A stretch of DNA of 64,000 nucleotides from Candidatus Doudnabacteria bacterium (GTDB taxonomy: Bacteria > Patescibacteriota > Doudnabacteria > UBA920): the NCBI GenBank assembly GCA_963837465.1, contig CAWINB010000001.1:501646-565645 (forward strand), in the 5' to 3' direction. Positions 1-64,000 of the stretch are shown here, in pieces. Each line of letters starts with the position of its first letter. Within the stretch, counting starts at the first letter, position 1. The notes below the pieces were generated by a model. It was not told the DNA's origin. It worked only from the letters and a program-made list of their open reading frames with translations, and did not search any database. Both the position numbers and the translations under genes were made by a program.

Positions 1-2
1 AT

Positions 3-278
3 GAAGCCTTTGGCAAACTCCCCGCAGGAGCTTTAGACGGCTTGCTAAAAGACAAAGTAAAACTAACCGCTGTCCTTAGCTATCATGTTGTAGCCGGAAA
101 ATTAACAGCCAAAGACCTTAATGACGAATCAGCTGCCAAGACTGAGCAGGGTACAAATATAGCCATTACCGAAAAAGGCGGCATGATTCTGATTAACAAT
201 GCCAAAATTTTACAGACGGACATTGAATGCACCAATGGCATAATTCATGTTATTGATACAGTGTTAATGCCGAAATAA
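3..278 (+). CDS. Fasciclin (FAS1) domain protein, N-terminus cut by window edge
   Basis: Reading frame is open back to base 3 (EAFGKLPAGALDGLLKDK...). FAS1 hallmarks are present: LxxxLxYHVVxG near the start and NGIIHVIDTVLMP at the C-terminus. Confidence 0.7.
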   Translation, partial: EAFGKLPAGALDGLLKDKVKLTAVLSYHVVAGKLTAKDLNDESAAKTEQGTNIAITEKGGMILINNAKILQTDIECTNGIIHVIDTVLMPK

Positions 279-302
279 TTTTATAAAAGAAAGGAATTAT
301 CT

Positions 303-548
303 ATGTGGCACAATTATGCAATTTTACCGTTTTCTCCAGGTGTAAGAATTTTGTTGGCTCTTGTAGTAATTTGGAGTTTGATTTGGAAAGGCATCGCCTT
401 GTGGAAAGCTGCCCGTAACTCCCAAACCGCGTGGTATGTCATTTTGCTTATCGTAAATACCGCAGGCATTTTGGAAATAGTATATATTGTTTTCTTTAGC
501 AAAAAGGGTTCTTCCGGTAATCATCAGACACCGCAGACCCTGGTTTAA
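303..548 (+). CDS. small hydrophobic membrane protein, hypothetical
   Basis: 81-aa ORF with two predicted TM helices (LLALVVIWSLIW, VILLIVNTAGILEIVYIVFF). It follows the FAS1 gene on the same strand. Confidence 0.4.
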   Translation: MWHNYAILPFSPGVRILLALVVIWSLIWKGIALWKAARNSQTAWYVILLIVNTAGILEIVYIVFFSKKGSSGNHQTPQTLV

Positions 549-596
549 CAAAATCGCAAAGAAGCCAAATAGAAGCCCAATTAAAAAGGAGAATTT

Positions 597-758
597 ATGA
601 GCAAAGCATTCAAGAAAAAAGTGCTAAAAATGCACCATACGATTAAAGAACTCGGGCACAAAGTTCAAAAAATTAACGAGCCGTTTTTAATGCTGGCTGA
701 ACCACAAAATTTACTTAGCTTGCAATATACCAACCTAAAAACAGATAGTGATGAATAA
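597..758 (+). CDS. small hypothetical protein (53 aa)
   Basis: ATG lies 7 nt after AAAGGAG. The ORF MSKAFKKKVLKMHHTIKELGHKV... was read by hand and is too short to appear in the supplied track. Confidence 0.3.
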   Translation: MSKAFKKKVLKMHHTIKELGHKVQKINEPFLMLAEPQNLLSLQYTNLKTDSDE

Positions 759-799
759 GGCTAGGCTTTTGCATCCGTAAGTATAACTAAATTACATTT

Positions 800-1204
800 A
801 TGAAAGGTTTTAACACAAATATCGAAAAAGGCACTTTGGAAAATAATAATTTCCGCAAAGTTCTATATACTGCCAAACACAGCCAGCTGGTATTAATGTG
901 TTTAAAGCCCCACGAGGAAATCGGCATGGAGGCCCATGAAGACAACGACCAGTTTTTTCGTTTTGAACAGGGGCAGGGCAAATGCGTTATTGACGGAAAC
1001 GAATATACGGTTGCTGACGGTTCAGCCATCATAATTCCAGCCGGAGCCGAGCACAACGTTATTAACACTTCAGAAACACAAGAACTTAAGATGTACACCA
1101 TTTATTCTCCGCCCCATCATAAAGACGGCATCGTGCGTACGACCAAACTAGAGGCTGAAGCAAAGGAAAATGACGAAGATTTTGACGGCGTTACGACTGA
1201 ATAA
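800..1204 (+). CDS. cupin-domain protein
   Basis: Both cupin motifs are recognisable: G(x)5HxH...E (EIGMEAHEDNDQFF) and PAGAEHNVIN. Confidence 0.65.
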   Translation: MKGFNTNIEKGTLENNNFRKVLYTAKHSQLVLMCLKPHEEIGMEAHEDNDQFFRFEQGQGKCVIDGNEYTVADGSAIIIPAGAEHNVINTSETQELKMYTIYSPPHHKDGIVRTTKLEAEAKENDEDFDGVTTE

Positions 1205-1218
1205 GTAATAAAAATTTT

Positions 1219-1458
1219 ATGTATAATATGGATGATAAAGCAGTAAATGAGTTAGCCAAGGGACTGGACAACATTGTCAGAAACGCCAGGACAATAATGG
1301 TAAACCCCGAAGACAACCACAACCGGCTTGAAGATATTATTAGCGTTGCCCAGCTCCAGTTAAAAAATTTGAAATTGGGCAAGTACAGAACAAAGGCAAC
1401 TCAACGTATGGCGAAGCCTCGTTTGGATAAGCCGAATAAAAAATTATGGACGATTTAG
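1219..1458 (+). CDS. hypothetical protein
   Basis: 79-aa ORF in a gene-dense, co-directional stretch. No recognisable motif. Confidence 0.35.
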   Translation: MYNMDDKAVNELAKGLDNIVRNARTIMVNPEDNHNRLEDIISVAQLQLKNLKLGKYRTKATQRMAKPRLDKPNKKLWTI

Positions 1459-1700
1459 GAACAAATTCTTCTGATCAAAAACAAATAGGCCACGCTTATA
1501 CTTGGCTTGGCGATCATGGGCAAGTAAGCTACAAGGAATTACAAAAGCTTGCACAGGCCGGCACTTCAGAATCCTTAGAGCGCTTGCATGGATTGGCGGA
1601 GGATAATAATATTCCTTACGACCAGACTACAGACCCTGTACTGTTGGCCGAGGAAATATATAGCGCAACGGAAGCCGATACCAATACTGGCGTAGAATAA
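1446..1700 (+). CDS. hypothetical protein
   Basis: 84-aa ORF that overlaps the previous ORF by 13 nt. No recognisable motif. Confidence 0.35.
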   Translation: MDDLGTNSSDQKQIGHAYTWLGDHGQVSYKELQKLAQAGTSESLERLHGLAEDNNIPYDQTTDPVLLAEEIYSATEADTNTGVE

Positions 1701-1747
1701 AAATTTATCATGTCCTTATAACCCGAAACCATTATTTTTCAAACAAT

Positions 1748-1786
1748 ACTCCTTAGAAATCTGAGCTTTCTAAGGAGTTATAGATT
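1748..1786. terminator. intrinsic terminator-like hairpin between convergent genes
   Basis: ACTCCTTAGAAA-tctgagc-TTTCTAAGGAGT forms a 12-bp stem. It is followed by T-rich sequence and sits between the + strand gene ending at 1700 and the - strand gene ending at 1865. Confidence 0.5.
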
Positions 1787-1864
1787 TGGCAAAATAAAAA
1801 CTCCTCATCCGAAGACTGATGAAGTCAGACTATATTATAGGAGCCTCTGTATGCAATAAATAAA

Positions 1865-2236
1865 TTAATAACGATTTTTAAATTTATTTAAAATAAGGCC
1901 CGTCAGCCAATAGCAAAGGCGGTAAACTACTGAGCAAATTAAGTCAAAGTATGGATTAAACAAAACTTCCAGACCGTTCACTGTTATAATGATTGCTAAA
2001 ATTCCAAAATAAAATATGTGGTACAACAAACTCCCCAGCGTACCAGTCTCCCCAAGCATAGCTTTAACGGAAGCTATAATTAAGAAAACAAACAGGATCC
2101 CAAATGAATAAGGTAAGTAATGCAACACTGTGGGCATAGCAGCGGCAACGACCGAGCGAAGAAAAGCAATTGAATCCTCGGTAGTGGAAGCTTCAATTTG
2201 CTGGAAAAAGGTTGCTGGAAAAAAAGCTTGTGCCAT
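1865..2236 (-). CDS. hypothetical membrane protein
   Basis: 123-aa ORF with several hydrophobic helices (ILFVFLIIASV, FGILAIIITV). Confidence 0.4.
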   Translation of the reverse strand: MAQAFFPATFFQQIEASTTEDSIAFLRSVVAAAMPTVLHYLPYSFGILFVFLIIASVKAMLGETGTLGSLLYHIFYFGILAIIITVNGLEVLFNPYFDLICSVVYRLCYWLTGLILNKFKNRY

Positions 2237-2242
2237 ACTCAG

Positions 2243-3052
2243 CTAAATCTTTTTAAATTGTGGGTCGCCAGCTAACTCAATTGGATAATGGTTACAAATT
2301 GAGGGCAACTTGTAACTCAACTGAACATGCGGGGTAAGGGTCAGCTGGTTTCCATCGTAAGATAAATATACCAGTCGATTTTGGATCCGGCTCCAGCCGG
2401 TAATAAGGTCAACGGCAATACCGACTGCGCTAGACGCTAAAATACCGTTTGGCCAGATGACTTGTGGTCGATGGCCAGCGACGCCATATTTGCTAGCCTC
2501 TAAAGCTAAATTATCTTCGGTTATAAATCCAAAACATTTCATACAAAGACTGTCCGGCATAGATAAAATAACCTGCCCTACCATCCGCGGAGGTTGGTCT
2601 TTGACTTGGAAAACGTCCATGCCGATATCAATATAAGGAATAAAATAACGGCGAGCGCAATTCTCCAACTCATCACGTTCTTTGAAGGAGTCAACGCAGC
2701 CAAAAATAATATCACATTTGCGCAATAACTCCGGAGCTTCCTGCCACCGATTGACGATTGTCTGAATTTTAGCTGCCGGCTGAAGTCCTAATATTAGCCG
2801 CTGTGCGATGACAATCTTTAATGCGTTATTATCTACGTCTGCCTTGGTTGCGCCTACTGTCCGGTTTAAATTTGACTCATCAATGGTTTGAGGGTCACAT
2901 AAGACATAATTCAAAAAACCAATGTGGGCCAATTGTTGGACAATGTGGGAGCCGCCTCCGCCCAAACCTATTATGCCAACCGTAGTAGCCGCTATAATTT
3001 CTTCTAACCGCGCGCCGAGAAACGACTGGCGGGAGTACCTGTCTTTAGACAT
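2243..3052 (-). CDS. E1-like ThiF/MoeB-family activating enzyme (BilD-like)
   Basis: RYSRQ start motif, so the start is placed at MSKDRYSRQ (3052) rather than the track's upstream Met. A Rossmann GLGGGGS loop and a CxxC (CMKC) are present. It is the last gene of the Ubl-E2-JAB-E1 operon. Confidence 0.75.
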   Translation of the reverse strand: MSKDRYSRQSFLGARLEEIIAATTVGIIGLGGGGSHIVQQLAHIGFLNYVLCDPQTIDESNLNRTVGATKADVDNNALKIVIAQRLILGLQPAAKIQTIVNRWQEAPELLRKCDIIFGCVDSFKERDELENCARRYFIPYIDIGMDVFQVKDQPPRMVGQVILSMPDSLCMKCFGFITEDNLALEASKYGVAGHRPQVIWPNGILASSAVGIAVDLITGWSRIQNRLVYLSYDGNQLTLTPHVQLSYKLPSICNHYPIELAGDPQFKKI

Positions 3053-3545
3053 ATGAAATTGAAGGATAGCCAATAATTGATATTTTACTAACCAAAACTG
3101 ACATGTGGCTGCCTGGAAACCAGGCATGACACAGTACATTATTGGAGCTTAATAACATTAATCCATGTGGTGCGTCGGGGCCAACCACTTGGAAACTGGG
3201 TATTAACGGGAGAATCCCGGCGATGTCAGTACCGCTGGGTTGTGGTTTACCAAAACCTGGGTGTAGGTGGACATGGAAGGCGCAAGCTCCTGTGTCCAAA
3301 ATTTTTTGCATTACCGCACGTATTGCCGCCGTGTTAATATGTGCGCCAACGGTGTTGTCAAACACATAATTTTTATCCGGAACCGGCCAATATTCGGTAA
3401 ATAATAAAAATTTTTCATCAGGGGAGACGGTGCCGATGCGGGCAAAGGCAAAACCAACCCGTTCGTGTGCAATTGGGTGCGGCCTTTGTAGATCCATTAG
3501 CATCTTATTGTACAGCGGCGCTGTTAATTTTGCCCTAACTATCAT
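3045..3545 (-). CDS. JAB/MPN (JAMM) metallopeptidase (BilC-like)
   Basis: JAMM motif elements are present: E (HERVGF), HVHLH, and SGTD. An ATGA start/stop overlap joins it to the upstream gene. Confidence 0.75.
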   Translation of the reverse strand: MIVRAKLTAPLYNKMLMDLQRPHPIAHERVGFAFARIGTVSPDEKFLLFTEYWPVPDKNYVFDNTVGAHINTAAIRAVMQKILDTGACAFHVHLHPGFGKPQPSGTDIAGILPLIPSFQVVGPDAPHGLMLLSSNNVLCHAWFPGSHMSVLVSKISIIGYPSISYV

Positions 3546-3892
3546 GAATGAGGAGTTAAATGATCTGAGAGTATTTGGGCTAGGCGTAGATTCTCCTGCC
3601 TTGTCTTCCAGGAAATTGCATGCCAGTTTTTTTCTAAGATTCTTACCCCATCAGCGTTCCAATTCGGGTTTTGTAGTCCCGGAAATCTGACTTTTTGGGA
3701 GAAGAATATTCTAGATAAGTAGCCGTCACGGGGCTCAGGGCAAAGTAAAGCGTCTACGGTATCCGGCGTAGACCCTTCACAAAGCTTTAGCTGCTGTAGT
3801 AGGATGTAAGTAAGGCCACCTTCTTCCGCTATGGATAAGGTGGAACAGAATGGCTTCAACTCTTCGAGTTGGTCGGTTGGTAAATTGCGCAT
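3542..3892 (-). CDS. E2-like (UBC-fold-like) protein, non-canonical (BilB-like)
   Basis: Its position between the Ubl and JAB genes matches the Bil/6E gene order. FPGLQNPNWNADGVRIL resembles the HPN-x-G-x-IC flap of UBC enzymes, but the canonical Cys position holds Arg. Confidence 0.45.
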   Translation of the reverse strand: MRNLPTDQLEELKPFCSTLSIAEEGGLTYILLQQLKLCEGSTPDTVDALLCPEPRDGYLSRIFFSQKVRFPGLQNPNWNADGVRILEKNWHAISWKTRQENLRLAQILSDHLTPHS

Positions 3893-3896
3893 AGGT

Positions 3897-4151
3897 TTAG
3901 GAAGATGAACTGCCTTTAGGGTGACTTATAAAAATTTCCCCACCTTTGATGTCGACCGTACCATCATCAGGCAATAACTTTAACTTGCCGTCGATGTTTT
4001 CCAGCAAGTCATCGGCCAGGGGGACGTGGCCGAGCTCTTTCAGTCCTTCCACTTTGTGTGGACCGCGACGGACGCGATAGTCTGTCCCATTAATTTTAAT
4101 TTCCACTAACTCTGGTTTGGGCTCAAGCCCGTTGTCTGTTTCTTGGGTCAT
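3897..4151 (-). CDS. small ubiquitin-like beta-grasp protein (BilA-like), C-terminal G followed by an SSSS tail
   Basis: 84 aa with a ThiS/MoaD-like beta-grasp pattern (VEIKINGTDYRVRRG). It is the first gene of the operon and ends ...HPKGSSSS. Confidence 0.5.
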   Translation of the reverse strand: MTQETDNGLEPKPELVEIKINGTDYRVRRGPHKVEGLKELGHVPLADDLLENIDGKLKLLPDDGTVDIKGGEIFISHPKGSSSS

Positions 4152-4167
4152 ATTTATCCCAGTGCTC

Positions 4168-4235
4168 CTAAATATTTAGTTATAAGGGTGGGAGCGACGC
4201 CGATATATACTTATTTTACTAGTGGGACTTTAAAA
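4168..4235. promoter_or_regulatory. candidate operator palindromes in the divergent intergenic region
   Basis: CTAAATATTTAG is a perfect 12-bp palindrome and GACTTT-aa-AAAGTC an inverted repeat. Both lie between the divergently transcribed Ubl operon and the XRE gene. Confidence 0.35.
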
Positions 4236-4327
4236 AGTCAATAATAACTATGTCAACTACATAAACATAGTAAATAGAGGCCTTTTGCTGTGCCTGTAAC
4301 AAGTTATCCACAGATACGTTTATATAA

Positions 4328-4355
4328 TTGACTCCCCTTGTTAAAATGTTATAAT
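4328..4355 (+). promoter_or_regulatory. sigma70-like promoter for the XRE/ImmA genes
   Basis: TTGACT, a 16-nt spacer, then TGtTATAAT (extended -10). It lies about 10 nt upstream of the 4364 start. Confidence 0.45.
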
Positions 4356-4363
4356 AAAATTAC

Positions 4364-4729
4364 ATGATTCTTGAAGAAAAGCTTTACGAAATTATTGGAG
4401 AACGGCTCGCAGCACGGCGCAAGGAAATTAACATGACCCAAGATGCCATTGCCGAAGCAGTTGAACTAGAGCGCACCTCCATCACCAATATTGAAGCGGG
4501 CAGGCAAAAGGCTCCTTTGAGCTTGTTGTATAGACTTTGTGCTGCTCTGAAGGTTGACCCTCTTACAATTTTGCCCACAAACAAGGAAGTGGCGGATGAC
4601 CGCACCGTGACTTTTGGCGTTGGCGAAAAAAAGGAGGAGATCCCGGTTAGCGTCAGTGGCATAAATGCGGATATCTCTGATCAGATGCATAAAAATATAG
4701 GACAACTTTTGGATAAAATTAATAAATAG
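4364..4729 (+). CDS. XRE-family helix-turn-helix transcriptional regulator
   Basis: HTH_XRE pattern INMTQDAIAEAVELERTSITNIEAGRQKAPLSLLYRLCAAL. Confidence 0.8.
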   Translation: MILEEKLYEIIGERLAARRKEINMTQDAIAEAVELERTSITNIEAGRQKAPLSLLYRLCAALKVDPLTILPTNKEVADDRTVTFGVGEKKEEIPVSVSGINADISDQMHKNIGQLLDKINK

Positions 4730-4736
4730 AAAAAAT

Positions 4737-5258
4737 ATGTCTATCAGAGCAAAGCAAATGGCAAAAAAAATTCTTGCGGAATCTAACAGCAAAGCGCCGG
4801 TGGATGTTGAAGCCTTGGCTAAAACTCATGGCATTCCGGTAGAGCAACAGGCTTATGACGACGAAGTATCAGGAATGTTAGTCGTAAAAGACGGTAAAGC
4901 TATTATTAGTATCAATAAAAAGCATTCTGATAATCGAAAACGTTTTTCAATCGCTCACGAGCTCGGACATTATTTTTTACATAAAAATTTAGCTAATGTT
5001 TTTGTAGATAAATCAATAGTTTTTTTGCGTGATAAAAAGGCTTCTGACGGGACGCAATTACAAGAAATTGAAGCAAATGTTTTTGCTGCAGAGCTGTTAA
5101 TGCCGGAAAGTGATTTACGAGCAAAGGTTAAAAAGAACCCTTTAGATTTAGAAAATCCAAAAGATTTTAAAAAATTAGAGAGTATTGCCAAAAAATTTAA
5201 AGTTAGCTCTCAGGCGCTCACGATTCGTTTAACCCGGCTCGGCTTAGTTACAGCCTAG
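4737..5258 (+). CDS. ImmA/IrrE-family zinc metallopeptidase
   Basis: HEXXH motif (IAHELGHYFLH). It lies immediately downstream of the XRE gene, the classical ImmR/ImmA or CapH/CapP arrangement. Confidence 0.8.
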   Translation: MSIRAKQMAKKILAESNSKAPVDVEALAKTHGIPVEQQAYDDEVSGMLVVKDGKAIISINKKHSDNRKRFSIAHELGHYFLHKNLANVFVDKSIVFLRDKKASDGTQLQEIEANVFAAELLMPESDLRAKVKKNPLDLENPKDFKKLESIAKKFKVSSQALTIRLTRLGLVTA

Positions 5259-5539
5259 TTTTTGACATAAGCGCTTGCTGAGGTGTATAATAATTTTATC
5301 TAATAGTGTACGGGATGAGTTTGGGGGTTAATCAGGTCGATCTTTAGCCACAAACTCTAGCACCCTTACTGCTTCAACTACGAAAGAAATAATAAAAAAT
5401 AAAATATCTATTAACGAAATAAGTTAATGGTCATATAACAACCTAAATAAAATCCTTCCCCATCTTAGATGGAAGGTGTTTTTGATTTGTAATCAAACTC
5501 CATAATAAAATATAAAATATTCAACTAACTTAAACTAAT

Positions 5540-6892
5540 ATGTCAAAACTTAATAATGTGACAGATAAAATCGCGGTGGAATACGTGGCGCTTAGTTCAT
5601 TGCGCTCACCTGAGATTAACCCTCGTCAGTGGACAAAAGAAGCAACTGCCCAGTTGGAAGAAAGTATAACTTCGTTTGGCGTGATTGATCCATTGTTAGT
5701 AAATAGCGCCCCAAAGCGCAAAGGTGTCATTATTGGCGGCAATTTCCGGGCTAAAGTTGCAAAAAAGCTTGGCATTAAAGAAGTGCCGGTAGTGTGGATT
5801 AATATTCCTGATTTGAAAAGGGAAACCGAGCTTTTGCTGAGAATGAATCGTAACGTCGGGGACTGGTCCTACTCCCTGTTGGCGGAGTTTGACCCGGATC
5901 TTCTTAAAAGTGTCGGTTTTTCTAGTGTGGAGATGGATAATATTTTTGCTATAGACGATACCCCGGAACAGTTCGACCTTCAGAAGGAATTGGCCAAGCT
6001 CGATATAAAAAAGGTTACTATTAAAAAGGGCGAGATTTATGAAATCGCCGGGTGCCGGTGCATGTGCGGCGATTCAACTGTGGAGAGCGACGTGTTAAAA
6101 CTTTACGGCAAGGAGCGTGCCGATTTAATTTTAACGGACCCTCCTTACCGACTTTCCTATCTAAAAGCCGGTAAGCGCGGAGGTAAACCAGTTGAAGGCT
6201 TTGGAGCTAAAAAGAACCGCAAATATTTGGAAACCGACGAATTACCCGCCGATTTTACCGAACGCTGGATGTCTAATATGGCAAAAGTAGTCAAAAAGGA
6301 TTTCCAGATTATTTGCTATGAAAACTGGAAGAACATTCGGGAAATTTGGAACTGTATGGAGCAGCAGGGATGGAAAGTCAAAAATATGCTGGTCTGGCAT
6401 GTGCCTACAAGGAATCAGGGTTTTGCGGGCAAGCATAAGTTCTTTTCCAAGCACGATATCGCAATTGTAGGGGCTGCTGATAAGTTAAAATTCAACTTTG
6501 AGAAAGAGGCGGGCGAACTGCAAAATGATTATGAGACGGCGTTGTATGCTATTTCGGGAAAACCGTTTTGGGAATCTTACCAGAAAGGTAAGAAATACTG
6601 CCCAACCGATTTCCTGGAATTCAACGCCGCGGATAAAAAATCATCAGGGCAGGCCATCATATTCGGAGTTAAACCGGTGGAAATTTTACTTCCTTATGCC
6701 AAAGTGTTATCCCAAAGAGGCGACATTATTGCCGAACCTTTCGGCGGTAGCGGTTCTACGGCCGCAACCGCCATTCGGCTACACCGCCGCTGTTTTTTGA
6801 TGGAAAAATCCCCAGTGTACCTTTCAGTCATATTGAACCGGCTAGAAAGATTAAGCGGGCAGAAAGCGCAGAGGGTCTATGCAGAAAAGTAA
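5540..6892 (+). CDS. ParB-like nuclease domain fused to a DNA N6/N4 methyltransferase
   Basis: N-terminal ParB motif (IIGGNFRAKVAKKLG), DPPY catalytic motif (LILTDPPYRL) and C-terminal EPFGGSGSTAATA SAM motif. Confidence 0.85.
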   Translation: MSKLNNVTDKIAVEYVALSSLRSPEINPRQWTKEATAQLEESITSFGVIDPLLVNSAPKRKGVIIGGNFRAKVAKKLGIKEVPVVWINIPDLKRETELLLRMNRNVGDWSYSLLAEFDPDLLKSVGFSSVEMDNIFAIDDTPEQFDLQKELAKLDIKKVTIKKGEIYEIAGCRCMCGDSTVESDVLKLYGKERADLILTDPPYRLSYLKAGKRGGKPVEGFGAKKNRKYLETDELPADFTERWMSNMAKVVKKDFQIICYENWKNIREIWNCMEQQGWKVKNMLVWHVPTRNQGFAGKHKFFSKHDIAIVGAADKLKFNFEKEAGELQNDYETALYAISGKPFWESYQKGKKYCPTDFLEFNAADKKSSGQAIIFGVKPVEILLPYAKVLSQRGDIIAEPFGGSGSTAATAIRLHRRCFLMEKSPVYLSVILNRLERLSGQKAQRVYAEK

Positions 6893-7328
6893 AAGGCAGG
6901 AAACAATCATCAAACGCCAGGCCAGGGAAAAATCCGCACTGTTGGAAAAATTTCGGCGCATGCCTATCTTACAGATTGCTTTGGATCAGACCAGAGTCAG
7001 CCGAAGCACCTATTATAGGTGGCTCGATGAAGACGAGCAGTTTAAAACTAATGCCGCAGAATCGATCGCTGAAGGCGAGCAGTTTATAACCGAGCTCAGT
7101 GAATCAAAATTATTGTCGCTAATAAACAAGGAACATTTTCCGGCCATACATTTGTGGCTCCGCTCACATCATTCTAAATATGCCAACAAGCTGGAACTGT
7201 CGGGAAGCATCAAACAACCTCGGGACGAAATGAATGAGGAAGAGTTCGGCATGTTCGCTCAGGCTCATAGTTTGTCCGGCTTTTCGCTGCCGCCGGATTT
7301 TGAAATAAAAAATAAAAAATTAAATTAA
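6879..7328 (+). CDS. terminase small-subunit-like HTH protein
   Basis: The HTH signature TRVSRSTYYRWL is typical of phage TerS-type proteins. It sits between the ParB-MTase and TerL-like genes. Confidence 0.55.
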   Translation: MQKSKRQETIIKRQAREKSALLEKFRRMPILQIALDQTRVSRSTYYRWLDEDEQFKTNAAESIAEGEQFITELSESKLLSLINKEHFPAIHLWLRSHHSKYANKLELSGSIKQPRDEMNEEEFGMFAQAHSLSGFSLPPDFEIKNKKLN

Positions 7329-7340
7329 GTCTGTAACCAT

Positions 7341-9413
7341 ATGATGCTAGAAAACTCTGGCTTCGTCATGGAAGCCATCAGGAGTAACCGACTGATAAGA
7401 CGTAAATTCGCCAAACACAGCCATCCGTTGTTTTTCTTAATTTACCTGTCCCGGTATATTAAGAAACCAACAGCCGCTTTTCAGCGGGAAATATTCTCCA
7501 TAACCTCCAATAAAAAACTGGACTTTATTGTCATCACGGCCTTTCGCGGCTCCGCCAAGTCCACGATCTGTACCACATCTCTGCCCATTTACTCCATAAT
7601 CAGCGGCAAGGCGCACAACATAGTCATCGCCAGCCAAACCCAGCTCCAAGCCCGCTCCCACTTGGCCGACATTAAAGCCGAGTTGGAAAGCAACGAACTT
7701 TTGGCCAACGACCTTGGACCATTTAAGGAAACGTCGGATCAATGGGGTGCTTACGCTTTGACCTTCAAAGATTATGACGCCCGCATTATGTGCGTGTCCA
7801 CGGAAACCGCTGTGCGCGGCATTAAGTTTAAAGAGTACCGTCCGGATTTAATAATCCTGGACGACATTGAGGATATTAATTCCACCCGAACCAAAGAAGC
7901 AAGGGACAAAATTCACGCCTGGTTTACCGGCGAGATTATTCCGCTGGGCGACCCCGCTACTAAAATTATCGTGCTTGGAAATTTCCTTCACGAGTACTCT
8001 TTAGTCGGCAGATTGAGGTCGGAAATTCAAAGCGGAAAACGCTCCGGTGTATTTAAGTGCTATCCGCTTGTGGACGACGACGGTAATTGTTTGTGGCCGG
8101 GCATGTATCCAACGCCCGAAGCTGTGGAAACCCAAAGGCGCAAGATAAATGACGAGCCTACGTGGCAGCGAGAATACTGCCTTAAAATCATGGAAAGCGA
8201 TGCTAGGCTGATTACGTTAGAACAAATGCACTTCTATGACAAGGTGCCGCCTAAGGATCAATACCACGGATATCTCTACACCTGGATTGGCACTGACTTT
8301 GCCGTCGGGCAAAACGACTGGAACGACTTTACCGCCGTGGTTACTTTTCAGGTTCACCATTTTAGGGGCAAGCTTCAAATTTATGTCTTACCGGATATTA
8401 TCAACAAGCGTTTGGATTTTGACCAGGCTATCGCGGCCATGCAGCAAATTTTAGATACCGTGGGCGAGCCGGAAAAAACCAAAATGATATTGGAAACTAA
8501 TGGTATTCAACTAGCCTACTACCAGCATATGCTTGGTAAGGGCTACCACCAAGTAGTACCAGTAAAAAGCAGTAACGACAAACTATTCAGAATCCAGCCG
8601 GTTATTAATTTGATTAAAACCGGAGAAATTTTATTGCCGAGAACCGGAGCGCAGGAGTTAATTTATCAGCTGCTGGATTTTCACAATACCATCCACGAAG
8701 ATCTTTGTGACGCTACCTCAATTGCCATAGGCCGGATTATAGAGGACATCACGACCAACAATCGCGGCCAGCGGCCACAGAGCTATTATTACGGCGGCAA
8801 AGACGGCCCGTATGTCAGCGAAGATCGGATAGCTCGGCTTAAAGCGGGTAAATTGGAATTTCCAATCCATAAGGAAGAAGACTGGGTAAAGCTGCGACCT
8901 TGGCAGACGCACCACTTAAACAGCATTCCGGAATATCAAAAAATTTCCAAGTGTAGCATCAACTATGCCCACATGCAGGAAAGTTTCTGTAGCCTGAAGC
9001 AAAAGATATATGACCGCTGGTATTATTACGATAACCTGGAAATGTATAGTGTAGGAGATCATACAGTCGGGCTTGAAGACGTGGAAGCCCCGCGCCTTTA
9101 TATTCTCATGGATCTGAAGTATTTTCCCAAATACTTGCCCTCGCTTATGGATTTATTCGGCCAGCCTTTTGAGCAGGATGAAGGAATGGTGACCTGGAAC
9201 GTTCAGCAGTTTTACCCATCAGAACATGTCATAGAGCTTTATCTGGTAGGTAAAGATTGTAAAGAGGCTCTAACTATAGCGCGCTTCTATAGTGAGCTGG
9301 GTAGACGACATTATTTTAACGTCTCACAAACTGATGGGTCGCTTCGCGATTACGTAAAAAGAAAGTTTGAGTTTATGAATAAAACATTGGCCGCTCGGCC
9401 GCTGTCATTCTAG
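7341..9413 (+). CDS. phage terminase large-subunit-like ATPase-nuclease, with a C-terminal extension domain
   Basis: Deviant Walker A (AFRGSAKST), Walker B (LIILDDIED) and an RNaseH-like nuclease region (WIGTDFAVGQNDWNDFTAVV). The C-terminal ~180 aa is homologous to the separate ORF at 59771-60307. Confidence 0.7.
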   Translation: MMLENSGFVMEAIRSNRLIRRKFAKHSHPLFFLIYLSRYIKKPTAAFQREIFSITSNKKLDFIVITAFRGSAKSTICTTSLPIYSIISGKAHNIVIASQTQLQARSHLADIKAELESNELLANDLGPFKETSDQWGAYALTFKDYDARIMCVSTETAVRGIKFKEYRPDLIILDDIEDINSTRTKEARDKIHAWFTGEIIPLGDPATKIIVLGNFLHEYSLVGRLRSEIQSGKRSGVFKCYPLVDDDGNCLWPGMYPTPEAVETQRRKINDEPTWQREYCLKIMESDARLITLEQMHFYDKVPPKDQYHGYLYTWIGTDFAVGQNDWNDFTAVVTFQVHHFRGKLQIYVLPDIINKRLDFDQAIAAMQQILDTVGEPEKTKMILETNGIQLAYYQHMLGKGYHQVVPVKSSNDKLFRIQPVINLIKTGEILLPRTGAQELIYQLLDFHNTIHEDLCDATSIAIGRIIEDITTNNRGQRPQSYYYGGKDGPYVSEDRIARLKAGKLEFPIHKEEDWVKLRPWQTHHLNSIPEYQKISKCSINYAHMQESFCSLKQKIYDRWYYYDNLEMYSVGDHTVGLEDVEAPRLYILMDLKYFPKYLPSLMDLFGQPFEQDEGMVTWNVQQFYPSEHVIELYLVGKDCKEALTIARFYSELGRRHYFNVSQTDGSLRDYVKRKFEFMNKTLAARPLSF

Positions 9414-9557
9414 GCTTGCCAAAACTGGACTTCCTATGGCCTTTGCGGTACCGTGTGCCTTGGAAAAGACGAATAAAAAATTAAGCGATCCGAAGGCTCT
9501 TTGTAGCCCGGCCAGCTAATAATGGAGTTTGAAATAACGAGAAAATTGTAATATACT

Positions 9558-9752
9558 GACTTTAACAATTTAATCAATCTAAGTAGCCTAAACCCGGCAG
9601 CAATGCCGGGCATGGCGAACAGTGAAATAAACTCTATGAAAATACTGAACCCGTCGTTCAGCTACTTTTCATAGAGTCGTATACCCGAAAGGGGCTACGG
9701 ACCCGCAAGGGTCATGCTGGCGGCGGGCTTTGTGCTATCTGCCAGCAAGAAA
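9558..9752 (+). ncRNA. conserved structured RNA leader, copy A, upstream of a PH-domain gene
   Basis: Elements in order: a GNRA-capped hairpin CCCGGCA-GCAA-TGCCGGG; CATGGCG; a covarying outer stem around the conserved ACTGAACCCGTCGTTCAGC hairpin; ATACCCGAAAGGG; a GCAA-capped hairpin; then ATGCTGGCGGCGGGCTTTGTG. The same architecture recurs at 41558 and 60488 with compensatory changes. Confidence 0.5.
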
Positions 9753-9767
9753 GGATAAATATACAAT

Positions 9768-10226
9768 ATGGAACCAATGGAATTAAAAGGCCAAAATGGC
9801 ACGCTCGTTATCACTGACGCGGGTGTAACCATTAAAAAAGGTCTCAAAGGATTTTTCTTAGGAGGCGGTAAGATGGGAGACAAAACTATCCCCTACTCCT
9901 CCATCGCCGCGGTGCAATTTAAAAAGGCTGGGGCGATAGCTGGCTATATACACTTAAGTTTAGTTGGGGGTATAGACTCAAGCACCAACGTGCTGATGAT
10001 GGCTAACGATGAGAACACCGTAACTTTCCAGATATGGGGCGGTAAGAATAAGAAATTTGAGGAAGGTAAAAATATCATCGAGCAAAAGATGATGGCAGCC
10101 AAATCCGGCGGCGCCCACCACAAATCAGAAGCCGATGACCTAGAAAAGTTTGCCCAGTTGAGGGATAAAGGAGTTATTACCGAGGATGAATTTCAACAGA
10201 AGAAAAAACAGCTGCTTGGTTTATAG
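9768..10226 (+). CDS. bacterial PH-like domain protein with C-terminal SHOCT domain
   Basis: The GTLVITDAGVTIKK...YIHLSLVGG region is typical of bPH/YokE-like proteins. The C-terminal LEKFAQLRDKGVITEDEFQQKKKQLLGL is a SHOCT signature. A GAAAGGA RBS is present. Confidence 0.6.
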   Translation: MEPMELKGQNGTLVITDAGVTIKKGLKGFFLGGGKMGDKTIPYSSIAAVQFKKAGAIAGYIHLSLVGGIDSSTNVLMMANDENTVTFQIWGGKNKKFEEGKNIIEQKMMAAKSGGAHHKSEADDLEKFAQLRDKGVITEDEFQQKKKQLLGL

Positions 10227-10292
10227 CCATTAATAACTTTTAATTGGAAGGACTCGGCCTTAGGGCCGTGTTCTTCAGTTCCAAAAACCCTT

Positions 10293-11138
10293 ATGTCCAC
10301 AAAAGGCCTTACCATACTGCTGCCGGACGGCGACCCCAACGGCATTAAAATCATTGAAGTCAACGGCTGGGTTGGCAAGGCCATTATTATCCCGAGGGCT
10401 AAGCTTAAGTTCATTAAAGACCGGCCGGAAAGCAATTTGCCAGCCTTGTATTTTTTGTTCGGCGAGAATATGGACGAGACCAAGCCCAGTGTTTACATTG
10501 GGGAAACTGAACTCTGTTACCAGCGGTTAACCAACCATGAAAGTAATAAGGATTTCTGGAACTTAGCCATTATTTTTATTGGCAGTTTGGATAAGGCCGA
10601 TGTCAGATACTTAGAAAATAAAGCCGTGCAGGAAGCCCACAGCTCTGGCCGCTATCTTATGACCAACGGTAACTCCCGTAACGAGAATACCTTATCGGAG
10701 TTTAAAAAATCAGCAGCTGATAGCTATTTTGAAAGTATTAAGTTTGTAATGGCGGTACTCGGTTATACACTGTTTGAACCCATAATTACCGACACCCACC
10801 ACGCTGAAGAAATCTATTACTTAAAAGCCTCTGGCGCGGAAGCCAAAGGCAGTCTTTTGGATACAGGAGAGTTTATTGTTTTTAAGGGCTCTACCGTGCG
10901 CCTGGCTGAAGTGCCGTCCATGCAGGGCACGGGTGGCTCTAAGCTTCGGCAGCTGATGAGCCGTGAGGATGACGGTAGGCTAAAGAAGATTAACGACGAG
11001 GCCTATCAACTGACCCAAGACGTGGTTTTTACCAGCCCAAGCCTGGCTGCAGATGTTATAACCGGCAGATCCAGCAACGGCTGGATTTCGTGGAAGGATA
11101 GTCAGGGCCGGACTCTGGATGAGAATAAAAGGAAATAA
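10293..11138 (+). CDS. GIY-YIG-like nuclease N-domain with DUF4357-like C-terminal domain
   Basis: LYFLFGEN...VYIGETE...RLTNH matches the GIY-(x13)-YIG-R pattern. The C-terminal NGWISWKDSQGRTLDE is a conserved tail. The protein is nearly identical to the 61201-62046 product. Confidence 0.55.
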   Translation: MSTKGLTILLPDGDPNGIKIIEVNGWVGKAIIIPRAKLKFIKDRPESNLPALYFLFGENMDETKPSVYIGETELCYQRLTNHESNKDFWNLAIIFIGSLDKADVRYLENKAVQEAHSSGRYLMTNGNSRNENTLSEFKKSAADSYFESIKFVMAVLGYTLFEPIITDTHHAEEIYYLKASGAEAKGSLLDTGEFIVFKGSTVRLAEVPSMQGTGGSKLRQLMSREDDGRLKKINDEAYQLTQDVVFTSPSLAADVITGRSSNGWISWKDSQGRTLDENKRK

Positions 11139-11147
11139 AATAGCTTA

Positions 11148-11855
11148 CTAATTCCAAATTTTTAAACCCCATCCACTAACTTTTCCTGTTAAACTCTTTG
11201 CAAATAAAGGCCAATAAATTTTTAAGTATGCATTTTTTTCAGCTAGCTTTTCTACATCAAGATCTTTATTGCTTACACCGATCCAAATAGCACTATTTAA
11301 AGACGTTGCCACTAAGTCAGTTGCCTGTAAAAGTGAATTGGTATCGTCATTAGAAAAAATAAGCCAAGAGCAAAGCCTATTTTTATATGGATCCTTCTTA
11401 TCAGATGTAACCCAGCTTTGACTGTCATTTTGAATGTGTTTAAAAAACTTTTTTGTCAGGTTAGCCTCAGTCTTATGGTCAAGATTGTCCATAACTACCA
11501 AACCTGTTTCGTCATTTTTTTTCAAAGATAAAAAAAATCGTTCAATCAAAAAATCTAAAGCGCCGAGATAAGTATCGCTAATTTTTCTTTCCGATTTCAT
11601 ACTATACTCACCAAGGTAAACAGCGCGGGCTTCAACTTTATATTTTTTTAATACTGAAAATATTTCTTCGGTAATTTTTAATTTTTGAGTTTGATTTAAT
11701 TTATTCTTGCGCGCTGATTTTAAAGTACTTATAGTATGCCTTTCTCCAATTTTTTCCAATTCGGTTGCCGCTTTTATTAAATCGTTGGCGTCAAAAATCA
11801 ATCCGCACAATACAAAATAAGCACGGCCTCGTTGGCCATCTTTGCAAATATCCAT
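11148..11855 (-). CDS. hypothetical protein
   Basis: The start is placed at MDICKDGQRGRAYFVL. The longer track ORF runs antisense through the MTase fragment. Low GC with no recognisable motif, and it replaces the 5' half of the copy-2 MTase. Confidence 0.4.
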   Translation of the reverse strand: MDICKDGQRGRAYFVLCGLIFDANDLIKAATELEKIGERHTISTLKSARKNKLNQTQKLKITEEIFSVLKKYKVEARAVYLGEYSMKSERKISDTYLGALDFLIERFFLSLKKNDETGLVVMDNLDHKTEANLTKKFFKHIQNDSQSWVTSDKKDPYKNRLCSWLIFSNDDTNSLLQATDLVATSLNSAIWIGVSNKDLDVEKLAEKNAYLKIYWPLFAKSLTGKVSGWGLKIWN

Positions 11856-12470
11856 AAAGCGGCCAAGGATGACTTTTCCATTATTGTATACGAAAACTGG
11901 AAAAACATCCGGACAATTTGGGGCGAGATGGAAAAATACTGGAAGGTAAAAAATATGATTGTTTGGCACTTGCCCAACCGTGTGCAAGGATTTTCCGCTA
12001 AATATAAATTCTTTAACAAGCACGACATTGCCATGGTCGGCAGCGGCGACAGCGACAAAGAATACAATTTGGAGTCTGAAGAAGACGGATTGCAGAACGA
12101 ATACGACACAGCTCTTTACGGCATTTCCGGCAAACCGCAGTGGGAATCGTACGCCAAAGGTAAAAAATATTGCCCGACGGACTTTATTGAGTATGTGGCC
12201 AGTGACGAAAAAAGTTCGGGCCAGGGCGTAATTTTTGGTACCAAACCAATTGAGATTCTCATTCCCTACATTAAGGTATTAACCAAACGCGGCGATTTAA
12301 TTTTGGAACCGTTTGGCGGCAGTGGCAGTACTTTGATTGCCGCAACCAAAATGAAGCGCCGCTGCTGCATTATGGAAAAGTCGTCGGTTTATGCTGAAGT
12401 AATTATTAAGCGCTGGGAAAAGCTCACGGGCCAAAAAGCCCAGCGGATAATAGCAGGAAGGGAAACCTAA
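11832..12470 (+). pseudogene. 5'-truncated ParB-MTase (C-terminal methyltransferase half only)
   Basis: It aligns to residues ~235-450 of the 5540 and 56445 products (IVYENWKNIRTIWGEME...EPFGGSGSTLIAAT) but lacks the ParB domain and the DPPY motif. Confidence 0.6.
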
Positions 12471-12474
12471 AACT

Positions 12475-13017
12475 ATGGATGAACCCAATGACATTGTTAT
12501 GCTTCCCAACCCGGAAGGTAGTGGTAACTATTCCAGCTCCGCTGACATGAAGCAGGATAAGCAAAAAGAGTTGATGGTCGAGCAGCTCAAGAAAACGCCA
12601 ATCGTGCAGGTGGCATGCGAAAAATTAGGAATTGGCCGGAGTTCCTACTACAGGTGGCGGCAAGAGGATAAAAAATTTGAGAAAGATTGTGACGACGCGA
12701 TTAAAGAAGGTCGAAACTTGGTAAATGACGTTGCCGTATCGCAGCTGTTAAGCGCCATAAGAACCGGCAATATGACGGCAATAATGTTTTGGTTAAAACA
12801 TTTTGACGAAAACTTTAAAACCAAAATTGAAATTTCGGGATCAGTCAAGCAGGTACGTGAGGAGCTTACCGAAGAAGAGATGGCTCTTTTTCTTGAGTCC
12901 TTAAAACTTGCCGGCTTTTCCGAAAAGCAAATTAATATTAATTCTAATAAGGAGACAAACGACAATGATCAACCTAGAGAAACTTCCGTTCCTGATCGAC
13001 CCGATCAGGAAAAGTAG
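12475..13017 (+). CDS. terminase small-subunit-like HTH protein (copy 2)
   Basis: GRSSYYRWRQEDKKF HTH signature. Paralogous to the 6879 and 57785 products. Confidence 0.55.
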   Translation: MDEPNDIVMLPNPEGSGNYSSSADMKQDKQKELMVEQLKKTPIVQVACEKLGIGRSSYYRWRQEDKKFEKDCDDAIKEGRNLVNDVAVSQLLSAIRTGNMTAIMFWLKHFDENFKTKIEISGSVKQVREELTEEEMALFLESLKLAGFSEKQININSNKETNDNDQPRETSVPDRPDQEK

Positions 13018-14443
13018 GCTGCTTAGGCGCAAGTTCGCCAAGCGCAGTCACCCTATGTTTTTTCTGCTGTACTTAGCCAAATATATGACTAAGCCCACAG
13101 CAGAGTTTCAGCGTGAAATTTTCACGCTCACCGAAGACAAGAAACTGGACTTTCTTGTCTTAACCGCCTTTCGCGGTTCTGCTAAGTCCACAATCTGCAA
13201 TACCTCACTGGCTATCTGGTCAGTAGTTAGCGGCCGGGCTAACAACATTATTATTGCCAGCCAGACCAGACAGCAAGCCAGACAACATCTAGCGAATATT
13301 AAAAAGGAATTAGAAACTAATGATTTACTCCGCAATGACCTCGGTCCGTTCGAGGAAGAATCGGACGAATGGGGTGCATTCGCGATTACCTTTAAGGATT
13401 ACGATGCCCGCATTATGGCCGTTTCCACCGAACAGGCCATCCGTGGTATGCGCTACAAACAATATCGACCCGAAATAATAATATTGGATGATATTGAAGA
13501 CGTTAATTCTACCAGAACCAGAGAAGCCCGAGAGAAAATATACAACTGGTTTACTTCGGAAATTGTGCCATTGGGAACGCCGGATACCAGAATTATTGTC
13601 CTTGGTAACTTTGTTCACGAATATTCTTTAGTAGGCAGACTGATGGCGGAAATTCAAAGCGGCCAGCGACTTGGTATGTTTAAGCGTTACCCGTTAATTA
13701 ATGACGAAGGTTTGTGCATTTGGCCGGGAATGTATCCGAATGATGCGGCCATTGAAGCCTTTAGGAAAAAAGTTGGCGATGAGGCAACTTGGGAGCGGGA
13801 GTACAAACTTAATATTATAGCTGCCGGAGAAAAGCTAATTCCACTGGAATGGATTAAGTTTTACGAAGAGTTGCCTTCAAGGAAAAAATCGCGCGATTAC
13901 TCTTATACTTCTTGTGCAGTAGACTTAGCAATTGGCGAGAATGAAACCAATGACTGTACGGCTATCGTTTGCGGGCAAGTCCACCGCCCAGACGGCAACC
14001 TGAAAGTTTATATTCTAGCCAATCCCACCAACGCGCGTCTAAATTTTCCTAAAGCCATAGAAGCCATGAAAAATACCCTAAACGTTTTAGGCGAACAAGG
14101 CCGCACCAAAATGTTTATTGAAACCGTAGGTTTTCAAGAAGCCTATTACCAATATATGTTTGAAAACGGTTACAGACAAGTTGAGGGCGTTAAAGTTACA
14201 ACAGATAAACGCACCAGACTTGCGCTTACAACCAAACTGATTAAAGAGGGCGTAATCGTGTTTGCTAAAACTGGTTGCGATGAACTTATCCAGCAATTAG
14301 TTGGCTTCGGCAAAGAGCATCACGACGATTTAGCCGACGCGTTCAGCATGTTAATTATGCAAATCATGAAAGAGCATGAGGAAGGAGCTGGTTTTAGGGC
14401 TTGGCTAAAATTCTGCGAACGGAACGGCGGACCGTGGCTATAA
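12965..14443 (+). CDS. terminase large-subunit-like protein (copy 2, no C-terminal extension)
   Basis: Start placed at MINLEK by alignment to MMLENSG of copy 1. AFRGSAKST, IIILDDIED, and about 75% identity to copy 1 over the core. Confidence 0.7.
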   Translation: MINLEKLPFLIDPIRKSRLLRRKFAKRSHPMFFLLYLAKYMTKPTAEFQREIFTLTEDKKLDFLVLTAFRGSAKSTICNTSLAIWSVVSGRANNIIIASQTRQQARQHLANIKKELETNDLLRNDLGPFEEESDEWGAFAITFKDYDARIMAVSTEQAIRGMRYKQYRPEIIILDDIEDVNSTRTREAREKIYNWFTSEIVPLGTPDTRIIVLGNFVHEYSLVGRLMAEIQSGQRLGMFKRYPLINDEGLCIWPGMYPNDAAIEAFRKKVGDEATWEREYKLNIIAAGEKLIPLEWIKFYEELPSRKKSRDYSYTSCAVDLAIGENETNDCTAIVCGQVHRPDGNLKVYILANPTNARLNFPKAIEAMKNTLNVLGEQGRTKMFIETVGFQEAYYQYMFENGYRQVEGVKVTTDKRTRLALTTKLIKEGVIVFAKTGCDELIQQLVGFGKEHHDDLADAFSMLIMQIMKEHEEGAGFRAWLKFCERNGGPWL

Positions 14444-14470
14444 ATGTGGCTAAAATTTGAAGGCCAAAAA

Positions 14471-14505
14471 TAAAACGCCGAATTTATTCCAGCGTTTTAT
14501 TAATA
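14471..14505 (+). terminator. intrinsic terminator after TerL-like copy 2
   Basis: AAAACGC-(13 nt)-GCGTTTT stem followed by ATTAATAA. Confidence 0.5.
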
Positions 14506-14678
14506 ACTATATTTCCTTTTTGGAAAAAACTAAATTTAACTTTCTCCAACAAGGAGGCAAGGGAAGGATGTGCAGTCCTCCCTTGCCAGCTTGAGTGCGT
14601 AAACTTTTATTTTTGTAGGTCGAGTTTGTGGCTCTCGACCTGTTTGAATTCCGCTGCCACAAAGCGGTTGCCCTTTTA

Positions 14679-15284
14679 TTAGGGTTTGCTGAGCTCGGCA
14701 ACATCTTCTGGATCATTGCCGTTGAACTGGAAGTCCTGTGCCCAGCATTGGCGATGAAGTTCGGTAATGGGGCCAAATATCAGCCCGTCTTCCCGAATTA
14801 ATATCTCTATCGCCGTCTCGAGCGTGTGCCGCTCCTGCCCATACTGGTGCATAGCGGCATATTCGCGGACTGTGGGATGGCCGCCTTGACCTAAGGGCAC
14901 AGCACCGATAAGTGCCATAACCCCTCGAGCAAAAGCGCTGCGCTTGTAAGTTGATGCTCGTGGCATCCGCTCCAGCGCAATCCTATGCAGCTCTCCCCAC
15001 TGTGACGTGGGGAAAACAAACACCAGATGCTGCCACTCTCCGGTCTCCGGATCCTGACCTTCTATGTCAGTCAAGACATCGAACTTCTCAATTATCTTGA
15101 CCTCGACCAGTTCCCCGGATATAAGCCCGAAAACCTCGTGGGGATTGAATTCATCATCCCATGCCCCTTGAACGAAATATCGGGCTCCGCACTCACACTC
15201 GTAAGTGATATTATAGTCTGCCGGAATCTCCAGCTTACGCTGACAGAACTGACAGACTATTTCTGGTAAGTTCGCCCTGTCCAC
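14679..15284 (-). CDS. zinc-ribbon domain protein, hypothetical (last gene of the higher-GC cluster)
   Basis: N-terminal CQFCQRK...YECECGARY Cys4 ribbon. It shares the high GC content of the genes upstream of it. Confidence 0.45.
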   Translation of the reverse strand: MDRANLPEIVCQFCQRKLEIPADYNITYECECGARYFVQGAWDDEFNPHEVFGLISGELVEVKIIEKFDVLTDIEGQDPETGEWQHLVFVFPTSQWGELHRIALERMPRASTYKRSAFARGVMALIGAVPLGQGGHPTVREYAAMHQYGQERHTLETAIEILIREDGLIFGPITELHRQCWAQDFQFNGNDPEDVAELSKP

Positions 15285-15343
15285 TTTTATTCTTCCTTTC
15301 TTGCGCTGGTTGCGCTCCTAGGGTGAAAGGGATTGGAGATAAA

Positions 15344-17230
15344 CTACTGCGCGGCTTTGAGCGCGACAAGAGCGACAGCGGTTGGATTATTCCACGACCC
15401 GACTGTGAAGACCTCGTCACACAACTCCACCGCATACTTCGGATTTCCAGAAGCCGAAACGATGCCTACCACCTTCACATTTTTATCGTGGGCGATGGCA
15501 TACACCGACGGTGCCGGAAAACCACTATCCAAGAAATCCCCGAACACCATTATGGTAGTATTCGGCAGGGCCTGGCGGATAGCCAGTTCAAGCCCTCGAG
15601 CATAGGAAGTACCAAAACCCGGCTGCAGCATAAGAATGCCGTCAATAACGACATCTACATCTGACTCCGGAGTCGGAACAACCACAGCTGGATGATCAGC
15701 GAACACCGTCAACCCAAAGGTTGCGCCCTTGGGTCCGTAGTAAAGAGCAGTGGCTTGTGCCGCAGCCATTGCTGACTGCATCCTGCCCTCGTGCCCCATA
15801 GAACCGCTCGTGTCAAACACGAACAGCAGGTTTGGAGCGTCGGTGCTCACGCGCTTTTGGCGAATTTCGGCGAGGTCGTCAACCGCGCCGCCACTTGCCA
15901 AGGCTTCCTCCATTGTCCGAAGCTCGTCTAACGGAGCTTCAAAGTGGAGACCGCGAAGCAAGTCTACCTGCTCGCCAGCACGGCTCATTGTCTGCGCCCC
16001 GTCTTCCACCTCGTCAAATTGTGAGATAGCTTTAAGAGCGCTTAAATGAGATATGCCTTTGAGCAATCGGTATTCAGGTCCGCCGCGAACTCGATGCTGG
16101 GGAGGGATGGTTGTCCACCGCTCCAACAACTCGATTCGCTTTTCGCCGCTAAGTCCGCGCAAGAGTGGCATCATCTTCACCAACTCCTGTGGGATATCCG
16201 CCGAAATACTTAGCTCGGGCATTCCGTCGCCCTTGCCACCTAAGGCACCGCCGCTAGTCGCCGCACCCGTTTCCGGACTCGGAGAATCTAACTGCACTGC
16301 CTGTTTGATGACTTCGGGTTTCTCGGATTGCACTATTGCCTTTTGACCTCGGACCTTAGCTTCAAAGCTGCCGTCCAGAGCCTTCAGGTCAAACCGTGCC
16401 TGCCCTTGGCTGTTGGCGAGTTCCTGCGAAATTTCACCTGCGGTCTTAATTCCATCCGCAGTCAGAAATTCCTTTGTTGGATCAGAACCAAGTAACTTGG
16501 CTAAGCTCGTGGTGTTAACCACGGCTTTGCCTTGTCCCGGCTCTTTCGCAGGATTTTGCTTTTGCCCTTGCGAGGAAGATTGAGACGAGGTTGAACCTTC
16601 AGCCTGATTTTGGTCTTGATCAGCTTGCGCCGAACTTTGACCTTTACCAGACTTAGGCTGTCTTCTCGACTCCCGGCGAAGACTGGCACAAAAAGATTCT
16701 GTGCTAAAATCAGTATCGCCATTTTCTCCCGAACCACTTTGCGTCGATGGTTTTCCAGGCTTGCCCGACTGTGAAGTGGGTTTGCCTTGGGAATCAGACT
16801 GGGACTGTTTGTCGCCCCCACCTTTCTCGGATGAAGGCTGTGGCTGTCCCGAATCTGAAATCTGACTCTCTACTTCTGCTTGCGCATAGGCTGAATCAGA
16901 CTTTTCATCTTTTTGGTCGCTGCTGTTTGCCTCCGAAGGTTCGCCGGAATTTTCCTGCTGGTTTTCGCCTTCTCCTTGTTCAGGATTAGTTTCATCCGCA
17001 GGATTATCTTCCGATTCCTCTGAAGACTCTCCGTCCGGGCTTTGTGAGCCTGGGGGTGAATCATCATCCGGCGTTGCTCCTCCGGAGGCTGCTAAGGGCG
17101 GTTGGATGTTCCTCCGAACACCTCGTGAAGGATCTTCGTGATCCAAGTGTCGGCAGTTTCTCCGTTCATCGTAACGTCGGGCGTAATTTCCACCCGCCCA
17201 CGATACACACGGCAACCGACGCTGATGCAA
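15344..17230 (-). CDS. von Willebrand factor A (vWA) domain protein with long acidic/Ser/Gln-rich low-complexity N-region
   Basis: MIDAS motif LLFVFDTSGSMG. The N-terminal 138 nt overlap the upstream AAA+ gene, and the true start is uncertain. Confidence 0.7.
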   Translation of the reverse strand: MHQRRLPCVSWAGGNYARRYDERRNCRHLDHEDPSRGVRRNIQPPLAASGGATPDDDSPPGSQSPDGESSEESEDNPADETNPEQGEGENQQENSGEPSEANSSDQKDEKSDSAYAQAEVESQISDSGQPQPSSEKGGGDKQSQSDSQGKPTSQSGKPGKPSTQSGSGENGDTDFSTESFCASLRRESRRQPKSGKGQSSAQADQDQNQAEGSTSSQSSSQGQKQNPAKEPGQGKAVVNTTSLAKLLGSDPTKEFLTADGIKTAGEISQELANSQGQARFDLKALDGSFEAKVRGQKAIVQSEKPEVIKQAVQLDSPSPETGAATSGGALGGKGDGMPELSISADIPQELVKMMPLLRGLSGEKRIELLERWTTIPPQHRVRGGPEYRLLKGISHLSALKAISQFDEVEDGAQTMSRAGEQVDLLRGLHFEAPLDELRTMEEALASGGAVDDLAEIRQKRVSTDAPNLLFVFDTSGSMGHEGRMQSAMAAAQATALYYGPKGATFGLTVFADHPAVVVPTPESDVDVVIDGILMLQPGFGTSYARGLELAIRQALPNTTIMVFGDFLDSGFPAPSVYAIAHDKNVKVVGIVSASGNPKYAVELCDEVFTVGSWNNPTAVALVALKAAQ

Positions 17231-18267
17231 GTGTCCGGCGTGATGACTTCACTCCCCGAAAGGAGCGAATACACAGCCGACTCCTGCAACAAATCGATAT
17301 AAGAACGGGGGCCGGCAACTACCTTAAACTTTCCGGAGAAATCCGTAAAGTTAGGCAATTGCGTTTGCGTGAGCTTCGTCACCGTGGCGCAGCCACGGAT
17401 AATTTGCTCGTCTATATTGAGCAGCCCGCCGAGACCTTTCTCGGCAACGAAACTACGAACGGCCAAAAGGTCGGCCGGGTCGCAATGCGTGACGGACGGT
17501 AAAGTCCGTTTTGCACCGCTGCCAATTCGGCGGAGAACTTCCACGTCTTCGTCGATTGGGAGAAATCCCAGCTCGACAACCGACGTGAATCTGTCCTTTA
17601 CCGAAATCGGAATGGGTTGAGCACTCGGATCATACTTCTTGGTGTTAGCCGTAGCGAACAACGTAAAGTTGAGATCCTTCGTGCCAACACCTTCCACGGA
17701 CACCTGCTGTTCCTCCATGATTTGAAGGAGACCGAATTGTGCCCTTGCAGGCACTTTATCAATCTCATCAAAGTGGAAGAATCCAGGCATTCCTGTTACC
17801 GTGTCTGCGAGGAATGACCGGACGGTTTGAAGTGCGTTTACAAACTGCAAACGTCCTTCGCCATCGTATTCCGACTTCCGCCGAGAAAGAAATTCCTCGG
17901 GCGTCAAGTCGGAACGTCCCTGCACGCGGTCGTAAACCACGTGCCCACCGTTCATTGCGCCCACAAGCTTTGACGCACCCTTCATCAGGGTGGTCTTTGC
18001 GAGGCCCGGGGCGGAGAACACCAACAGGTGTCCCTTAAGCCCGAGAGCCCGACGGAACAGTGCGCAGACCAACGAGTCTTTCAACTCGCTGTAGCCCACA
18101 ACAATCTCGTCCAGTCCCGACCGCAAGGATCGGAACGAATCAACAACGTTCAGTAACTGTTTCATCTTTTTTCCTTTTTGCCCCGACTGCCTACCCAGCC
18201 GGAGCCAATTGAATTTGGTATACCGGCGGGTGTAGGCCCGCCAAAAGCAGAAAGGAACCCCGAACAT
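17092..18267 (-). CDS. MoxR-like AAA+ ATPase
   Basis: Walker A-like SAPGLAKTTLMK and Walker B FFHFDEIDK. It is paired with the downstream vWA gene. Confidence 0.7.
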   Translation of the reverse strand: MFGVPFCFWRAYTRRYTKFNWLRLGRQSGQKGKKMKQLLNVVDSFRSLRSGLDEIVVGYSELKDSLVCALFRRALGLKGHLLVFSAPGLAKTTLMKGASKLVGAMNGGHVVYDRVQGRSDLTPEEFLSRRKSEYDGEGRLQFVNALQTVRSFLADTVTGMPGFFHFDEIDKVPARAQFGLLQIMEEQQVSVEGVGTKDLNFTLFATANTKKYDPSAQPIPISVKDRFTSVVELGFLPIDEDVEVLRRIGSGAKRTLPSVTHCDPADLLAVRSFVAEKGLGGLLNIDEQIIRGCATVTKLTQTQLPNFTDFSGKFKVVAGPRSYIDLLQESAVYSLLSGSEVITPDTCISVGCRVYRGRVEITPDVTMNGETADTWITKILHEVFGGTSNRP

Positions 18268-18432
18268 AGGGGAAACTCACATATTATTTTTTACATAATA
18301 CACGAGTTAAACCAAATATTCAGTTGTCAAAGATCAATCTTGAGTGTTTCAACCCAAGCGCCAGGCGGCTCCTGTTAGGGCAACAGGGCTTTGTTCCCCC
18401 GGTGTCCACCTGGCGTTTAAGTTGAATAAGTC

Positions 18433-18478
18433 GGTCGGGAGAATAAAAGATTGTGCAAATCTTTTATTCTCCCACTCC
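18433..18478. other. perfect 16-bp inverted repeat within the intergenic region of the operon
   Basis: GGGAGAATAAAAGATT-gtgcaa-ATCTTTTATTCTCCC. No U-tract follows on either strand. Confidence 0.5.
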
Positions 18479-18581
18479 GAGTGCTAAACACCGAGATTCA
18501 CGCCTTGCTCGGTTTGGCGACAGGGTTCATGCCTTCTCCTCTATGGCGATCGGTTTTAAATAAAACCGGCAAAATTTTCTT

Positions 18582-18962
18582 TTAGTTTTTCACCTCCTGT
18601 TTTAACCGCTTGCGGAGTTGGGAAGCCAACTGGGCTTCTTGTTTCTTTAAAGCGGTTATAAACTCCCGACGGACATCGTGTCCGTCCGCCGCCGAAACCT
18701 GTTTGCGTTGTTTGAGACAACGTAACAGTTCGGTCAAGCGGTAAGCTTCTTCCGGCGTATCGGGGCCGGAAGCAACGAGCCGAACATCAGCGGCGAACTT
18801 TTCGGGCAACGTCACATAGAACGTAACGTTGCCGAGAGTGATGGCGGTTTTACCCTCGATGCTGACTTCAGAACCGGAGCTTTGCCCCGACTCTTCCATC
18901 ATATCGATTGGCTCGTCGCCATACTCTTCAGATAGAAGGTTTTGCCAATTGAAACTAGACAT
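18582..18962 (-). CDS. hypothetical protein
   Basis: 126-aa ORF whose start overlaps the helicase stop by 8 nt. No recognisable motif. Confidence 0.4.
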   Translation of the reverse strand: MSSFNWQNLLSEEYGDEPIDMMEESGQSSGSEVSIEGKTAITLGNVTFYVTLPEKFAADVRLVASGPDTPEEAYRLTELLRCLKQRKQVSAADGHDVRREFITALKKQEAQLASQLRKRLKQEVKN

Positions 18963-21081
18963 GGCTCACCTCCTGCGAAAGAGCAGACTCGGCAATCCGC
19001 CGGAATCGAGCCTCGGTGACACCGAGGACTCCGGCGACTTTGCCGCAGGTCCCGTTGGGCGGGAAGCCCGTTTGGGACCAGAGCGATTTAGCGATACAAC
19101 GGAGACTGGCGTCGTCAAACACCAACTCACTGTTTTCGCCTTCCTCGCTGATCGGCTTTGCGGCGCCGAATGTCGGGCCGCAGTTGCGGATGATGCGTTT
19201 GACCGCACTGCGCGGAAGGACGGAAGCCAGCTTTGCAGCCAGTTCCACCTGTCCGAACAGGAAACGATCAGCAACATCAGATTTGAATTGCCGCTGGAAT
19301 TCGTCGCTTGCGTTGTTGAAACGCAAGAACGAAAACGTAAGTTCCAGCAGTCGCGAGACGTAATCAACGAGCTCGCGAACAGCCCACGGCACTTTAACCG
19401 TGTAGGCTGTCATACCGAACGTGATCACTTGATCAACGATTTCGGGATCCATCTGCGCCTTATCCCGAAGGACATAGTTGGCGCAGACTTCGGTCAACCG
19501 CCGCACCCAGGTTTCGTATTCGGCGTTCTCGGAGCGACAAAGCTCCTCAATTGCCTTATACTCATCCGGATGCATTCCGAGCCGAGCCAGTCGTTGGCCT
19601 CGGTCGGTGAGCACGATCATCTTGCCGACGGGCATCGCGAATTGCTCCGCGATGAGCCGACGAATGATGCGCTCGAACTGCTCCACGAGTGGCTGGGTTT
19701 CAGCCAGCGTAGAGCCGAAGTAGGTTTGCCGGAGAAACCCAACGAGTTTCTGCGCCGACGTGTAACCGAGCTGCATAAGCCCGGCAACGTGCGACGTAAG
19801 AAAATACTCGTTGTAAAGGCGGCTTTCGATTTTGGAAGCCTTCTGTTTGAGCAGAGACTCCTGAATCTCAACCACCTCAATCTCTGAAGTTGCTACCACC
19901 CAGCCGTAGCCGATGGTATCAAACTGCGGACGGCCTGCTCGACCGAGAGCCTGCCAGAAACGGCTTGCAGAAATGAGCTGACGCTCACCGCCGCCTTCCG
20001 GTTCCTGATGGATGCTCTCGATGATGACGTGCCGGGCAGGGAGGTTAACTCCCTGAACCAAGGTCTCGCAGCACACCACGATTGGAAGTTTTCCAGCCAA
20101 CGCAAGCTCAAATACAAGCTCACGCTCTTGCTGGGAACATCCGCCGTGATGTAGACCGACACCTTTTGGCAACGTAGCCTTAAGTGTGGTCGTAAAGTCG
20201 CCTGCCTCGTTAGGCAAGGACTTCGCCGAAGTTTCCAGTTCGCTATTGCCGTAACCCAGCCTCTCGGCTAAGTGTTCGGCAATTTTTCTCGCCCGCTCCC
20301 GATAAGGAGTGTAGACGAGAATTGGAGACTGGTCGTCGTTGTCGCGGATGTAATCCACAACTTCGGCAACCCGCGCTTCCGTGTTGGCGAATCCGGACAA
20401 TTGGCGGTTAGCGAGACCCTTGTTACCCTCGGTAAAAGCGACGTTGGTAATTTCGTCTCCGTAGTCATTGACATCGGAATCGAAATGCACCACACGAGTC
20501 ACCAAGGGAACCGGACGAACGTCCGACTTGACCACCGCGGCGTTGAGCCAGGCGGCCAATTTCGGTTCGTCCTGTTCGTGAATGGTGGCGGAAAGCCCGA
20601 CGATTCGGACTTTCGGGTAGAGCTGACGCAATTTGGTAATGATCAGCTCGGTTTCCGGATCGAGATTGTGAATCTCATCCAGAACCACCATTGGGCAGTG
20701 ATGCCCGAAGTTGGGGTCGTTGTGGAGGATGACGCCGAGTTTCCACGGCGTTAGAACCCTCATCTGCGATGAACGGAAGCTGCCGATTGAGAGGGAATAA
20801 TCTTTATTTCCCACTCTCACGTTAGCCTCCGGAAACCGCTGACGGAGCCAGTCGGCCTTTTCAAAACACAAGGCACGAGTCGGCTCTACTACCACGCCCT
20901 TACCGGCGATTTCCAAGCCGGTGAATCCGGACTCGGTCTTGCCAGCGCCAGTCGGGGCGATAACTAGGATGTTTCGGTTGGTATCGCGCAACAGGTTTTC
21001 GGCCTGTTGCTGATACTCGTAGAGAGTGATGTTGGGTGTCATACTACTGCACCTCCTCGAGGGTTTTGAGACCCTCGCCAT
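18955..21081 (-). CDS. SF2 DExH-box helicase (Hel308/Ski2-like)
   Basis: Walker A APTGAGKTE, DEIH box (VVLDEIHNLD), SAT-like motif, and motif VI QALGRAGRP. Confidence 0.8.
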   Translation of the reverse strand: MARVSKPSRRCSSMTPNITLYEYQQQAENLLRDTNRNILVIAPTGAGKTESGFTGLEIAGKGVVVEPTRALCFEKADWLRQRFPEANVRVGNKDYSLSIGSFRSSQMRVLTPWKLGVILHNDPNFGHHCPMVVLDEIHNLDPETELIITKLRQLYPKVRIVGLSATIHEQDEPKLAAWLNAAVVKSDVRPVPLVTRVVHFDSDVNDYGDEITNVAFTEGNKGLANRQLSGFANTEARVAEVVDYIRDNDDQSPILVYTPYRERARKIAEHLAERLGYGNSELETSAKSLPNEAGDFTTTLKATLPKGVGLHHGGCSQQERELVFELALAGKLPIVVCCETLVQGVNLPARHVIIESIHQEPEGGGERQLISASRFWQALGRAGRPQFDTIGYGWVVATSEIEVVEIQESLLKQKASKIESRLYNEYFLTSHVAGLMQLGYTSAQKLVGFLRQTYFGSTLAETQPLVEQFERIIRRLIAEQFAMPVGKMIVLTDRGQRLARLGMHPDEYKAIEELCRSENAEYETWVRRLTEVCANYVLRDKAQMDPEIVDQVITFGMTAYTVKVPWAVRELVDYVSRLLELTFSFLRFNNASDEFQRQFKSDVADRFLFGQVELAAKLASVLPRSAVKRIIRNCGPTFGAAKPISEEGENSELVFDDASLRCIAKSLWSQTGFPPNGTCGKVAGVLGVTEARFRRIAESALSQEVSHV

Positions 21082-21823
21082 TCAGCACTCTCTGCGGCCC
21101 GCCAGCCTGAACCACCTCGCCTGGGAGAACATCCCGGAGGTTGATGAATTCAAACGAGCGAGCGTTGCCATTGTTTCCAATGGTGCGCCGAATGTGCTCG
21201 GCGCGAGCAAACGAAGAGACGCGGTCTTTCCGGCGGTCGTAGACCGTGATGCGATTGGCGATATCAATCGCCACCGCACCGGTCACCTCCCGTTCGGGAA
21301 GACTGCCGAGCATCACCACGACGTTGCCGCTGAACAGGACTTTATCTTGCTGTCCTTCCCAGCGAATATCGTAGCGGCTACCCGGCGTTGCAATCCACCA
21401 TACCCCGTTTTCATTCACCCCCTCAATTTTGGCGATAAACGCCGGTTGGGGGTTAATGATGGGCTCGGCTCCTTTCGGGCCGATGGTGAACCGCAGCTCT
21501 CCCTTCAGGTCTTTGACTTCGCCCGCGTCATGCGGGTAAAGACGAACCATCAGGTTGTCGCGCGACCGGCACTTCTTGCCGGTTCCGGCGTCGATGAAAT
21601 CGACGGCGGCCTCACTCTCCGCATGTAGCCGGTAAACTTCACCGGCCAAGGGGCGCTGACGATCGCGAATTTTCAGCTTTGACGGGAACATTCCCGCATC
21701 GCCGCTAATCGCAAACGTCGTCAGCTTCAGAACGTCCCCTGCCTTCATGTGCTGCGGGGGACACAAGCGGAGAGATTGAATCAGCTCCGCGGAAATCGTG
21801 ACAAAGGCTGTGTAGCGAGCCAT
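21044..21823 (-). CDS. hypothetical protein overlapping the helicase start, possible nuclease partner (HamA-like?)
   Basis: AAGGAG RBS 6 nt before the ATG. A possible PD-(D/E)xK arrangement (VDFID ... GEVKD). It overlaps the helicase gene by 38 nt. Confidence 0.4.
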   Translation of the reverse strand: MARYTAFVTISAELIQSLRLCPPQHMKAGDVLKLTTFAISGDAGMFPSKLKIRDRQRPLAGEVYRLHAESEAAVDFIDAGTGKKCRSRDNLMVRLYPHDAGEVKDLKGELRFTIGPKGAEPIINPQPAFIAKIEGVNENGVWWIATPGSRYDIRWEGQQDKVLFSGNVVVMLGSLPEREVTGAVAIDIANRITVYDRRKDRVSSFARAEHIRRTIGNNGNARSFEFINLRDVLPGEVVQAGGPQRVLNGEGLKTLEEVQ

Positions 21824-21843
21824 GACAACTCCTTACCCGAAAT

Positions 21844-21972
21844 TCAGACCCTCGGGACCGGGGGAAAGTAAGCCAATACTACGCCACCTTCGGCATTGAA
21901 CACTAGCCGGGGCGGATTATTTTTGAGCTGTTCCAAGGCGGCTTCAAAAGCCGTCTCGTCTTTCTCTTTCAT
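21844..21972 (-). CDS. possible small ORF (42 aa)
   Basis: Hand-translated MKEKDETAFEAALEQLKNNPPRLVFNAEGGVVLAYFPPVPRV, with an AGAGGTG RBS. Weak evidence. Confidence 0.2.
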   Translation of the reverse strand: MKEKDETAFEAALEQLKNNPPRLVFNAEGGVVLAYFPPVPRV

Positions 21973-22027
21973 GACACCTCTTGTCCGATATTTCCATTTG
22001 AACCGTCGGACTGCGGGTCAATGCCCT

Positions 22028-22942
22028 TTACTTTCCCTTTTGGGGATCGTATTGGACAAGCCTGCCTTCGGGAATTTTTACGCGGTCTTTATTGTTAACA
22101 TTGACCACGAAAAACCCCCGCTTCCTAGACTTGAAAGCTGTTTCGGGTGTTATCCCAAACAGGTCTGCCAAGGCCTTCCCGGGCTTTCCTTTTTCTTCTT
22201 CCGTCAGATATACAACCCCAACGGCAGTAAGTAGGCCAGAAGCTTTAAAGTCAGGATGAAACCACCCCAACCTCTTAGCTCTCCAAGCGGCACTGCGAGA
22301 AATGTTGTAGCCTTTCGACTTCAACTGCTCCCACAGTGGATCTAGGGAAAGTTGCCGTTCGGCTTCGGTTAGGATTATCCGACCTGCTTCATCAGCAGGT
22401 TTGGATTTGCCAGCCATAAGCCGTTTTAGGCCACGAGCCATATTGATCCGTTTGGTCTGGTTAGGATCGGTTCTCTCCTGAAAAGGAAAAATCTCCGGGT
22501 CTTCCCCAACCATTTCGCGACAGGCCGCAACCATAGACTTTATTTGCGTCAGGAGTGCCGTAAAGGCAACATCCTTTTCTTCCGCAAGCTCAGCCACAGT
22601 TGATCCGGTTAGCCATTCAAGAAAGAGCTTATAGGCATCTTCCCCAAAGGCTTCCTGGACTATTATGGCGACCAGCGACCAAAGTTCTTCAATAATCGCG
22701 ATCCTTTCGGGATTGCGAAAATCAGGAACATACTTGGCCTCGATGTCAGTAGGTCGCATATCATCAGCACCCGGCAGGGCGGAGAATTGCTTCTCACCCC
22801 ACAAAGCACCGACCCTATCCAACCGGTCTTCCAGCTGCTGGTCTTGGTAAAGAGCAGTGATTTCATCACTCCTCTTTTTCTGTTCGGCCAAAAGTTGCTT
22901 GCGTTGTTGGCGCAAGGTTTCTTTAACGTTTTGCAGCGTCAT
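22028..22942 (-). CDS. hypothetical protein, first gene of the higher-GC minus-strand cluster
   Basis: 304-aa ORF with the same elevated GC as the genes downstream of it. No recognisable catalytic motif. Confidence 0.45.
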   Translation of the reverse strand: MTLQNVKETLRQQRKQLLAEQKKRSDEITALYQDQQLEDRLDRVGALWGEKQFSALPGADDMRPTDIEAKYVPDFRNPERIAIIEELWSLVAIIVQEAFGEDAYKLFLEWLTGSTVAELAEEKDVAFTALLTQIKSMVAACREMVGEDPEIFPFQERTDPNQTKRINMARGLKRLMAGKSKPADEAGRIILTEAERQLSLDPLWEQLKSKGYNISRSAAWRAKRLGWFHPDFKASGLLTAVGVVYLTEEEKGKPGKALADLFGITPETAFKSRKRGFFVVNVNNKDRVKIPEGRLVQYDPQKGK

Positions 22943-24271
22943 TTTCTATCCTCCTTTCTTGAGCGTCAGGTTCTAAGACCTTAGTGCCCTGGAGGATGTG
23001 GACTCCACTATATATAGAGGCCATATCCTCCAAAGCATCGCTAAGAAAGAAGTTTGCACTATTGATTCTTTTTTTAAAGAACAAAATTTGGCAAAATAAA
23101 AACCCTGAAAAAGCTTCAGGGCTTAAATATTATTGCCAAACTTCAGACCACAATTATTTTATGGCCTAAAGAGTAGGGGCGAGAAAGTTGAGTAGACTTC
23201 TCGCCCGATTTGCACCGGGCTAAGTTTTTAGACTTGCTTCAGTGCGAGTGAGTGTAAGTTGGTTTCAATCCCTTCTAACGAGGACCTTATCTATGGCTCT
23301 GACTAACTAACATCAGAGTTGCAATTAAAACCATTGCTGCCAGCAAAGCAGCTCCTTGAAAGAATTAGGAATGATTCCAAAAAACTTCTTTCAAGATTGA
23401 GAACAAGAGAGTTTCAATCACTCGTCCGTCCGAAGACGGACTTGCCGTCTTCTCACCCAAAGGTGAGGACCGACCCCGAATGGGGCATTGATTGAGCTTA
23501 CTCTGCTGGCAGCGTGGTGGTTTTGTGATTTTGACTTAAACTTGCATCCCTGTAAATGGACAGTTTAGACTTTCACCAAACCACAACGCTGACAACAAAG
23601 ATCTTATTAGCTATTATCCCTCTTTAAAATTTAAATGAACTTTACGATAGTTCTCACTATGCCCTGTAAATATAGCAAGGACTGTTCCCCGCGTTTTCTA
23701 GAAATTTGGCCAATCGGACAGGTATCTTGGTTTTTGATATCTGATGATTTAATTGACCAACATTTTTTTGAAAATGCAGGGTGCACTCATTGCTAGGTAT
23801 CGGCAAGCGGCCAGAGGCGTCCCTCCTGTAAGGGACACCACTAAGCACTTTAATAACTTAACCGGCTTTAGCGGAAAGTCGCTCTTCCCAAATATTTCTA
23901 CTTGAGACGGGGATGTCTTTGGGGTTATTCACTCCCATCGCTATCCTTTAAGCAAGACTTTGTGATGTAAAGAACTAACTCTCCTCTGCACCGTCCCTTG
24001 CGGGACAGTGGTTTAATGGAGAGGAGACTGAAGGGGATGTTCCCGGTAAACTTCTATGGGCAAAGTTTATAAGGCTTCCCTTCATTCCTCTCTCCGTTAG
24101 CTATTTATTTGTTAAGGTGCTTTGCTTGGTTTTTTATGTTGACTAAACAGTATATACCTAAATACTCAAAGCGTCAATACTATGCTGATAGTAATATAGC
24201 CCATTTATGATTATGCCTATAAATAAATACCTATTTTTGGCTTATTTTCATATATAAGTGTCAGAATAGAC

Positions 24272-24300
24272 TTGACAACATTCTAAAAAGGGTATATAAT
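24272..24300 (+). promoter_or_regulatory. consensus sigma70 promoter
   Basis: TTGACA, a 17-nt spacer, then TATAAT, ending 24 nt before the 24325 ATG. Confidence 0.55.
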
Positions 24301-24324
24301 ACTAATATAATTAACATTATTACT

Positions 24325-25134
24325 ATGGAAATCCCAAATATCGCCAAATACTTAGAAATCTTTGAAAAATTAGGCCTAAATAAGAACGAGGCCCAAATTT
24401 ACGAGCTTTTGCTTAACTCCGGCCCATTAGGCGTAAAACCCATTCTTTTTAGAACAAAGCTAAAAAGAGGGAACGCTTACTATCATTTAGATAGCCTAAA
24501 AGCTAAAGGGTTAGTGGAAACTCAGACAGAGCGTGGTAAAACCATATTTATTGCCAAACACCCCGAACAGCTAGAGCTGCTTTTGGCACAACAAAAAGCC
24601 GCCTTAGCGGCGGCGGAAGAAGATCTGCATAAAACCTTGCCTGGCTTACGGAGTATGTTTCAACTAGCCACTACTAAACCGGGGGTAAAGTTCTTTGAGG
24701 GCAAGGACGGGATTATCCAAATTTACGAAACCTTGCTGGCACAAAGCCAAAGTATTGATAGTATAGAAGACAAAGGGGAGATGGTTGGTTTTTTTGCCGA
24801 TTATGTTAAGGAGTTTATTGCCAAGCGCATTAAGCAAAAAATCTTTAACCGGGTTATCGCGCCTTCTGCCAGCCCCATTAATGTAAGTTCGCCAAAGGAA
24901 TATAGGGAAGCTAGGTTGTTGCCAGCGGGGCAATTTCCTTTCCGCATGGATATTAAAATTGTCGGTAACTTGGTTTCTTTAATCTCTTTTCAAAAAGATA
25001 ACCCTGTAGGTATATTAATTGAAAATAAGGAAATCGCAGAAAACTACAAAATGCTTTTTGAATTGTTGTGGAAATTTCTTGAGCCGAAGACTGGGTTAAG
25101 AACCACGCCTGCTCAAACCTCAAGCGGCCAATAA
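24325..25134 (+). CDS. TrmB-family transcriptional regulator
   Basis: N-terminal TrmB wHTH (LGLNKNEAQIYELLLNSGPLGVKPI) and a C-terminal TrmB-like sensor region. Confidence 0.65.
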   Translation: MEIPNIAKYLEIFEKLGLNKNEAQIYELLLNSGPLGVKPILFRTKLKRGNAYYHLDSLKAKGLVETQTERGKTIFIAKHPEQLELLLAQQKAALAAAEEDLHKTLPGLRSMFQLATTKPGVKFFEGKDGIIQIYETLLAQSQSIDSIEDKGEMVGFFADYVKEFIAKRIKQKIFNRVIAPSASPINVSSPKEYREARLLPAGQFPFRMDIKIVGNLVSLISFQKDNPVGILIENKEIAENYKMLFELLWKFLEPKTGLRTTPAQTSSGQ

Positions 25135-28122
25135 AGTTTGGCTAGCTCTTTCTGCCGTCCTACCAGTTTTGTCTAAACTTTGCAAATATTGTGTATCTTG
25201 CATTACTTCCTTTAACGGTTTAATTTCAAAGCCGGGCAATTTAAATTTTTCAGCTAAATTTTTAGAAGATCCTTGTTTGGTGACAATCATAGCCAATGGC
25301 ACACGGTCTTGTCTTAAGTCTTGTCCTTCAAAGCCCGGGCCTAAAACAACCAAGGCCTCGAAAGGTTCGCGTTTTTGCGATAACACCGATTCAAGTTCAT
25401 GGAAACGATAGTAGTACCCGTCTAGGTCGCGGATGCTGTCGTCTATAATTACCCCTTGTGAAGCCATTCTGTCTGTTAAGTTGCTTAGAAATTCCGTATA
25501 TTTTTCTCCGCTGGCAAAAACGGTAGATCTTGTTGCTAATTCAACATCCAACTGATTTGGCAACAGGCGTTTGATATCGGATAAATCTCCAATCATAACG
25601 TTGGCCGGGAAAGCTTGGATGAATTGATGATAATCGGCTTCTTGCCAGTTTGGCCTCAAGTAACCGGTAATATTATTTTCTAAAGCATTTTTAGCCTTCT
25701 GAAATGCTGGTGATTGGTCGGCAACTTGTATTTTATAAGGATAAGTCGTGTTGCCATTAGCGTCACGAACGCTGGTTTGGTCAGGAACGGCTTGAGCCAG
25801 ACGGAGATTTTCCTGTATTTGAGGTAGAATGGTTTTTAAGGCATTAATATCAGTAGCCAAAGACTTTCTGTATTCAGGATTATAAGAAAAATTATCTTTT
25901 GAGGTTTCACCTTTAGCAACTACAATACATTTATAAATAAAGTCCGCAAGTCTACTTCTGTCTTCGGCGCTTAATTCTAACCCTGTTGCAGCTTGTAGGG
26001 CTTCAAAGTCAATTAACTTTTCAACTACTGACGCGAGAGGGTAGTAAATTTTATCCGATAGGGCTAACTCATTATATAAATTGGCCAAACCCGCCCGTGC
26101 GCGTTCTTCTTTACTAACTCCGCTTCCAGGCCCTATTTCCAAAAGTTTTTGGTTGGGTTTTTGAGCGGATTTTTCTTTTAGAAAACCTGCGAGGTCAATA
26201 CCAAACCTTCTGTCATAGTCAGCCATGCTTCGGTCTACACGCCAATGAATTTCCGGAATCGGTTCCAGTCTGCCCATTCGGGCCAGTGTAGATAAAGTAA
26301 TGGCTCGTTTTTCAGGATCCTTGAGCAGGCCAGCCAAAACCAACGCTTGCTGACTTTCAAATTGAGATAAGTCAACTTCTTTTCGCTCCAACAGGTAAGC
26401 AATATCTTTAAATTGTGAACGAATGACTTGTTCATCCGGTCGGGTTTGTTGTAACTCAGCAACAAAACGGTTAACGGAATCTACAGATAAAGTTTTACTT
26501 CTTTTTAATTCTCCACCCAACTCTGACAGAAAATCTTTGGCACGGGACATTAATGAACTTTCTATATCTTGTTGGCTGTAATGAACGCCAGGATACTTTT
26601 GCCGCATTTCTGTAAACGCCGTAGCCGCGGTCTGTTTAGCAGCGTCTAAAAATTCATTATAAGTTGTAAAAATTGTATTCGCGGTATTTTTTTGTTTCCC
26701 AAGCTCTAAAATGGCGTGGCCTAAGTTAGTATCGTAATCCAAAGATAGAAAAGTCCTAACGCCCGGCAAACCATATTGTTTGGCAAATTGAGTCAGTTTT
26801 GCTTCGCTGGTTTTTTCCAAAAGTGCCCGTGCCAAAACGAGCTGCTCGGCCCAAGGCAGGTTGTGAATTCCAATGCCCGCTTCCTGAAAAAAGCTAGTGA
26901 CTTTTCCCAAAACAAATTCAGGATCGTCTAAAGGCCTGAGCCGTTTATAATATTCGGCAGGATTTTCTCCCAACCTAGGTTTTAAATAGCTAGTAATAGA
27001 ATATTCTCTTACCCGATCTTTCATTTGCTTCCCCCCTATAATAGTATTCGTGGAAACATTCTTTGCTGTTGGTTCTTGTCCTCGTTCAATCAAGCGCCGT
27101 TTAACAGATTCCTGAATTTGCCCTAATTCTTCAGAACCTAAAAGAGGAAATGTTGCAACTATAGTTTTCTTTCCCTGTTCTTCTTTAACGATTGCGGCTG
27201 TTTGTTTGTCTAAGAGCCTTGCGGTCATGTGTTCAGGATCAATTTCTATACCTGTCCCTACTAATTTTTGTCTCCCAACATAATAATTAGCATATTGTCC
27301 GTCAGCATTGGAGAAAGAAACGTTTGGAGCTTTAGGGTTTAACCTTCTTTCATGTACATTAAACTCCGCTGCGGTCCGACTGCCAGCCAAAACACGAAAA
27401 TCAGATCTTTGCAACAGTCCTCCTTCCAGCAAATGTGGTAAATACTTAGTTGCAAACTTTAGAGGGTTGCCATCAAAACTTAACAATTTTTTATCTTCCA
27501 CGGTCTGTGGCTTTATACCCGCGAATTCATGAATCATAGAGGCGCTAAAAGGTACGCGCTGGCCACTAACCGGATGGGTTACTATTAGCCTGCCATCATT
27601 ACCTCGTTCGGCTTGCCATTTGCGAAGTGTGGTCGCAATGGCCATTTCGGCTAAATTAACTTGCTCTCCAGAATCCAAAACAAATGCTCCCGTCCACGAT
27701 TGATGTTTTTGTCCTAATTCCCAGGGTTCCAATAGGGCGGATTTGTTTCGCTCTGCATAACTATTCTGTCCTGTTGCCAACAAATCTTCCACATTTGCTG
27801 GCGTTGCCATCACAGGTCGCGCTATAGCTTTTTCGGCCGGAGTATTTTCTGTTTCTGATTTTGCTAAGCCGTTTGTGGAAGCTAAGACTCTTACCATATC
27901 AGGTTGCGTCATTTTTTTACTTGCGACATATATTTCATCTCGGGATGACCAATGCTTTAATTTTTCAACATCAAAAACAGGCTGTCCTGCTTCATAAGCC
28001 AGAACGCCGTATTTAGCCAAGCCTGCCAAAACACCTGCTTTGGTTTTTTCCTGTCCCTTAGGTTGTTCGGCAGGATTGGTTTGAATTTCAGACTCTGCTA
28101 CCGAACCATATTCAGCTCTCAT
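25120..28122 (-). CDS. large hypothetical protein (1000 aa) with an internal Rossmann/SAM-MTase-like motif
   Basis: LLEIGPGSG resembles SAM-MTase motif I. The rest is unrecognised. Convergent with the TrmB gene. Confidence 0.45.
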   Translation of the reverse strand: MRAEYGSVAESEIQTNPAEQPKGQEKTKAGVLAGLAKYGVLAYEAGQPVFDVEKLKHWSSRDEIYVASKKMTQPDMVRVLASTNGLAKSETENTPAEKAIARPVMATPANVEDLLATGQNSYAERNKSALLEPWELGQKHQSWTGAFVLDSGEQVNLAEMAIATTLRKWQAERGNDGRLIVTHPVSGQRVPFSASMIHEFAGIKPQTVEDKKLLSFDGNPLKFATKYLPHLLEGGLLQRSDFRVLAGSRTAAEFNVHERRLNPKAPNVSFSNADGQYANYYVGRQKLVGTGIEIDPEHMTARLLDKQTAAIVKEEQGKKTIVATFPLLGSEELGQIQESVKRRLIERGQEPTAKNVSTNTIIGGKQMKDRVREYSITSYLKPRLGENPAEYYKRLRPLDDPEFVLGKVTSFFQEAGIGIHNLPWAEQLVLARALLEKTSEAKLTQFAKQYGLPGVRTFLSLDYDTNLGHAILELGKQKNTANTIFTTYNEFLDAAKQTAATAFTEMRQKYPGVHYSQQDIESSLMSRAKDFLSELGGELKRSKTLSVDSVNRFVAELQQTRPDEQVIRSQFKDIAYLLERKEVDLSQFESQQALVLAGLLKDPEKRAITLSTLARMGRLEPIPEIHWRVDRSMADYDRRFGIDLAGFLKEKSAQKPNQKLLEIGPGSGVSKEERARAGLANLYNELALSDKIYYPLASVVEKLIDFEALQAATGLELSAEDRSRLADFIYKCIVVAKGETSKDNFSYNPEYRKSLATDINALKTILPQIQENLRLAQAVPDQTSVRDANGNTTYPYKIQVADQSPAFQKAKNALENNITGYLRPNWQEADYHQFIQAFPANVMIGDLSDIKRLLPNQLDVELATRSTVFASGEKYTEFLSNLTDRMASQGVIIDDSIRDLDGYYYRFHELESVLSQKREPFEALVVLGPGFEGQDLRQDRVPLAMIVTKQGSSKNLAEKFKLPGFEIKPLKEVMQDTQYLQSLDKTGRTAERASQTLLAA

Positions 28123-28258
28123 AAAGATATTATAACTTATTTTGGCTATAAATTAAATAGAAAACTAGGGCTTTTCCCTAGCTTTCAGGGGTCTAGACAA
28201 GGCACGTGGGTTGCGTCATCAATGTGTTGTAAGCCTTAATCATAGAAAGGAGCAACAT

Positions 28259-29644
28259 ATGCAAGAACTAACGACAAGCCCGGCGGTGGGTTTGGCTAAC
28301 CAAATTGCAGCGCCACCCCCAGGAGTTAAATACTGCCTTTATGCAAGGAAGTCCAGCGAGGACGACGAACGGCAAGCTTTAAGTATAGACAGTCAGATTA
28401 AAGAGATGCTGGCGGCCGCAGAGCGGGATGGATTGAACATAGCGGAAGTCAGGAAAGAAAGTCATTCGGCCAAAGCCTCAGGTTGCAGGCCGGTATACAA
28501 TCAACTAATAAATGAAATCAGAGCAGGATTTTTTAACGGCATCCTAACCTGGGCACCAGACAGGCTAAGTAGAAACGCTGGGGACTTGGGAGCCATAGTA
28601 GACTTGATGGACCAAGGGTTGCTTAAGGAAATCCGGACACACGGCCAAAGATTTTCCAACTCGCCGAATGAAAAGTTTTTATTAATGATTTTGTGTAGCC
28701 AAGCCAAACTTGAGAACGACAACCGCGGCATCAACGTAAAACGCGGACAACGGAGTAAGCTGGAGATGGGTCACCGTCCATGCCTGGCACCTCTTGGGTA
28801 CCTCAACGAAAAACTAACGACCAGAGGTGAAAGTAAAATACTTATAAATGCCGAACGAGCCCCAATCATAACAGAAATGTTTAATAAGGTAGCTTTTAAA
28901 CACTACACAGGGCGGGACTTATTTGAATGGATAAATGAGGAAACAAATTTTATCACAAGGGCAGGCAAGAAAATAGCTTTAAGTGTAATTTATCGGGTGC
29001 TGCAAAATTCATTTTACTATGGCAAGTTTGAATGGCCGGTCGGATCTGGCAAGTGGTATGACGGAAAACATAAACCGTTGATAACCAAAGAGCTGTTCGA
29101 CAAAGTCAGGGAAAATTTAACGATAGCGCCAAAGTCCAGGCCGGGAACAAAAGAGTTTAATTTTACCAAGCTCATGCGCTGCGGATCTTGTGGATCGGGC
29201 ATAACAGCCGAGGAAAAATTTAAAAAGCTGAGTGATGAGACAGTCAATAGGTATGTTTACTATAAATGTACAAAGTTTGCCAACCATGAGTGTGACGAGC
29301 CGTCAATTCGAGAGGAGGAGCTGACGACCCAGCTACTGGACTTAATGGACAAGATCGACCTAGACGAGCTGGGAGCCAGGAAAAAAGTGCAGGAGGAAAT
29401 TGAGAAGTATAAGAGGTTCAGCCAAGGGGTTTTCGGAAAAATGTTGACTCAGGAATACCACGTGCCGCAGGTTGACGTGAAGAATTATGCAAAATTTGTA
29501 CTGCAAAATGGAACGAGGGATGAAAAGCGCGACTTGCTGGCTTGCCTAAAATCCAAGATATTTTTAAAGAAACAGAAAATTTATATCGACAAAAAGCGAG
29601 CTAAGGAAACCGGTAGCGGAGAGATGGGAATCGAACCGAGTTAA
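28259..29644 (+). CDS. large serine recombinase (resolvase/invertase N-domain, recombinase domain, zinc ribbon)
   Basis: Start placed at MQEL after an AAAGGAG RBS. Catalytic YARKSSEDDERQALSIDSQ, a recombinase domain and a CGSCGSG...C ribbon. Confidence 0.85.
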   Translation: MQELTTSPAVGLANQIAAPPPGVKYCLYARKSSEDDERQALSIDSQIKEMLAAAERDGLNIAEVRKESHSAKASGCRPVYNQLINEIRAGFFNGILTWAPDRLSRNAGDLGAIVDLMDQGLLKEIRTHGQRFSNSPNEKFLLMILCSQAKLENDNRGINVKRGQRSKLEMGHRPCLAPLGYLNEKLTTRGESKILINAERAPIITEMFNKVAFKHYTGRDLFEWINEETNFITRAGKKIALSVIYRVLQNSFYYGKFEWPVGSGKWYDGKHKPLITKELFDKVRENLTIAPKSRPGTKEFNFTKLMRCGSCGSGITAEEKFKKLSDETVNRYVYYKCTKFANHECDEPSIREEELTTQLLDLMDKIDLDELGARKKVQEEIEKYKRFSQGVFGKMLTQEYHVPQVDVKNYAKFVLQNGTRDEKRDLLACLKSKIFLKKQKIYIDKKRAKETGSGEMGIEPS

Positions 29645-29675
29645 ACATTGGAAAAATAGCAGAAATAGGCAAAAC

Positions 29676-29712
29676 AAAATCACGGAACATTTGTTCCGTG
29701 ATTTTGTATTTG
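29676..29712. terminator. bidirectional intrinsic terminator
   Basis: AAAATCACGGAAC-attt-GTTCCGTGATTTT, a 13-bp stem flanked by an A-run and a T-run. It lies between the convergent serine recombinase gene and the 29858 gene. Confidence 0.55.
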
Positions 29713-29857
29713 TTCGGATCGAACAAGTTTTTCAGTACAAATGCCACAGGGCATCTGGGTCAGTTTGCACAGAAAAATTTGGCTCGCCTTTGTCGACCGC
29801 ATTAGAACCTACTATCTACAAAAGGAAATAGCAATAAGCGCTTAAAGGTAGCCGCTC

Positions 29858-30448
29858 TTATTTAGTTTTTTTTGTTTTTGCCGTAGTAATTTCTCCGTAC
29901 AGTTTAAGCAAAACTCTGCTTAAACGTTCTAAATCATTTTCCAGCTCCTTTTGATTTTCTTGCGTAACTTTATGTAATTCCCCTATGTCCAAAACAAAAC
30001 TAACCTTACTTTCCGGATAACGAAAGACATCGTTCAAGTCATCGCTTATGTCGCTATGCGATGTTAAAAATGAATCCCAAAATTTTAACTTGTAATATTT
30101 ATTACTTAATTCTAATAATTCCGGCAAGTAAGGGGAACTTTTTATACCTAAAGCGGAGAAGGCATTTTTTATTTCGTCTTGCAGTTGAGCATTATCGTGG
30201 ATTGCAGAAAATTCTTGAGTGATTCGGATATTTAGAGCTTTGAATAGCAATTCTATTGCGTGTTTTAAACACCAAATTATTGGTATTAACAATAATTTAT
30301 CAGTATAAATAGATCCTTCACGAAAGGCGTCTTTGGGTACATGGTGCGCATCATTTAATTCAAGAAGTCCAATACGGGATAGCTCCAAATATGCTTCGCA
30401 ATATTTAATCCAATTTACGAACCAAGCCTTACTTTTAATTTTTGTCAT
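29858..30448 (-). CDS. hypothetical protein (gene 4 of the four-gene operon)
   Basis: 196 aa, low GC, on the same strand as the three genes upstream of it. No recognisable motif. Confidence 0.45.
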   Translation of the reverse strand: MTKIKSKAWFVNWIKYCEAYLELSRIGLLELNDAHHVPKDAFREGSIYTDKLLLIPIIWCLKHAIELLFKALNIRITQEFSAIHDNAQLQDEIKNAFSALGIKSSPYLPELLELSNKYYKLKFWDSFLTSHSDISDDLNDVFRYPESKVSFVLDIGELHKVTQENQKELENDLERLSRVLLKLYGEITTAKTKKTK

Positions 30449-30485
30449 AGTATTAAGTTAATGCCGAAGCTATTATTTAGTGGCT

Positions 30486-31112
30486 TTAATCCGTAAGTAA
30501 TTTTTCTATTGGAAATTCGGTCATTCCGGGATTTGGCCAGAATTCTCCAATAGTTACCGTTTTTTCAAACTTCAAAATAAATTTAATGCTGTCTAGGGGG
30601 TAAGAGGTAGTTATAATGGATCGTCTTATTTCGTCTGTATCTATTTCGCCGCCAAACTCCAAAACAAGAAGCAAGGAAACAGGGGTCTTAGCGTACTTGT
30701 TTGGTATGTTGTTTATAAACCTAATTAAATCTTGAGTACTTTTTTCATTAGGATTTTTTCCAAATCTTTTTAATTGAAAAGCGGGGCCTTTTGATTCATG
30801 ATCGGTAAGAGTGCCCTTAACAATCGCAATGTCTACGGGAGTCGCGCTCTCCAAGTAACTTCTGAAAACTGTTTCAATTTCGGCAGCCGAGAAGGTTGAT
30901 TTTTTCGGGACTAAATTCGTCTTATTTTTTTTGAGTTCAAAACCGATTAAGGTTGGTGATTTCCATAGATCCTCAAAAAATTTACTAAGGACAATAGCAA
31001 TCACCAGTTCGTAGTCTTTCGATCCTGGGCCGTGACCAAATTTCCTTAAAAAATCCCTTATGGTACTCCGTTCAACAAAAACATACTCATCTAAAATCAT
31101 AAAATTAGGCAA
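30486..31112 (-). CDS. hypothetical protein (gene 3 of the four-gene operon)
   Basis: 208-aa ORF, 17 nt downstream of the 1224-aa gene. Confidence 0.45.
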   Translation of the reverse strand: MPNFMILDEYVFVERSTIRDFLRKFGHGPGSKDYELVIAIVLSKFFEDLWKSPTLIGFELKKNKTNLVPKKSTFSAAEIETVFRSYLESATPVDIAIVKGTLTDHESKGPAFQLKRFGKNPNEKSTQDLIRFINNIPNKYAKTPVSLLLVLEFGGEIDTDEIRRSIITTSYPLDSIKFILKFEKTVTIGEFWPNPGMTEFPIEKLLTD

Positions 31113-31129
31113 CTAGCATTAAAATATTT

Positions 31130-34100
31130 TTAATGAGTGAAGTTTTTTAGCCCCCAATATTTACTTGGATTTTTTTCAAACAGCACTTTAAGCATCTTTT
31201 TCGCACGCGAGTCAGTTTTGTTTTGTTTAAGTAATTCTATTACCGGTTCAGTTTCGTGAATATCGAATTCCTTCGGAAAAGAAGCAATCAGGCTAACCGC
31301 TTTTAGAAAATGTTCAAGGCCGAAAATCTTATAAATTTTTTCCAAAATTGCAAAATTATCCATTTCCGGCCACCAGTACATTCCACGATAGGTTTCGTCC
31401 TTAATATTCGTAGGATTTTTCAAAGTTTCTTCATAAAATTTAGATTCGGTGGTTAGGCACTGGATGTATAAATCATACCACTCTTTAGTGCCAAATTTAC
31501 TCCCAATAGCTTCATTTATGGCCATGTACAAAATACCAAATACACGATGTTCATATTTATCGTTTAGCATTTTGAAATACTTTAAGGATATGGCTATTTC
31601 TTTTTCTTTAATAACCCCGTTCGAACCATCGCGCACCGGCTTTTCAGATACTGCGGCAAACTTGAACAAGTTTTTTCTGTCTTTAACTTTGGCAAAAATT
31701 TGTTTTATTAAATCCTCAAAAGGCTTACTGTCCCACGGTTGAAGATCGTCATATAAGCCTGGGCGAGCCCATTTCCAATTTTTATAATCATCCTTTCGGT
31801 ATTCTGCATAATAGATAAACAGAGGGGCGGATTCATCCAGCGTTTCTTCTGGAAAACCAGCAAGTGTTCGTACCAAATACAACGCCCTCGCATGGCTTAG
31901 AGCCCTAATGCTGTCAAAGGGTTGTAAAATACTTCTGACCAAAGATTTTTGGACGTTATCCCTGACATTTTTAGGAGCATTTTTTACTTTGTCAAGCATA
32001 CCAAAGGCTAAACCCTCGACTTCTTTTGATAATTTAAGGGCATCCACCACATCGTCGCTGAAAAATAAAGTATCACGCTTGTCCGGCAAGACGGTCAAAC
32101 GATTTTTTGCCAGCTGTGATAGCGCAAAACAAGCCATGTGCAAGACGTAATAATTATCGTCCTCGCACAAGATTTTTGTAAGATCAATAGTTTGCCGCAA
32201 GTAACTTCTGCCGTCTAATACCGCACATTTCATTAGCTCCCAGCCGCACCAGCCGCGAACTGAAGTTATAGAGTGAGTCTCTTCGCCTTTTTTTACGATT
32301 CTATAGTGCTCATTGTACTTATTTTTTCGATCATCAGGATCTTGCCCGGGTAAATAGGGATCAGGGTCTTTTATAAAAACTTTAATGATCCTGAGAGCCT
32401 CGGCAATTTTCTTTTTTGTTGCGAGCCGGCCGGCAAATTGTACTAGGGCACTACGTGCGCCAGCGTTAGTAATTTTAATCTTTAGTTTGTTAACGTCATT
32501 GTCAAATTTGTTTAAAAATGGGTCTACAAAATCATTATAAATTTTCATTAACAAATCTGAATCGTCTGAATCGTCATTGCCCTGACTGTTAAAAATACTG
32601 TAGCACAAAACTACTTGCTGACTAAGACTTAGTTTAGGTTTCGAGCCTAGTTCATTGATTATTGCTAAAGCCCTTGGATAGCCTTCGGGTTTGGAAAAAA
32701 TTTTATTTAAAAGCTGTGCTGCGGTAAAGCCGCCTAATTTATCACTTTTATCCGCCCCAAAATAACTATTAAATAAAAAACATTTAAATAATTCGGTTGC
32801 AAAATCAAAATCGCTGTCTAAAAGCTGAGTGATAGAATCGATAGAATCATGTAAACTTAAAAAAAAGCGCTTAGTGTAATAATCGGAGCTACAAAACCAT
32901 TTTTTCATCTCTTGTTTTGCAGGTTCGTAACCCTTAGTGGATTTAGCTAATTGGGTCACTATCTGTTCCACAAAAGCGTTTACTGGTACGTTAAATTTTT
33001 TGATTGTTAACTCAACTAATCTCCACTTTTTTTCGATTGAAAGAGAGGCTTGATTGATTACAGCTTGGTAAATCAAATCACGTTTATGAGGTATACCTCT
33101 TTTGGACAAAATGAACTCTTTCAAAATTTCAAATGCTTCTTCTGAAACCTCACTGTTAGTGCTTGCATATCTATCTAAGACAATTGGATAGACGGCCCGA
33201 TTTAAAAAATCTGGTCGCTGCTTGCTAACTTTTCTTTCAGGGTTGATACACCTTTGCTTTATAAGTTGCCAATTTTTATTTGGATTTGAGTCGTAAAATT
33301 TTCTCAAGGCTGGACTCAAAATGTAGATAAAATGGCGGTCATAAGCATGGTAGCCGCCACTATATGAAATACCCCCGCCCATATGCTCCCACCCCTTAAA
33401 GGCAACTCTGCGATCAAATTTTCTGTAAAATTTATCGTACTGATCTACTATAATTTTTACTAACTTTTCAAAGCGGGTAAAAAAGTCTTTTTTAATAAAC
33501 CCCTCTTGGAGCCAGTCTCCCAAAATAGAATAAATTTCCGAAGGTGCATAAAAGGTAAATTCTCCGTCATCCTCGGTAATATTAAAAGACGTGATAATTA
33601 AATCAAATATTTTTTGCTTTAATTTATCGCCAGCAAGACTGTAAATCTCATGCAGTACCTTACAAACCTCGCCTTTTTCCCACTCCTTGCGATCGTGACC
33701 GTTATCTTTTAAATAGAAAAATGCTTTCTCATTAAAAGTTATAAGATTTTTAAGAACTAAAAATGCGTCCTCTAGATAGCGCTTACCTTGTTTACTCGCA
33801 ATAATTTTTTTTACAATTTTTGTTACATCAACTTCAAGAAAATCTGCTTGATAAAACCTTCTAAGGATTTTAGTTTTAGTATCCAAAAAATTCAAAACAA
33901 ATTTTATATTTTTTTCACTATTGAGATTTTGCTCAAAGATCCGGCTCAAGCTAAAAGAAAATCTATAAACCTTGTATAATTGCCAAATTTCACCCCAATC
34001 CTGAAGATTTCTAATCTTTTTTTGTGATAAGCGATCCAAAATAAATGAAGCTAAGGATGGCTTCGCTGAGATTGCCGCTAACTGGCCGCTGGCCCAAACC

Positions 34101-34804
34101 GGCGAAAGATTATTTTCAAGAGCATCAATTACATTTTTAAACTGGATTTCTGTTTTAACTCTAGCATCGTCAAAATACCCACTATATTCTTTTGCTTTCT
34201 GCCTAATATCAGCCACGTTTTTTAGCACCTCTTCACGGGTAAATTTTGCCCCTTTACTTGAGCCTTCATAAATCTTGCGAATAAGTATGCTGTCGCACTT
34301 AGCCTCAAGCTCATCTTCTGGCAACCAAAAATCTAACAGTTCGCTAAATAATGAATATACAGTCAATTGGTTTGCGGTTTGGTCAACCACCCAAAAACGA
34401 ACTTTTTCAAGGACGATTATCTCCTCTTCAGTAAATTTTTTCTTTTTAAATTTTGGCGCTATAAATTTACTCCAGTATTTTATATTTTCAACATCTTTAG
34501 ATAATTTTTCATCCAGCTTTGTGCAAATAATAAGTATTTCGTCCTTGTCATCTATAGTTTTTTTTAGGAGGATGTTGGAAAGGATCTCTTTTAAATTTGA
34601 ATAGCTTAAAGGTTTTGATCTGGCCTTGGATTCACAAATAATTTTTTTACCATCTTTAAAAACAAGATTAAAATCTTGAAAGCCGGGAGTCTCTAGTTCA
34701 ATATACAAAAAATTACCATTCCTTAAATACTGTAAAAATAAGGACATGGCTGCCCATGATTGAGCGTTGATCCCTTTATAGTTGCTTTGACCTGGTATTT
34801 TCAT
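31130..34804 (-). CDS. very large hypothetical protein (1224 aa), possible N-terminal PD-(D/E)xK nuclease-like region followed by an extended helical body
   Basis: YIELETPGFQDFNLVFKDGKKIICESK gives a D...ExK arrangement. The remainder appears all-helical and repetitive. A 4-nt start overlap joins it to the upstream gene. Confidence 0.5.
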   Translation of the reverse strand: MKIPGQSNYKGINAQSWAAMSLFLQYLRNGNFLYIELETPGFQDFNLVFKDGKKIICESKARSKPLSYSNLKEILSNILLKKTIDDKDEILIICTKLDEKLSKDVENIKYWSKFIAPKFKKKKFTEEEIIVLEKVRFWVVDQTANQLTVYSLFSELLDFWLPEDELEAKCDSILIRKIYEGSSKGAKFTREEVLKNVADIRQKAKEYSGYFDDARVKTEIQFKNVIDALENNLSPVWASGQLAAISAKPSLASFILDRLSQKKIRNLQDWGEIWQLYKVYRFSFSLSRIFEQNLNSEKNIKFVLNFLDTKTKILRRFYQADFLEVDVTKIVKKIIASKQGKRYLEDAFLVLKNLITFNEKAFFYLKDNGHDRKEWEKGEVCKVLHEIYSLAGDKLKQKIFDLIITSFNITEDDGEFTFYAPSEIYSILGDWLQEGFIKKDFFTRFEKLVKIIVDQYDKFYRKFDRRVAFKGWEHMGGGISYSGGYHAYDRHFIYILSPALRKFYDSNPNKNWQLIKQRCINPERKVSKQRPDFLNRAVYPIVLDRYASTNSEVSEEAFEILKEFILSKRGIPHKRDLIYQAVINQASLSIEKKWRLVELTIKKFNVPVNAFVEQIVTQLAKSTKGYEPAKQEMKKWFCSSDYYTKRFFLSLHDSIDSITQLLDSDFDFATELFKCFLFNSYFGADKSDKLGGFTAAQLLNKIFSKPEGYPRALAIINELGSKPKLSLSQQVVLCYSIFNSQGNDDSDDSDLLMKIYNDFVDPFLNKFDNDVNKLKIKITNAGARSALVQFAGRLATKKKIAEALRIIKVFIKDPDPYLPGQDPDDRKNKYNEHYRIVKKGEETHSITSVRGWCGWELMKCAVLDGRSYLRQTIDLTKILCEDDNYYVLHMACFALSQLAKNRLTVLPDKRDTLFFSDDVVDALKLSKEVEGLAFGMLDKVKNAPKNVRDNVQKSLVRSILQPFDSIRALSHARALYLVRTLAGFPEETLDESAPLFIYYAEYRKDDYKNWKWARPGLYDDLQPWDSKPFEDLIKQIFAKVKDRKNLFKFAAVSEKPVRDGSNGVIKEKEIAISLKYFKMLNDKYEHRVFGILYMAINEAIGSKFGTKEWYDLYIQCLTTESKFYEETLKNPTNIKDETYRGMYWWPEMDNFAILEKIYKIFGLEHFLKAVSLIASFPKEFDIHETEPVIELLKQNKTDSRAKKMLKVLFEKNPSKYWGLKNFTH

Positions 34805-35406
34805 ACTGATAAAACTTGACCTTCACGAATTTTACTTTTAACTGAAGCGACTGCGGGGCGCTCTTTTTCCAAATAGCCCATAATTTTTTCACAGTAATTG
34901 GCGAAGTTGCTGCTACCGAAATTGTAATTTACATTCAATAAACGATTGTACTTTATTAGCAGATCCTCGATTAGACTTATAAAACGGTCGATATCGTATA
35001 TCCTAAAATTTGGCAACTGTTTTTTTCTTAGTAATTCAGAAATATAATCACGGGCATCTTGGTTAATTTTTCCCGAACAAGCAAAATAGAATTCTTCAAT
35101 GTGTATTTGAGATTTATTATCCAATGGACTAGTAAATTCTCTCACCGCTGCTTCCTCAATTGCCTTGGTCATTTTACGTACGTCGTTTTTTCCACTTTTT
35201 TTTACATCACCAATTTTTATAAACAGGCAGCAATGCTTGTGCTCGCCAAACAAATCTCTATAAGCAAAGTATACATCTTTGCCTTTCTCAAATGGCCCTT
35301 GGAAATCTTCTGCGGCGAAAGCACCAAGGGCTTTTAGCAAAGGAATAAAGACTTTAATCCTTACTCCATTTTCTGACAACCGTTTCAATTGTGCTCTTAT
35401 AGTCAC
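34801..35406 (-). CDS. hypothetical protein (gene 1 of the four-gene operon)
   Basis: 201 aa, translationally coupled to the 1224-aa gene by an ATGA overlap. Confidence 0.45.
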   Translation of the reverse strand: MTIRAQLKRLSENGVRIKVFIPLLKALGAFAAEDFQGPFEKGKDVYFAYRDLFGEHKHCCLFIKIGDVKKSGKNDVRKMTKAIEEAAVREFTSPLDNKSQIHIEEFYFACSGKINQDARDYISELLRKKQLPNFRIYDIDRFISLIEDLLIKYNRLLNVNYNFGSSNFANYCEKIMGYLEKERPAVASVKSKIREGQVLSV

Positions 35407-35414
35407 GTTTTAAA

Positions 35415-37118
35415 TTATATTATATTTAGCTGTAATCTTTTCTCTATTAGCCGCTTCCTTGCTTCTAGAAAACCATCAAAATTTGCGATGCTCCACTCGC
35501 CGCTGGGAATAAGGTGTTTTTGTAGCTCGGCCTTGTTGCTTCCGATTGATTGCGTCCATTCTTGAAAAGGGGTATTGGACTTTGTTTTGTTCTCAGTGCT
35601 GCCGATATACCGGATGTTATAGATCGAGTTAAACTTGTCTTCCGGGATCCCTGCCTTTTTTAACTCAGAGCGAGAAAAAATATGATCCTGTTCCGGTGCG
35701 TTGCCTTTCAGCCGGGGAGCAAAATTTATTGCGCCGCCGTAACAGATAGCCAAAACGAGATAGCTGTCCCGGGAATTGTAGGAAACGCGATCAAGATCCT
35801 CAGCAGTCACCTGGCCGAATTTTTTAGTTTCATTGCGGATTTTGTCTTTGATAGCTTCTGCCGGAAATTGATTACCAGGGTTCTGGTCTATTGCCTCTTT
35901 GCATTTATATAGCACTGTGTCCGACTGTCCGCCGAATACTCCGCTTAGCAGGGTGTTGATTAGCCAGACCCTGATTACCGTAATCTGAGCTTCCGAAATG
36001 CAGTTTTTCTCTTCGCCGATTCCTTTAATGTCATTCTTAAAAGCCCAATAGACGATAGGGATCAGGGCATTATGGCTTGGTATAGTTCGCTCGCTGGTAA
36101 GATAAAAACGGTCTAGCAGGTCAAAGACAAGCGAAATCGCGCCGCTAATTTTCACCCAATCTTTTTTTAACGTCTCGATTGTTTTTGGTTTGAAATTTTT
36201 TACCTTGTACAACAACTCTTCCGTGGTCGTTGCATATAGCAATAGGGTTGTTTTTAATATAAAATCGTTGGTAAATTTGTAACGATCTTTGTTGATCTTT
36301 GAAAGTAGCTCATCAAATTTTTCCCGCGCATCTCCCCACTTTGATTTAATAGTCGAGAACAACAGATCGGAGTACGTTAGCTCCGTTCCGCCCGAGTTCG
36401 TTCGCACAAAAATATCCAGTACCCGATCATAGTCCTGCACTGTTTCTGGATAATAATAGATTAGTTTTTCGGTTTTTAATTTATCGTATAGCTGGGCAAT
36501 GCCGTTTTTATGCTTGTCTGTTAGCTCAATCGAATACTCGTCTTTAATGCCCTGGGCCGTGTTGTTTATTTCCGAGAAAAATTTTTGGATGGAGTAAATG
36601 TCCTTTACCCTATACCAGAGTTTTCTAGGTCCGTCATCGTCAGCCTCCTCCAAAAAACTAGTACCTTTTTTCTTGTTAAAAAACTTAAACTCGTAGAGTA
36701 AATCGTCTTCACTTTCTTCCTCGCCGCTAAGGATATTGAAGTATAGTTCATATGGATTGGTATGAATAATATAGTTTCCTTTTAGTACCAAGAAAAAAGT
36801 CGTCAGCCGTTGTTGGCCATCAAGAACCAAAAGATACTCGCGCACCGGGTCGATGCTGGTGTCCTCCGTGTTAGTTTCTAGGCTTGTATCCACAAACCGA
36901 AGTTTTTTTATCTTTTCGTCCTGTAAATATTTCCCTTCAAGTCGCCAAAACAGGAATGTGCTAATTGGATAGTCGCGCATTATGGAATCAAAAAGCGCAT
37001 ATACCTGATCAGGCCGCCAGACGAAATTACGCTGAATATCAGGCAAAAAATATTTGCGATTTATGTCCTCGACAACCTCAGATATAGATTTTCTAGTATA
37101 GTCTTGAAGCATAAGCAA
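35415..37118 (-). CDS. GmrSD-like type IV restriction enzyme (DUF262 N-domain + DUF1524/His-Me C-domain)
   Basis: DUF262 signatures LPDIQRNFVW and DGQQRLTT. The C-terminal region ends with an HNH-like motif (HIFSRS). Confidence 0.8.
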   Translation of the reverse strand: MLMLQDYTRKSISEVVEDINRKYFLPDIQRNFVWRPDQVYALFDSIMRDYPISTFLFWRLEGKYLQDEKIKKLRFVDTSLETNTEDTSIDPVREYLLVLDGQQRLTTFFLVLKGNYIIHTNPYELYFNILSGEEESEDDLLYEFKFFNKKKGTSFLEEADDDGPRKLWYRVKDIYSIQKFFSEINNTAQGIKDEYSIELTDKHKNGIAQLYDKLKTEKLIYYYPETVQDYDRVLDIFVRTNSGGTELTYSDLLFSTIKSKWGDAREKFDELLSKINKDRYKFTNDFILKTTLLLYATTTEELLYKVKNFKPKTIETLKKDWVKISGAISLVFDLLDRFYLTSERTIPSHNALIPIVYWAFKNDIKGIGEEKNCISEAQITVIRVWLINTLLSGVFGGQSDTVLYKCKEAIDQNPGNQFPAEAIKDKIRNETKKFGQVTAEDLDRVSYNSRDSYLVLAICYGGAINFAPRLKGNAPEQDHIFSRSELKKAGIPEDKFNSIYNIRYIGSTENKTKSNTPFQEWTQSIGSNKAELQKHLIPSGEWSIANFDGFLEARKRLIEKRLQLNII

Positions 37119-37130
37119 TAAGTAAGTTAA

Positions 37131-39398
37131 TTATAATTTTTTTATATCGTTCAGCGCTTGCTCAATATTTCCATTATGCACTAAGAAAAAGTGTAATTTG
37201 TTTTTGCCCAACGACTGCCATGTTTCGGCCAGCGCAACTTTGTAAGCTGTGTCCTCGTTGCTAATCCGATCCTCGCCTTTCCATTCCAGTGCCAGAATAT
37301 TACCCTTTTTAGTTAAAGCTACAAAGTCCGGATAAAACTTATTTTTCTGCCAACCGTGCAAGAAAAACGGGTCCTTCTTTTCCCGGTTCCTAACCCAAAA
37401 TTCAATATTGGGCAGCGTATCCAAATCCAGCCTCTCTATGAAATTCAGCTCTTCCTTGTTTAATTTATCAATTTTGCGGTAATAATTTTTATTGAACTCC
37501 TGCGGTATTTCCTGCTCTATCGTGATGGTTTCCGGAAACGGCTCAAATGGCTGGGCTGTAATCTTTTTCTTGGCCAGCAAGGAGTCAAAACTCTTTTTGG
37601 CATAGGCGGCCAGAATGCCATCTATAACTGAAGCCAGCTTATCACAAAAGACATAGCGATTGACGGATAGCTCGGCCAGCGAGCGATGTTTAAGCTGATA
37701 GGTCAAAGCCTTTTCAATAAATTTGACCTTGTCGGATTGCTCAAGTAGGGTAAAGCGCAATTTTTTATCAAGCCATAGCATCAATTCCTGCTGCGAGGAT
37801 TTTCTAACGCTGTAAGGCAAGTTTAAAATCTGCTGCCGCCCTTTGATCCAGTGATCGCCCTGAATATCAATAACTGCGCGGCCGTCGCTGTCATAGTGAA
37901 TTTCAAAATCAAATTCGGCATTTTGTTTTGCCAACTCAAAATTATCACCGATCAACTCTTCAAAGGTAAGCGGCTCGTCGCCTAATGCCATCATAGGAAC
38001 GGCGAAATCTTTTTTGACAGCGCGTTCAATTACCCGGGGATCCTTTTGGTCTTTATCGGAAGCGTTAAGTATGTCAGCTTTGCTGTAACCGTTGTTTTCT
38101 AGGCCACCGATGATTTGGGAGGCCGCTTCATTAAAGTTACGAGCCGAGGCAAACACATAGCAGCGGTTTAACTCTTCCTGCTGTTTGCTCTTGGCATAAG
38201 GCATACGGATGATGCGGCCGATAATCTGTTCTACGGCTATCTTTGCGCCAATGTTGGCCAGAGAGATAAGCACATAGGCATAGGAGCAGTCCCAACCTTC
38301 AGCCAGAGCATTAACGGTAATAATGTAACGGATGGGGCATTTTTTGCTGAATAAATCTACTCCCTCTAACCCGTTCTTTTCCGATACTTTTATAGCTATT
38401 TCCTCTTCAGCTATTTTAAGTTTAAGCAAAAAATCCTTGACCTGCTCAACGGTTACATTGTTTTGGGTTTTGCTATTGGGCTGGGCTTGAATTAAAGCGA
38501 TGGGCCGAATGTATTCACCCTTGTTTTTCTTGGCAGTTTTTTCTAACTCTTCCCTCTGATGTAGGCCGCGCTGGAGAGCCTGCTCCCACTGGTTGGCACT
38601 TTCTAGCACAATGGGAATTTTAACCATCTGTTCTTCTTTTAGCTCTCCGGCGCCAATATTCACTAAAATATTGCTGCCGGAACGAGGGGTGGCAGTATAC
38701 TCAATAATAAAGTCTGGGTTTAATTCCTTTAAAAAATCAACTGATAGCTGAGTTTGGGTACGATGGCCTTCATCGATAACAACCAGCGGGTTATTAAGCC
38801 GGATGACATTTGCGAGAGAATAGACTACTGTGCCTTCCTCGTCTTTTTCAAGCCCCGAGTCGTCGCTGATATGCTGGAAATGATCTAGTAAATTGCCGTT
38901 CTCCTGATAAACTTTATATTTATTCTGTAAAGTTTTTTCTTTGCGGAAAGCCTCCAAGCTGGAAACAATTATGCAAAGGTTATCTTCTACATCTTCCTTG
39001 CGGATTCGCAACGCCTCTTCATTGGAAAATATCCGGATACCATTTTCAAAGGTTTCATCTAAAATTTGTCGGTGTGGATCATGCCGGTCTTTAAACTTTT
39101 TTAGGGTTTGGGTCTTAATGGCTTCCGACGGCACGAACCACATAACAATACCGCGCTCCATTTTGCTCTTTAACACGGAACTCATAATCTCGCCAAGTGC
39201 ATTACAGCCGACAAGGGTCTTGCCGCCGCCCGTGGGGATCTTTATGCAGACGTAAGGAACTTCGCCAAAAAATTCAGAGTTGTATGACTGCTCGGCGATT
39301 TCAATAAAGGCACGCTTGGCGCTACCTACCTCTTGCAGAGTTTTTAGATAAGCCCCAAGTTTGTCGAGCGCAATTTGTTGATATTTTTTAAGTTCCAT
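37131..39398 (-). CDS. res: Type III restriction enzyme Res subunit (SF2 helicase-nuclease)
   Basis: Walker A PTGGGKTLV, DEGH box (VVIDEGHRTQ) and helicase motif VI. Confidence 0.85.
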   Translation of the reverse strand: MELKKYQQIALDKLGAYLKTLQEVGSAKRAFIEIAEQSYNSEFFGEVPYVCIKIPTGGGKTLVGCNALGEIMSSVLKSKMERGIVMWFVPSEAIKTQTLKKFKDRHDPHRQILDETFENGIRIFSNEEALRIRKEDVEDNLCIIVSSLEAFRKEKTLQNKYKVYQENGNLLDHFQHISDDSGLEKDEEGTVVYSLANVIRLNNPLVVIDEGHRTQTQLSVDFLKELNPDFIIEYTATPRSGSNILVNIGAGELKEEQMVKIPIVLESANQWEQALQRGLHQREELEKTAKKNKGEYIRPIALIQAQPNSKTQNNVTVEQVKDFLLKLKIAEEEIAIKVSEKNGLEGVDLFSKKCPIRYIITVNALAEGWDCSYAYVLISLANIGAKIAVEQIIGRIIRMPYAKSKQQEELNRCYVFASARNFNEAASQIIGGLENNGYSKADILNASDKDQKDPRVIERAVKKDFAVPMMALGDEPLTFEELIGDNFELAKQNAEFDFEIHYDSDGRAVIDIQGDHWIKGRQQILNLPYSVRKSSQQELMLWLDKKLRFTLLEQSDKVKFIEKALTYQLKHRSLAELSVNRYVFCDKLASVIDGILAAYAKKSFDSLLAKKKITAQPFEPFPETITIEQEIPQEFNKNYYRKIDKLNKEELNFIERLDLDTLPNIEFWVRNREKKDPFFLHGWQKNKFYPDFVALTKKGNILALEWKGEDRISNEDTAYKVALAETWQSLGKNKLHFFLVHNGNIEQALNDIKKL

Positions 39399-39399
39399 A

Positions 39400-40815
39400 T
39401 TAGTAAACCCTTACCTCGTAAGGGATTTGTTTAAAGGTTAAATTATATTGGTCTAAAATTGTGTCATTGATCAGGCACTTGTCGGCGTAGACGACTTTTT
39501 GAAAGCCATCCTTTTTAAGTTTATTTAAAAACGACTTGCCTAAAATATTATTGCCCTTTTCCTTGTATAACAGGTAATATTCCGTTTCGTTAAACTGCCC
39601 AACAAAATTTCCACTAATCTCTTTTGGATTTATGTTAGTCTTGGTCTCGGTAAAATAAATATACGTGGCCAACTGGTTAAATTCGCATTCTTCATCAATC
39701 TGCCCCTGCTCGTTAAACAGCGGTTTACCAAGTTCGCAATATTCAAAGCCCTCTTTGTAGCCGTATTTTATGATAGCGCGTTTTACCCGTTCGGCCGTGA
39801 TATCTTTAGCAACCGCATCTTCCATTTCCACCATAATAAATTTACGATTGCCGCCATCTTCCTTATTTAAATCTAAAACCGCGTGGCCGGTGGTGCCGGA
39901 TCCAGCAAAGGAATCTAATATTAAGTCAGCATCTTTAGTTGCCAATTGTAGCATCCTTTTAATTAAACTCACTGGTTTTGGATAATCAAATGGCTGGTTC
40001 TCACCAAATATACTTTTTAGATCTTTTTTTGCTGAATCATTCGAACCAACCTCGCCGTGCTTCCATAAAGTTTTTGGCTTTAAGCCTTGTTGAACCTCCG
40101 TTAAGAATCTTTTCAAATTTGGAGTTGAGTCGCCGCTTTTTCCAAACCAAACCCTGTTTTCTTTTATTAAAATTAGCATATCTTCCTGTGCGTAAATCCA
40201 GTGCTTGTTAGGCGGCAAATTCCATACTCGTCCAGTTACAGAAGACTTGATTGGATAGCGGCCATTTTTTCGTTCCTCTTTTGCATACAAAGGAATTGCT
40301 TTCCAAGGCCCTCTAGGATCTTTGTCGGGATTAGAATACCGGGCGTCGGCCTCTTCCGACCTGGGCAATAAACCTAGTGGCTTAGTTTCTATTGATTTGG
40401 CATAAACAAAAATATACTCATGGCAATCGGAAATCATTTTTGAGTCATTTTTTGTTGTGTACATTTTTTCCCAAACTACCTGGGCAATAAAATTTTCCGC
40501 CCCGAAAATCTCATCCAACAATAACTTTAAATTGGCACCTTCCTTATCATCAATTGAAATAAAAATCACCCCCTCATCTGCCAATAAATCTCTTAACAAT
40601 TTCAGTCGGGGATACATCATACACAGCCATTTATCATGGCGATTTAAATCCTGCGACTCCGCGCCCACTACTTTGCCCAGCCATTTTTTTATTTTTGGCG
40701 AGTTAACTTTATCGTTATAAACCCAGCCTTCGTTGCCGGTATTATAGGGCGGATCAATGTAGATGCATTTTACTTTGCCACCATAAAAAGGCATCAGAGC
40801 CTTTAGGGCTTCCAA
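39400..40815 (-). CDS. mod: Type III restriction-modification Mod subunit (N6-adenine DNA methyltransferase)
   Basis: IYIDPPYNTG (DPPY) and SAM motif LDSFAGSGTTG. Lies 2 nt upstream of res. Confidence 0.85.
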   Translation of the reverse strand: MEALKALMPFYGGKVKCIYIDPPYNTGNEGWVYNDKVNSPKIKKWLGKVVGAESQDLNRHDKWLCMMYPRLKLLRDLLADEGVIFISIDDKEGANLKLLLDEIFGAENFIAQVVWEKMYTTKNDSKMISDCHEYIFVYAKSIETKPLGLLPRSEEADARYSNPDKDPRGPWKAIPLYAKEERKNGRYPIKSSVTGRVWNLPPNKHWIYAQEDMLILIKENRVWFGKSGDSTPNLKRFLTEVQQGLKPKTLWKHGEVGSNDSAKKDLKSIFGENQPFDYPKPVSLIKRMLQLATKDADLILDSFAGSGTTGHAVLDLNKEDGGNRKFIMVEMEDAVAKDITAERVKRAIIKYGYKEGFEYCELGKPLFNEQGQIDEECEFNQLATYIYFTETKTNINPKEISGNFVGQFNETEYYLLYKEKGNNILGKSFLNKLKKDGFQKVVYADKCLINDTILDQYNLTFKQIPYEVRVY

Positions 40816-40981
40816 ATTATCGCCGTGGACTATAAGGTTCTGGGAACTGTCGCCAACAGAATGCGCTTTTAACTTTTTTGAGGAGTCGGAAAGGAACCTC
40901 TTTGTCGTGATTAACTACAGCTTCCTTACCGATCCAATTTAATGTAGGCATAGGGAAATATGAGATTAAAGACTGCTGGAT

Positions 40982-41518
40982 TTACTTATGGTTGCTTTCA
41001 AACTCTTTGAGCAACTCCAAATAGTGTTTTTGAATAGGAAATGAAACCCACTTTTCAGTTAAAGGACTGATGTTTCCGGCATTTTCAACTATGGTATGGC
41101 ATGGCTGAAAATAAAAGCCCTCAAGCGAGGCCACAAACAGCCAAGGCGAGTGCCAGCGGCGGATTAAATCTTCGGCGATCTGTTTTATTTCATTGTTGTC
41201 CGGCCGGGCGCGATACTTGGTTTCTACCAGAAAAATTTTACCTTCAGTTGGAGCCACAAGAATAAAGTCAGGCGTGTGCCGGATGTCGGCCATGACTTCC
41301 TTATGCTCTTTGAGCAGATGTTGGTATTGAGCTAACTCCGGTGTTGAATATTCGTAACCAAATCGGAGGATAGTGTATTCTCCCATTTCTCGGAACATTT
41401 GTTCAAAAATAATTTCAGCGATTTTACCTTTTATCAACTCCCGGGAAAAGTCAGTGTGTGTGGACATAAAAAAGAATATCGTTACTTCTTGCCCATATTG
41501 TAGCATTTTTAAGGCCAT
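40982..41518 (-). CDS. small PD-(D/E)xK-fold-like hypothetical protein
   Basis: PDFILVAP...KIFLVETKYR gives D-x11-E-x-K spacing. Confidence 0.4.
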   Translation of the reverse strand: MALKMLQYGQEVTIFFFMSTHTDFSRELIKGKIAEIIFEQMFREMGEYTILRFGYEYSTPELAQYQHLLKEHKEVMADIRHTPDFILVAPTEGKIFLVETKYRARPDNNEIKQIAEDLIRRWHSPWLFVASLEGFYFQPCHTIVENAGNISPLTEKWVSFPIQKHYLELLKEFESNHK

Positions 41519-41557
41519 TATGCACTTTATAGTTAAGCCATAAAGTGGTATAATCCA

Positions 41558-41745
41558 AATAACAATTTAGCCTAAACCACGGGCAACCGCGGCATGGCAT
41601 TAACCAAGACTCATCCTAGGTACTGAACCCCGCGTTCAGCGCTCTAGGATGAGCCATACCCGAAAGGGTGTGGGCCGTAAGGCCAGCTGGCGCGGGGCTT
41701 TGTGATTATATACACAATATTCCTACGTCGGCAGAAAGAAAAAGC
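41558..41745 (+). ncRNA. conserved structured RNA leader, copy B
   Basis: TGgTATAAT extended -10 lies immediately upstream. The architecture matches copy A, with compensatory substitutions in the outer stem (CTCATCCTAG/CTAGGATGAG) and in the distal hairpin (GGCCGTAAGGCC). Confidence 0.5.
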
Positions 41746-41751
41746 TAAACT

Positions 41752-42213
41752 ATGGAGTATCAAAAAGTTTGGGAAAAAGTATTAAACCCAGACGAAAAAG
41801 TGGAGTATGAGTTTTCTTTCAGCAATAAATACCGGAAAATGGTGCTAATTGTTTGGTCTATTGTTAGCCTCCTATTTTTATTATTTCACGTGATTTTGCT
41901 TGCCATTTTTATATTTTTAATTGTTTTATTCTGGTGGTATAGAGTGAAAATAGCCAACGCCTATGCTTTCACTGACAGAAGGGTAGTGGTTCACAAGGGA
42001 TGGCTGTCTACCAAAACCACGACTATTGACTACGACAAAATAGTGGAGGTTTCTGTTAAAGAGCCTTTCACTGAACGTAAGTTTTATGGCAGCGGTGACC
42101 TCTATATAAAAACCGCGGGCAATATAATACATGACTTAACTCTTGCCCATATAAACGCTCCTTACGAAGTAAAAAAGAGATTAGATCAATTAAGAAACAA
42201 CTATTTAAAATAA
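41752..42213 (+). CDS. bPH_2 (YdbT-like) bacterial PH-domain membrane protein
   Basis: An N-terminal TM hairpin (MVLIVWSIVSLLFLLFHVILLAIFIFLIVLFWWY) is followed by a PH-like region. Confidence 0.6.
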   Translation: MEYQKVWEKVLNPDEKVEYEFSFSNKYRKMVLIVWSIVSLLFLLFHVILLAIFIFLIVLFWWYRVKIANAYAFTDRRVVVHKGWLSTKTTTIDYDKIVEVSVKEPFTERKFYGSGDLYIKTAGNIIHDLTLAHINAPYEVKKRLDQLRNNYLK

Positions 42214-42254
42214 GATGGGATTGGTAATTTCCGTCCCCAGAAAGGAAAATTTTT

Positions 42255-43013
42255 ATGAACGGTTTGTTTGTGCTTTTATTTCTACTCTCAATCGCAGGAT
42301 TGATAGCAGGACTGATTAAGCCCGCGTGGTTTAATAAATTATTTGCAGGGAAAGCTAATAGGAAAAATACCGCTTTGGCCTTTGGTATTGCCATGGTCGT
42401 ATTTTTGATATTGATCAGCGTTACAAGTCCAAAAAGTAATATAGCCAGCCAACAAGCGAATGTGCAACCCCAGCAGCAGGCCGCCACGATAAGTCAAAAT
42501 GCGGTTATTCCTTCTACCACAAACACAAGCAGCCCTGCAACTGCCAAAGCGATAGCCCCGGCAGCCTCACCAAAGACAATCAAAGCTGCTCCAATTATTC
42601 CTGCCAACCCTCAACCAAAACAGCCAGCGGCTACTACACCTGCGCCTGTTGCAACCCCGCAGCCAACTCCAACTCCAACTCCACAAACAGACAATCAAAA
42701 TACTTCACCAGTATCAAATGAAACAGTTAGTCAAACAAATGCTGTTGCAAAAGCAAAAGATTATTTAAATTACTCAGCATTTTCTCATGATGGACTGGTT
42801 GCTCAATTGGAGTACGACCAATTTTCACAGGCCGATGCGGTTTATGGGGCAGATAATTCCGGTGCTGACTGGGATGCGGAGGCGGCTGCAAAGGCCAAAG
42901 ACTACATGAGCTATTCAGCTTTTTCACGCGGCAGTTTAATTGCACAGTTGGAATATGATAAGTTCACACAAGAACAAGCAGAGTACGGAGCTAACTCGGT
43001 TGGACTACAATAG
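42255..43013 (+). CDS. membrane-anchored protein with two Ltp-like (phage superinfection-exclusion lipoprotein) repeats
   Basis: Two N-terminal TM segments, a Pro/Thr/Ala-rich linker, then two repeats: AKAKDYLNYSAFSHDGLVAQLEYDQFSQADAVYGA and AKAKDYMSYSAFSRGSLIAQLEYDKFTQEQAEYGA. Confidence 0.6.
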   Translation: MNGLFVLLFLLSIAGLIAGLIKPAWFNKLFAGKANRKNTALAFGIAMVVFLILISVTSPKSNIASQQANVQPQQQAATISQNAVIPSTTNTSSPATAKAIAPAASPKTIKAAPIIPANPQPKQPAATTPAPVATPQPTPTPTPQTDNQNTSPVSNETVSQTNAVAKAKDYLNYSAFSHDGLVAQLEYDQFSQADAVYGADNSGADWDAEAAAKAKDYMSYSAFSRGSLIAQLEYDKFTQEQAEYGANSVGLQ

Positions 43014-43032
43014 GATAAATAAAATCGCTAGC

Positions 43033-43797
43033 ATGAACTCATTTAAAGACATCGCATACGAAATCCTGCGTGAATCAAACAAACCTTTGCATAGCAAAGA
43101 CATAACTGACATCGCCCTTAAACGCGGCTGGTTAAAAACGGCCGGCAAGACGCCGGAAGCGACCATGAACGCCACCATCCTTGTCGATGTTAATTCCAAA
43201 AAGGAAAAATCCCGATTTATTAAAACCGGCCCTTCCACTTATGCCTTAAATCTTCAGTTTGTGGAAACCCCTGCCACGGTAGCGGCCGAAGTCAAAGAAC
43301 AAAAAATATTCAAGATTGCCGAAGGCATATCCGAACGGCAAAAAGGCGACATCACCGAAGCCCGGGTAGCGGAATTGATAACGCTATATGGGGAGAGGTG
43401 CCTAGCCTGCTACCGGCCAATCTCGGACGATGAGGGCATCGATATTATCGTCAAAGAAAAAGGTGTGCCCAAGATTATGTACCTACAAGTTAAAAGCCGG
43501 TTTGGGGACGACTCCGGAGAAGCGTTCACAGCTACGGTAAAAACCCATAACGTAGTGGATAGTTTTTCCATGGGCATAATCTTCTGCTTTTTTGATACCG
43601 AGCGCGGCGATCTTTGGGACTATCTGTGGTTCGTGCCTGCTCCGGATTTTCTTAAAAAAGCCAACCGTTTGAGCGAGGGCAACCTGCTGGGCTTTGTGGC
43701 GGGCCGAAAGAAAAAGGAGTCCAACAAGTGGGACGAATATTTGATCGACAAGCGCGAACTGGCTAATACGATTATCCAGCAAATGAAGCGAATATAG
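43033..43797 (+). CDS. HARE-HTH N-domain protein with C-terminal restriction-endonuclease-like region
   Basis: Start placed at MNSFKDIAYEILRESNKPLHSKDITDIAL...GKTPEATMNATI (HARE-HTH signature). The C-terminal DIIVKEKG...YLQVKSR resembles a nuclease core. Confidence 0.5.
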   Translation: MNSFKDIAYEILRESNKPLHSKDITDIALKRGWLKTAGKTPEATMNATILVDVNSKKEKSRFIKTGPSTYALNLQFVETPATVAAEVKEQKIFKIAEGISERQKGDITEARVAELITLYGERCLACYRPISDDEGIDIIVKEKGVPKIMYLQVKSRFGDDSGEAFTATVKTHNVVDSFSMGIIFCFFDTERGDLWDYLWFVPAPDFLKKANRLSEGNLLGFVAGRKKKESNKWDEYLIDKRELANTIIQQMKRI

Positions 43798-43874
43798 GCC
43801 AGCCACGGTCGCCACAAGTATTGTTATTCCGACTAACTTAATCAGCGCAGACGACCTGTGGGTTTGAATTAAAA

Positions 43875-44270
43875 ATTATTCGGGCAATTAAGATGAGTGA
43901 AACAAACCGGTGAAACATTGAGAAATTACCCAAAAGATTCCCCCAAACAGTTTTCAGAACTCAATATACCCCTGATTTGGCGGGCGTCTCGGAGACAATT
44001 CCCCAAAATTTCCCCAAGGGTCTAAAATCAGCATATCAACGACAACAAAAAAGAACTATACTGCCATACCATAAAATTATTCAGGCAATTAAAGCCAGTG
44101 AAGCCATTGCCAGATTACCCAAAGGATTACCCAACAGAGTTTTATGATCACATATACCGCTGATTTGGCGGGTCAACGGGACACAATTACCCAAAATTTA
44201 CCCAAAGGTTTATTTCGGCTCAGAATGACCAAAAAGATGACCAACATATAAATAAAGAAGGTTATGGGCC
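43875..44270. repeat. two tandem ~200-bp degenerate repeats containing paired direct hexamers (TTACCCA/TTCCCCA) at ~11-bp spacing
   Basis: Units begin ATTATTCGGGCAATTAAG (43875) and ATTATTCAGGCAATTAAAG (44075). Internal sites include ATTACCCAAAAGATTCCCCCA, ATTCCCCAAAATTTCCCCA, ATTACCCAAAGGATTACCCA and ATTACCCAAAATTTACCCA. Confidence 0.6.
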
Positions 44271-44344
44271 TATTAACAAGCCTATTTTAGGGTAAGTGAA
44301 CAAAACGTGAACACCTCGTTTTATTGCAAAGCATACGGGTTATT

Positions 44345-44720
44345 TTTACATGACTAAATGCCCAAAAATGTGCCCATTGATAAGAAAAACATGAAATAAA
44401 GCCTTTTAACAAGGGTGTTTTGGGCAGGTGTGCCCAAAAAATGCCCAGCCCGCAAAATGCGAGCCTCTAAAATTGCACAAAAAAATGCACAGTGGCTGTG
44501 TAAGACATAAAAATAACCTTTTAACGAGGGTATTTTAAGTGGTACTGCACAAAAATTGCACACCTTTAAAAAATTACTATCTCCTCATTAAGAGGGTTAA
44601 TAATTTTCTCGAACCTGCTGACCCGTGGCCCTTTATGAAAAAAATACACACCGCCACTGTAAAGAGGCATAACAGCGCAATTATAAGGGGTATTTTAAGA
44701 CGATTACACAAAAATTACAC
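44345..44720. repeat. second array of degenerate tandem repeats with paired hexamers separated by A-tracts
   Basis: Sites: TGCCCA-A5-TGTGCCCA, TGCCCA-A6-TGCCCA, TGCACA-A7-TGCACA, TGCACA-A5T-TGCACA and TACACA-A5T-TACACA. The unit CCTTTTAACRAGGGTRTTTT recurs three times. Confidence 0.55.
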
Positions 44721-44766
44721 AGGTTAAAAATGGTTAAATTAAGAAGTAGGAGTTATAATTCCTCGT

Positions 44767-45663
44767 ATGAACACGGGGAACAAAAAAATATCAAAATTAC
44801 CAAGAATTCCGAAATACCAAAATCGAATATGGCATTTGAACGGTAAGTTAATGCTAATTTTGGTAGCGGTACCAGAATTTCAAAGGGAGATAAAAGCCCT
44901 ACGCAATAACGCAGATTTTAATATTCTCAGCCTTAACAAAGGCATACTTATAACCCATCCATTCCCAAATAGTGACCTATCAAGGAAAAGGGTTGAGGGG
45001 AAGATGTTAGATCGCTTTGAAGTTATATTCAACTGGTACAAGTCCAGGGGATATTTTGCCAGCAGTGATATGAGCAATCCTATAATGGCTAAGCTCGGCG
45101 AAGATCCATTTTTTACTGAGCTAAAAAGAATCGGTAAAAAATTCCACCTACCATACGAATTTTACTGCGATGCTTTTTCAGGAATTTCTGCCTATGTTTT
45201 AACTGGCCGGGCGGCGGCCCCAAGTAAGTATCCTGAAATCAGGGAAAACATGTCAGATGAAGAAAGACACCTACGCCGGTTATTGTACGAAAATAGCAAA
45301 GCGCGGATAAAGGAGTTTGAAACTAAATACCCCTTATTGCTAAAAATATTAGAGAGAACAGGTAAGCCAATACTTCGAAAAGGTAAAGATCCCTACGAAG
45401 GGTACATCAAGGAGCACTGGCAAAATTATGATAAATTAGGAAAATGGAAAAAACGTGAAATCAAATACGGACTTAAAAACTCCTCTGAACTCAAATTGTC
45501 AAGGGGTATAAAAAAATGGTCACAACCTACCACTCGCAAGATTGTCAAGAGGAGTGGTTATTCCGTAGAAAACCTCAAAACGTTTAAAAAAGACGTCAAT
45601 AAATTAACGATAAGTATATTCGGTTTTCCTATCGACGAACAAACAGTTTCTGGTAAAAAATAA
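44767..45663 (+). CDS. hypothetical protein
   Basis: 298-aa ORF downstream of the repeat arrays. Lys-rich, with no recognisable motif. Confidence 0.45.
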   Translation: MNTGNKKISKLPRIPKYQNRIWHLNGKLMLILVAVPEFQREIKALRNNADFNILSLNKGILITHPFPNSDLSRKRVEGKMLDRFEVIFNWYKSRGYFASSDMSNPIMAKLGEDPFFTELKRIGKKFHLPYEFYCDAFSGISAYVLTGRAAAPSKYPEIRENMSDEERHLRRLLYENSKARIKEFETKYPLLLKILERTGKPILRKGKDPYEGYIKEHWQNYDKLGKWKKREIKYGLKNSSELKLSRGIKKWSQPTTRKIVKRSGYSVENLKTFKKDVNKLTISIFGFPIDEQTVSGKK

Positions 45664-45761
45664 AAATCGGCCTTTATACTCACGACTGAAAAAACCTGAT
45701 GCTATATTAGCGTTAGGTTTTTAATTATGGCGAAAGTCTACGGGTCAAAATCTGCTCTCGC

Positions 45762-45968
45762 ATGGGCGGCGCCATCCCCGTGGACAACGCCCAGTCGACA
45801 GCAGATTTTTTTATGCAATTATCAGAACAGGCGTTAAAAGAATTTGAGGAAATCTGGCAACATGATCACCCGGGGAAAATACTATCCCGGGAAGAGCTTT
45901 TTAAAATTGCAAATAAAGTTATTCATATTGTTGAAATTTTATATGTTGATGCTGGGGATTTGGAGTAA
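45762..45968 (+). CDS. small hypothetical protein
   Basis: 68-aa ORF. Confidence 0.3.
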   Translation: MGGAIPVDNAQSTADFFMQLSEQALKEFEEIWQHDHPGKILSREELFKIANKVIHIVEILYVDAGDLE

Positions 45969-46244
45969 AGTAATTTAAATTCTAAATCCGCGGTATTAAC
46001 CGCATACAATTTACGACAAGAGGTCGTCGGCGAGTCCTCTATAAAAAACCGGCCGAAACCTTTCTGGTGCGTAGATTCAAATCCCCGACCCGAGTGCCGA
46101 CTTCTCGACGGGGTCCTTCATCTGCGCGGCAGGAAGTAACACGATAAACTTTGCCAGACAACAATTCAGAATTGAAGACTCTGACTGGCTGAAAGGTTAT
46201 CAATAACGTAAATATTTAATAACTAATAATTAAATCCTGATTAT

Positions 46245-46460
46245 ATGAAGGTAAAAAAAGTCGCCTACTCCGATTTGTTAACAAATAAACAAATTAACAG
46301 CTCTACTTTAGTAAGAATCCCTATAGAGCTTCATCAAAAATTAAAAATAGAGGCTGCATGCATGGGCAAAACAATCAAGGGTATTGTAACTCAAGTCATT
46401 GAAGCACATTTCAAACAAAACAGCGAAATAACTAAAAACTTGACTTATAAAAGGTATTAA
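46245..46460 (+). CDS. small ribbon-helix-helix-like DNA-binding protein upstream of the serine recombinase
   Basis: A beta-strand (VRIPIEL) followed by two helices (HQKLKIEAACMGKTIKGIVTQVIEAHF), the Arc/CopG-like pattern. Confidence 0.4.
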   Translation: MKVKKVAYSDLLTNKQINSSTLVRIPIELHQKLKIEAACMGKTIKGIVTQVIEAHFKQNSEITKNLTYKRY

Positions 46461-46495
46461 GGTATTTATATGTTAACAGCATTAACCAATTCTTT

Positions 46496-48277
46496 ATGGA
46501 AAATGGTAACAAAAAAATTAAATATTTCCTTTATTGCCGAAAAAGTTCCGAGGCCGAGGATCGGCAAGTCGCTTCCATCGAAGCGCAGATTGACGAGTTG
46601 GAAAAACTTGCCCAAAATTTGAAACTGGAAATTGTCGACATTATTAGGGAAACCAAATCAGCCAAAGCCCCTGGCAGGCAACTATTCAATAGCATGATCG
46701 CACGGATTGATAAAGGCGAAGCCCAGGGAATAATTTGTTGGAAACTTGACCGCCTGTCCAGAAATCCTGTTGACGGAGGTTTAATAAGCTGGATGCTCCA
46801 GCAAAACACAATAAGACACATTCAAACGTATGGTGGCAGTTACTATCCGACTGATAATGTCGTAGTTATTGCCGTCGAACTTGGTGTCGCCAACCAGTAC
46901 GTGCGGGACTTGTCAGTAAACGTTAAGCGCGGTTTTAGGAAAAAACTACAGGACGGAAATCCGACAGGGATGGTTCCCCAAGGTTACTTAAATAGTATGA
47001 CCTTGGAGCGAGGGTCCAACATAACTCTCAAAGATCACGAGCGCTTCCCGTTGGTGCGCCGGATGTGGAGCATGATGCTCAGCGGCAATTATAATCCGCA
47101 AGAGATTCTAAAGATTGCAAATGGCGAATGGGGCTACAAAACACTGAAGCGAAAGAAACTCGGCGGCAAAGCGCTGTCACGCAGCTCCATTTACCAAATG
47201 TTCACAAACCCTTTTTATTACGGCTTTTTACTGGAACACAAAACCGGCGAGTTACACCAGGGTAGCCACGAGCCGATGGTCAGCAAAGAGGAATTCGACA
47301 AGGTGCAGATCTTATTAGGCAGCAAGGGAATGAAACGCGCTCCGCACACTAAGCAATTTGCCCATACCGCCCAAATTGGATGTGGCACCTGTGGCTGCCA
47401 AATTTGCGCCCATGAAAAGTTTCAGATTATTTGCAGCGTTTGTAAATTTAAATACGCCTATAACCTAGATATCCATCCTTGTTGTCCCAACTGCAAAACC
47501 AAAGTTAAGGATATGAAAAAACCAAAGATCCTGCACTACGTTTATTACGGCTGTAGCCGGCGCAAAAATACCGAAACCTTTTGTTGTGCGGAACGCTCAA
47601 TTCAACAGGAAGAGCTGGAGGGGCAAATTAAAAAATATTTGTCGACAATAACCATCAGACAGGAATACGTGGATTGGGCACTGAAGCATTTAGAGGAATC
47701 AAAAAGCGATAAGGCCCAAACTAAAGTGTCCATAGCGGAGTCACTGGAAAAGGCTTTGGCTGATGTTGAAAAAAGATTGGACGGCCTAGTAGAGATGAGG
47801 TCGTTAAAAGAGCTTAGCCAAGAGGAATTCCTCGCGAGAAAACAGCCGCTGGATGCCGAACGGCAGCGAATCAGGGACTTAGTGGCAAAACAAAAGAAGA
47901 GCGGACAGAATGGCAATTTTCAAACGACAAAGGCGCTGACGTTCGCCGAGCGGGCGCTGCGGGAGTACGATAAAGGCGACCTTAACAAGAAACGGGCTAT
48001 AGTTGCCGAGTTAGGTTCGAACCTAACTTTATCCGCCAAAAACCTTAGTGTTTCCGCCGAAGAACCGTTCCAAATCCTAGTTGAGGCGACAAAGTGTATA
48101 GCCGACTTAAACCCTACGTTCGAACCTGCAATTCAAGCTGTGAATAAAAGAGAAAAGCACGCTTTAGGCGTGCTTAATCCCACTTGGCTCAGCGGCTGGA
48201 TTGCGGTCGCCCCTTTGGGCAACTTTCGGAGGCTTTTTGGAGGCCTGCGCTGGGCACTCGGGTCAGAGGTTTTTTGA
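46496..48277 (+). CDS. large serine recombinase
   Basis: Catalytic YCRKSSEAEDRQVASIEAQ, a recombinase domain, and an extended Cys-rich zinc ribbon (CGTCGCQICAHEKFQIICSVC...CCPNC). Confidence 0.85.
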   Translation: MENGNKKIKYFLYCRKSSEAEDRQVASIEAQIDELEKLAQNLKLEIVDIIRETKSAKAPGRQLFNSMIARIDKGEAQGIICWKLDRLSRNPVDGGLISWMLQQNTIRHIQTYGGSYYPTDNVVVIAVELGVANQYVRDLSVNVKRGFRKKLQDGNPTGMVPQGYLNSMTLERGSNITLKDHERFPLVRRMWSMMLSGNYNPQEILKIANGEWGYKTLKRKKLGGKALSRSSIYQMFTNPFYYGFLLEHKTGELHQGSHEPMVSKEEFDKVQILLGSKGMKRAPHTKQFAHTAQIGCGTCGCQICAHEKFQIICSVCKFKYAYNLDIHPCCPNCKTKVKDMKKPKILHYVYYGCSRRKNTETFCCAERSIQQEELEGQIKKYLSTITIRQEYVDWALKHLEESKSDKAQTKVSIAESLEKALADVEKRLDGLVEMRSLKELSQEEFLARKQPLDAERQRIRDLVAKQKKSGQNGNFQTTKALTFAERALREYDKGDLNKKRAIVAELGSNLTLSAKNLSVSAEEPFQILVEATKCIADLNPTFEPAIQAVNKREKHALGVLNPTWLSGWIAVAPLGNFRRLFGGLRWALGSEVF

Positions 48278-48514
48278 AGGGATTTTGGACAGGAAAATAG
48301 ACATAAATAGACAGTACAGTGGCCCTGTGTTTGTATGTCTATTTATAACCAATTTTAGGCTTATTTATAAGGAAAATTGGACTTAGACTGTGTCTATTTC
48401 ACGTCTAAAGATTTTTTGCTACTGCCACAGTCCCCCAATTAGGCCCTTAAGGTTAGGTTAAGTTTATCTACTCTATATTTTCTGTTATAATAAAGAAAAA
48501 TAAATCTTTTCTTT

Positions 48515-51172
48515 ATGAGTTCTGAACAAAGGGATGGTCAACATCCTATGTTCGATAAAATAGAGCGGGCCGCAGTAGTCGAAGAGCCTCATCCCAAGCC
48601 TGAAGTTCAAGGCAATCCTGAAGCCAGGGCGGAAGAGCTTTTTGCTTTATGGCAGGATTTTCGCCGCGCTAGCATCGACTCACATATTAAACGTCGTAAG
48701 TATAAAAAAGAGCATCCGACGGAAGAATTTAATGACCCAAACGGCGACAAATTAAACAAAGTTCGCTCGGCTCTTTCGGAACGCTGGAGCGACCCCGCTG
48801 TCCAGGCTCTATTTAAAAAAAGAGTCGGCGAAGCAGCTGTGGAATGGGGCAAAATTAAGAAGCCGTTAAAGGAATACAAAACTATCCAAAGCGGCCTGCA
48901 AGCCTCTCAAGCAGACTTAGAAAAACTATACCGGGAAGTTTTTGAACACCGGGGCAAAGACCCGGATGAGTTAACGCAGATCCAGATTGCCGAACTTTCC
49001 GCCCAAGCTGACTCCCAAAAAAACCAAGTCGAAGCAATGGAACAAAGCAGCCCGGAATTGTCGGCGCAGCTTTCTTTTGAACGGTTAAAAGATTATCAAA
49101 AACAATTGTCGCGGGACGGTTTTATCTGGACGGCATCACGGGAAAAATATTTTGAAAAAATTATTGACCATTTGGTTGTAGTAAACCAAAATCGGCCCCT
49201 GCTTTTAGCCGGGGAAACCGGCACCGGCAAAACCCGATTGGCGCGTGCCGTATCCAAAAGGCTTACCGGCAAAAATCCCTATGAAGTCGGTGAAGAAGCC
49301 AAGACGGATATTCGCCCCTTATTAGGTTCACGGGCGATTGATGAAAAAGGTTCTTATATCAATTACGGCCAACTGGGACAGGCCCTAAGCGGCAAAGAAA
49401 CTTCGCGGGATACCAAACCCGGAGCCGGCGGTATTTTTTATATGGACGAAATGAACGGCTATCCGGGCGACGCCTTGCGTTCACTGGTTAAGCAGATTTC
49501 CGGCAGAAGGCCCGGGGAAGAAATCACTTTTGCGGCCTGGGCCGGACAGAAAGAAAAGCTGTCGCAGGATTTTGGTTTTTTAGGCTCGGCTAATTTGCCT
49601 TCCGAAAAGCATCCTGACCGCGCTGATTTGCCTGTTGAAGTTGCCCGCGAACTGGGGTCTCTTGAAATTGATTATCCTCCGCAGTCGGCCGAAGACCCTG
49701 AACTCTACGAAATGATGTTGGCTGGTTTGATGGATCAAAACGGCAGAATTCGCGTGCCGCAGGAAGCCTTGGCCCCTGAATACGAAGATGTCGTTGATGC
49801 GGCCACCAAAGAAAAACATAAGCGATTAAAAACCGAACCCGAATCCGGCGGCGCATTGTGGCGGTTTGCCAACTTGGTTGCCGATGTTCAAAAAAGCTAT
49901 AAAGGCCAGGACAATGCCTTAACGTCAACTTTAAGGGACGCATCTCATTTGCGGGCGGCGGTTTTGGATCCCGGCTTGGTGCTGTCGTGGCTGGCGGCTT
50001 ACAGAAAAGCGGCAATGCGTCGTAATGTTGATTTGCAGACATTCTTGGGTGAAAAACTGGAAACCTGGGCGGGACAGAAAATTTATCCCGAGGAAGACAG
50101 AAATTTGCTTAAACAATTCGTTGTTAAATTTAACCTTGAAACTCCCGACCGTCCGGTTAACCATAAACAAACAATTTTATCCCCGGCGGAAATAGGCAGG
50201 CTGTCGCCGCGCGTGCCCAGGGAAGCCCAAATCATGGAAAACGAGGCACGCCCTACCGAAGCCATGGCAATTTTGGAAAATGGCACCCAGGTTTTGTACA
50301 ACCTGGAAAGCAAGAACCCGGCAAGCGGCAGCCGTGTCGTGAAAAAGGGCGATCGCAGCCGCCAGACTTTTGTGTTTAAAGGTTTTGTTATAGGAGAGCC
50401 GCGGGATCATGCTTTAATAGAAAGCTCCACCGGCAAGCTGGAAACCGTCAGCCCTTCTGACTTTGCAAGGAATTGGGAAGCCGCCTCTTTAGGTTTCAGT
50501 GAAAAATTTGAAGGGCGGGAAATTAAACTGGATGTGCTGGAAGCCAGGGCGAAATCCGAGAAGTTTTATAAAGAACATAATTTAAGCGAATTTGCGGCCA
50601 ACTTACCCAAAGATATCAGGTTCTCCCCGGATAGCGAAGCCAAGATCAGGGAAGCTTTAAAAATGGGTTTTGACAGGGCTATGGTTTTACCCGCAACTTC
50701 GGTTCAGGGCCAGTATCAAGACAAGCTGTTGACTGAAATGCAGGCTGGCTACGCCACTGCCGACCAATTCTGGTCTGAAAAACCTAAAACCGTGGCTACT
50801 CGAAACCGTCCGGCTAAAGCCTACCTGTTTCTTTACAGCAGCGGAGCGATACCGCAGGAAACCAAAAATTTAAACCAGACTCAAACCGAAGCGCTATTCC
50901 GCCAAAAACACTGGAATGGCTTAACACTGGCCGAATTCCGCCTGACCGAGCGGCTGCATTTTGAAGCTGACGGAAACCACAATTTCCATAGCTGGAATAA
51001 CGACGCCAAGCTTTCGAACTGGACTAGGCTTTTAGATAGCGCTGATGCTTCTGGTGCCGCGGCTGCCCGCTGGAATCCGGACAATTCGCGCGTCTATTTC
51101 TACTGGCGCGATCCGGCGTCTGTCCATCCGAGGTTGGGCGCCCGTCCCGCGGTCGTTGTAGAAATCCTTTAG
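48515..51172 (+). CDS. DGR target protein: AAA_5/MoxR-like ATPase with C-terminal variable (CLec/FGE-like) region
   Basis: Walker A LLAGETGTGKTRLA. The C-terminal 40 codons coincide with the VR, whose differences from the TR fall on TR adenines. Confidence 0.8.
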   Translation: MSSEQRDGQHPMFDKIERAAVVEEPHPKPEVQGNPEARAEELFALWQDFRRASIDSHIKRRKYKKEHPTEEFNDPNGDKLNKVRSALSERWSDPAVQALFKKRVGEAAVEWGKIKKPLKEYKTIQSGLQASQADLEKLYREVFEHRGKDPDELTQIQIAELSAQADSQKNQVEAMEQSSPELSAQLSFERLKDYQKQLSRDGFIWTASREKYFEKIIDHLVVVNQNRPLLLAGETGTGKTRLARAVSKRLTGKNPYEVGEEAKTDIRPLLGSRAIDEKGSYINYGQLGQALSGKETSRDTKPGAGGIFYMDEMNGYPGDALRSLVKQISGRRPGEEITFAAWAGQKEKLSQDFGFLGSANLPSEKHPDRADLPVEVARELGSLEIDYPPQSAEDPELYEMMLAGLMDQNGRIRVPQEALAPEYEDVVDAATKEKHKRLKTEPESGGALWRFANLVADVQKSYKGQDNALTSTLRDASHLRAAVLDPGLVLSWLAAYRKAAMRRNVDLQTFLGEKLETWAGQKIYPEEDRNLLKQFVVKFNLETPDRPVNHKQTILSPAEIGRLSPRVPREAQIMENEARPTEAMAILENGTQVLYNLESKNPASGSRVVKKGDRSRQTFVFKGFVIGEPRDHALIESSTGKLETVSPSDFARNWEAASLGFSEKFEGREIKLDVLEARAKSEKFYKEHNLSEFAANLPKDIRFSPDSEAKIREALKMGFDRAMVLPATSVQGQYQDKLLTEMQAGYATADQFWSEKPKTVATRNRPAKAYLFLYSSGAIPQETKNLNQTQTEALFRQKHWNGLTLAEFRLTERLHFEADGNHNFHSWNNDAKLSNWTRLLDSADASGAAAARWNPDNSRVYFYWRDPASVHPRLGARPAVVVEIL
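51048..51169 (+). repeat. DGR variable repeat (VR)
   Basis: 122 bp matching the TR at 51412-51533 with 14 mismatches, 13 of them at TR adenines. Confidence 0.8.
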
Positions 51173-51411
51173 TCTTTGTATTTTAATGTTTTCTTTTTTT
51201 ATTTTTGTTTTTATCCTCGAAAATTTTTTATTTTAACCTTTCGGCTAATGAAACCACTCTGCAAAGAGATTGGTTCGCCGACTCTCAATCCATAAACGGA
51301 TTGAACAAGACAGTAAACAACGACGTTCCTTGTGAGAATACCGGTCAGGGATAGCTCCGCGGAGTGTCCCGCGCGTTATGGATGGATCAAGGAATACGGG
51401 GCGGGTGGGCC

Positions 51412-51533
51412 CTTCTGGTGCCGCTAATGCCAACTGGAATCCGGACAATTCGCGCGTCAATTTCAACTGGAACGATCCGGCGAATGTCAATCCGAAGTTG
51501 GGCACCCGTCCCGCGGTCGTTGTGGGCATAGGG
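51412..51533 (+). repeat. DGR template repeat (TR)
   Basis: Non-coding copy with AAC-rich codon positions (ANANWNPDNSRVNFNWNDPANVNPK if translated). Confidence 0.8.
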
Positions 51534-51534
51534 G

Positions 51535-51903
51535 TTATCTGTTACCCGGCTGGTTGCGGATGTATTTGATCCAACCGCTGAGCATTTTGCTTATCTCCTC
51601 CAAATTGGCCATCAGCTGGTAAAATTGGGTGTTGACGATAATGTTGTTTTCACAACACAGCCGTACCAGCAATTTGCATAACTCGCATTTGGAATAAGCT
51701 TTCAGCAGGCCGCTTTCCCGGAGCGGCAGGGGCATGGCATTGGCCTCAAAAATATATTCCAGTATGGCTAAAAGGGAACGATCCAGCACCTGGCCCAAAG
51801 TATAACGCAACGGTTTGGGAAAGTCGGCCAGCAGGGGCAAAAGGATTTGATAGGTTTTATAAGTTTTAACCACCACCGGCGGTTCAAAGGAAGTTTGGGT
51901 CAT
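51535..51903 (-). CDS. avd: Avd-like four-helix-bundle accessory protein (IVS/Avd family)
   Basis: FPKPLRYTLGQVLDRSLLAILEYIFEAN matches the Avd/IVS pattern FPKxExYxLxxQxxR...NIxEG. On the opposite strand to the TR and RT. Confidence 0.7.
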   Translation of the reverse strand: MTQTSFEPPVVVKTYKTYQILLPLLADFPKPLRYTLGQVLDRSLLAILEYIFEANAMPLPLRESGLLKAYSKCELCKLLVRLCCENNIIVNTQFYQLMANLEEISKMLSGWIKYIRNQPGNR

Positions 51904-52902
51904 ATGGACTTATTGCCTTTTAATAAATTTGCAAAAGTTGAAAATCTTTATGATGCTTGGGATCGCTTCACGCCCGGCAAACGGGAGCGCCCGGATGTGG
52001 TGGCCTTTGAGCGCCGCTTGGAAAACCAACTGCAACAGCTTTCGGAGGATTTAAGCGGCGGGCTTTATGTGCACGGGGACTATAAAAGTTTTTTTGTGCG
52101 CGACCCGAAGTTCAGGATTATACACAAAGCCAAAGTCAGAGACCGGGTTGTGCATCAGGCGCTTTACAGCGTACTCTACCGGCTGTTTGACCGGCGGTTC
52201 TATTTTGATTCGTATTCGTCCAGGGTTGGCAAAGGTACCCAGGCGGCGGTGCTCCGAGTCTGGGAATTTATTCGAAAGGAAAGCAGTAATTTTAACCAGC
52301 AGGCTTATGTTTTGCATGGCGATGTTGATGATTTTTTTGCCAGCGTTGACCACCAGATTTTATTAACGTTTATCCGCAAACGCCTTAAAGAGCCAAATTA
52401 TTTGCGGCTTTGCACGACCATAATTGACAGTTTCCATGTCACCCCGGGCAAAGGAGTGCCGCTGGGCAATTTGACCTCGCAGATTTTCGCCAATATTTAT
52501 CTGCACGAATTGGATTACTTTGTGAAGCAGACTTTGGGCGTGGAAAAGTATGTCAGGTACAACGACGACTTTTATTTAGTCAGCAAAGATAAATCCGAAC
52601 TTTCCGGCTTGAGCCTGACCATCAGGCGGTTTTTAGCTGAAAAGTTAACGCTGTCTTTGCCGGAGGAAAAAACAATACTCAGAAGCCTAAACAACGGCGT
52701 GGATATTTTGGGGGTGGTGGCTTTTCCTTACGGGCTGGTGCCAAGAAAAAGAGTCAGGACGGCGGTTTTGGAAGTGGCTGCGCAAGCCCGAAAAACAGGA
52801 TATAATAGCTATGTGGTCAAACAGCTGAATTCATATATTGGTTTGCTGGGAATTTCCAAGAGTTTTTTACTGAAAGAACGCTTGCGTTTAAGCATCGGTT
52901 AA
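51904..52902 (+). CDS. DGR-type reverse transcriptase
   Basis: LGNLTSQIFANIYL (the DGR-specific SQ motif), catalytic YVRYNDDFYL, and motif A LHGDVDDFF. Confidence 0.85.
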   Translation: MDLLPFNKFAKVENLYDAWDRFTPGKRERPDVVAFERRLENQLQQLSEDLSGGLYVHGDYKSFFVRDPKFRIIHKAKVRDRVVHQALYSVLYRLFDRRFYFDSYSSRVGKGTQAAVLRVWEFIRKESSNFNQQAYVLHGDVDDFFASVDHQILLTFIRKRLKEPNYLRLCTTIIDSFHVTPGKGVPLGNLTSQIFANIYLHELDYFVKQTLGVEKYVRYNDDFYLVSKDKSELSGLSLTIRRFLAEKLTLSLPEEKTILRSLNNGVDILGVVAFPYGLVPRKRVRTAVLEVAAQARKTGYNSYVVKQLNSYIGLLGISKSFLLKERLRLSIG

Positions 52903-52914
52903 TTATTTTAGTTT

Positions 52915-55491
52915 ATGGGTCCAGAAACAAGAAATTTTGAGCAGCCGGAGGCAGGAAATTTTGACGCTAAAGCCGCTTTGCAGAAAGCGCGAGGCCGACT
53001 TATCGGGCAGGCTTTAAAATCGCGCGAAGGTATTGCCGGTCTTAAGGCTTGGCGGTCTTTATCTAACAGAAGCAAAGGGGTACGGCAGGCCAGAACTGTG
53101 TTTGAAAACCTTTCGGCTTACGACTTAGCCGTTTCCGGCAACCCCGAGCAAGCCGGGGCGTTTGGCGCGGAGATGGCCAACAAAACAAGTTTGGGAAGCG
53201 GCAGAGTACAGGAACTCCTGTCCTGCTTTGAAGCCAAGCAATTGGGAGCGACATTGCCGGAAGTCCGGCCTGAAGTCCGGCAAATTTTCCAGAATGTTTT
53301 AAAGAGCAGGTCCACGGAGGGCGAGGTTGACGTCGCCCAAGTCATGTCTTCGGCCAACGTGTCTTTAGGCGGCAAGTTCCAGTGGTTTGAATCCCGCTTG
53401 GCTTCGGCCATAGATTTTTTGGAGCGCAAGGATTTGGAAGAGGCCAGAGCCGAAGCTGAAAAGCCAATACCTCCGGAAATCCAAGAACAGAAAGAGCAGA
53501 GCCCACAAAGCAATCTGCCTCCGCCTCAGGAAGACAGCCTGACGCCCAGTATGGACGAGATGGAAACCTCAAAGGAAAACGAGCCCGGAGCATATTTTAA
53601 AGTGCGGCCTTTTTACGGCGGCTATTATCGCGGCGATGATTTTGACATATGGGACGAGAAGGTCATGAAGTGGAAAAAGTCGGCAAGTATGCTCTCTGAA
53701 TTTACCAGCCCTGCCATAGAAGAGAAAAGTCGTAAGGTCTTTTCCGGCAGCGTCCAAGGCGGCAGACGCACGGTATTGCCCATGCCTTATGGTTTTGCGC
53801 CGGATGTTTCCAGTCTGCGGACCCAGGGCAACGAGACTGTAACCATATTGGCTGACGGACACGGCAGTTTTGTTGTTGACGCTGCCAGAGCTTCGGGAGT
53901 GATTACCTTTTCTCTGGAAATAGCAAAAACCCAAGAAAGTTTAAGGGAAGCAGCGCGGGCAAAATCCAAAGCCGCGACTTATAAATTTTCTCCCGGTACT
54001 GATGCTAAACTTGCAGAGATAACTCAAGGCAAACATTCCATTATGGATCAGGCGCGCTCTGCTAAGGCTTATGTTAAGAAGCTCTTAAAATATTCCAATG
54101 ATTCAAGCTTTAACAACATATACAGAACTGGCGATCCGGCAGGTTATTTTTCAAGAATTGAACAGCACGAAGAGGCTGACTGCGATGTGGCCAACACTTA
54201 TTTCGTGGCTTTGCTGCGGCGTCTTGGAATGGAGGCAAGATTAGTTTCCGGCCATTACGTCAAAGTTAAGGATAAGCAGAATGCGGCGGTTATTTCTTCG
54301 GGTACCGGCCACGCTTGGGCGGAAGTTTGGGATGGGCGGGCTTGGCAGCGCCTTGATGCCACGCCGCCGGGCGATCCTAATATGGACGATGAGGAAATAG
54401 ACGAGCAAAGCTCTGACGCGGCTATGGAAGGCGACTTTGGCGAACAGGAGGCTCCGGAGTTAAGCGATGAGGAATTGGAGCAATTAATCACTGAAGCCCA
54501 AGAAGCTTTGGAAAAGAAGGAACGGGAACCGGAAGAATTAGCGGCTTTAAACTTTGCCGAACAAGCGGGTTGCAGCCCTGAAGAAGCCAAGCAGATACTA
54601 AAACGTATTACTGAAGCGCGAGAGAAGAGGGACAAACAGGGAAGGAATATCAGGGCAAGATTATTGGCTGAATGGCAAAAAATAATCCAGGATAATTTGA
54701 TTGACAGAACCCGCTACACCGCGCCTATACGAATGTCCAGAGGGGAAGAATTGGTTGACCCGGTGGAAACGGTATTGGACTTGCGCGCCGGTGAAGCTGA
54801 TCCGACCGGTTTTTCCAAGCATGAACGTAAGACTGAAAAGGAACAGATTTACGGCGGCTTTGACGCTTTTCTGGTAGTGGACAAAAGCGGCTCTATGGCA
54901 GAAACTGACGGCTCAAGCGGCAGGCCAAAGTGGGAAGACCAGCAGGTCTTTAGCTTTTTGCTGATGGATTCAATGTACGCCGCCGCGCAGGAATTTAAGC
55001 GGCAGAAAATAAAGCTGATTTCGCCGATGGATGTCAGGGTGGCTTTAGTCAGTTTTAACGCCGGGGGCGGCAGGGTTGAATTGCCGCTGGGCACCGCTTG
55101 GGGGCCTAAGGAACAACTGCAAGTTTGGAAAGCATTGCAGGAGAATGTGGGCGGAGGCACCCCGGATCATTTGGGCTTACAAACCGTTAAGAAGATGATT
55201 GAGCAAGATGCCGTTAACTTGCAACAAAGTAAACAGCGGCTTCGTTTGGTATTGGTATCCGCCGATGGCGGCAGCGACAGCGTACCCGCCACTATCTCGG
55301 CCAAGGAAGACTTAAAGTCAGCGGGCGTGGTGGTGAAAGCCGCGGGTATCGGTTCCGGTGCCAGCCAGGTAATTGCCACTTATACGCCGGACGGCAGCAA
55401 TTTGGCCAGCTTTGCCGATGCTCCGGATTGGGCGGCCGAAGAAATCATTACTCAGGCCAAACTTTTAAATCCGAAAAAAGTTAAAAGGTAA
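52915..55491 (+). CDS. vWA-domain protein with transglutaminase-like cysteine protease region
   Basis: Transglutaminase-like triad elements (EADCDVANTYF, GHAWAEVWD) and a C-terminal vWA MIDAS motif (FLVVDKSGSMAETDG). Confidence 0.75.
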   Translation: MGPETRNFEQPEAGNFDAKAALQKARGRLIGQALKSREGIAGLKAWRSLSNRSKGVRQARTVFENLSAYDLAVSGNPEQAGAFGAEMANKTSLGSGRVQELLSCFEAKQLGATLPEVRPEVRQIFQNVLKSRSTEGEVDVAQVMSSANVSLGGKFQWFESRLASAIDFLERKDLEEARAEAEKPIPPEIQEQKEQSPQSNLPPPQEDSLTPSMDEMETSKENEPGAYFKVRPFYGGYYRGDDFDIWDEKVMKWKKSASMLSEFTSPAIEEKSRKVFSGSVQGGRRTVLPMPYGFAPDVSSLRTQGNETVTILADGHGSFVVDAARASGVITFSLEIAKTQESLREAARAKSKAATYKFSPGTDAKLAEITQGKHSIMDQARSAKAYVKKLLKYSNDSSFNNIYRTGDPAGYFSRIEQHEEADCDVANTYFVALLRRLGMEARLVSGHYVKVKDKQNAAVISSGTGHAWAEVWDGRAWQRLDATPPGDPNMDDEEIDEQSSDAAMEGDFGEQEAPELSDEELEQLITEAQEALEKKEREPEELAALNFAEQAGCSPEEAKQILKRITEAREKRDKQGRNIRARLLAEWQKIIQDNLIDRTRYTAPIRMSRGEELVDPVETVLDLRAGEADPTGFSKHERKTEKEQIYGGFDAFLVVDKSGSMAETDGSSGRPKWEDQQVFSFLLMDSMYAAAQEFKRQKIKLISPMDVRVALVSFNAGGGRVELPLGTAWGPKEQLQVWKALQENVGGGTPDHLGLQTVKKMIEQDAVNLQQSKQRLRLVLVSADGGSDSVPATISAKEDLKSAGVVVKAAGIGSGASQVIATYTPDGSNLASFADAPDWAAEEIITQAKLLNPKKVKR

Positions 55492-55624
55492 AAGGTAAAA
55501 CAAAAAATCGCTATGGAAAATTTTCAAACATAGCCTTGCAAAGTTTTTTATTTCTATGATTGTAAGGGAAAGATGCTTGAGGGGAACCCTTAAAACACTT
55601 ACAGCCATTTTTATTTGATTTCAT

Positions 55625-55733
55625 TGTCGCTGAGGTTTTGCCGGTAGGTGGAGATACAAAAAGGGTCCCCCACCTACCGGCGGCAACCTTTCGGATGCCG
55701 TCCACCTGTCCTTGCGAACAGGCACCTCAGCGA
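55625..55733. other. nested-helix structured element in an intergenic region
   Basis: Outer pairing GTCGCTGAGGT ... ACCTCAGCGAC encloses GCCGGTAGGTGG ... CCACCTACCGGC (11 bp). GTCGCTGAGG occurs a third time at 55761. Confidence 0.35.
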
Positions 55734-56444
55734 CGAGTGGCGGTTGGGAGACCGTCTTTATGTCGCTGAGGATGAAGCCATATCCGAAATTAGATTTCGG
55801 GGTTAGGCGATGGTGAAATGTGCTTATATTATATATAAATTTTGCGGGTTAGGCAACGAGATTGGTTGTATTAAAAATTACCAGAATTGGTAGTGCTTCC
55901 GTTGGACGACTGTGCCAGTGTTACGGACTTAAGTAGTATTTTAACATTCAATAGTGATACCTAAGCGGCGCCAAAAAAATTTAGCAATTATTGACTGTGG
56001 AATTTAAACTCTGGCTATGCCCACGATTCCTTAAATGCCCTGTAGGTCTTAGTGTTCAACCTTATTGCCCTAATCCTGTGAATTGCCAGTTTGAGGTATC
56101 ATCTGGCCTAAGGCAACGGGCTTACTTCAGGTATCATGTGGGATGGCACAAGTCTTAAGTTTGACAGTCAAATTAAAAAGAGTTACTATATTTATATACA
56201 GCCATCGTGAACTAGAAAGTGTATGGTTTAGGTTTTCCAAAAGAGTCCCGGAGTCGAAACCTCTTCGGGAAAATTCGGCCATATTGCTCTAAAACGGAAA
56301 ATAATAAAAAATAAAATATCCAATTAATATTTAAAGTTTGATGGATTAATAAAACTTAATAAGACCATCCAATCAGAATGGACGGCAGTTTTTTGCTATG
56401 CGGAAAACTAAAACAATCAAGTATCAAAATTAAAGTTATAACCC

Positions 56445-57788
56445 ATGAAAGAAAAATTATTAAGCGAGCTTAAGTTGAAAGTTGAGTATGTGTCAGTGGC
56501 TGCGCTGAAACCCAGCGAGTATAATCCACGCAAATTCTCCAAAGAGCAGTTTGAGCAGCTAAAAACTAGCATTAAAGAGCACTCCTTGGTAGAGCCTTTG
56601 GTGGCGAACTCCGCGCCGAATAGAAAGAACATTTTAATAGGAGGACACGGTAGGTTAAAAGCCGCCAAGGAATTGGGGCTTAAAACCGTGCCGGTGGTTT
56701 ACGTCAGCATTCCCGATATCGAGACCGAGAAGGATCTAAACGTGAGACTGAATAAGGCGGTCGGAGAATTTGATCTGGAGTTGCTGTTAAAGAATTTCAG
56801 CGAGGAATTTTTGTCCGGAGTTGGATTTTCCAGTGAGGAATTGGATAAAATTTTTGCTGTTGAGGAGATACCGGAATTATTTGATCTGGAAAAAGAACTT
56901 AAGAAACTCAATATTCAAAAGGTCAGCGTTAAACAAGGTGACGTCTACGAGATTGCCGGTTGTCGGGTTATGAACGGTAACAGTACCGTTGAAGCCGATA
57001 TGATAAAACTCATGGACGGCCAGAGGGCGGATATGTGTTTGACGGACCCACCTTATTTACTAGACTACCTACACGGCAAAAAGAAAAAAGACGCTACTAA
57101 AGGTTTTGGCCTTAAGCGTGATCGTACCTATCTAGGGACTACGGAACTGCCGGAAAATTTTACCGACCTGTGGATGGCTAGTATCGCCAAAATCCAAAAG
57201 CCGGATTTCTCTATTATAGTTTATGAGAATCCAAAGAACCTGCGAACCATCTGGAACGCTTTAGAAAAGTATTGGAAATACCGTAACACTATAATTTGGC
57301 ATCTGCCAAATCGGGTACAGGGCTTCTCCGCTAAGTATAAGTTTTTCAACAAATGGGACTTCGCCATGGTCGGTACCTCCGGTCAGGTGTCCTTAAACGA
57401 CGAGCCGGAAAAGGATGCGCTATTGCAAGAGGAGTATGAGTCCGCTTTATTTGCCACCTCCGGCAAGCCGCATTGGGAGTCTTATGCCAAGGGCAAAAAG
57501 TATTGCCCGACTGACTTTATTGAGTATAAAGCGTCGGATAAAAAATCATCGGGCCAAGGAATAATCTTTGGCACTAAGCCAGTGGAGATTCTGATTCCAT
57601 ATATTAAGGTGCTGACTAGGCGTGATGAATTGATAGTGGAACCGTTCGGGGGGTCGGGGTCAACAGCGGTAGCAGCCATAAAAATGAAGCGCCGTTGTTA
57701 CCTGATGGAAAAATCTAACGTCTACACGGAAGTCATATTGAACAGACTTTCGAAGTTAACCGGGCAAAAGCCAAGGAGGGTGGCATGA
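56445..57788 (+). CDS. ParB-like nuclease domain fused to DNA methyltransferase (copy 3)
   Basis: ParB motif ILIGGHGRLKAAKELG, catalytic CLTDPPYLLDYL, and EPFGGSGSTAVAA. Confidence 0.85.
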   Translation: MKEKLLSELKLKVEYVSVAALKPSEYNPRKFSKEQFEQLKTSIKEHSLVEPLVANSAPNRKNILIGGHGRLKAAKELGLKTVPVVYVSIPDIETEKDLNVRLNKAVGEFDLELLLKNFSEEFLSGVGFSSEELDKIFAVEEIPELFDLEKELKKLNIQKVSVKQGDVYEIAGCRVMNGNSTVEADMIKLMDGQRADMCLTDPPYLLDYLHGKKKKDATKGFGLKRDRTYLGTTELPENFTDLWMASIAKIQKPDFSIIVYENPKNLRTIWNALEKYWKYRNTIIWHLPNRVQGFSAKYKFFNKWDFAMVGTSGQVSLNDEPEKDALLQEEYESALFATSGKPHWESYAKGKKYCPTDFIEYKASDKKSSGQGIIFGTKPVEILIPYIKVLTRRDELIVEPFGGSGSTAVAAIKMKRRCYLMEKSNVYTEVILNRLSKLTGQKPRRVA

Positions 57789-58225
57789 GCCGGAAAAATT
57801 ACCAACAGGCAAAACAAAAAGCGGCCGTTATCGAACAGCTAAAAAAATTTCCGATTGTTCAGTTAGCCGTTCAGAAGGCCGGAGTATCCAGACCCAGTTA
57901 TTACCAATGGCGGAAACAGGATGCGGAATTCGCTAAAACCGCGGATGAGGCCATGGCCGAAGGCATCCTGTTTATTAACGACATCGCCGAAGGTAATATG
58001 ATATCTCTGATAAACGAAAAGGACATGCGAAGCATTCGTTTTTGGCTCACGCACCGTCATCCCGTCTATGCCGCAAAACTGCAGCTCGAAGGGAAGTTGG
58101 AGTTATCGGACGAGGCTTTAAGTAGCGAGCAGCAGGAAATCGTAGACAGGGCCTTGGGATTGCTCGCCGGGGATAAAAGCCAACTCGGCGAACAAAAAGG
58201 AGGCAACCATGAACCTCACGCCTGA
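57785..58225 (+). CDS. terminase small-subunit-like HTH protein (copy 3)
   Basis: GVSRPSYYQWRKQDAEF HTH signature. Confidence 0.55.
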   Translation: MSRKNYQQAKQKAAVIEQLKKFPIVQLAVQKAGVSRPSYYQWRKQDAEFAKTADEAMAEGILFINDIAEGNMISLINEKDMRSIRFWLTHRHPVYAAKLQLEGKLELSDEALSSEQQEIVDRALGLLAGDKSQLGEQKGGNHEPHA

Positions 58226-59738
58226 CATCACTGAGCGGATGGGTAAAGATGCCGGTATCCGCCGCGCCATAACAAAAAAGAGCCATGAAGCTTTCTTTGC
58301 CTTCTATCTGCCGCATTACTTAGAGTACCAAAGCGCATTGTTCCATCACGAGCTGTTTGCCGCTACCGAAGACAGGACTGCTAAACTTTTGGTCGTCCAA
58401 GGTTTTAGGAACAGCGGCAAATCAACAATATTATCTTTGTCTTTTCCCCTTTGGCTCGCCATAAGCGGGCAGGCGCAGGAAATCATCATCATTTGCAAAA
58501 ACCAGATGTTGGCCAGACATGCGATGAAAAATATTCAGGCAGAATTAGAAGAGAATGAACAGCTAACCAAGGATTTTTATCCCTTTGATTTTAGGGAGGA
58601 TGCCTCGGACGCTTACATCGTAAGCTTAAAACGCTACCGCGCCGAAATCGTGGCCGTTTCCCGCGAGCAAAGCGTGCGCGGCTTAAAACATCGGCAGTAT
58701 AGGCCACAGGCTATTATTATTGACGATCCGGATGACATCGGGTCGGTAAAAACTTTGGAAAGCCGGGAGAATACCTGGCAATGGATGATGCGGGATATTG
58801 TGCCATTGGGGGATAAAAATACCAGAATTGTGGTTATCGGTTCGCCGCTTCATGGCGATTCGCTGATTATGCGCCTACACGATAAGATCGAAAGCGGACA
58901 GATGCGGGGACTGTCCATGCGCATTCCCATTCTTGACCAAAACGGCAAACCCGCTTGGCCTGCCAAATTTCCGACTCAGAAGGAAATCCAAGAGGAGAAA
59001 ATGAAGATGGATGAGATCAGTTGGAACAGGGAAATGATGCTGTTGCTTACTCCTGAGCTCGGACAGCTGGTCACCTTAGAGGACATAGTTAAGTATAATA
59101 ACCTACCTCCCCGTGCGAGTACTTGCGGCTATATTGCCACCTGGTCGGGAGTGGACTTCGCCATCGGCCAGAAGCCGGGCAGCGATTATACGGCTATCGT
59201 GACAATACAAATACATGTCGTTAATGGAAAGCTGAAAATTTACGTCCTGCCGAACCCCGTTAACCGCCACTTGGATAATTATGGCAATATCGCCGCCATG
59301 AAGCAGGTAATCGACAATGCCAAACAAACAGGCCACAGCAAAATGTTTATGGAGGCCAACTTATTTCAAGTTTCGTTTTACCAGCAGATGATCGGCGCTG
59401 GCTATAACCAGATAGCGCCAGTTACGGTCAGTGGTGATAAGCTAACAAGGTTACAACCGACAGCTATGATGATCAAGGATGGTCGGCTACTATTTCCCAA
59501 AGAGGGCTGCCGTGACCTCATTTTCCAACTGGTAGATTTTGGCTCGGCACGCAAAGACGATTTGGCGGATGCCTTGAGCTTGGTCGTCAATGAAGCTATT
59601 AACGAACATAATAAAAATCTCTCGCTGTACGGTTACTTGGATTGGGTAGAATCTAACGGCGGACCGTATATGGACATTGACGGCAGCAAACCGACCAGGA
59701 GATTTCAAAGCCTCATCCCGGAAGGCCAAGAAGAATGA
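58209..59738 (+). CDS. terminase large-subunit-like protein (copy 3, canonical Walker A)
   Basis: GFRNSGKST (GxxxxGKST), Walker B IIIDDPDD, and nuclease-region similarity to copies 1 and 2. Confidence 0.7.
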   Translation: MNLTPDITERMGKDAGIRRAITKKSHEAFFAFYLPHYLEYQSALFHHELFAATEDRTAKLLVVQGFRNSGKSTILSLSFPLWLAISGQAQEIIIICKNQMLARHAMKNIQAELEENEQLTKDFYPFDFREDASDAYIVSLKRYRAEIVAVSREQSVRGLKHRQYRPQAIIIDDPDDIGSVKTLESRENTWQWMMRDIVPLGDKNTRIVVIGSPLHGDSLIMRLHDKIESGQMRGLSMRIPILDQNGKPAWPAKFPTQKEIQEEKMKMDEISWNREMMLLLTPELGQLVTLEDIVKYNNLPPRASTCGYIATWSGVDFAIGQKPGSDYTAIVTIQIHVVNGKLKIYVLPNPVNRHLDNYGNIAAMKQVIDNAKQTGHSKMFMEANLFQVSFYQQMIGAGYNQIAPVTVSGDKLTRLQPTAMMIKDGRLLFPKEGCRDLIFQLVDFGSARKDDLADALSLVVNEAINEHNKNLSLYGYLDWVESNGGPYMDIDGSKPTRRFQSLIPEGQEE

Positions 59739-59770
59739 ATGGCACTTAAAAACACCGCTTTGCGGTTTTT

Positions 59771-60307
59771 TTAAGTTGGCTTCTTTACAGACAGTAGCGC
59801 CCTATTCATAAATTCGTATTTGGTTTCTAGATATTGGCGCAAAAGGTCGTAATCATCAAACAGTATTTTTTGATAATCTTTTTTTAATTTTTTGTCGGCC
59901 TTTATGACCTCAAAAAAATTTTTATAATCGTGAGGCTCCTGGGCGCGGTGGTGGGCTAAATATACCTCGATAATGCGGCCGTTAGGCCACGGTAAGCCAT
60001 CCTGCCAGATAACGACTTCCGGAAGTTGCTGTATAGGCGGCCTAGGGAAGAACTTGTTGAATTGAGGGATATATTTAGGAAAGTCTTTGGGGTCGCCAAG
60101 GACATACAGTTTTGGCGCTTCTTTGGCCAACAGCCCCATTCCCCATTCGTCAATCCACCAAATTTTAAGTTCCGGGAAAAAGCGAGAAATATTGGAACGT
60201 ATGGAATCAATCTCGTTTAGCAAATTCAGCGACACGATTCCGCGTTTGGGCAGCGGCTGGTCTGCCGGTGCTTCCTCTATATGATCTTTTTGCCATTGGG
60301 TAAGCAT
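59771..60307 (-). CDS. stand-alone homologue of the TerL-copy-1 C-terminal extension domain, inverted
   Basis: APKLYVLGDPKDFPKYIP...RIIEVYLAHH...KYEFMNRAL aligns to APRLYILMDLKYFPKYLP...HVIELYLVGK...RKFEFMNKTL at the end of the 7341-9413 product. Confidence 0.5.
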   Translation of the reverse strand: MLTQWQKDHIEEAPADQPLPKRGIVSLNLLNEIDSIRSNISRFFPELKIWWIDEWGMGLLAKEAPKLYVLGDPKDFPKYIPQFNKFFPRPPIQQLPEVVIWQDGLPWPNGRIIEVYLAHHRAQEPHDYKNFFEVIKADKKLKKDYQKILFDDYDLLRQYLETKYEFMNRALLSVKKPT

Positions 60308-60487
60308 GAAATTGTATTTAAAACTTACAATTTATTATAGCTTTTTAGGGGGATTTTATAAAGCTGGACTTACTTAAGGGTTTGCGGTACCGTGTGCCTT
60401 GGAAAACTATTAAATAAAACCAAGGGTGTTTAAGTCTGCCCAGCTAAAATGGAGATTGAAATAAGCGGAAAATGATAGTATAATAAC

Positions 60488-60680
60488 TTTAACAATTTAA
60501 TCAAAGTAGCCTAAACCCGGCACAATGCCGGGCATGGCGAATAACCAAAACCTATAGAAAGTACTGAACCCGTCGTTCAGCTATCTTTCTATAGGTCATA
60601 CCCGAAAGGGTGTGGGCTCGCAAGAGCCATGCTGGCGGCGGGCTTTGTGTTGTCCGGATGCCAGCAGAAAGGTTATAAAC
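60488..60680 (+). ncRNA. conserved structured RNA leader, copy C
   Basis: A TATAAT box at 60479 precedes it. The architecture matches copy A, with outer stem CCTATAGAAAG/CTTTCTATAGG and distal hairpin GCTCGCAAGAGC. Confidence 0.5.
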
Positions 60681-60682
60681 TT

Positions 60683-61114
60683 ATGACTGAAGATTTGGTG
60701 CAAGCTATTGGCAGTAGAGGTAGAAAATTATTAGCAGAAAATATTGGATCAGATGAAAAAGTTTTGGTTCAACTGCAAGGCGCTTTTGGACAAGTTTTAG
60801 TAGTGACAGATAAACGGTTCTACATTATCAAATGGGGTTTTATGACCGGCAGTACTTTTGGCGGCCGATGCCTGGCGTTTGAGTATAAAAATATTAGTGG
60901 CGTGAAAATTACCAAGAATTTTGCCACGGGGTTATTTGAAATTGTCACCCCGGGCAACCAAGATACCCAAAAAAGCTACTGGGGATCCAATAATCGCAAT
61001 AATGCTAATAAAGCTGATAATATAGTGGTATTTCGCAGAAAGAGCTTTGGCCCGTTCCAGCAAGCCGCAAACCTGGCCAGGGATTTAATTAACCAAGCTC
61101 ATAATAAAAATTAA
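60683..61114 (+). CDS. bacterial PH-like domain protein (divergent paralogue of the 9768 product)
   Basis: Start placed at MTEDL after GAAAGG. The track ORF begins 54 nt earlier, inside the conserved RNA sequence. The LVVTDKRFYIIKWG...GLFEIVTPG region is PH-like. Confidence 0.5.
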   Translation: MTEDLVQAIGSRGRKLLAENIGSDEKVLVQLQGAFGQVLVVTDKRFYIIKWGFMTGSTFGGRCLAFEYKNISGVKITKNFATGLFEIVTPGNQDTQKSYWGSNNRNNANKADNIVVFRRKSFGPFQQAANLARDLINQAHNKN

Positions 61115-61200
61115 CCACGCAGTTTTACCTTAGTTTAAAAACAATATTAATTCAGAAGAACCCGGCCTTCGAGCCGTGTTCTTCAGTTCCCAAAACCCTT

Positions 61201-62046
61201 ATGTCCACAAAAGGCCTTACCATACTATTGCCAGACGGTGATCCCAACGGCATTAAAATTATTGAAGTTAACGGTTGGGTTGGCAAGGCCATTATTATCC
61301 CGAGGGCCAAGCTTAAATTTATTAAAGATCGACCGGAAAGTAATCTGCCAGCACTGTATTTTTTGTTTGGAGAGAATATGGATGAGACCAAACCCAGCGT
61401 TTACATTGGGGAAACCGAAACCTGTTACCAGAGATTGACTAATCATGAAAGCAATAAGGATTTTTGGAATTTAGCCATTATTTTCATTGGCAGTTTGGAT
61501 AAGGCAGATGTCAGGTATCTAGAAAACAAAGCCGTGGAGGAAGCCCAAAGTTCCGGCCGCTACCTGATGACCAATGGTAATTCCCGTAATGAAAATACCT
61601 TATCCGAGTTTAAAAAATCAGCGGCAGACAGTTATTTTGAAAGTATTAAGTTTGTCATGGCAGTGCTGGGTTACACTTTGTTTGAGCCGGTCTTTGCAGA
61701 TACCCATACAGCCGACGAAGTATATTATTTAAAAGCCTCTGGCGCGGAAGCCAAAGGCAGTCTTTTGGATACAGGAGAGTTTATTGTATTTAAGGGCTCT
61801 ACCGTGCGCTTAGCCGAAGTGCCTTCTATGCAAGGCACAGGCGGCTCAAAGCTTAGGCAGCTAATGAGCCGGGATGATGATGGCAGGCTTAAAAAAGTTA
61901 GCGACGAATCCTATCAGTTAACCCAAGATGTAGTCTTTACCAGCCCAAGTCTGGCTGCGGACGTGGTTACTGGCAGATCCAGCAACGGCTGGATATCATG
62001 GAAAGATAGCCAGGGGCGAACACTGGATGAGAATAAGAGGAAGTAG
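61201..62046 (+). CDS. GIY-YIG-like nuclease N-domain with DUF4357-like C-terminal domain (copy 2)
   Basis: Nearly identical to the 10293-11138 product over the full 281-aa length. Confidence 0.55.
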   Translation: MSTKGLTILLPDGDPNGIKIIEVNGWVGKAIIIPRAKLKFIKDRPESNLPALYFLFGENMDETKPSVYIGETETCYQRLTNHESNKDFWNLAIIFIGSLDKADVRYLENKAVEEAQSSGRYLMTNGNSRNENTLSEFKKSAADSYFESIKFVMAVLGYTLFEPVFADTHTADEVYYLKASGAEAKGSLLDTGEFIVFKGSTVRLAEVPSMQGTGGSKLRQLMSRDDDGRLKKVSDESYQLTQDVVFTSPSLAADVVTGRSSNGWISWKDSQGRTLDENKRK

Positions 62047-62050
62047 TTTA

Positions 62051-63517
62051 TTATTTATACTTTTCAAACCATTCAAACAGAATTTCGGTAGCCCTAACAT
62101 CATCCTCGTTATAATCAATAATATCTTGCAGTACTTTAGGGTCATTTTCTTCCAGCCATTTTTCATACCAAAAAATGCTTTGCGCACCGCCAGCTTTAGC
62201 GTCACGCCATTTGAAGTTGATAAATTTAGATTTGGCGATATCTTTAATGGAATAGAAGTAAAGTGGAAAAATCACACTTTCTTTTCTCGTAGTTTCCAAG
62301 TCAAATAATCTGGAATGAAAATTGTTGAACTCTGGAGATCCGCCATAATTTTCTGCCAGTTTGGAAGTCCAAGTTTTTTCATAGTTTGCATAATGATAAA
62401 TTATGTATTCTTTAGGCAAAATTTTTAGCCACTGTATAAAGTCATCCCACATTTCTTTTTCTTGCTCAGGCTGTTCAGCTAAAAAATAAAGAAAATATTT
62501 ACCTTGTTCCGGATATTTTTTTACTTTTCCAACTTTGGCATAGTCAAAATTCGGATCACCGGAAATCCAAAACCCGAATAGATATTGCACTTGCAATAAC
62601 GGGTCTCCTTCAATATCAAAAAATAGCTTCAGTTTAGCCGTTGGCAATTGTGGTTTGGCCAGCCATTTTAGCTCGCCTGCTGCAAGGCTTTGGGCTTGCA
62701 GTTTTATCCTATCCAAGGTTTCTGGTGAGCATTGTGGAATTTTAGGCAGCGATGCCACGTCCATTTTCGCGGCATCTGCAACTGTATTAATGCCGCATTC
62801 GCGTAAAGCTGGATGAGATCTGGCATCCAGTTTATAAATGAGGGCTATGTCATTTTTTTCCTCAGCTTCAGCTACACATTTTTTGTACCAGGGGCTGTCT
62901 TTACAGGTGGAAACTAATTTCAGCGGCGGTTTCTTGCCCCTCAAGATATCTAAAATTTGATTGGTTCTTTCTATGGCTTTTTCCGTGTCCTTTACTTCTG
63001 GATCAAACAATACTGTTTCTTTGTCTTTATTGATAATACCCATACCCTTGGGAAAGGCGCCTTGCAACTGTTCAAGGATAATGCCGTAAATTATTAATTG
63101 GTATTTTTGATCAGGATCGATTTCCTTGGATGACTTAATGTCGATAGGTGTGTATAAATAATTGCCAAATTTTGATTTACCTGGAATTTTTTTTAATAAG
63201 TCCGGTCTGCCACGATAAATAACATCATCCGCTTGGTATTGTATTTCGCCCTGGTAAATCAATTCGGATCCAGACTGCATTAAAGTTAGAGTGGCTTCAA
63301 AAGCCTTGGCCGGGTCTGCAGTCTTTACAGATACAAAATCCAAGTCTTTAATATATTCTTTTTCATGCAACACCCCTTTTTCAAAAAGCTTCAGAGTCAA
63401 TTCTGGAAGTTTGTCCTTATCCTTTGGGTCGCTAAAATAATCGTGCCAGATCCAATGAGGGCATCTGGAGTATTGGAAAAATAACGATGGGGTAAAAATA
63501 ATCTTCTTACTTTGCAT
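62051..63517 (-). CDS. TM0106-family RecB-like nuclease (PD-(D/E)xK N-domain with Cys cluster, RNaseH-like C-domain)
   Basis: N-terminal QYSRCPHWIWHDY with GRPDLL...TPIDIKSSK, and C-terminal FFDIEGDP with YNEDDVRAT. Both are typical of this family. Confidence 0.65.
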   Translation of the reverse strand: MQSKKIIFTPSLFFQYSRCPHWIWHDYFSDPKDKDKLPELTLKLFEKGVLHEKEYIKDLDFVSVKTADPAKAFEATLTLMQSGSELIYQGEIQYQADDVIYRGRPDLLKKIPGKSKFGNYLYTPIDIKSSKEIDPDQKYQLIIYGIILEQLQGAFPKGMGIINKDKETVLFDPEVKDTEKAIERTNQILDILRGKKPPLKLVSTCKDSPWYKKCVAEAEEKNDIALIYKLDARSHPALRECGINTVADAAKMDVASLPKIPQCSPETLDRIKLQAQSLAAGELKWLAKPQLPTAKLKLFFDIEGDPLLQVQYLFGFWISGDPNFDYAKVGKVKKYPEQGKYFLYFLAEQPEQEKEMWDDFIQWLKILPKEYIIYHYANYEKTWTSKLAENYGGSPEFNNFHSRLFDLETTRKESVIFPLYFYSIKDIAKSKFINFKWRDAKAGGAQSIFWYEKWLEENDPKVLQDIIDYNEDDVRATEILFEWFEKYK

Positions 63518-63537
63518 ATGTAATTTAGGGAATAATT

Positions 63538-63888
63538 TTATATCGGAAAAATTACTACAATTGCCGCGCCCGGATACTTCCGCGACGGGAAAGCCGTTTC
63601 AATTTTGCCTTGAACGGTTAAATCCTCAAGTTCTTTCTGTACAACCTGCTGCAATACGCCTGTGCCTTTGCCATGGACAATCCGGCAGAAGGATTCACCT
63701 GAATCGGCCATGTGACTGATATAACCATAAACATTAAGAGAAGCTTCCTGCGCGATCTGGCCGTGAAGATCCAACTCTGGCAATTCACCGGAGCGGTCGG
63801 CTATTTCCGCATGGGTCCGTCTGATTTGTTGTTCGCTAACGTTATCTACCGGCGGCAGGCCTTTATTGGGATTTTTATCTCGGCGCAT
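63538..63888 (-). CDS. Smr-domain protein
   Basis: LDLHGQ ... HGKGTGVL is the Smr signature. Confidence 0.6.
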   Translation of the reverse strand: MRRDKNPNKGLPPVDNVSEQQIRRTHAEIADRSGELPELDLHGQIAQEASLNVYGYISHMADSGESFCRIVHGKGTGVLQQVVQKELEDLTVQGKIETAFPSRKYPGAAIVVIFPI

Positions 63889-64000
63889 AATTATTTGGGT
63901 TTATGGTATTGTAAAGACTTTTCCGCCGGGGAGATGCCGCCTAAGGCTTTGTGGGGAAAATAATTCCAAGCGTCAATGACCACTTCCACAATATCGTTCA

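Follow-up and report, generated by a model that had tools for sequence, protein, structure and literature searches.

The question raised by this locus is why a compact group of genes in a Candidatus Doudnabacteria bacterium is markedly richer in GC than the DNA around it, and whether this difference marks a recent import. We examined the question in the whole stretch of 64,000 nucleotides that contains the group (referred to as the window) and in related loci. It is likely that the block is one conserved, rare and undescribed accessory operon, and that GC-richness belongs to it as a lasting feature rather than marking a recent import.

Composition and gene content of the GC-rich block

Direct counts give 53.4% GC for positions 14580-23000, compared to 42.5% for the remaining window. 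In 200-nt sliding windows, GC climbs at ~14.65-14.70 kb and drops at ~22.95 kb, both edges being sharp. Two-breakpoint segmentation of the whole window is optimal at 14701-22800 (log-likelihood gain, 174), and the window of 8.4 kb with the highest GC begins at 14601. The host background, which rests on about 80 kb of host genome, is not an artefact of AT-rich islands, because the chromosomal-type genes immediately left of the window also have 43% GC. The deviation extends to GC3 (0.50-0.69 in the seven minus-strand ORFs of the block versus 0.29-0.57 outside it) and to amino-acid usage, with 27.7% GARP and 21.5% FYMINK residues in the block and 20.9% and 31.9%, respectively, in the flanks. A second and milder GC-rich block (~50%) is present at 48.5-55.5 kb.

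These data agree with a preliminary description of the locus, which had reported a higher-GC cluster with all its genes on the minus strand and had explained the plus-strand ORFs as shadows: windowed GC over the whole window shows the step near both proposed edges, all real genes of the interval lie on the minus strand, and the long plus-strand ORFs have the swapped GC1/GC3 profile of antisense shadow frames. Its count of eight genes has to be lowered, since the block (~14.7-22.9 kb) holds seven ORFs, or six genes if the MoxR and vWA frames constitute one recoded gene. The ORFs are as follows.

22028-22942, minus strand: g304, first gene of the operon, putative DNA-binding protein with HTH-like segments (HTH deduced from orthologues)
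21044-21823, minus strand: g259, 259 aa, family-specific, translationally coupled to the helicase
18955-21042, minus strand: Hel308/Ski2-like superfamily-2 helicase, 695 aa; DEAD 72 bits and Helicase_C 40 bits, above cut-offs
18582-18962, minus strand: g126, small partner protein, 126 aa, always directly after the helicase
17092-18165, minus strand: MoxR-type AAA+ ATPase, 357 aa; AAA_3 42.6 bits (cut-off 27), AAA_5
15344-17095, minus strand: vWA reading frame; VWA_2 37.4 bits (cut-off 27), VWA_CoxE 30.3 bits (cut-off 26.4)
14679-15284, minus strand: g201, last gene of the operon, 201 aa, zinc-ribbon-like; ORF with GC 0.53

The helicase ORF is open from 21081, and its probable start lies 1 nt past the g259 stop. 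Similar to Hel308, ASCC3, Slh1, and Brr2, it has a RecA1/RecA2 core and a DEIH box (motif II), together with the Walker A sequence APTGAGKT and the motif VI sequence QALGRAGRP. Hel308-type NCBIfam models, including NF040935, match it at 1e-41 to 2.5e-55, and ASCC3, Slh1, Hel308, and Brr2 are found in the PDB search at 1e-34 to 3e-46. However, its scores of 142-188 bits fall far below the Hel308 equivalog cut-offs of 887-1216 bits and place it outside these equivalogs; it shares only 24-30% identity with the Hel308/Ski2-like helicases and, unlike them, is always coupled to g259 and g126. The best PDB and NCBIfam matches span residues ~20-520, with PDB alignments extending to residue ~510-550, and the last ~200 aa are specific to the family. 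Precomputed Pfam lists for this family, which comprises about 50 full-length relatives, lack the winged-helix/ratchet and HhH domain families PF20470, PF21280, and PF14520, which are present in archaeal Hel308 matches.

For g259, 11 homologues were found in 5.8e9 clusters and 25 representatives in 1.84e9. It consists of an all-beta N-domain and a conserved C-terminal motif, VYDRRxDRxSSFARAE...FEFINLRD, and has no family match in Pfam, PHROG, PADLOC, or NCBIfam; the AF2 model of the N-domain (pLDDT ~85) has no fold match in the PDB and is not PD-(D/E)xK-like. The g126 protein has an acidic disordered N-terminus followed by a beta-hairpin and helices. A word-based search returned only 5 homologues of it, and all loci of sufficient length, L004 and L006 included, have a small ORF (102-140 aa) after the helicase. 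Its AF2 model (pLDDT = 69) has no PDB fold match either. Since neither g259 nor g126 has a recognisable fold, no effector such as a nuclease could be identified. The helicase and its two coupled partners may form a nucleic-acid-handling core.

At the upstream end, g304 is probably a DNA-binding protein. The window protein itself has no Pfam match, so this assignment is based on weak HTH matches in the L001 and L168 orthologues; orthologues are present in L005, L168, L088, L002, L094, L095, L099, and L104. At the downstream end, g201 bears a CxxC...CxC zinc-ribbon-like motif at its N-terminus, matches nothing in Pfam, PHROG, PADLOC, or NCBIfam, and has a homologue in L088 only (48% over 97 aa). 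Its position is taken by a Cas6 gene in L002/L003 and L008; g201 itself was compared with Cas6 and proved unrelated.

Relatives of the operon and the history of its GC excess

The block is bordered by the following genes.

12908-14443: TerL, abutting the GC-rich block
24325-25134, plus strand: TrmB-family winged-helix regulator, low-GC; TrmB 47.2 bits (cut-off 25.6)
25120-28122, minus strand: g1000, 1000 aa, low-GC neighbour convergent with TrmB; orthologues in L008 and L088

The TrmB gene is divergent from the operon, is preceded by a perfect TTGACA-17-TATAAT promoter at 24272-24300, and adjoins the operon in L001, L002/L003, L008, L088, and L094, being co-conserved in six contexts. In L008 and L088, orthologues of g1000 (47-49% identity) are found at the equivalent place, giving three loci in all; no match to g1000 was found in Pfam, PADLOC, or the PDB.

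Relatives of the operon, with helicase identities of 43-91%, occur in Kuenenbacteria, Falkowbacteria, Chloroflexi, and unbinned metagenome contigs, and the gene order is conserved in L001, L002/3, L004, L005, L008, L088, L094, L168, and L169. The contexts include TerL in the window, the HicAB, HEPN/MNT, or VapC toxin-antitoxin genes on other contigs, and chromosomal settings such as rpsT/holA in L001 and secDF/tgt in L006. We infer that the operon changes its genomic context and that its variants recombine with each other. It is a mosaic: the helicase half is 80-95% identical to L005 and the vWA domain 91% to L168, while MoxR is 87% identical to L169, yet only 76% to L005.

The preliminary description had attributed the composition to recent acquisition of the whole cluster from a higher-GC donor, which would have left the block unameliorated. 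GC, GC3, and amino-acid composition that all depart from host values would fit such an import, as would the location in an accessory region with many recombinases, defence genes, and terminase-like modules, the varied contexts of the operon, and the existence of high-GC versions (L004 and L096, 66-70% GC). However, a GC step of +10 to +19 points is found at the orthologous operons of L088, L008, L094, L092, L002, and L168, the helicases of which are 43-75% identical, and distant relatives thus show the same step next to the same low-GC neighbours. Both GC edges are visible in L094 and L168. The cluster and flank GC3 values are 0.62/0.45 in the window and 0.67/0.48, 0.60/0.37, 0.64/0.41, 0.55/0.27, and 0.76/0.51 in relatives; overall, the operon has about 52-63% GC (GC3 0.55-0.76) in hosts of 33-52% GC. 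Synonymous sites point in the same direction. Four-fold-site identity is 0.31-0.33 to L008 and 0.42-0.44 to L088, compared to 0.26-0.28 and 0.28-0.35, respectively, expected at saturation, and GC4 stays at 0.58-0.84 despite this near saturation. Since relatives share the step and the low-GC neighbours, and their nearly saturated four-fold sites are still GC-rich, the GC excess is, as judged from these sequence comparisons, an old feature of an operon that is mobile and recombines, and not a fresh import.

The search for a donor gives a similar picture. The nearest helicase relatives (91%, 79%, and 75% identity) are equally GC-rich copies, with low-GC flanks where these are visible. The operons of high-GC hosts, in which genes are fused, group as a sister clade and are not an evident source. 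No counterpart was found in plasmid, phage, or viral collections. The window contains no tRNA, and the block borders have no integrase (the nearest recombinase is 5 kb off and not syntenic in relatives) and no att-like repeats, the only repeats of at least 11 nt shared between the left edge and the candidate right edges being A/T-rich 11-12-mers. GC-normalised TETRA z-scores for the block versus the rest of the window correlate at r=0.45, while other segments of 8.4 kb span 0.35-0.64, so that this comparison, which has low power at such a length, reveals no distinct tetranucleotide signature. Collectively, these data make a recent import unlikely. From the earlier claim we retain an accessory, horizontally mobile unit, in keeping with the varied contexts, the mosaicism, and the deviating GC, GC3, and amino-acid usage; "recent" conflicts with the shared GC step, the co-conserved TrmB and g1000 genes, and the four-fold sites, and no higher-GC donor was identified. 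For the loci without TrmB/g1000 synteny, each host could have received, separately and recently, a GC-rich variant that had diverged beforehand. The persistence of a GC excess implies continuing gene flow, selection, or a GC bias linked to recombination.

The neighbouring genes also raise the idea that an integrated plasmid or virus uses the block for its replication or maintenance, as a module with a replicative helicase and an accessory ATPase that is tied to the terminase or to the large serine recombinase at 28.2 kb. TerL abuts the block and the recombinase is 5 kb beyond it; JGI annotates relatives of the helicase as 'replicative superfamily II helicase'; a match at 6e-50 is found to a PHROG of archaeal-virus helicases; and MoxR has a weak MCM P-loop match. 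In tblastn comparisons, however, neither TerL nor the recombinase adjoins the operon in any relative, and Rep, primase, capsid, and portal genes are absent. IMG/VR yields no relatives, INPHARED phages and PLSDB plasmids reach at most 27% identity, and several loci, including L001 and L006, carry the operon among chromosomal genes. A replication module is therefore very unlikely, and an accessory operon with a stable GC excess accounts better for the locus.

The MoxR and vWA reading frames

MoxR has Walker A (GLAKT) and Walker B (FHFDE) motifs and matches the MoxR-like PDB entry 2r44 at 9e-10; its probable start is M35 of a 391-aa ORF, as suggested by the gene calls of relatives. In the vWA frame, a linker rich in acidic residues, Ser, and Gln leads to a von Willebrand A domain at the C-terminus, and the MIDAS motif DxSGS of this domain is intact (here DTSGS). 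In all ten unfused loci, the vWA frame is -1 relative to MoxR and the two ORFs overlap by 16-157 nt. There is no usable in-frame start near the MoxR stop: the first ATG, GTG, or TTG of the vWA frame in the unfused loci is 198-417 nt past this stop or is absent, and a conserved linker motif sits in the start-less part in most loci. Five relatives (L004, L092, L093, L096, and L097) have in-frame MoxR-vWA fusions of 916-1084 codons, and the conceptual 940-aa MoxR-linker-vWA product of the window is colinear with these natural fusions, including the conserved linker motif. The overlap contains a candidate site.

17095-17098, minus strand: predicted -1 slip site C_CCU, directly 5' of the MoxR stop UAG (17094-17092)

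The context CCC-U(C/U)R-NUA-RCC-UC is kept in the ten unfused loci. The codon before the slip-site Pro always ends in C, though it encodes D, N, R, H, or G, and the Pro codon is always CCU. Moreover, conservation of the -1-frame peptide, P-[SL]-[LVIA]-[AT]-[SP], begins exactly at the slip-site Pro codon. The candidate would be a single P-site, single-tRNA slip located 0-1 codons ahead of the stop. A canonical slippery heptamer X_XXY_YYZ is absent in most loci, occurring only in L008 (A_AAC_CCU) and, upstream, in L002 (C_CCU_UUC), and no conserved downstream stimulator was established in the loci compared. The constant -1 frame, the lack of a near start, the conserved C_CCU, and the five fusions together lead to the prediction of programmed frameshifting, by which the vWA frame would be translated only as the last 583 residues of a MoxR-linker-vWA fusion of 940 aa. 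In the available portions of the literature that pairs programmed ribosomal frameshifting with MoxR, we found no paper dedicated to frameshifting between MoxR and vWA genes.

The MoxR gene would accordingly be decoded in two ways: normal termination would give the 357-aa ATPase, and a -1 slip of tRNA-Pro on C_CCU beside the stop would give a 940-aa protein of ATPase, acidic linker, and vWA domain. Two products with a common N-terminus, as predicted here, are known from programmed -1 frameshifts by which one gene sets a subunit ratio (dnaX tau/gamma, the phage tail chaperones G/GT, and carboxysome CsoS2A/B), and as in dnaX-type frameshifts, the overlap is conserved across divergent relatives and replaced by a plain fusion in some lineages. 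The operon differs from these in its single P-site candidate C_CCU instead of a tandem X_XXY_YYZ, and in that the long form would be the frameshift product.

Programmed -1 frameshifting is thus predicted to yield a ChlI/ChlD-like pair. ChlI and ChlD are encoded by paralogous genes. The likeness to ChlI/ChlD (BchI/BchD) is one of predicted architecture only, namely a short AAA+ subunit and a long subunit of AAA+, acidic/Pro-rich linker, and vWA (integrin I) domains; in contrast to ChlI and ChlD, both operon forms would share one N-terminal ATPase sequence via recoding. Sequence similarity is weak, the cobaltochelatase model TIGR02442 scoring 20.6 bits against a cut-off of 779, and a ChlH/CobN-like large chelatase subunit is found in no locus compared. 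As in RavA-ViaA, CoxD-CoxE, NorQ-NorD, and CbbQ-CbbO, a MoxR-clade AAA_3 ATPase adjoins a vWA protein with an intact MIDAS. Unlike those pairs, the operon's MoxR and vWA sit in a helicase operon and have no metallo-enzyme client, and the vWA frame has no start of its own, being joined to MoxR by apparent -1 frameshifting or, in relatives, by fusion. The pair matches no NCBIfam or PADLOC family. The general model for MoxR/vWA systems, as given in the part of Kaur et al. 2020 available to us (PMC7159879), has the vWA domain hold a partner that is remodelled at the expense of ATP. The 357-aa and 940-aa forms could build a ChlI/ChlD-like two-tier AAA+ ring, in which the MIDAS domain might hold on to a partner. 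The helicase complex is the most plausible candidate for this partner, whose remodelling, loading, or licensing would be driven by ATP hydrolysis.

Structured RNAs and the predicted function

Three non-coding elements accompany the protein genes.

23090-24140, minus strand: low-GC structured leader or ncRNA of ~1 kb, bounded by a promoter-like site (24177-24149) and a terminator-like hairpin
23405-23494, minus strand: RNA motif R1, 88 nt, inside the leader upstream of the operon, with covariation
18166-18581, minus strand: structured spacer between g126 and MoxR; MFE z = -8.7

In the promoter/terminator scan, the leader ends in a terminator-like hairpin with a U-run at 23124-23100. Its stretch 23085-23560 (476 nt) has a fold z of -10.4. 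Positions 22929-23930 match L005 at 85% identity, and among the 124 pairs of the leader compared with L005, 11 are compensatory, 7 one-sided, and 0 broken. No Rfam family matches the leader. R1 comprises three hairpins, a closing helix UCAAU/AUUGA, and the conserved junctions UCGGUC, GACGGCAA, and AGUGAUUGAAAC. Its cells are paired at 98.5%, compared to 31-56% when the partners are slid, and 8 pairs have changed on both sides. A covariance model also detects R1 upstream of the operon in L005, in L168, and twice in L088 (E 1e-9 to 1e-10), all within a sub-clade with helicase identity of at least 69%, the only group in which the motif was found. The spacer contains a 10-codon mini-ORF, MNPVAKPSKA (18530-18498), which has a Shine-Dalgarno sequence, as well as two hairpins, a long one (a palindrome of 38 nt, 18437-18473) and a UUGAAAC hairpin. 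When four sequences are aligned, compensatory changes are seen in 25 pairs, and the mini-ORF is conserved, varying by synonymous substitutions. The spacer is the apparent recombination joint of the operon's two halves. Expression of the operon could be controlled by TrmB and the structured RNAs.

Non-coding parts of the operon repeatedly contain hairpin-AUUGAAAC units, as seen in the window, L005, L168, L088, and L089/L090, and L002 has two hairpin-GGGNAUUGAAAC units, 62 nt apart, after Cas6. The structured upstream RNAs with hairpin-AUUGAAAC ends could be taken as guides processed by Cas6 in a CRISPR-derived or Cas6-dependent RNA-guided system, with the helicase acting like Cas3. The Cas6 genes that end the GC-rich unit in L002/L003 and L008 are homologous to each other (1e-19), and TrmB is weakly similar to the Csa3/CasR wHTH. 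Nevertheless, Cas6 is absent from the window and from the other 25+ loci, the window has no repeat-spacer array, and the helicase matches Cas3 models only marginally. The AUUGA of R1 is base-paired in the closing helix and offers no free 5' handle; and L008, despite its Cas6, lacks the motif on the operon strand. An RNA-guided system of this kind is consequently quite improbable.

For the conserved accessory operon, a role in nucleic-acid-directed conflict, i.e., defence or element maintenance, may be proposed instead. This proposal is deduced from the restriction, GmrSD, DGR, and toxin-antitoxin genes that surround the operon, and from the occurrence of the RNA endonuclease Cas6 beside AUUGAAAC hairpins in some relatives; a nucleic-acid conflict system is our best guess for the function. 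Against it, no PADLOC defence model matched MoxR, vWA, or the small proteins, the window itself lacks Cas6, and the AUUGAAAC 9-mer shows no enrichment across the window, with 2 copies observed and 0.8 expected. More tentatively, the operon could represent an unrecognised conflict system of CPR/Patescibacteria and Chloroflexi, in which a Hel308-like helicase is run by a chelatase-like motor with a subunit ratio fixed by the C_CCU frameshift, with structured RNAs that are processed by Cas6 in some lineages, and with actively maintained GC-richness. If so, one means of keeping the GC-richness could be a recombination-linked GC bias acting as variants are exchanged.

Several described systems combine related components. 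The MoxR-vWA ternary conflict systems of Kaur et al. 2020 (PMC7159879) are marked by a third, VMAP-type component with effector and sensor domains; in the part of that paper available to us, the helicases described are of the SWI2/SNF2, type I restriction, and SF1 types and not Hel308-like, and TrmB is unmentioned. The operon is distinct from Shango in having no TerB protein and from Hachiman in that g259 matches no HamA/DUF1837 model and the helicase scores higher with Hel308 than with HamB models. The resemblance to both lies in the SF2 helicase, which is related to HamB and SngC (PADLOC 1e-23 and 3e-15, respectively), and, for Hachiman, in the ~260-aa gene g259 that precedes the helicase in the HamA position.

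Composition and gene content of the GC-rich block

GC content in 1-kb sliding windows is 50-57% across ~14.5-23 kb, compared to 33-48% over most of the window, and direct counting gives 53.4% in 14580-23000 versus 42.5% in the remainder. The edges of the block are placed at ~14.65-14.70 kb and ~22.95 kb by 200-nt windows, and 14701-22800 is the best two-breakpoint segmentation of the entire 64 kb, with a log-likelihood gain of 174. The GC step reported in the preliminary description is therefore real and sharply bounded. Seven minus-strand ORFs of the block have GC3 values of 0.50-0.69 (0.29-0.57 elsewhere), and the block proteins contain 27.7% Gly/Ala/Arg/Pro and 21.5% FYMINK residues, versus 20.9% and 31.9% outside. 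The long plus-strand ORFs show a mirrored GC1/GC3 profile and are antisense shadows, in agreement with the earlier assignment of all genes to the minus strand and of the plus-strand frames to shadow ORFs. The GC-normalised tetranucleotide signature, a check proposed at that stage, does not set the block apart from the rest. Host GC outside the window was judged from ~17 kb beyond its edges; chromosomal-type genes flanking the window on its left side (ABC transporter, YceI, SnoaL) have a mean GC of 43%, indicating that the low background does not come from AT-rich islands alone.

Genes of the GC-rich operon (proteins without a family name are denoted by their length in amino acids)
22942-22028, minus: g304, no family match; orthologues give weak HTH matches
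21823-21044, minus: g259, no family match
21042-18955, minus: SF2 helicase with DEAD, Helicase_C and ResIII domains
18962-18582, minus: g126
18165-17092, minus: MoxR AAA_3 ATPase
17095-15344, minus: vWA frame, with a vWA domain after a long acidic/Ser-rich stretch
15284-14679, minus: g201, zinc-ribbon-like N-terminus

The helicase matches NCBIfam Hel308-type models at 1e-41 to 2.5e-55, yet far under their cut-offs, and its PDB matches are ASCC3, Slh1, Hel308, and Brr2. It is the only block protein recognised by PADLOC, through generic similarity to HamB and SngC, and defence-system models gave only generic helicase matches on the locus. No recognisable fold was found for g259, g126, and g201, and searches of PDB sequences returned nothing meaningful for g304, g201, and g1000, a low-GC neighbour of the operon; matches of g201 to designed Kelch repeats were rejected as short repeat artefacts.

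Distribution, mosaicism, and age of the GC step

About 50 full-length relatives of the helicase were found at 39-91% identity, nearly all of them metagenomic, and the next matches are archaeal Hel308 proteins at 24-30% identity. Among 185,579 species-representative genomes, true relatives occur only in two MAGs, one of Candidatus Kuenenbacteria (JAAZMX01) and one of Candidatus Falkowbacteria (JALUVW01), and one NCBI protein comes from a Chloroflexi MAG. IMG/VR contained no relative, and nothing above 27% identity was detected among PLSDB plasmids and INPHARED phages. Searches for the signature protein g259 found 11 relatives in 5.8 billion 90% clusters and 25 in 1.84 billion 50% representatives, which marks the operon as a very rare gene set of CPR bacteria, themselves poorly understood, and the system was not found described in the libraries and literature searched. 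Its gene order is kept across loci (~300-aa gene, ~260-aa gene, helicase, ~125-aa gene, MoxR, vWA), and a divergent gene for a TrmB winged-helix regulator accompanies it in the window and in L001, L002/L003, L008, L088, and L094, the L-numbers denoting related loci. Beyond TrmB, g1000 is also kept in L008 and L088, at 47-49% identity.

The outer neighbours vary by locus, including TerL in the window, HicAB in L168, HEPN/MNT in L094, VapC-like PIN genes in L092, and rpsT/holA in L001, so the operon is not a fixed chromosomal feature. Moreover, the helicase half of the window operon is nearest to L005 (80-95% aa identity), whereas its MoxR is nearest to L169 (87%) and L088 (82%) and only 76% identical to that of L005, and its vWA domain is 91% identical to that of L168. 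Against L008, from Kuenenbacteria, the helicase is 41-44% and MoxR and vWA are 65-68% identical. This pattern indicates that the two halves of a mosaic operon have different histories and meet near the g126-MoxR spacer. Of the idea of horizontal transfer, ongoing exchange between carriers is the best-supported part.

The preliminary description had gone further, proposing recent acquisition of the whole cluster from a higher-GC donor. The same step, however, recurs in several relatives.

GC content of the operon and its flanks in related loci
L088: flanks 42-48%, operon 54-63%
L008 (Kuenenbacteria): flanks 34-44%, operon 48-57%
L094: flanks 31-43%, operon 50-58%, dropping back to 34-42% (both edges visible)
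L092: flanks 29-39%, operon 48-57%
L002: flanks ~52%, operon 59-65%
L168: flanks 41-50%, operon 52-62%, dropping back to 41-44% (both edges visible)
L004 and L096: flanks 66-70%, operon the same, no step

Pooled GC3 values of operon and flank are 0.62/0.45 in the window and 0.67/0.48, 0.60/0.37, 0.64/0.41, 0.55/0.27, and 0.76/0.51 in relatives. In this pooling the vWA frame of the window was taken one base out of register, which permutes GC1-3 in that gene alone; the per-gene GC3 range given above is unaffected. Synonymous divergence was compared at four-fold degenerate sites of conserved residues, where the window is 0.31-0.33 identical to L008 (saturation expectation 0.26-0.28) and 0.42-0.44 identical to L088 (expectation 0.28-0.35). 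Within the window, GC at four-fold sites is 0.59-0.78 in the operon genes and 0.37-0.49 in TrmB and g1000. Thus, synonymous sites have undergone turnover, yet the operon has kept both its GC excess and its contrast to the low-GC neighbours that travel with it, whereas a recent import that has not ameliorated predicts the opposite. Collectively, the operon is mobile and recombines among its carriers, but the comparison does not support its recent transfer from a higher-GC donor. The step is a conserved trait of the operon itself, so a locally raised GC content should not be taken to mean that an acquisition is recent. The operon is rare, conserved, and mobile, and it is GC-rich in hosts that are not GC-rich themselves. 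Judged as a GC island the block is unremarkable, and a step of this kind by itself would have added just another routine island. The evolutionary question is what keeps the GC content of a single operon 10-19 points over that of several hosts, for which recombination-associated GC bias or selection could be candidate causes.

Predicted -1 frameshifting between MoxR and vWA

In the window, the vWA frame is free of stop codons from 17248 onward and overlaps the 3' end of MoxR; its only in-frame ATG/GTG/TTG codons lie far upstream, where the translation is not conserved. Ten loci with MoxR and vWA in separate frames were compared (window, L005, L169, L001, L088, L168, L008, L002, L094, and L105). 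In all ten, vWA lies in the -1 frame relative to MoxR, with overlaps of 16-157 nt, and the first canonical vWA start is 198-417 nt past the MoxR stop or absent. The sequence conserved at the MoxR stop is CCC-U(C/U)R-NUA-RCC-UC, which reads C_CCU_(CRN)_UAR in the MoxR frame. The codon preceding Pro ends in C though encoding D, N, R, H, or G; the Pro codon at the slip site is always CCU; and conservation of the -1-frame peptide, P-[SL]-[LVIA]-[AT]-[SP], starts exactly at this codon, upstream of which only the MoxR frame is conserved. These three details point to a constraint at the nucleotide level. A classical slippery heptamer is absent from the site in most loci.

Five other relatives (L004, L092, L093, L096, and L097) carry a single in-frame MoxR-linker-vWA ORF of 916-1084 codons. 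The conceptual slip product of the window (357 + 583 = 940 aa) is colinear with these fusions and shares with them the linker motif (S/W)F(L/C)AxLR(R/Q)E. The NJ tree of the helicase does not polarise fused and split forms, and its placement of L092 is unreliable. From the comparison of sequences, we infer a programmed -1 frameshift, in which tRNA-Pro would slip from CCU to CCC beside the stop codon to give two proteins, a short ATPase and a long ATPase-linker-vWA with the predicted junction peptide ...GGTSNRP-LAASGGATPDDD. This is the same subunit logic as in the Mg-chelatase ChlI/ChlD motor, and a ChlI/ChlD-like two-tier ring might act on the helicase complex. In the literature searched, the papers that mention both frameshifting and MoxR do not appear, judging by title or abstract, to deal with MoxR/vWA frameshifting. 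If true, the prediction would add a new bacterial programmed -1 frameshift, by which a single MoxR gene yields a ChlI/ChlD-like two-subunit motor, and the natural in-frame fusions serve as its controls.

Structured RNAs, Cas6 associations, and mobile surroundings

Between g304 and TrmB lies a 1.4-kb low-GC stretch with a minus-strand promoter-like site at 24177-24149, a terminator-like hairpin with a U-run at 23124-23100, and, on the plus strand, a promoter for TrmB that fits the consensus perfectly. The segment 23085-23560 (476 nt) has a folding z of -10.4, and comparison with the 85%-identical L005 copy over 124 predicted pairs shows 11 compensatory and 7 one-sided changes and no broken pair. 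Within it, the 88-nt motif R1 (23494-23405) consists of three hairpins with a closing helix UCAAU/AUUGA. When aligned with L005 and L168, 98.5% of its cells are paired, versus 31-56% with slid partners, and 8 pairs are changed on both sides. A search with an R1 covariance model added two copies, both upstream of the operon in L088 (E ~1e-9 to 1e-10), and no other convincing match; Rfam has no family for the leader or R1. This new family of structured RNA, associated with a helicase operon, and the predicted frameshifted MoxR/vWA motor are the two specific novelties of the system.

Strong folding is also seen in the spacer that separates g126 from MoxR (z = -8.7), with compensatory changes in 25 pairs across four sequences. 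It contains, 52 nt past the g126 stop, a 10-codon mini-ORF (18530-18498, minus; MNPVAKPSKA) preceded by a Shine-Dalgarno sequence and kept in L005, L168, and L169 with synonymous changes (consensus MNPVA[KR][PS]SKA). Together, these features suggest that the mini-ORF may encode a leader peptide through which the MoxR half is controlled. TrmB and the structured RNAs would regulate the operon.

A Cas6 endoribonuclease (PF10040, 2e-14 and 9e-11) is the last gene of the GC-rich unit in two distant relatives, L002/L003 and L008, the proteins of the two groups being homologous over their full length (1e-19).

Cas6 genes in related loci (positions within each locus)
L002: 15630-16760
L003: 13921-15050
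L008: 15968-16849

Past this gene, L002/L003 carry two hairpin-GGGNAUUGAAAC units spaced 62 nt apart, and hairpin-AUUGAAAC units are also seen in the non-coding DNA of further loci, the window among them. These associations would fit an RNA-guided mechanism, which is a minority possibility because the window has neither Cas6 nor a repeat array, AUUGA is base-paired within R1, and AUUGAAAC is not significantly enriched across the window. A role in conflict or defence is suggested more broadly by the neighbourhood and by the Cas6 and toxin-antitoxin associations, and the operon may represent a new mechanism of defence or element maintenance.

The window comes from a 699,532-bp contig, and the region around the operon is rich in mobile and defence genes: three TerL-like modules carrying ParB-methylases, two serine recombinases, a type III restriction system, GmrSD, a diversity-generating retroelement (DGR), and a ThiF/E1-like gene.

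Features around the operon
5540-11138 and 56445-62046: paralogous modules in the order ParB-methylase / small protein / TerL / LOOT / ~155-aa / DUF4357
11832-14443: truncated third module, adjoining the operon
7341-9413, 12908-14443, and 58209-59738, all plus: TerL-like genes
9585-9713 (plus), 41569-41684 (plus), 55679-55809 (minus), and 60508-60628 (plus): LOOT RNA (RF03000)
28211-29644: serine recombinase gene
29858-35406 and 35415-40815, both minus: defence-island stretch
48515-55491: DGR region, with VR 51048-51159, TR 51412-51523, and RT 51847-52902
52915-55491: transglutaminase-vWA protein, after the DGR reverse transcriptase

All four LOOT copies are above the Rfam gathering threshold, and two of them lie directly downstream of TerL-like genes in the paralogous modules. 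Over 719 nt, the genes for the 690-aa and 511-aa TerL proteins are 69% identical in nucleotide sequence. Neither portal nor capsid genes could be recognised near the three TerL-like genes, so these units look like terminase-only modules rather than complete prophages. Reading 14.4-41.5 kb as a single insertion into a TerL/LOOT module is unproven, and insertion scars that would speak for it are absent: the block borders have no tRNA, att-like repeats, or bordering integrase, and the TerL-proximal edge has no homology to the paralogous TerL modules A and C.

In the DGR, the 3' end of an 885-aa AAA_5 gene matches the 112-nt template repeat upstream of the reverse transcriptase, with template adenines at 13 of the 14 mismatched positions; the region coincides with a second, milder GC-rich block (~50%) at 48.5-55.5 kb. 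The defence-island stretch (33-43% GC) holds a GmrSD-type protein (PADLOC HEC-05, 6e-135), type III restriction res and mod, and a 1224-aa protein without family match. To the right of the window (L170), the accessory region continues at 41% GC with another serine recombinase, an EcoRI-type methylase, and GmrSD-HNH; to the left (L171), ordinary chromosomal genes start, at 43% GC. Directly after the serine recombinase gene, a 40-nt palindrome (29671-29710, 90% complementary) could be a terminator or a recombination site.

Follow-up and report, generated by a model that had tools for sequence, protein, structure and literature searches.

Are the AAA+ ATPase and vWA reading frames that meet at one stop codon in this DNA two overlapping genes, or a single gene whose second half is reached by frameshifting? 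We addressed this question in a window of 64,000 nucleotides (the whole stretch of DNA analysed) and in a comparison set of 12 loci from two clades, the window included. The sequence evidence described below makes it probable, in our view, that the two ORFs are one recoded gene, in which -1 programmed frameshifting would give a 357-aa ATPase and a 940-aa fusion (Table 1).

Table 1. Features of the locus and its surroundings, in window coordinates
Feature	Position	Strand	Basis or remark
Cys4 zinc-ribbon-like ORF, 201 aa	14679..15284	-	GTG start, AAGGAAG ribosome-binding site; variable accessory gene
-1 frame ORF, 583 codons + stop	15344..17095	-	Translation; start/stop codon survey; VWA_2, VWA_CoxE; AF2 model
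Conserved middle region, then vWA/MIDAS domain (-1 frame ORF, after linker)	15347-16531	-	Pfam VWA_2, VWA_CoxE
Acidic Ser/Gln/Gly linker (within -1 frame ORF)	~16526-17095	-	Translation
GCCUC	17085..17089	-	Begins 5 nt after slippery codon; 11/11 main-clade loci
0-frame ATPase ORF, MoxR-class AAA+, 357 aa	17092..18165	-	Pfam AAA_3, AAA_5; PDB 2r44; homologues
Proposed -1 slippery site C_CGC_CCU, UAG directly after	17095..17101	-	Position conserved in 12 loci
Shine-Dalgarno-like GGAGG	17111..17115	-	9 nt upstream of heptamer; similar elements in 11/12 loci
126-aa conserved small protein	18582..18962	-	After helicase in 11 loci (window + 10)
Ski2/Hel308-like superfamily-2 helicase	18955..21081	-	Pfam DEAD (5e-20), Helicase_C
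259-aa conserved protein	21044..21823	-	Adjoins helicase gene; 11 homologues only
304-aa protein, first cassette gene	22028..22942	-	Repeated '..TA..AK.RGWF..' motifs
Conserved non-coding leader upstream of cassette	22943..24324	-	85% nt identity with L019
TrmB-family regulator	24325..25134	+	Divergently transcribed; Pfam TrmB 2e-12
Second AAA_5 protein	48515-51172		Flanks a reverse transcriptase
Transglutaminase+vWA protein	52915-55491		Flanks the same reverse transcriptase

A MoxR-class ATPase and a MIDAS-bearing vWA domain

The sequence-only reading that preceded this work had recognised an AAA+ gene, and our searches confirmed it: the ORF as first delimited (18267..17092, minus strand) matched Pfam AAA_3 (6.6e-11; 42.6 bits, with the cut-off at 27 bits) as well as AAA_5, Walker A (SAPGLAKT) and Walker B (FDEIDK) are both present, and the closest solved relative in a PDB comparison is the MoxR ATPase 2r44 (9e-10). 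Its 14 homologues, the nearest from a Candidatus Kuenenbacteria MAG, are 357-373 aa long at 67-91% identity, and these lengths place the true start not at 18267, as assumed earlier, but at the ATG at 18165 (MKQLL..., 357 aa), directly 5' of which lies AAAGGAAAAAAG; the stop codon is the UAG at 17094-17092. Profile searches in Pfam and NCBIfam gave no match between the ATPase and the Mg_chelatase, BchI or BchD models. The ATPase-vWA family is MoxR/NorD-like, very rare and helicase-linked, with ~15-20 sequences among billions and a patchy spread.

The vWA gene, earlier identified by its DTSGSM motif, also held up, as the ORF at 17230..15344 (minus strand) matched Pfam VWA_2 (4.3e-9) and VWA_CoxE (3.6e-7) and its MIDAS motif DTSGS is intact. 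This conserved part is preceded by ~190 aa of low-complexity acidic sequence (S 21%, Q 13%, G 12%, E 11%, D 8%), in agreement with the 200-aa Ser/Gln-rich tract first described. A purine-rich acidic tract alone makes stop and start codons rare, which is a point against the frameshifting reading.

The AF2 model of the vWA (pLDDT 76) had NorD of the NorQD complex as its top fold match, with Rea1/MDN1 MIDAS domains also among the matches, and TIGR02442, a cobaltochelatase subunit model, matched the vWA domain weakly (1.2e-4). Together with a ChlD-like architecture and its frameshift precedent, the NorD and TIGR02442 matches would suit a housekeeping chaperone for metal insertion or enzyme activation, of the NorQD, CbbQO, CoxDE or chelatase (ChlI-ChlD, CobST) kind. 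We regard this as very unlikely, given that no client enzyme gene (NOR, Rubisco, CODH, CobN/ChlH) was present in the window or related loci, that the ATPase lacks the Mg_chelatase, BchI and BchD matches, and that so rare and patchy a family is constantly linked to a helicase and lies in a cassette whose GC content is above that of its flanks.

Frame relation and start codons across related loci

In all 12 loci the vWA ORF occupies the -1 frame relative to the ATPase, both ORFs are intact, the stop is precisely placed, and the 300 nt after the slip site (see below) contain no -1-frame stop. The 12 assemblies come from different samples and show 50-90% identity; the loci are not independent samples because they are related, and their heptamer sequences nevertheless differ. 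A fused gene that lost its frame through a 1-nt indel, whether pseudogene or assembly error, might be suspected from the in-frame fused relatives described below, but is extremely improbable in the face of the same frame relation in so many assemblies, the precise stop, the varied but functional-looking slippery sites and the integrity of both ORFs throughout.

The last upstream -1-frame stop falls 18-108 nt before the ATPase stop in the 11 non-window loci, and from there to the first downstream start none of the 11 has an ATG, GTG or TTG. That first vWA-frame start lies at +315 to +501 nt in nine loci and is a GTG at +102 in L020; L019 has none before its contig ends. The window carries TTGs at -138, -123 and -54, all inside the ATPase ORF, and canonical start codons are then absent from the -1 frame until a GTG at +570. 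The 138-nt overlap reported earlier is thus a mechanical ORF of the window only, given the vWA-frame stops of the orthologues. Protein-level conservation of the -1 frame begins at the ATPase stop codon, with a peptide P-[LS]-x-A-S conserved from the slip site on, and in L007 and L014 the frame can be entered only within GCG/GGG GAC CCU CGG UAG.

These data bear directly on whether two ordinary overlapping genes are translated independently, the vWA protein beginning at TTG 17230, TTG 17146 or a further internal start, with its acidic 5' part either translated from those starts or untranslated. The window's three in-frame TTGs would permit this, gene callers made such models (TTG 17146 corresponds to the 600-aa NCBI and Logan annotation), and in characterised MoxR systems the ATPase and its vWA partner are distinct proteins (PMC13036017). 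We nevertheless consider it unlikely: the orthologues carry stops in the upstream stretch, followed in all except L020 by 105-167 codons with no start, protein-level conservation sets in at the ATPase stop despite the absent start codons, the starts assigned by gene callers vary between loci (+315 to +501) and trim a conserved open frame, and in-frame fusions exist. The junction, once read as an ordinary gene overlap, is the locus's most telling feature and is better explained as a conserved -1 frameshift site.

A putative slippery site at the ATPase stop codon

The proposed slippery site lies 0-1 codon before the ATPase stop in 12/12 loci, as A_AAC_CCU (4 loci), A_AAU_UUU (1), C_CCU_UUC (1), G_GAC_CCU (3) or C/G_CGC_CCU (3). 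Perfect X_XXY_YYZ heptamers, in the three sequences A_AAC_CCU, A_AAU_UUU and C_CCU_UUC, are found in six loci; three sites, the window's included, are not full tandem heptamers and would require single-tRNA P-site slippage at the stop codon. P0009, which ends in ENFQ and is the only ATPase to lack the conserved C-terminal Pro, has A_AAU_UUU at the same spot.

Two further elements accompany the site. In 11/12 loci the heptamer is preceded, at a distance of 6-12 nt, by the end of a GGAGG, GGGAG, GAGGG, GGUGG or GGGG element, and the window's GGAGG is possibly a dnaX-type frameshift stimulator. Downstream, GCCUC specifies Ala-Ser when read in the -1 frame and does not vary even where a synonymous change would be allowed: its Ala codon is GCC throughout, whereas GCC use over these ORFs as a whole is 30%. 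A search for a conserved stem-loop or pseudoknot downstream gave none (z-scores from -0.3 to -1.7, one of +0.12).

Termination at the UAG followed by reinitiation at a non-canonical -1-frame codon would yield a separate vWA protein from about ..LAAS.., and no fusion. Such a mechanism would account for the coincidence, in all loci, of the stop codon with the onset of -1-frame conservation, and its separate product agrees with known MoxR systems. We find it decidedly unlikely, since the stop has no ATG, GTG or TTG near enough to be used, CTG, ATT, ATC and ATA are also absent from the junction sequences inspected by eye, and what is conserved is a slippery heptamer and no start codon, its variants A_AAU_UUU and C_CCU_UUC being sensible only for slippage; moreover, natural fusions are joined at the same residue.

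These fusions carry AAA_3, an acidic linker and VWA_2 in one frame in P0046 (948 aa), P0049 (950 aa) and P0048 (at least 1037 aa), while P0045 (705 aa) is an in-frame fusion cut off after the linker. They match the window ATPase at 43% identity (9e-87) and the window linker plus vWA at 39% identity (2e-107), and the 940 aa predicted for the window fusion agrees with their length. P0046 is located in the same cassette of helicase and 133-aa protein genes, and its junction, R-P-F-E, is in frame.

A helicase cassette with constant partners

The ATPase and vWA genes had further been assigned to an operon shared with a helicase pair. We found one helicase only, preceded by the 259-aa protein; the helicase probably begins at the ATG at 21042 (695 aa), and it matched NCBIfam PRK02362 (2.5e-55), ASCC3 (3e-46), Slh1, Hel308 and Brr2 in PDB, and HamB in PADLOC (1.4e-23). 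It is syntenic in all 13 loci, window included, whose contig reaches far enough (that of L018 ends before). The association itself stood, in that the helicase and ATPase genes share a strand and are always syntenic; the single operon was not borne out, because the 314-416 nt between them include promoter-like sites as well as a perfect 16-bp hairpin.

The constant partners of the ATPase-vWA are the helicase and the ~259-aa and ~126-aa proteins, joined in most loci by a ~304-aa HTH-repeat protein. The start of the 126-aa gene overlaps the helicase stop by 8 nt. The AF2 model of the 259-aa protein is mostly beta (residues 1-157 at pLDDT 80-90), with no Pfam match and no significant Foldseek match in PDB or BFVD. 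The 304-aa protein has 1-3 copies of its motif across the loci that carry it; these motifs, seen by eye and without a family match, appear helix-turn-helix-like and may indicate DNA binding.

Upstream of the cassette, the leader contains a three-hairpin RNA motif (23408-23492) ending in GUGAUUGAAAC. It had nhmmer matches in L007 and L014, the motif copies differing in stem sequence yet staying paired, and no Rfam family matched. The TrmB regulator adjoins the cassette in the window, L004, L007 and L016, in all four of which it neighbours a large protein without Pfam domains (25120-28122, minus strand, in the window).

The zinc-ribbon gene behaves differently from these constant genes. Its Cys4 ORF is present as described (CxxC-x15-CxC) and is no part of a core module: residues 105-200, a C-terminal domain of ~95 aa, match only L007 (47-48% identity), and the remaining loci have a Cas6-like gene or unrelated genes at this position. 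The sequence-only reading had proposed a domain search of the 201-aa and 126-aa proteins, which returned no family or PDB match for either (Pfam, PADLOC, PHROGs, NCBIfam and PDB for the former; Pfam and PDB profiles for the latter), and a co-occurrence analysis, in which the helicase cassette genes proved constant and the zinc-ribbon gene not conserved.

Defence-rich surroundings

Defence and mobile-element genes of the region include Type III R-M, GmrSD/HEC-05, PDC-S14, a DGR and serine recombinases, and because the region is rich in them a conflict-related role is plausible. The candidate conflict module proposed earlier thus retains its MoxR and vWA components and such a role, and loses its three-part composition, as the zinc-ribbon gene is not conserved and no published third component is present. 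That the locus belongs to the published MoxR-vWA ternary conflict systems, its zinc-ribbon protein serving as the variable third component, would fit a small gene following the MoxR and vWA pair, defence-rich neighbours and the match to VWA_CoxE, the presumed source lineage of those systems (PMC7159879). It is highly improbable: profile searches of the window found none of the components VMAP, iSTAND, FtsH or a vWA-fused beta-propeller (the defining list in PMC7159879), a Pfam search and translation revealed no effector domain C-terminal to the vWA in the window product, the zinc-ribbon gene is missing from nearly all orthologous loci, and PADLOC gave no match.

A second, DGR-linked AAA_5 and vWA pair had also been noted in the window, correctly so: the AAA_5 protein and the transglutaminase+vWA protein flank a reverse transcriptase, and the DGR has a real template repeat (51412-51523) and variable repeat (51048-51159) in which every mismatch falls at a template adenine.

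A model for the recoded gene

Under the recoding that we favour, most ribosomes would terminate at the UAG and release free ATPase, while a fraction would slip back one base on C_CCU, the tRNA-Pro re-pairing from CCU to CCC, probably assisted by the slow A-site stop codon and the upstream GGAGG. Slipped ribosomes would yield the ATPase-linker-vWA protein, with the predicted junction peptide ...GGTSNRPLAASGG... By analogy with what is established for MoxR/vWA, ChlI/ChlD and midasin, the short product would form a hexameric motor, which one or few long subunits would join via their ATPase module, the flexible acidic linker tethering the MIDAS domain to the ring. The MIDAS domain may grip an acidic side chain of a client, which ATP hydrolysis would remodel or release, and the frameshift rate would set the ring-to-adaptor ratio. 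The likeliest client, judging from synteny only, would be the Ski2/Hel308-like helicase complex (259-aa protein, helicase and 126-aa protein). The weakest step of the model is a cassette role in defence or mobile-element life, suggested by rarity, by a GC content higher than in the flanks and by defence/toxin-antitoxin neighbours that vary.

Comparison with known systems

The cassette resembles Hachiman (HamA + HamB) in that the helicase matches HamB profiles and a gene of ~260 aa adjoins it upstream. It differs from Hachiman in that Hel308, ASCC3 and Slh1 are far better helicase matches, and the 259-aa protein has neither a HamA/DUF1837 match nor a matching fold.

In E. coli dnaX, -1 frameshifting depends on a downstream hairpin and gives a shifted product shorter than the unshifted one. 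The proposed gene shares with dnaX a slippery heptamer, a Shine-Dalgarno-like stimulator ~10 nt upstream and two AAA+-family products in a set ratio, and differs in that its shifted product would be longer and the 0-frame stop is part of the site.

Systems of the NorQ/NorD type consist of a hexameric MoxR motor and a vWA adaptor. Like NorQ/NorD, CbbQ/CbbO, CoxD/CoxE and RavA/ViaA, our locus encodes a MoxR-class ATPase and a MIDAS-bearing vWA partner; those are two separate proteins beside a client metallo-enzyme, whereas here the parts would be joined by recoding (and are fused outright in relatives), with a 190-aa acidic tether and a helicase neighbour. In Midasin/Rea1 (Mdn1), the MIDAS domain returns to dock onto the ring and strips a ligand from a large complex. 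An AAA+ motor, a D/E-rich acidic region and a C-terminal MIDAS follow in the same order there, a resemblance of architecture only: Midasin is eukaryotic, combines its six AAA+ modules in one giant chain and involves no recoding.

In ternary conflict systems, a MoxR-vWA core with variable flanking genes is proposed to act as a regulatory switch (Kaur, Burroughs, Iyer, Aravind 2020, PMC7159879). Our locus has such a core and such flanking genes; unlike those systems, it has no defining third component or vWA-fused effector, its constant partner is a helicase, and its host is not a multicellular bacterium.

The closest precedent for the recoding itself is fs-chlD of Mg-/Co-chelatase, in which a short AAA+ subunit and a long AAA+/acidic linker/vWA(MIDAS) subunit come from the same gene by programmed frameshifting, mostly -1 (Antonov 2020, Mol Biol Evol 37:2268, via PMC9227772, PMC8651126). 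In-frame and split versions coexist in that family, co-assembly of the long with the short products is assumed, and the signals are reported to combine an AT-rich slippery site with a downstream structure (PMC9227772, PMC8651126). The proposed gene shares this short and long product scheme; unlike fs-chlD, its ATPase is of the MoxR class (AAA_3, GxPGxAKT-type P-loop) and not of the ChlI/BchI Mg_chelatase family, it lies in a helicase cassette and not in a tetrapyrrole synthesis context with a CobN/ChlH large subunit, and its site is of the C_CCU type at a stop codon, with no downstream structure detected. If our reading is true, the recoding trick of chlorophyll and B12 chelatase genes appears in an unrelated, MoxR/NorD-like and helicase-linked cassette.

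A probable recoding site at the ATPase-vWA junction

The 391-aa mechanical ORF of the window is, judged by its motifs and matches, a MoxR-class AAA+ ATPase, as the sequence-only reading had it. It matched Pfam AAA_3 at 6.6e-11 (42.6 bits, cut-off 27) and AAA_5 at 2e-6, its sole PDB sequence match was the MoxR protein 2r44 (9e-10), and beyond its own family its next relatives were annotated MoxR ATPases at ~26% identity. MoxR proteins are defined by a Walker A GxPGxAK[ST], a Walker B hhhhDE and a sensor-2-like GPR; the motifs SAPGLAKT, FFHFDEID and AGPRSY were kept across the ATPase alignment, the first glycine position of Walker A being Ser in the window's clade and Gly in the relatives that are fused to vWA. 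Because all homologues are 357-373 aa long, we place the ATPase start at the ATG at 18165 (MKQLL..., 357 aa).

The vWA domain lies at the C-terminus of the second ORF (VWA_2 4.3e-9, 37.4 bits against a cut-off of 27; VWA_CoxE 3.6e-7) and is the end of the protein, with no C-terminal extension; its MIDAS (DxSxS ... T ... D) is intact, with DTSGS, GTS and GDF invariant in the vWA alignment. N-terminal to the conserved part of this ORF runs an acidic, low-complexity Ser/Gln/Gly tract of ~190 residues, and both the vWA assignment and the acidic Ser/Gln-rich tract of the initial description therefore hold. An AF2 model of the middle and vWA part (pLDDT 76, pTM 0.72) had NorD in the NorQD complex as its closest fold, and also resembled integrin-type vWA and Rea1/MDN1 MIDAS domains.

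We compared the junction of the two genes across the 12 loci in which they are split, the window included, and found that in 12/12 the vWA ORF is shifted by -1 with respect to the ATPase frame. From the ATPase stop onward this frame runs uninterrupted through to the end of the vWA domain, over 575-662 codons in complete loci, and none of the 12 has a -1-frame stop in the first 300 nt past the junction. The 138-nt ORF overlap reported from the window exists there as a mechanical ORF, but among the related loci it is found in the window only, and in the orthologues the vWA frame has stops 18-108 nt 5' of the ATPase stop. Protein conservation in the -1 frame starts exactly at the ATPase stop, with P-[LS]-x-A-S followed by acidic residues. 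A broken pseudogene, as another explanation of the ATPase and vWA frames, fits poorly with these open and conserved frames.

Apart from the window, the other 11 loci have no ATG, GTG or TTG from the last -1-frame stop 5' of the junction up to the first start, which occurs at +315 to +501 nt in nine loci, as a GTG at +102 in L020 (the locus of a distant clade), and nowhere up to the contig end in L019. As the -1 frame has no start codon near the junction, gene callers set the vWA start arbitrarily (annotated lengths of 345-614 aa), so that pairs of this kind are wrongly annotated, either as truncated genes or as overlapping ones. Independent initiation of the vWA protein at a TTG could draw on three such codons in the window, all inside the ATPase ORF and followed next by a GTG at +570, and fits the set of loci poorly. 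Re-initiation at a non-canonical codon after the ATPase stop is likewise a poor fit. In L007 and L014, a ribosome could enter the -1 frame only within GCG/GGG GAC CCU CGG UAG.

In all 12 junction-aligned loci, an in-phase slippery sequence was detected 0 or 1 codon 5' of the 0-frame stop, with perfect X_XXY_YYZ heptamers, of three different sequences, in 6/12. The ATPase of L018 (ending ...ENFQ) is the lone exception to a conserved C-terminal Pro, and its DNA has the canonical A_AAU_UUU in place of C_CCU at the same position. GGAGG or a variant of it, resembling a Shine-Dalgarno sequence, ends 6-12 nt 5' of the heptamer in 11/12 loci, at the spacing of the dnaX stimulator, although the Gly-rich linker would favour GGN codons in any case. 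Furthermore, GCCUC, 5 nt 3' of the slippery codon, was invariant in 11/11 main-clade loci, down to the synonymous third base of its Ala codon (30% of the Ala codons in these ORFs are GCC). A conserved hairpin or pseudoknot downstream of the frameshift site was looked for across the loci and none was found. Separately, we observed that GCCUC could pair with the upstream GGAGG(C) in many loci.

Transcriptional slippage was rejected because the junction has no homopolymer run longer than 4 nt, and stop-codon readthrough because the vWA domain is not in the ATPase frame. A -1-frame ORF lacking a start and an in-phase slippery site, the combination by which recoding is recognised in sequence, are together conserved across orthologues in 12/12 loci. 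The simplest reading, which we consider likely, is that a conserved -1 recoding site joins the MoxR-class ATPase to a vWA adaptor, such that termination at UAG would yield the 357-aa ATPase and -1 slippage a 940-aa ATPase/acidic linker/vWA protein.

Coordinates of features in the window and of slippery sites and RNA motif copies in related loci
Feature	Locus	Position	Strand	Details
ATPase, mechanical ORF, 391 aa	window	18267..17092	minus	AAA_3 and AAA_5 matches
vWA ORF, 628 aa	window	17230..15344	minus	VWA_2, VWA_CoxE
Zinc-ribbon ORF, 201 aa	window	15284..14679	minus	
126-aa protein	window	18962..18582	minus	
Ski2/Hel308-like helicase, 708 aa	window	21081..18955	minus	
259-aa protein	window	21823..21044	minus	
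First cassette protein, 304 aa	window	22942..22028	minus	
TrmB regulator	window	24325-25134	plus	
1000-aa protein	window	25120-28122	minus	
Slippery site	window	17101-17092	minus	C_CGC_CCU UAG
Slippery site	L019			C_CGC_CCU UAG
Slippery site	L011			G_CGC_CCU UAG
Slippery site	L015, L017			A_AAC_CCU UAA/UAG
Slippery site	L004, L016			A_AAC_CCU CAG UAG
Slippery site	L002, L007, L014			G_GAC_CCU CGN UAG
Slippery site	L018			A_AAU_UUU CAG UAG
Slippery site	L020			C_CCU_UUC UGA; distant clade (51% identity, GC 0.61)
GCCUC	window	17085-17089	minus	
Mini-ORF, 10 codons	window	18498-18530	minus	MNPVAKPSKA
16-bp hairpin	window	18437-18473		perfect
Leader	window	22943-24324	minus	1.38 kb, non-coding
Promoter-like site	window	24177-24149		
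Terminator-like hairpin	window	23124-23100		
Three-hairpin motif	window	23408-23492		~85 nt
Three-hairpin motif	L007	2706-2786, 2890-2958		
Three-hairpin motif	L014	1985-2056		
Three-hairpin motif	L015	1925-2020		
GmrSD-like HEC-05, Type III restriction enzyme/methyltransferase, candidate defence protein PDC-S14	window	35415-40815, 10293-11138		HEC-05 5.9e-135; PDC-S14 2.3e-87
Terminase large subunit-like paralogues (3)	window	7341-9413, 12908-14443, 58209-59738		
Large serine recombinases (2)	window	28211-29644, 46496-48277		
LOOT RNA motif (4)	window	9585-9713, 41569-41684, 55679-55809, 60508-60628	+, +, -, +	Rfam RF03000
DGR	window	48515-55491		bona fide
DGR reverse transcriptase	window	51847-52902		
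DGR template repeat	window	51412-51523		
DGR variable repeat	window	51048-51159		
Transglutaminase+vWA protein	window	52915-55491		follows the DGR reverse transcriptase

A small family with in-frame fusions

Only 14 close ATPase homologues (67-91% identity) were found in a search of 5.8 billion proteins, one of them from a Candidatus Kuenenbacteria MAG (GCA_012798565.1), and a profile search with the ATPase alignment against 1.84 billion representatives returned only 16 proteins below 1e-30. Carriers of the family comprise one species-representative genome and three metagenome contigs; DNA was recovered for 13 related loci. A search of phage and plasmid collections for close relatives found only generic MoxR proteins at 25-29% identity. 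L013, another locus from the metagenome scan, has separate, ATG-started genes with an ordinary MoxR of the Bat-operon type and was kept as an outgroup only.

Among the proteins of the profile search, three relatives are encoded in one frame. P0046 (948 aa), P0049 (950 aa) and P0048 (at least 1037 aa, N-terminally cut) share the order AAA_3, long acidic Ser/Gln/Glu/Asp tract, conserved middle region and C-terminal VWA_2, and the sequence of a fourth relative, P0045 (705 aa), ends past the linker. P0049 shares 43% identity with the ATPase of the window (9e-87), and P0046 shares 39% with its linker and vWA ORF (2e-107). Moreover, the P0046 gene resides in the same cassette, 3' of a helicase (48% identical) and a 133-aa protein, and its junction reads through in frame (...CGC CCT TTT GAG CAA..., R-P-F-E-Q) at the very position of CGC CCU UUC UGA in L020. 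A slip at CCU in the window, continuing with UUA GCA GCC..., would give a fusion of 940 aa, the size of the natural fusions, with ...SNRPLAASGGATPDDD... as the predicted junction-spanning peptide.

A helicase cassette with a conserved leader and a possible leader RNA

Where the contig reaches, gene order is constant: a ~300-530-aa protein with HTH-like repeats, a ~255-aa protein, a ~700-aa helicase, a ~105-155-aa protein, a gap, the ATPase and the vWA gene. The 304-aa protein of the window and its homologues carry 1-3 HTH-like repeats ('..G(I/V)(T/S)..TA..AK(K/R)RGWF..'), in a copy number that varies by locus. The helicase matched NCBIfam PRK02362 (2.5e-55), ASCC3 in the PDB (3e-46; also Slh1, Hel308 and Brr2) and HamB in PADLOC (1.4e-23). 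The 304-, 259-, 126- and 201-aa proteins had no family match in Pfam, PADLOC, PHROGs or NCBIfam, a domain search of the supposed zinc-ribbon partner and the 126-aa protein thus returning no family, and PADLOC, PHROGs and NCBIfam gave only generic domains for the ATPase and vWA. Family profiles of the 126- and 259-aa proteins, and the zinc-ribbon protein, found nothing among PDB sequences, SAKe matches being designed-repeat artefacts. The AF2 model of the 259-aa protein is good for residues 1-157 only and had no significant Foldseek match in PDB or BFVD; local matches of 35-40 residues to HU/IHF beta-arms were too weak for use.

In the window, L004, L007 and L016, the cassette is preceded divergently by a TrmB regulator and a protein of 1000-1255 aa that has no known domains. 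The window's 1000-aa protein had no Pfam, PADLOC or PDB match; by eye, we noted a SAM-methyltransferase-like LLEIGPGSG near its residue 660. On the other side, the gene 3' of vWA lacks conservation. The window has the zinc-ribbon ORF there; L007 has a 232-aa protein, whose likeness to that ORF is confined to a C-terminal domain of ~95 aa; L004 and L016 have a Cas6-like protein (PF10040); and elsewhere the gene is unrelated. As this gene differs between loci, the zinc-ribbon protein is not supported as the third part of a ternary module. Locus flanks include HicAB, MazE and a nucleotidyltransferase, and one locus is flanked by ordinary chromosomal genes (S20, holA, murI, Mur ligase). G+C is 0.50-0.556 at 14500-23000, against 0.40-0.45 in the flanks, suggesting acquisition from a different genome.

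The spacer 5' of the ATPase gene holds a 10-codon mini-ORF preceded by AGGAGAAGG and kept, with mostly synonymous changes, in L019 and L014; a perfect hairpin follows 3' of it. These may serve the ATPase-vWA gene as a leader peptide or attenuator.

Between TrmB and the first cassette gene, the non-coding leader is conserved, with 85% nucleotide identity in L019 and nhmmer matches in L007 and L014. It contains a motif of three hairpins whose stems differ in sequence between copies with pairing kept, and whose joining single strands are conserved (..UCGGUCYU.. / ..GACGGCRA.. / ..GUGAYUGAAAC); a promoter-like site and a terminator-like hairpin bracket a possible ~1-kb RNA. The motif corresponded to no Rfam family and had no match in viral contigs. 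Its 3' end is similar to the AUUGAAAC handle found in type I/III CRISPR repeats, and L004 and L016 have a Cas6-like gene 3' of vWA.

A working model

Midasin is laid out as an AAA+ ring, a D/E-rich region and a MIDAS. In NorQD, a single vWA protein sits atop a hexamer of the MoxR class and inserts a finger into its pore, and the motor twists and stretches the linker of the vWA protein, thereby acting on the client (PMC13036017). By analogy with NorQD, ChlI/ChlD and midasin, the two products probably work as ring and adaptor. The short product would form the ring, which a few long subunits would enter via their own ATPase module; the acidic tract would act as a flexible tether, and the MIDAS domain would hold an acidic residue of a client to be remodelled by ATP hydrolysis, with the ring:adaptor ratio set by frameshift frequency. 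The sole candidate client in our data, put forward on synteny and with low confidence, is the co-conserved helicase group (259-aa protein, helicase and 126-aa protein).

Biological role

The window resembles a mosaic made up of several integrated elements. Two of its terminase-like genes match Terminase_6C, and that at 7341-9413 is alike by eye in its N-terminal half; the LOOT copies score 49.5-70 bits, and two of them, at 9585 and 60508, come 172 nt and 770 nt after terminase-like genes. The DGR variable repeat forms the 3' end of the gene for an 885-aa AAA_5 protein, and its mismatches to the template repeat are all at template adenines, bearing out the earlier report of a second, DGR-diversified AAA_5 and vWA pair. 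DUF3800 and further DNA methyltransferases were also seen among the nearby defence genes.

A role of the cassette in conflict or in a mobile element is a tentative proposal. The cassette is extremely rare and patchy, its GC is unlike its surroundings, and its flanking toxin-antitoxin, Cas6-like or restriction genes vary by genome; in the window a serine recombinase (28211-29644) and terminase-like genes bracket it, in a region with Type III R-M, GmrSD/HEC-05, PDC-S14 and the DGR. However, the ATPase, vWA and accessory proteins have no PADLOC match, a recognisable effector is absent, searches of phage and plasmid collections found no close relative, and the locus falls outside the published MoxR-vWA ternary systems and is not Hachiman. 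Of the conflict module proposed by the sequence-only reading, what survives is a MoxR-vWA pair in a conflict-type neighbourhood, but not a ternary module with the zinc-ribbon protein.

More specifically, and in our estimate improbably, the whole cassette might be a new kind of system of CPR-like bacteria for defence or for a mobile element, directed at nucleic acids. It would comprise a ~1-kb structured leader RNA with the three-hairpin motif ending ..AUUGAAAC, the HTH-repeat protein, the 259-aa protein, the Ski2/Hel308-like helicase, the 126-aa protein and the recoded MoxR-linker-vWA gene, whose frameshift-set ratio would produce a mini-midasin-like remodeller arming, loading or recycling the helicase complex. 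Given the Cas6-like gene 3' of vWA in two loci, a link to Cas6-type RNA processing is possible.

Comparison with known systems

In ternary MoxR-vWA systems, the third core component is a VMAP, iSTAND or FtsH-type ATPase, or a beta-propeller fused to vWA, and variable effectors lie C-terminal to the vWA or are recruited through EADs (PMC7159879). Pfam scans of all neighbouring proteins revealed no VMAP, iSTAND, FtsH or beta-propeller, and the varying gene 3' of vWA encodes no recognised effector or EAD. As it has no defining third component and no effector fused to vWA, the locus is not a ternary conflict system. Like Hachiman, it has a helicase that matches HamB profiles, but it is not Hachiman, as the upstream partner of the helicase, the 259-aa protein, has no HamA (DUF1837) match by sequence or predicted fold. 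The clients of NorQD, CbbQO and CoxDE (cNOR, Rubisco and CO dehydrogenase) were absent from the window and related loci, and the ATPase and vWA homologues thus have no chaperone-client enzyme genes beside them that would point to a housekeeping context.

Until now, frameshifting to produce a motor and a motor-plus-adaptor from one gene has been associated with chlD, a chelatase gene. PMC9227772, citing Antonov 2020, describes programmed frameshifting, mostly -1, in chlD (Mg-/Co-chelatase) of many bacteria and archaea, by which a single gene yields a small (AAA+) and a medium (AAA+/acidic linker/vWA) subunit, with split and unsplit versions coexisting. Like frameshifted chlD, the gene described here would encode an AAA+/acidic linker/vWA protein, predicted at 940 aa, plus a 357-aa short form. 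Unlike it, the ATPase is of the MoxR class, with no Mg_chelatase, BchI or BchD match at E<=0.1; the only hit was a weak one of TIGR02442 to the vWA domain (20.6 bits, cut-off 779), and no CobN, ChlH or tetrapyrrole-pathway gene was found among the large window ORFs or in related loci. The MoxR-class ATPase, the lack of CobN/ChlH and the different context rule out membership of the chelatases. A literature search found no paper linking MoxR proteins with ribosomal frameshifting.

The locus provides a candidate for a compact bacterial frameshift signal, C_CCU beside a stop codon with an upstream GGAGG, within a rare six-gene helicase cassette that carries a conserved putative structured RNA and is known mainly from metagenome contigs and one Candidatus Kuenenbacteria MAG. 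The predicted recoding would be a variant of the chlD principle new in both family and context, the same solution now appearing in another AAA+ lineage (MoxR/NorD-like) of unrelated context. This suggests that AAA+/vWA machines may generally use such frameshifting to fix the stoichiometry of ring and adaptor.

Follow-up and report, generated by a model that had tools for sequence, protein, structure and literature searches.

A candidate two-gene immune module with an exchangeable upstream gene in a Doudnabacteria defence island

Two adjoining genes, A and B, of a Candidatus Doudnabacteria bacterium are, in our judgement, rather likely to form an immune module of an undescribed family, with the two smaller genes that follow them, C and D, being independent neighbours in the same defence island. 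B, the constant component, is confidently predicted from its structural model to be a Cap4-type nuclease domain fused to a HEAT/ARM solenoid of around 1,000 amino acids (aa), without an NTPase domain. The gene directly upstream of B is replaced by unrelated genes at related loci, and A is the version found here.

To our knowledge, very few defence systems are known from CPR/Patescibacteria, a huge clade. If a role in defence is confirmed, A–B would add a widespread immune family, concentrated in these bacteria and represented by at least 190 protein clusters and over 170 loci, in which a sensor-type alpha-solenoid lacks an NTPase switch, carries one effector by fusion and is accompanied by another that is swapped precisely as a gene cassette. 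The family would then offer a natural experiment on the coupling of unrelated effectors (DNases, tRNase-type Schlafen proteins, a caspase-like protease and membrane proteins) to one chassis, and its placement at the 3′ end of varied R-M operons would make it directly testable whether restriction is functionally linked to a second-line response. For annotation, the analysis tells a real two-gene unit apart from two unrelated small neighbours that are easily lumped into one operon.

Genomic setting

The window (the whole 64,000-nucleotide stretch of DNA that was analysed) had previously been read from its letters alone, and this sequence-only reading proposed an uncharacterized four-gene operon in a defence island as a candidate novel system. 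All four minus-strand open reading frames (ORFs) are present: A (34801–35406; 201 aa, GTG start), B (31130–34804; 1,224 aa), C (30486–31100) and D (29858–30448; 196 aa). They are not chance ORFs, because homologues of each are conserved: A has 22, B has 192 and C has 13, and the homologues of D make up 131 cluster representatives. For C, the ORF is real, but the length of 208 aa given earlier holds only if a TTG start is used (30486–31112); 204 aa from the ATG at 31100 is likelier, because this is the form in public collections and the start common to the homologues.

The reported ATGA overlap, in which the stop codon of A and the start codon of B are translationally coupled, can be read directly at 34801–34804 (minus strand). 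Gaps of 29 nt and 37 nt separate B from C and C from D, all co-directional. No strong terminator lies within this string before a hairpin with a 15-bp stem (29674–29707), which sits where D and a serine recombinase gene converge, between their stop codons, and probably serves as a bidirectional terminator closing the minus-strand string. A promoter-like site, TAGAGA-16-TATAAT (35419–35446, minus strand), lies 13 nt 5′ of the GTG start of A, inside the 3′ end of the preceding gene; it is a consensus match only (10 of 12 positions), and such sites are no more numerous in the region than in shuffled sequence.

The low GC content and the flanking genes noted earlier are real, and the defence-island setting is supported. 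GC content is 0.34–0.38 over 30–35 kb, compared with 0.40–0.57 in the rest of the window. On one side, a large serine recombinase gene (28211–29644, plus strand; Pfam Resolvase, Recombinase and Zn_ribbon_recom) forms the island border. On the other, upstream of A and on the same minus strand, are a GmrSD-like gene (35415–37118; PADLOC HEC-05, E = 6e-135) and the Type III genes Res (37131–39398) and Mod (39400–40815). This Mod–Res–GmrSD set (35415–40815) is an R-M operon to which the A–B module is appended. The order Mod–Res–[cassette]–B, together with a related serine recombinase, recurs in two further loci (L004 and L008), and at 13 of 30 genome loci a close homologue of the recombinase (≤526 bits) lies no more than 10 kb from B. 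The low GC content and the synteny with CPR islands point to acquisition by horizontal transfer.

Architecture and conservation of B

The sequence-only reading saw a possible PD-(D/E)xK arrangement (YIELE...DFNLVF...ICESK) at the start of B, followed by about 1,000 aa of helical repeats. The motif is present and its key residues are strongly conserved across 113 homologues: E38, D44 and E58 never vary, and at least 90% of the sequences keep K60 (codons on the minus strand: D44, 34673–34675; E58, 34631–34633; K60, 34625–34627). The structure prediction that had been suggested as a check gave a confident model of the nuclease domain and solenoid (AF2, residues 1–1200; pLDDT 90.4, pTM 0.71), in which D44 lies before strand 2 and E58-S-K60 on strand 3 of a PD-(D/E)xK alpha/beta core. 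Residues 1–215 (34160–34804) of this predicted nuclease are structurally similar to solved Cap4-family domains. B and 33 family members all lack a match to Pfam PF14130 (Cap4_nuclease, DUF4297), also with the cut-off relaxed to E ≤ 0.1; the only link is a profile–profile one, to PF14130-positive cassette proteins (probability 69%, E = 4.4e-5).

The remainder of the protein (residues 216–1224; 31130–34159) is modelled as a HEAT/ARM-type solenoid, all-helical beyond residue 210 and lacking a Rossmann-like sheet, and no P-loop or NACHT/NB-ARC match was found in the 33 family members. The solenoid has a mean column identity of 48% and many invariant Arg and Lys residues.

Nearly all of the listed homologues are full length, with 37–67% identity. 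Among the 192 found, at least 190 are full length, mostly from Patescibacteria (CPR), and a relative is encoded in each of 30 genome loci and 146 metagenome stretches. None was found on IMG/VR viral contigs or PLSDB plasmids, an observation that we counted against the immune-module reading.

An exchangeable cassette upstream of B

At the 84 related loci with an intact B N terminus, the gene 5′ of B is on the same strand, and most of these loci have either a 4-nt overlap of the A/B type or a gap of a few nt; junctions usually fall between −4 and +6 nt, distances that are approximate because genes at related loci were called with a simple ORF script. The genes in this slot, which we term cassettes, belong to several classes: 23 are SLFN-like, 18 + 13 Cap4-like, 17 A-family and 5 Mrr-like, in addition to CHAT and transmembrane (TM) proteins. 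Pfam matches among 88 cassettes agree with these assignments (SLFN_AlbA_2, 23; Cap4_nuclease, 10; CHAT, 4; Mrr_cat, 4).

Replacement of the cassette is precise. Different classes accompany B proteins that are 90–95% identical to one another, and a B protein has the same class as its nearest relative in only 33 of 70 cases. DNA homology between swapped loci begins exactly at the B start codon and, where upstream sequence is available, 5′ homology stops just before the cassette. Short B variants that have no nuclease domain pair with CHAT, TM, A-like or Cap4-like cassettes; the fused nuclease of B thus acts like one more exchangeable effector. No adaptor or docking domain common to the cassette classes was detected by hhalign profile–profile comparison, so any physical coupling of the cassette to B is putative. 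In three loci (L106–L108), the cassette is extended at its C terminus, and the added part shows a weak alignment to the stretch of solenoid (its first ~100 residues) that the B protein downstream lacks. The positions agree, but the statistics are weak (hmmsearch E = 0.002–0.005 in a tiny database; hhalign P = 0.013) and the best match to the whole B profile lies elsewhere, so that the evidence for gene fission is suggestive only.

A itself has a REase-like alpha/beta fold of the FokI/Mrr type, and its C-terminal tail is disordered. Its family keeps D44 and K64 without exception, and F62-I63-K64 stands in place of (D/E)xK. A lacks the canonical second acidic residue and therefore may not be an active nuclease, although the invariant E40, E85 or E105 might substitute for it. 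On informative contigs, every A-family member lies directly upstream of B.

C and D as separate neighbours

Contrary to the earlier four-gene reading, the conserved unit has two genes, and the case for a candidate novel system at this locus is supported for A–B. No C or D homologue adjoins B in around 110 related loci searched with phmmer, tblastn and family HMMs, and the family HMMs found nothing in the 30 B genome loci. With tblastn, C was detected only in the loci of its own homologues and D nowhere; homologues of C and D were not found together. We therefore rejected C and D as hidden conserved partners of B.

Unrelated genes precede C homologues: one encodes a TM/helical protein of 548 aa and itself comes after a type I R-M system, another is an integrase gene and a third is a kinase-like ORF. 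C carries a motif, E31...D90...Q109-x-K111, that could be REase-like; profile-level comparison of C with the PDB gave no match. D homologues are solitary and lie in unrelated contexts. D appears to be a helical protein with distant similarity to HEPN: Pfam HEPN (PF05168) matches 25 of 60 members of its family (E ≤ 0.01; best E = 5e-7) but not D itself. The conserved residues of D (D136-x2-N139-x3-R143-Y-P145) depart from the HEPN R-x(4-6)-H motif, with no His 4–6 positions after the Arg.

Linkage to R-M systems

In at least 34 of 80 loci, the gene immediately before the cassette belongs to an R-M system. The gene before the module shares its strand at 66 of 81 loci and is separated from it by ≤8 nt at 25, and the linked systems are of types I, II, IIG and III. 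Among 150 random neighbours of B homologues, the top 16 Pfam families are all R-M or defence families. A conserved gene downstream of B was also considered and rejected: TM, DUF2726-like and HEPN-like proteins, recombinases and housekeeping genes are found there.

Proposed function and alternatives

We propose that B is the constant component of the module and that the coupled upstream gene, here A, serves as a replaceable effector cassette, a place that would be taken elsewhere by a nuclease of the Cap4 or Mrr-like kind, a Schlafen-type RNase, a CHAT protease or a transmembrane protein. The solenoid would sense an infection cue or serve as a scaffold for it, the cue being a phage protein or a restriction-associated DNA state. 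It would then license both the nuclease domain of B and the effector expressed with it from the cassette to degrade nucleic acid; variant cassettes may cleave tRNA or protein or damage membranes. The invader or the infected cell would thereby be stopped. Typically the last unit of an R-M operon, the module would move on recombinase-bearing islands, mainly among CPR bacteria. The conservation of the solenoid and its invariant Arg and Lys residues fit a conserved ligand better than recognition of fast-evolving phage proteins, and this counts against part of the proposal.

B could instead be a self-sufficient, DSR2-like single-protein defence nuclease, the slot being a recombination hotspot for independent cassettes and A and B not being partners. 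B has an invariant catalytic motif of its own, the cassette classes have no common adaptor domain, cassettes are swapped precisely between conserved flanks, as expected of a hotspot, and a few loci (L006, L058, L081 and L086) have no tight upstream partner. We nevertheless judge this reading unlikely: most of the 84 loci retain the overlap or few-nt junction although their cassettes are of unrelated classes, A-family members on informative contigs are invariably placed directly upstream of B, and short B proteins without a nuclease keep a cassette where their solenoid would otherwise have no effector. The extension of the L106–L108 cassettes, which weakly matches exactly the solenoid segment that B lacks there, also argues for partnership. 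A toxin–antitoxin-like addiction module, in which the cassette is the toxin and B its neutralizer and which stabilizes a recombinase-borne island, would accommodate the tight translational coupling, the toxic-type enzymes among the cassettes and the recombinase near B in 13 of 30 genome loci. A 1,200-aa antitoxin with its own invariant nuclease motif would be unprecedented, however, the link to R-M genes is stronger than that to recombinases, and family members are absent from the plasmids of PLSDB and the viral contigs of IMG/VR; we regard this reading as highly improbable. We give just as little credence to a single four-component system of A, B, C and D. The shared direction, short gaps and lack of a strong terminator before the hairpin speak for such a system, but the comparative data largely refute it: C and D are missing beside all of the roughly 110 B homologues, their homologues occur apart and in unrelated contexts, and the genes downstream of B at other loci are heterogeneous.

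The R-M linkage invites a reading by analogy. PrrC is embedded in the EcoprrI hsd locus, and PARIS senses Ocr; B might likewise monitor the adjacent restriction system or its products (for example, anti-restriction proteins or DNA ends left by restriction) and trigger second-line effectors. The frequency, strand and spacing of the R-M genes before the module point this way, as does the continuation of Mod–Res–GmrSD by A–B in this window, and a well-conserved solenoid in which basic residues never vary would suit an unchanging ligand, for instance DNA. Yet the linked R-M types are unrelated, which makes a specific protein–protein partnership unlikely, at about half of the loci the gene directly 5′ is not an R-M gene, and in compact CPR genomes defence genes cluster anyway. 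We consider such a guard role improbable. Also doubtful, in our estimation, is a bolder form of the two-gene immune module, in which the pair is a new class of module, the NTPase-free HEAT solenoid–Cap4 protein being a universal chassis for hot-swappable cassettes and a second-line guard that ends R-M operons and senses either anti-restriction activity or DNA intermediates produced by restriction. CPR/Patescibacteria would then have in it one of their main systems of innate immunity.

Relation to known systems

We found no description of an A–B family in the literature. The earlier statement that none of the four products matches a recognizable family holds for direct HMM searches of A–D against Pfam, NCBIfam, PADLOC (PADLOC-DB 2.0.0) and PHROGs; it fails for A, given its FokI/Mrr-type REase fold, and for D, given the HEPN matches in its family. 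Sequence and profile searches of the four proteins against PDB sequences returned chance-level matches only. The PADLOC run that had been suggested recognized no system in A–D, the sole hit being a chance-level, 20-residue match of A to CSD_V (E = 0.0014).

DSR2 pairs an enzymatic head with a HEAT-repeat sensor that detects a phage protein (PMC11263360). Like B, it is a single large protein in which an N-terminal effector precedes a long HEAT-repeat region, without an NTPase. Its head is a SIR2 NADase rather than a PD-(D/E)xK fold, and B has no SIR2 match in Pfam or PADLOC; no PADLOC DSR model matched B, and DSR2 is outside the best structural matches of B. DSR2 is, moreover, a one-gene system without a swappable cassette, whereas A–B has an upstream cassette slot. 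In Avs3 (AVAST type 3), a Cap4-like nuclease head is attached to a STAND NTPase sensor. The STAND/P-loop NTPase core of Avs is absent from B, which has no PADLOC Avs match; Avs repeats are TPR rather than HEAT/ARM, and A–B supplies a second effector in trans. The SAVED domain and CD-NTase of Cap4/CBASS are missing from the window genes (Pfam, PADLOC) and from 150 + 80 B neighbours. In Lamassu, the partner of LmuA is LmuB, an SMC/Rad50-like ATPase, whereas B is a solenoid without an ATPase and has the Cap4-like domain in its own chain; no SMC-type protein is present in the A–D string or directly beside B homologues, and there is no PADLOC Lmu match.

The Patescibacteria defences 'Dallas' and LdgA came from libraries with average inserts of 2 kb, and the proteins involved are reported to have no structural homologues among known ones (PMC12366544). 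Both descriptions, of insert size and of missing structural homology, set these defences apart from A–B, and identity with either is unlikely. ARMADA, a YprA-helicase system, was considered and is unrelated.

The Schlafen nuclease domain is an experimentally validated, tRNA-cleaving anti-phage effector (PMC12330615), and AlbA_2/Schlafen domain proteins are the commonest cassette class beside B homologues (23 of 88). Of the described prokaryotic Schlafen proteins (pSlfn), 97% are fused to a sensor domain, whereas the B-linked version is a separate gene for a protein of around 265 aa; the cassette in this window is of the A family.

Gene content of the window locus

Four minus-strand genes, A (34801-35406; 201 aa, GTG start), B (31130-34804; 1224 aa), C (30486-31112 as first placed) and D (29858-30448; 196 aa), were recovered in the ORF read-out where a sequence-only reading had put them; the start of C most likely falls at the ATG at 31100, which gives 204 aa and is the start used in public gene calls and by the homologues of C. 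The stop of A and the start of B overlap in the ATGA that this reading had described. The low GC content that it noted was also borne out (0.34-0.38 over 30-35 kb versus 0.40-0.57 in the rest of the window), and Pfam and PADLOC matches bear out the flanking serine recombinase, GmrSD and Type III restriction–modification (R-M) genes. The large serine recombinase (28211-29644, plus strand) flanks the A–D string, and a GmrSD-like gene (PADLOC HEC-05, E = 6e-135), Type III Res and Type III Mod lie upstream of A on the same strand. From Mod to D there are seven co-directional genes with gaps of 1-37 nt, and the only strong hairpin in this string (29674-29707, 15-bp stem) is 3' of D. None of the four products has a direct match in Pfam, NCBIfam 20, PHROGs or PADLOC-DB 2.0.0, the last a search that the same reading had suggested, so its view that they belong to no recognizable family holds for direct HMM matches. 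Just past the recombinase, a 1000-aa ORF (25120-28122, minus strand) is a further large unknown of the same low-GC island, without a match in Pfam, PADLOC, NCBIfam or PHROGs.

A predicted nuclease head on a helical solenoid

In a collection of 5.8 billion proteins, B has 192 homologues; the 120 that were listed show 37-67% identity, are almost all full length (1172-1237 aa) and are without exception named ‘hypothetical protein’ at source. We retrieved 30 genome loci, most of them from Patescibacteria/CPR, with single loci from Margulisiibacteriota, Deltaproteobacteria, Syntrophaceae, Gammaproteobacteria, Elusimicrobia and a Woesearchaeota archaeon. Relatives are encoded on 146 further metagenome stretches, 80 of which were kept for analysis.

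A confident AlphaFold2 model of B residues 1-1200 (113 sequences as input; pLDDT 90.4, pTM 0.71) has an alpha/beta domain at residues 1-215, followed by helical repeats with two short strands and no NTPase-like sheet, which agrees with the approximately 1,000 aa of helical repeats proposed from the sequence. Three acidic residues of the head, E38, D44 and E58, do not vary, and K60 is kept in at least 90% of sequences; D44 precedes strand 2 and E58-x-K60 is on strand 3. The head falls below the Pfam sequence threshold and was matched to Cap4-positive proteins by profile–profile comparison (probability 69%, E = 4.4e-5). Because of the conserved residues, their strand placement and the Cap4 match, the head is predicted to be a Cap4-type PD-(D/E)xK nuclease domain, and the earlier guess at such a motif at the start of B was therefore right.

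An exchangeable cassette upstream of B

ORFs of all related loci were called with a simple script and the neighbours were then clustered. The slot directly upstream of B almost always holds a same-strand gene of 180-390 aa, the stop of which overlaps the B start (typically by -4 nt) or falls within a few nucleotides of it. This cassette gene is not conserved. Across 84 loci it belongs to unrelated classes: AlbA_2/Schlafen-like (23 loci), Cap4-like of around 300 aa (18) or 265 aa (13), the A family (17, plus the window), Mrr-like of around 350-390 aa (5), a small two-member cluster (2), CHAT (1) and a transmembrane (TM) protein (1); 4 loci have no tight upstream partner. Pfam matches in 88 cassette proteins comprised SLFN_AlbA_2 (23/88), Cap4_nuclease (10), CHAT (4) and Mrr_cat (4). 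By this comparison, the conserved unit is two genes, a cassette followed by B.

Cassettes of different classes occur beside B proteins with 90-95% mutual identity, as in the related loci L041 (Slfn) and L044 (Cap4-like) or L007 (Slfn) and L005 (Mrr-like), and a B protein and its nearest relative have the same cassette class in just 33 of 70 cases. DNA homology between such loci begins exactly at the B start codon. Between loci L040 and L042 the upstream R-M genes are homologous, homology breaks around 40 nt before the cassette and it returns within 35 nt of the start of B. The sequence pattern is that of a single gene replaced recently and precisely within conserved flanks.

Shorter B proteins (around 900-1015 aa) in 13 loci begin at profile positions 217-329 and so are headless. 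Their partners include TM proteins (L023, L026 and L029), CHAT proteins (L027, L100 and L115), an A-like protein (L101) and, in L106-L108, an A-like or Cap4-like domain with a C-terminal extension of around 100 residues. This extension aligns to the exact solenoid segment that is absent from the downstream B, with weak statistics (E = 0.002-0.005; hhalign P = 0.013). The solenoid is therefore, on sequence grounds, the core of the B family, and the fused Cap4-like head behaves as one more effector module.

Separately, a [S/D/N]-E-G-x motif lies 5-8 residues before the stop in A-family and Cap4-like cassettes (the A tail at 34805-34830, where disorder is predicted, and the cassettes of L001, L003, L008, L014, L017, L018 and L022). 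No such motif ends the Slfn, CHAT and TM cassettes. The motif could serve to dock the cassette product on B, or could simply result from the ribosome-binding site of B.

C and D as probable independent island genes

The proposed four-gene unit is not supported by comparison: in phmmer, tblastn and family HMM searches, homologues of C and D never adjoin a B homologue. The 13 homologues of C are preceded by an integrase, by a kinase-like ORF or by a 548-aa TM/helical protein that itself follows a type I R-M system. The invariant pattern of C, E31...D90...Q109-x-K111, could be REase-like, for which searches returned no confirmation. D belongs to a broad group of helical proteins of around 200 aa (131 cluster representatives); 25 of 60 members match Pfam HEPN, the canonical R-x(4-6)-H motif is missing from D, and its homologues are solitary, beside unrelated genes. 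Both C and D are best seen, from these comparisons, as independent small island genes. One C homologue (locus L034, 8524-9144) lies in an element rich in integrases, together with a gene for a 1288-aa nSTAND NTPase (Avs-like; 1803-5669), flanked by unknown ORFs of around 200 aa.

Genomic context and mobility

Among 150 neighbours sampled at random from no more than four genes away from the module, the top 16 Pfam families are all R-M or defence families, including Eco57I, N6_N4_Mtase, TaqI_C, N6_Mtase, HSDR_N, Methylase_S, MmeI, GmrSD_N, ResIII and AAA_15/21. In at least 34 of 80 loci, an R-M gene directly precedes the cassette (Pfam counts: N6_Mtase 14, Eco57I 14, ResIII 7, N6_N4 5, Methylase_S 5 and HSDR_N 2). 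The gene in this position contains MTase motif IV in 20 of 80 loci and is co-stranded in 66 of 81, with a gap of ≤8 nt in 25. The linked systems span types I, II, IIG and III; genes downstream of B are heterogeneous across related loci.

The CPR loci L004 and L008 repeat the arrangement of the window, Mod-Res-(GmrSD)-cassette-B with a serine recombinase alongside, and their Res (1027 bits) and recombinase (506 bits) proteins are highly similar to those of the window; a recombinase homologue lies less than 10 kb from B in 13 of 30 genome loci. This recurrence, together with the low GC content, indicates from sequence an island that moves horizontally. No B relatives were found in IMG/VR or PLSDB.

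Proteins that bear a HEPN motif of the RNxxxH type are encoded just downstream of B in L004 (13630-14283), L006 (7679-8575) and L027 (4849-5310). HMM searches found no homology among them, and the HEPN-like D of the window is two genes downstream of B; their proximity may reflect a loose association or simply chance in defence islands.

A putative sensor–effector system

Comparison and modelling establish the architecture of B, its invariant catalytic-type residues, the coupled exchangeable slot and the R-M-rich context. On balance we favour, with some reserve, a modular sensor–effector immune system with a putative role in defence. The solenoid would sense or scaffold, for which DSR2, with a SIR2 head and a HEAT sensor that binds a phage tail tube protein (PMC11263360), is a precedent; upon activation, the nuclease head of B and the cassette effector would act. 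An anti-phage tRNase role of a Schlafen domain has been shown experimentally (PMC12330615). Three features point against a simple version of this picture: a search for a docking element common to the cassette classes found none, the active site of A is non-canonical and the solenoid is well conserved, with invariant basic residues. Such conservation would suit a ligand that is itself conserved, such as DNA or a phage machine.

It is considerably less probable that B is self-sufficient and merely adjoins a cassette hotspot, a reading for which the loci with no tight partner speak and against which the coupling of the slot to B speaks. A guard of, or accessory to, R-M systems, to which the neighbouring genes lend themselves, is unlikely. 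A true four-gene system, suggested by the compact string in the window, is largely refuted by the comparative data and very improbable, and we give as little credence to an addiction module.

The preferred sensor–effector module has the ‘effector head plus repeat sensor’ logic of DSR2 and Avs-type systems, but lacks the SIR2 domain of the former and the STAND NTPase of the latter; it has a variable upstream effector like Lamassu, but no SMC partner. SAVED domain and CD-NTase are both absent. We found no model for A or B in PADLOC 2.0.0, Pfam or NCBIfam, and no description of the family in literature searches.

Other elements in the window

Three paralogous plus-strand modules (5540-9413, 11832-14443 and 56445-59738) each comprise a ParB_N plus N6/N4 DNA methylase (around 450 aa), an ORF of around 150 aa and an ORF of 510-690 aa that encodes a terminase-like RNaseH domain. 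They share 36-70% protein-level similarity (tblastx) and suggest that one window holds several related elements of satellite or prophage type. Four copies of the LOOT RNA motif (Rfam RF03000) score 49.5-70 bits (9585-9713, 41569-41684 and 60508-60628, plus strand; 55679-55809, minus strand): two are directly 3' of these modules, before an 85%-identical 281-aa gene (10293-11138 and 61201-62046), and one lies around 750 nt 5' of the Type III mod gene, with a 178-aa ORF in between. Downstream of a second large serine recombinase (46496-48277) are an 885-aa AAA_5 (dynein/McrB-like) ATPase and an 858-aa transglutaminase + VWA protein; this plus-strand cluster (46496-55491) may be another conflict or defence cluster.
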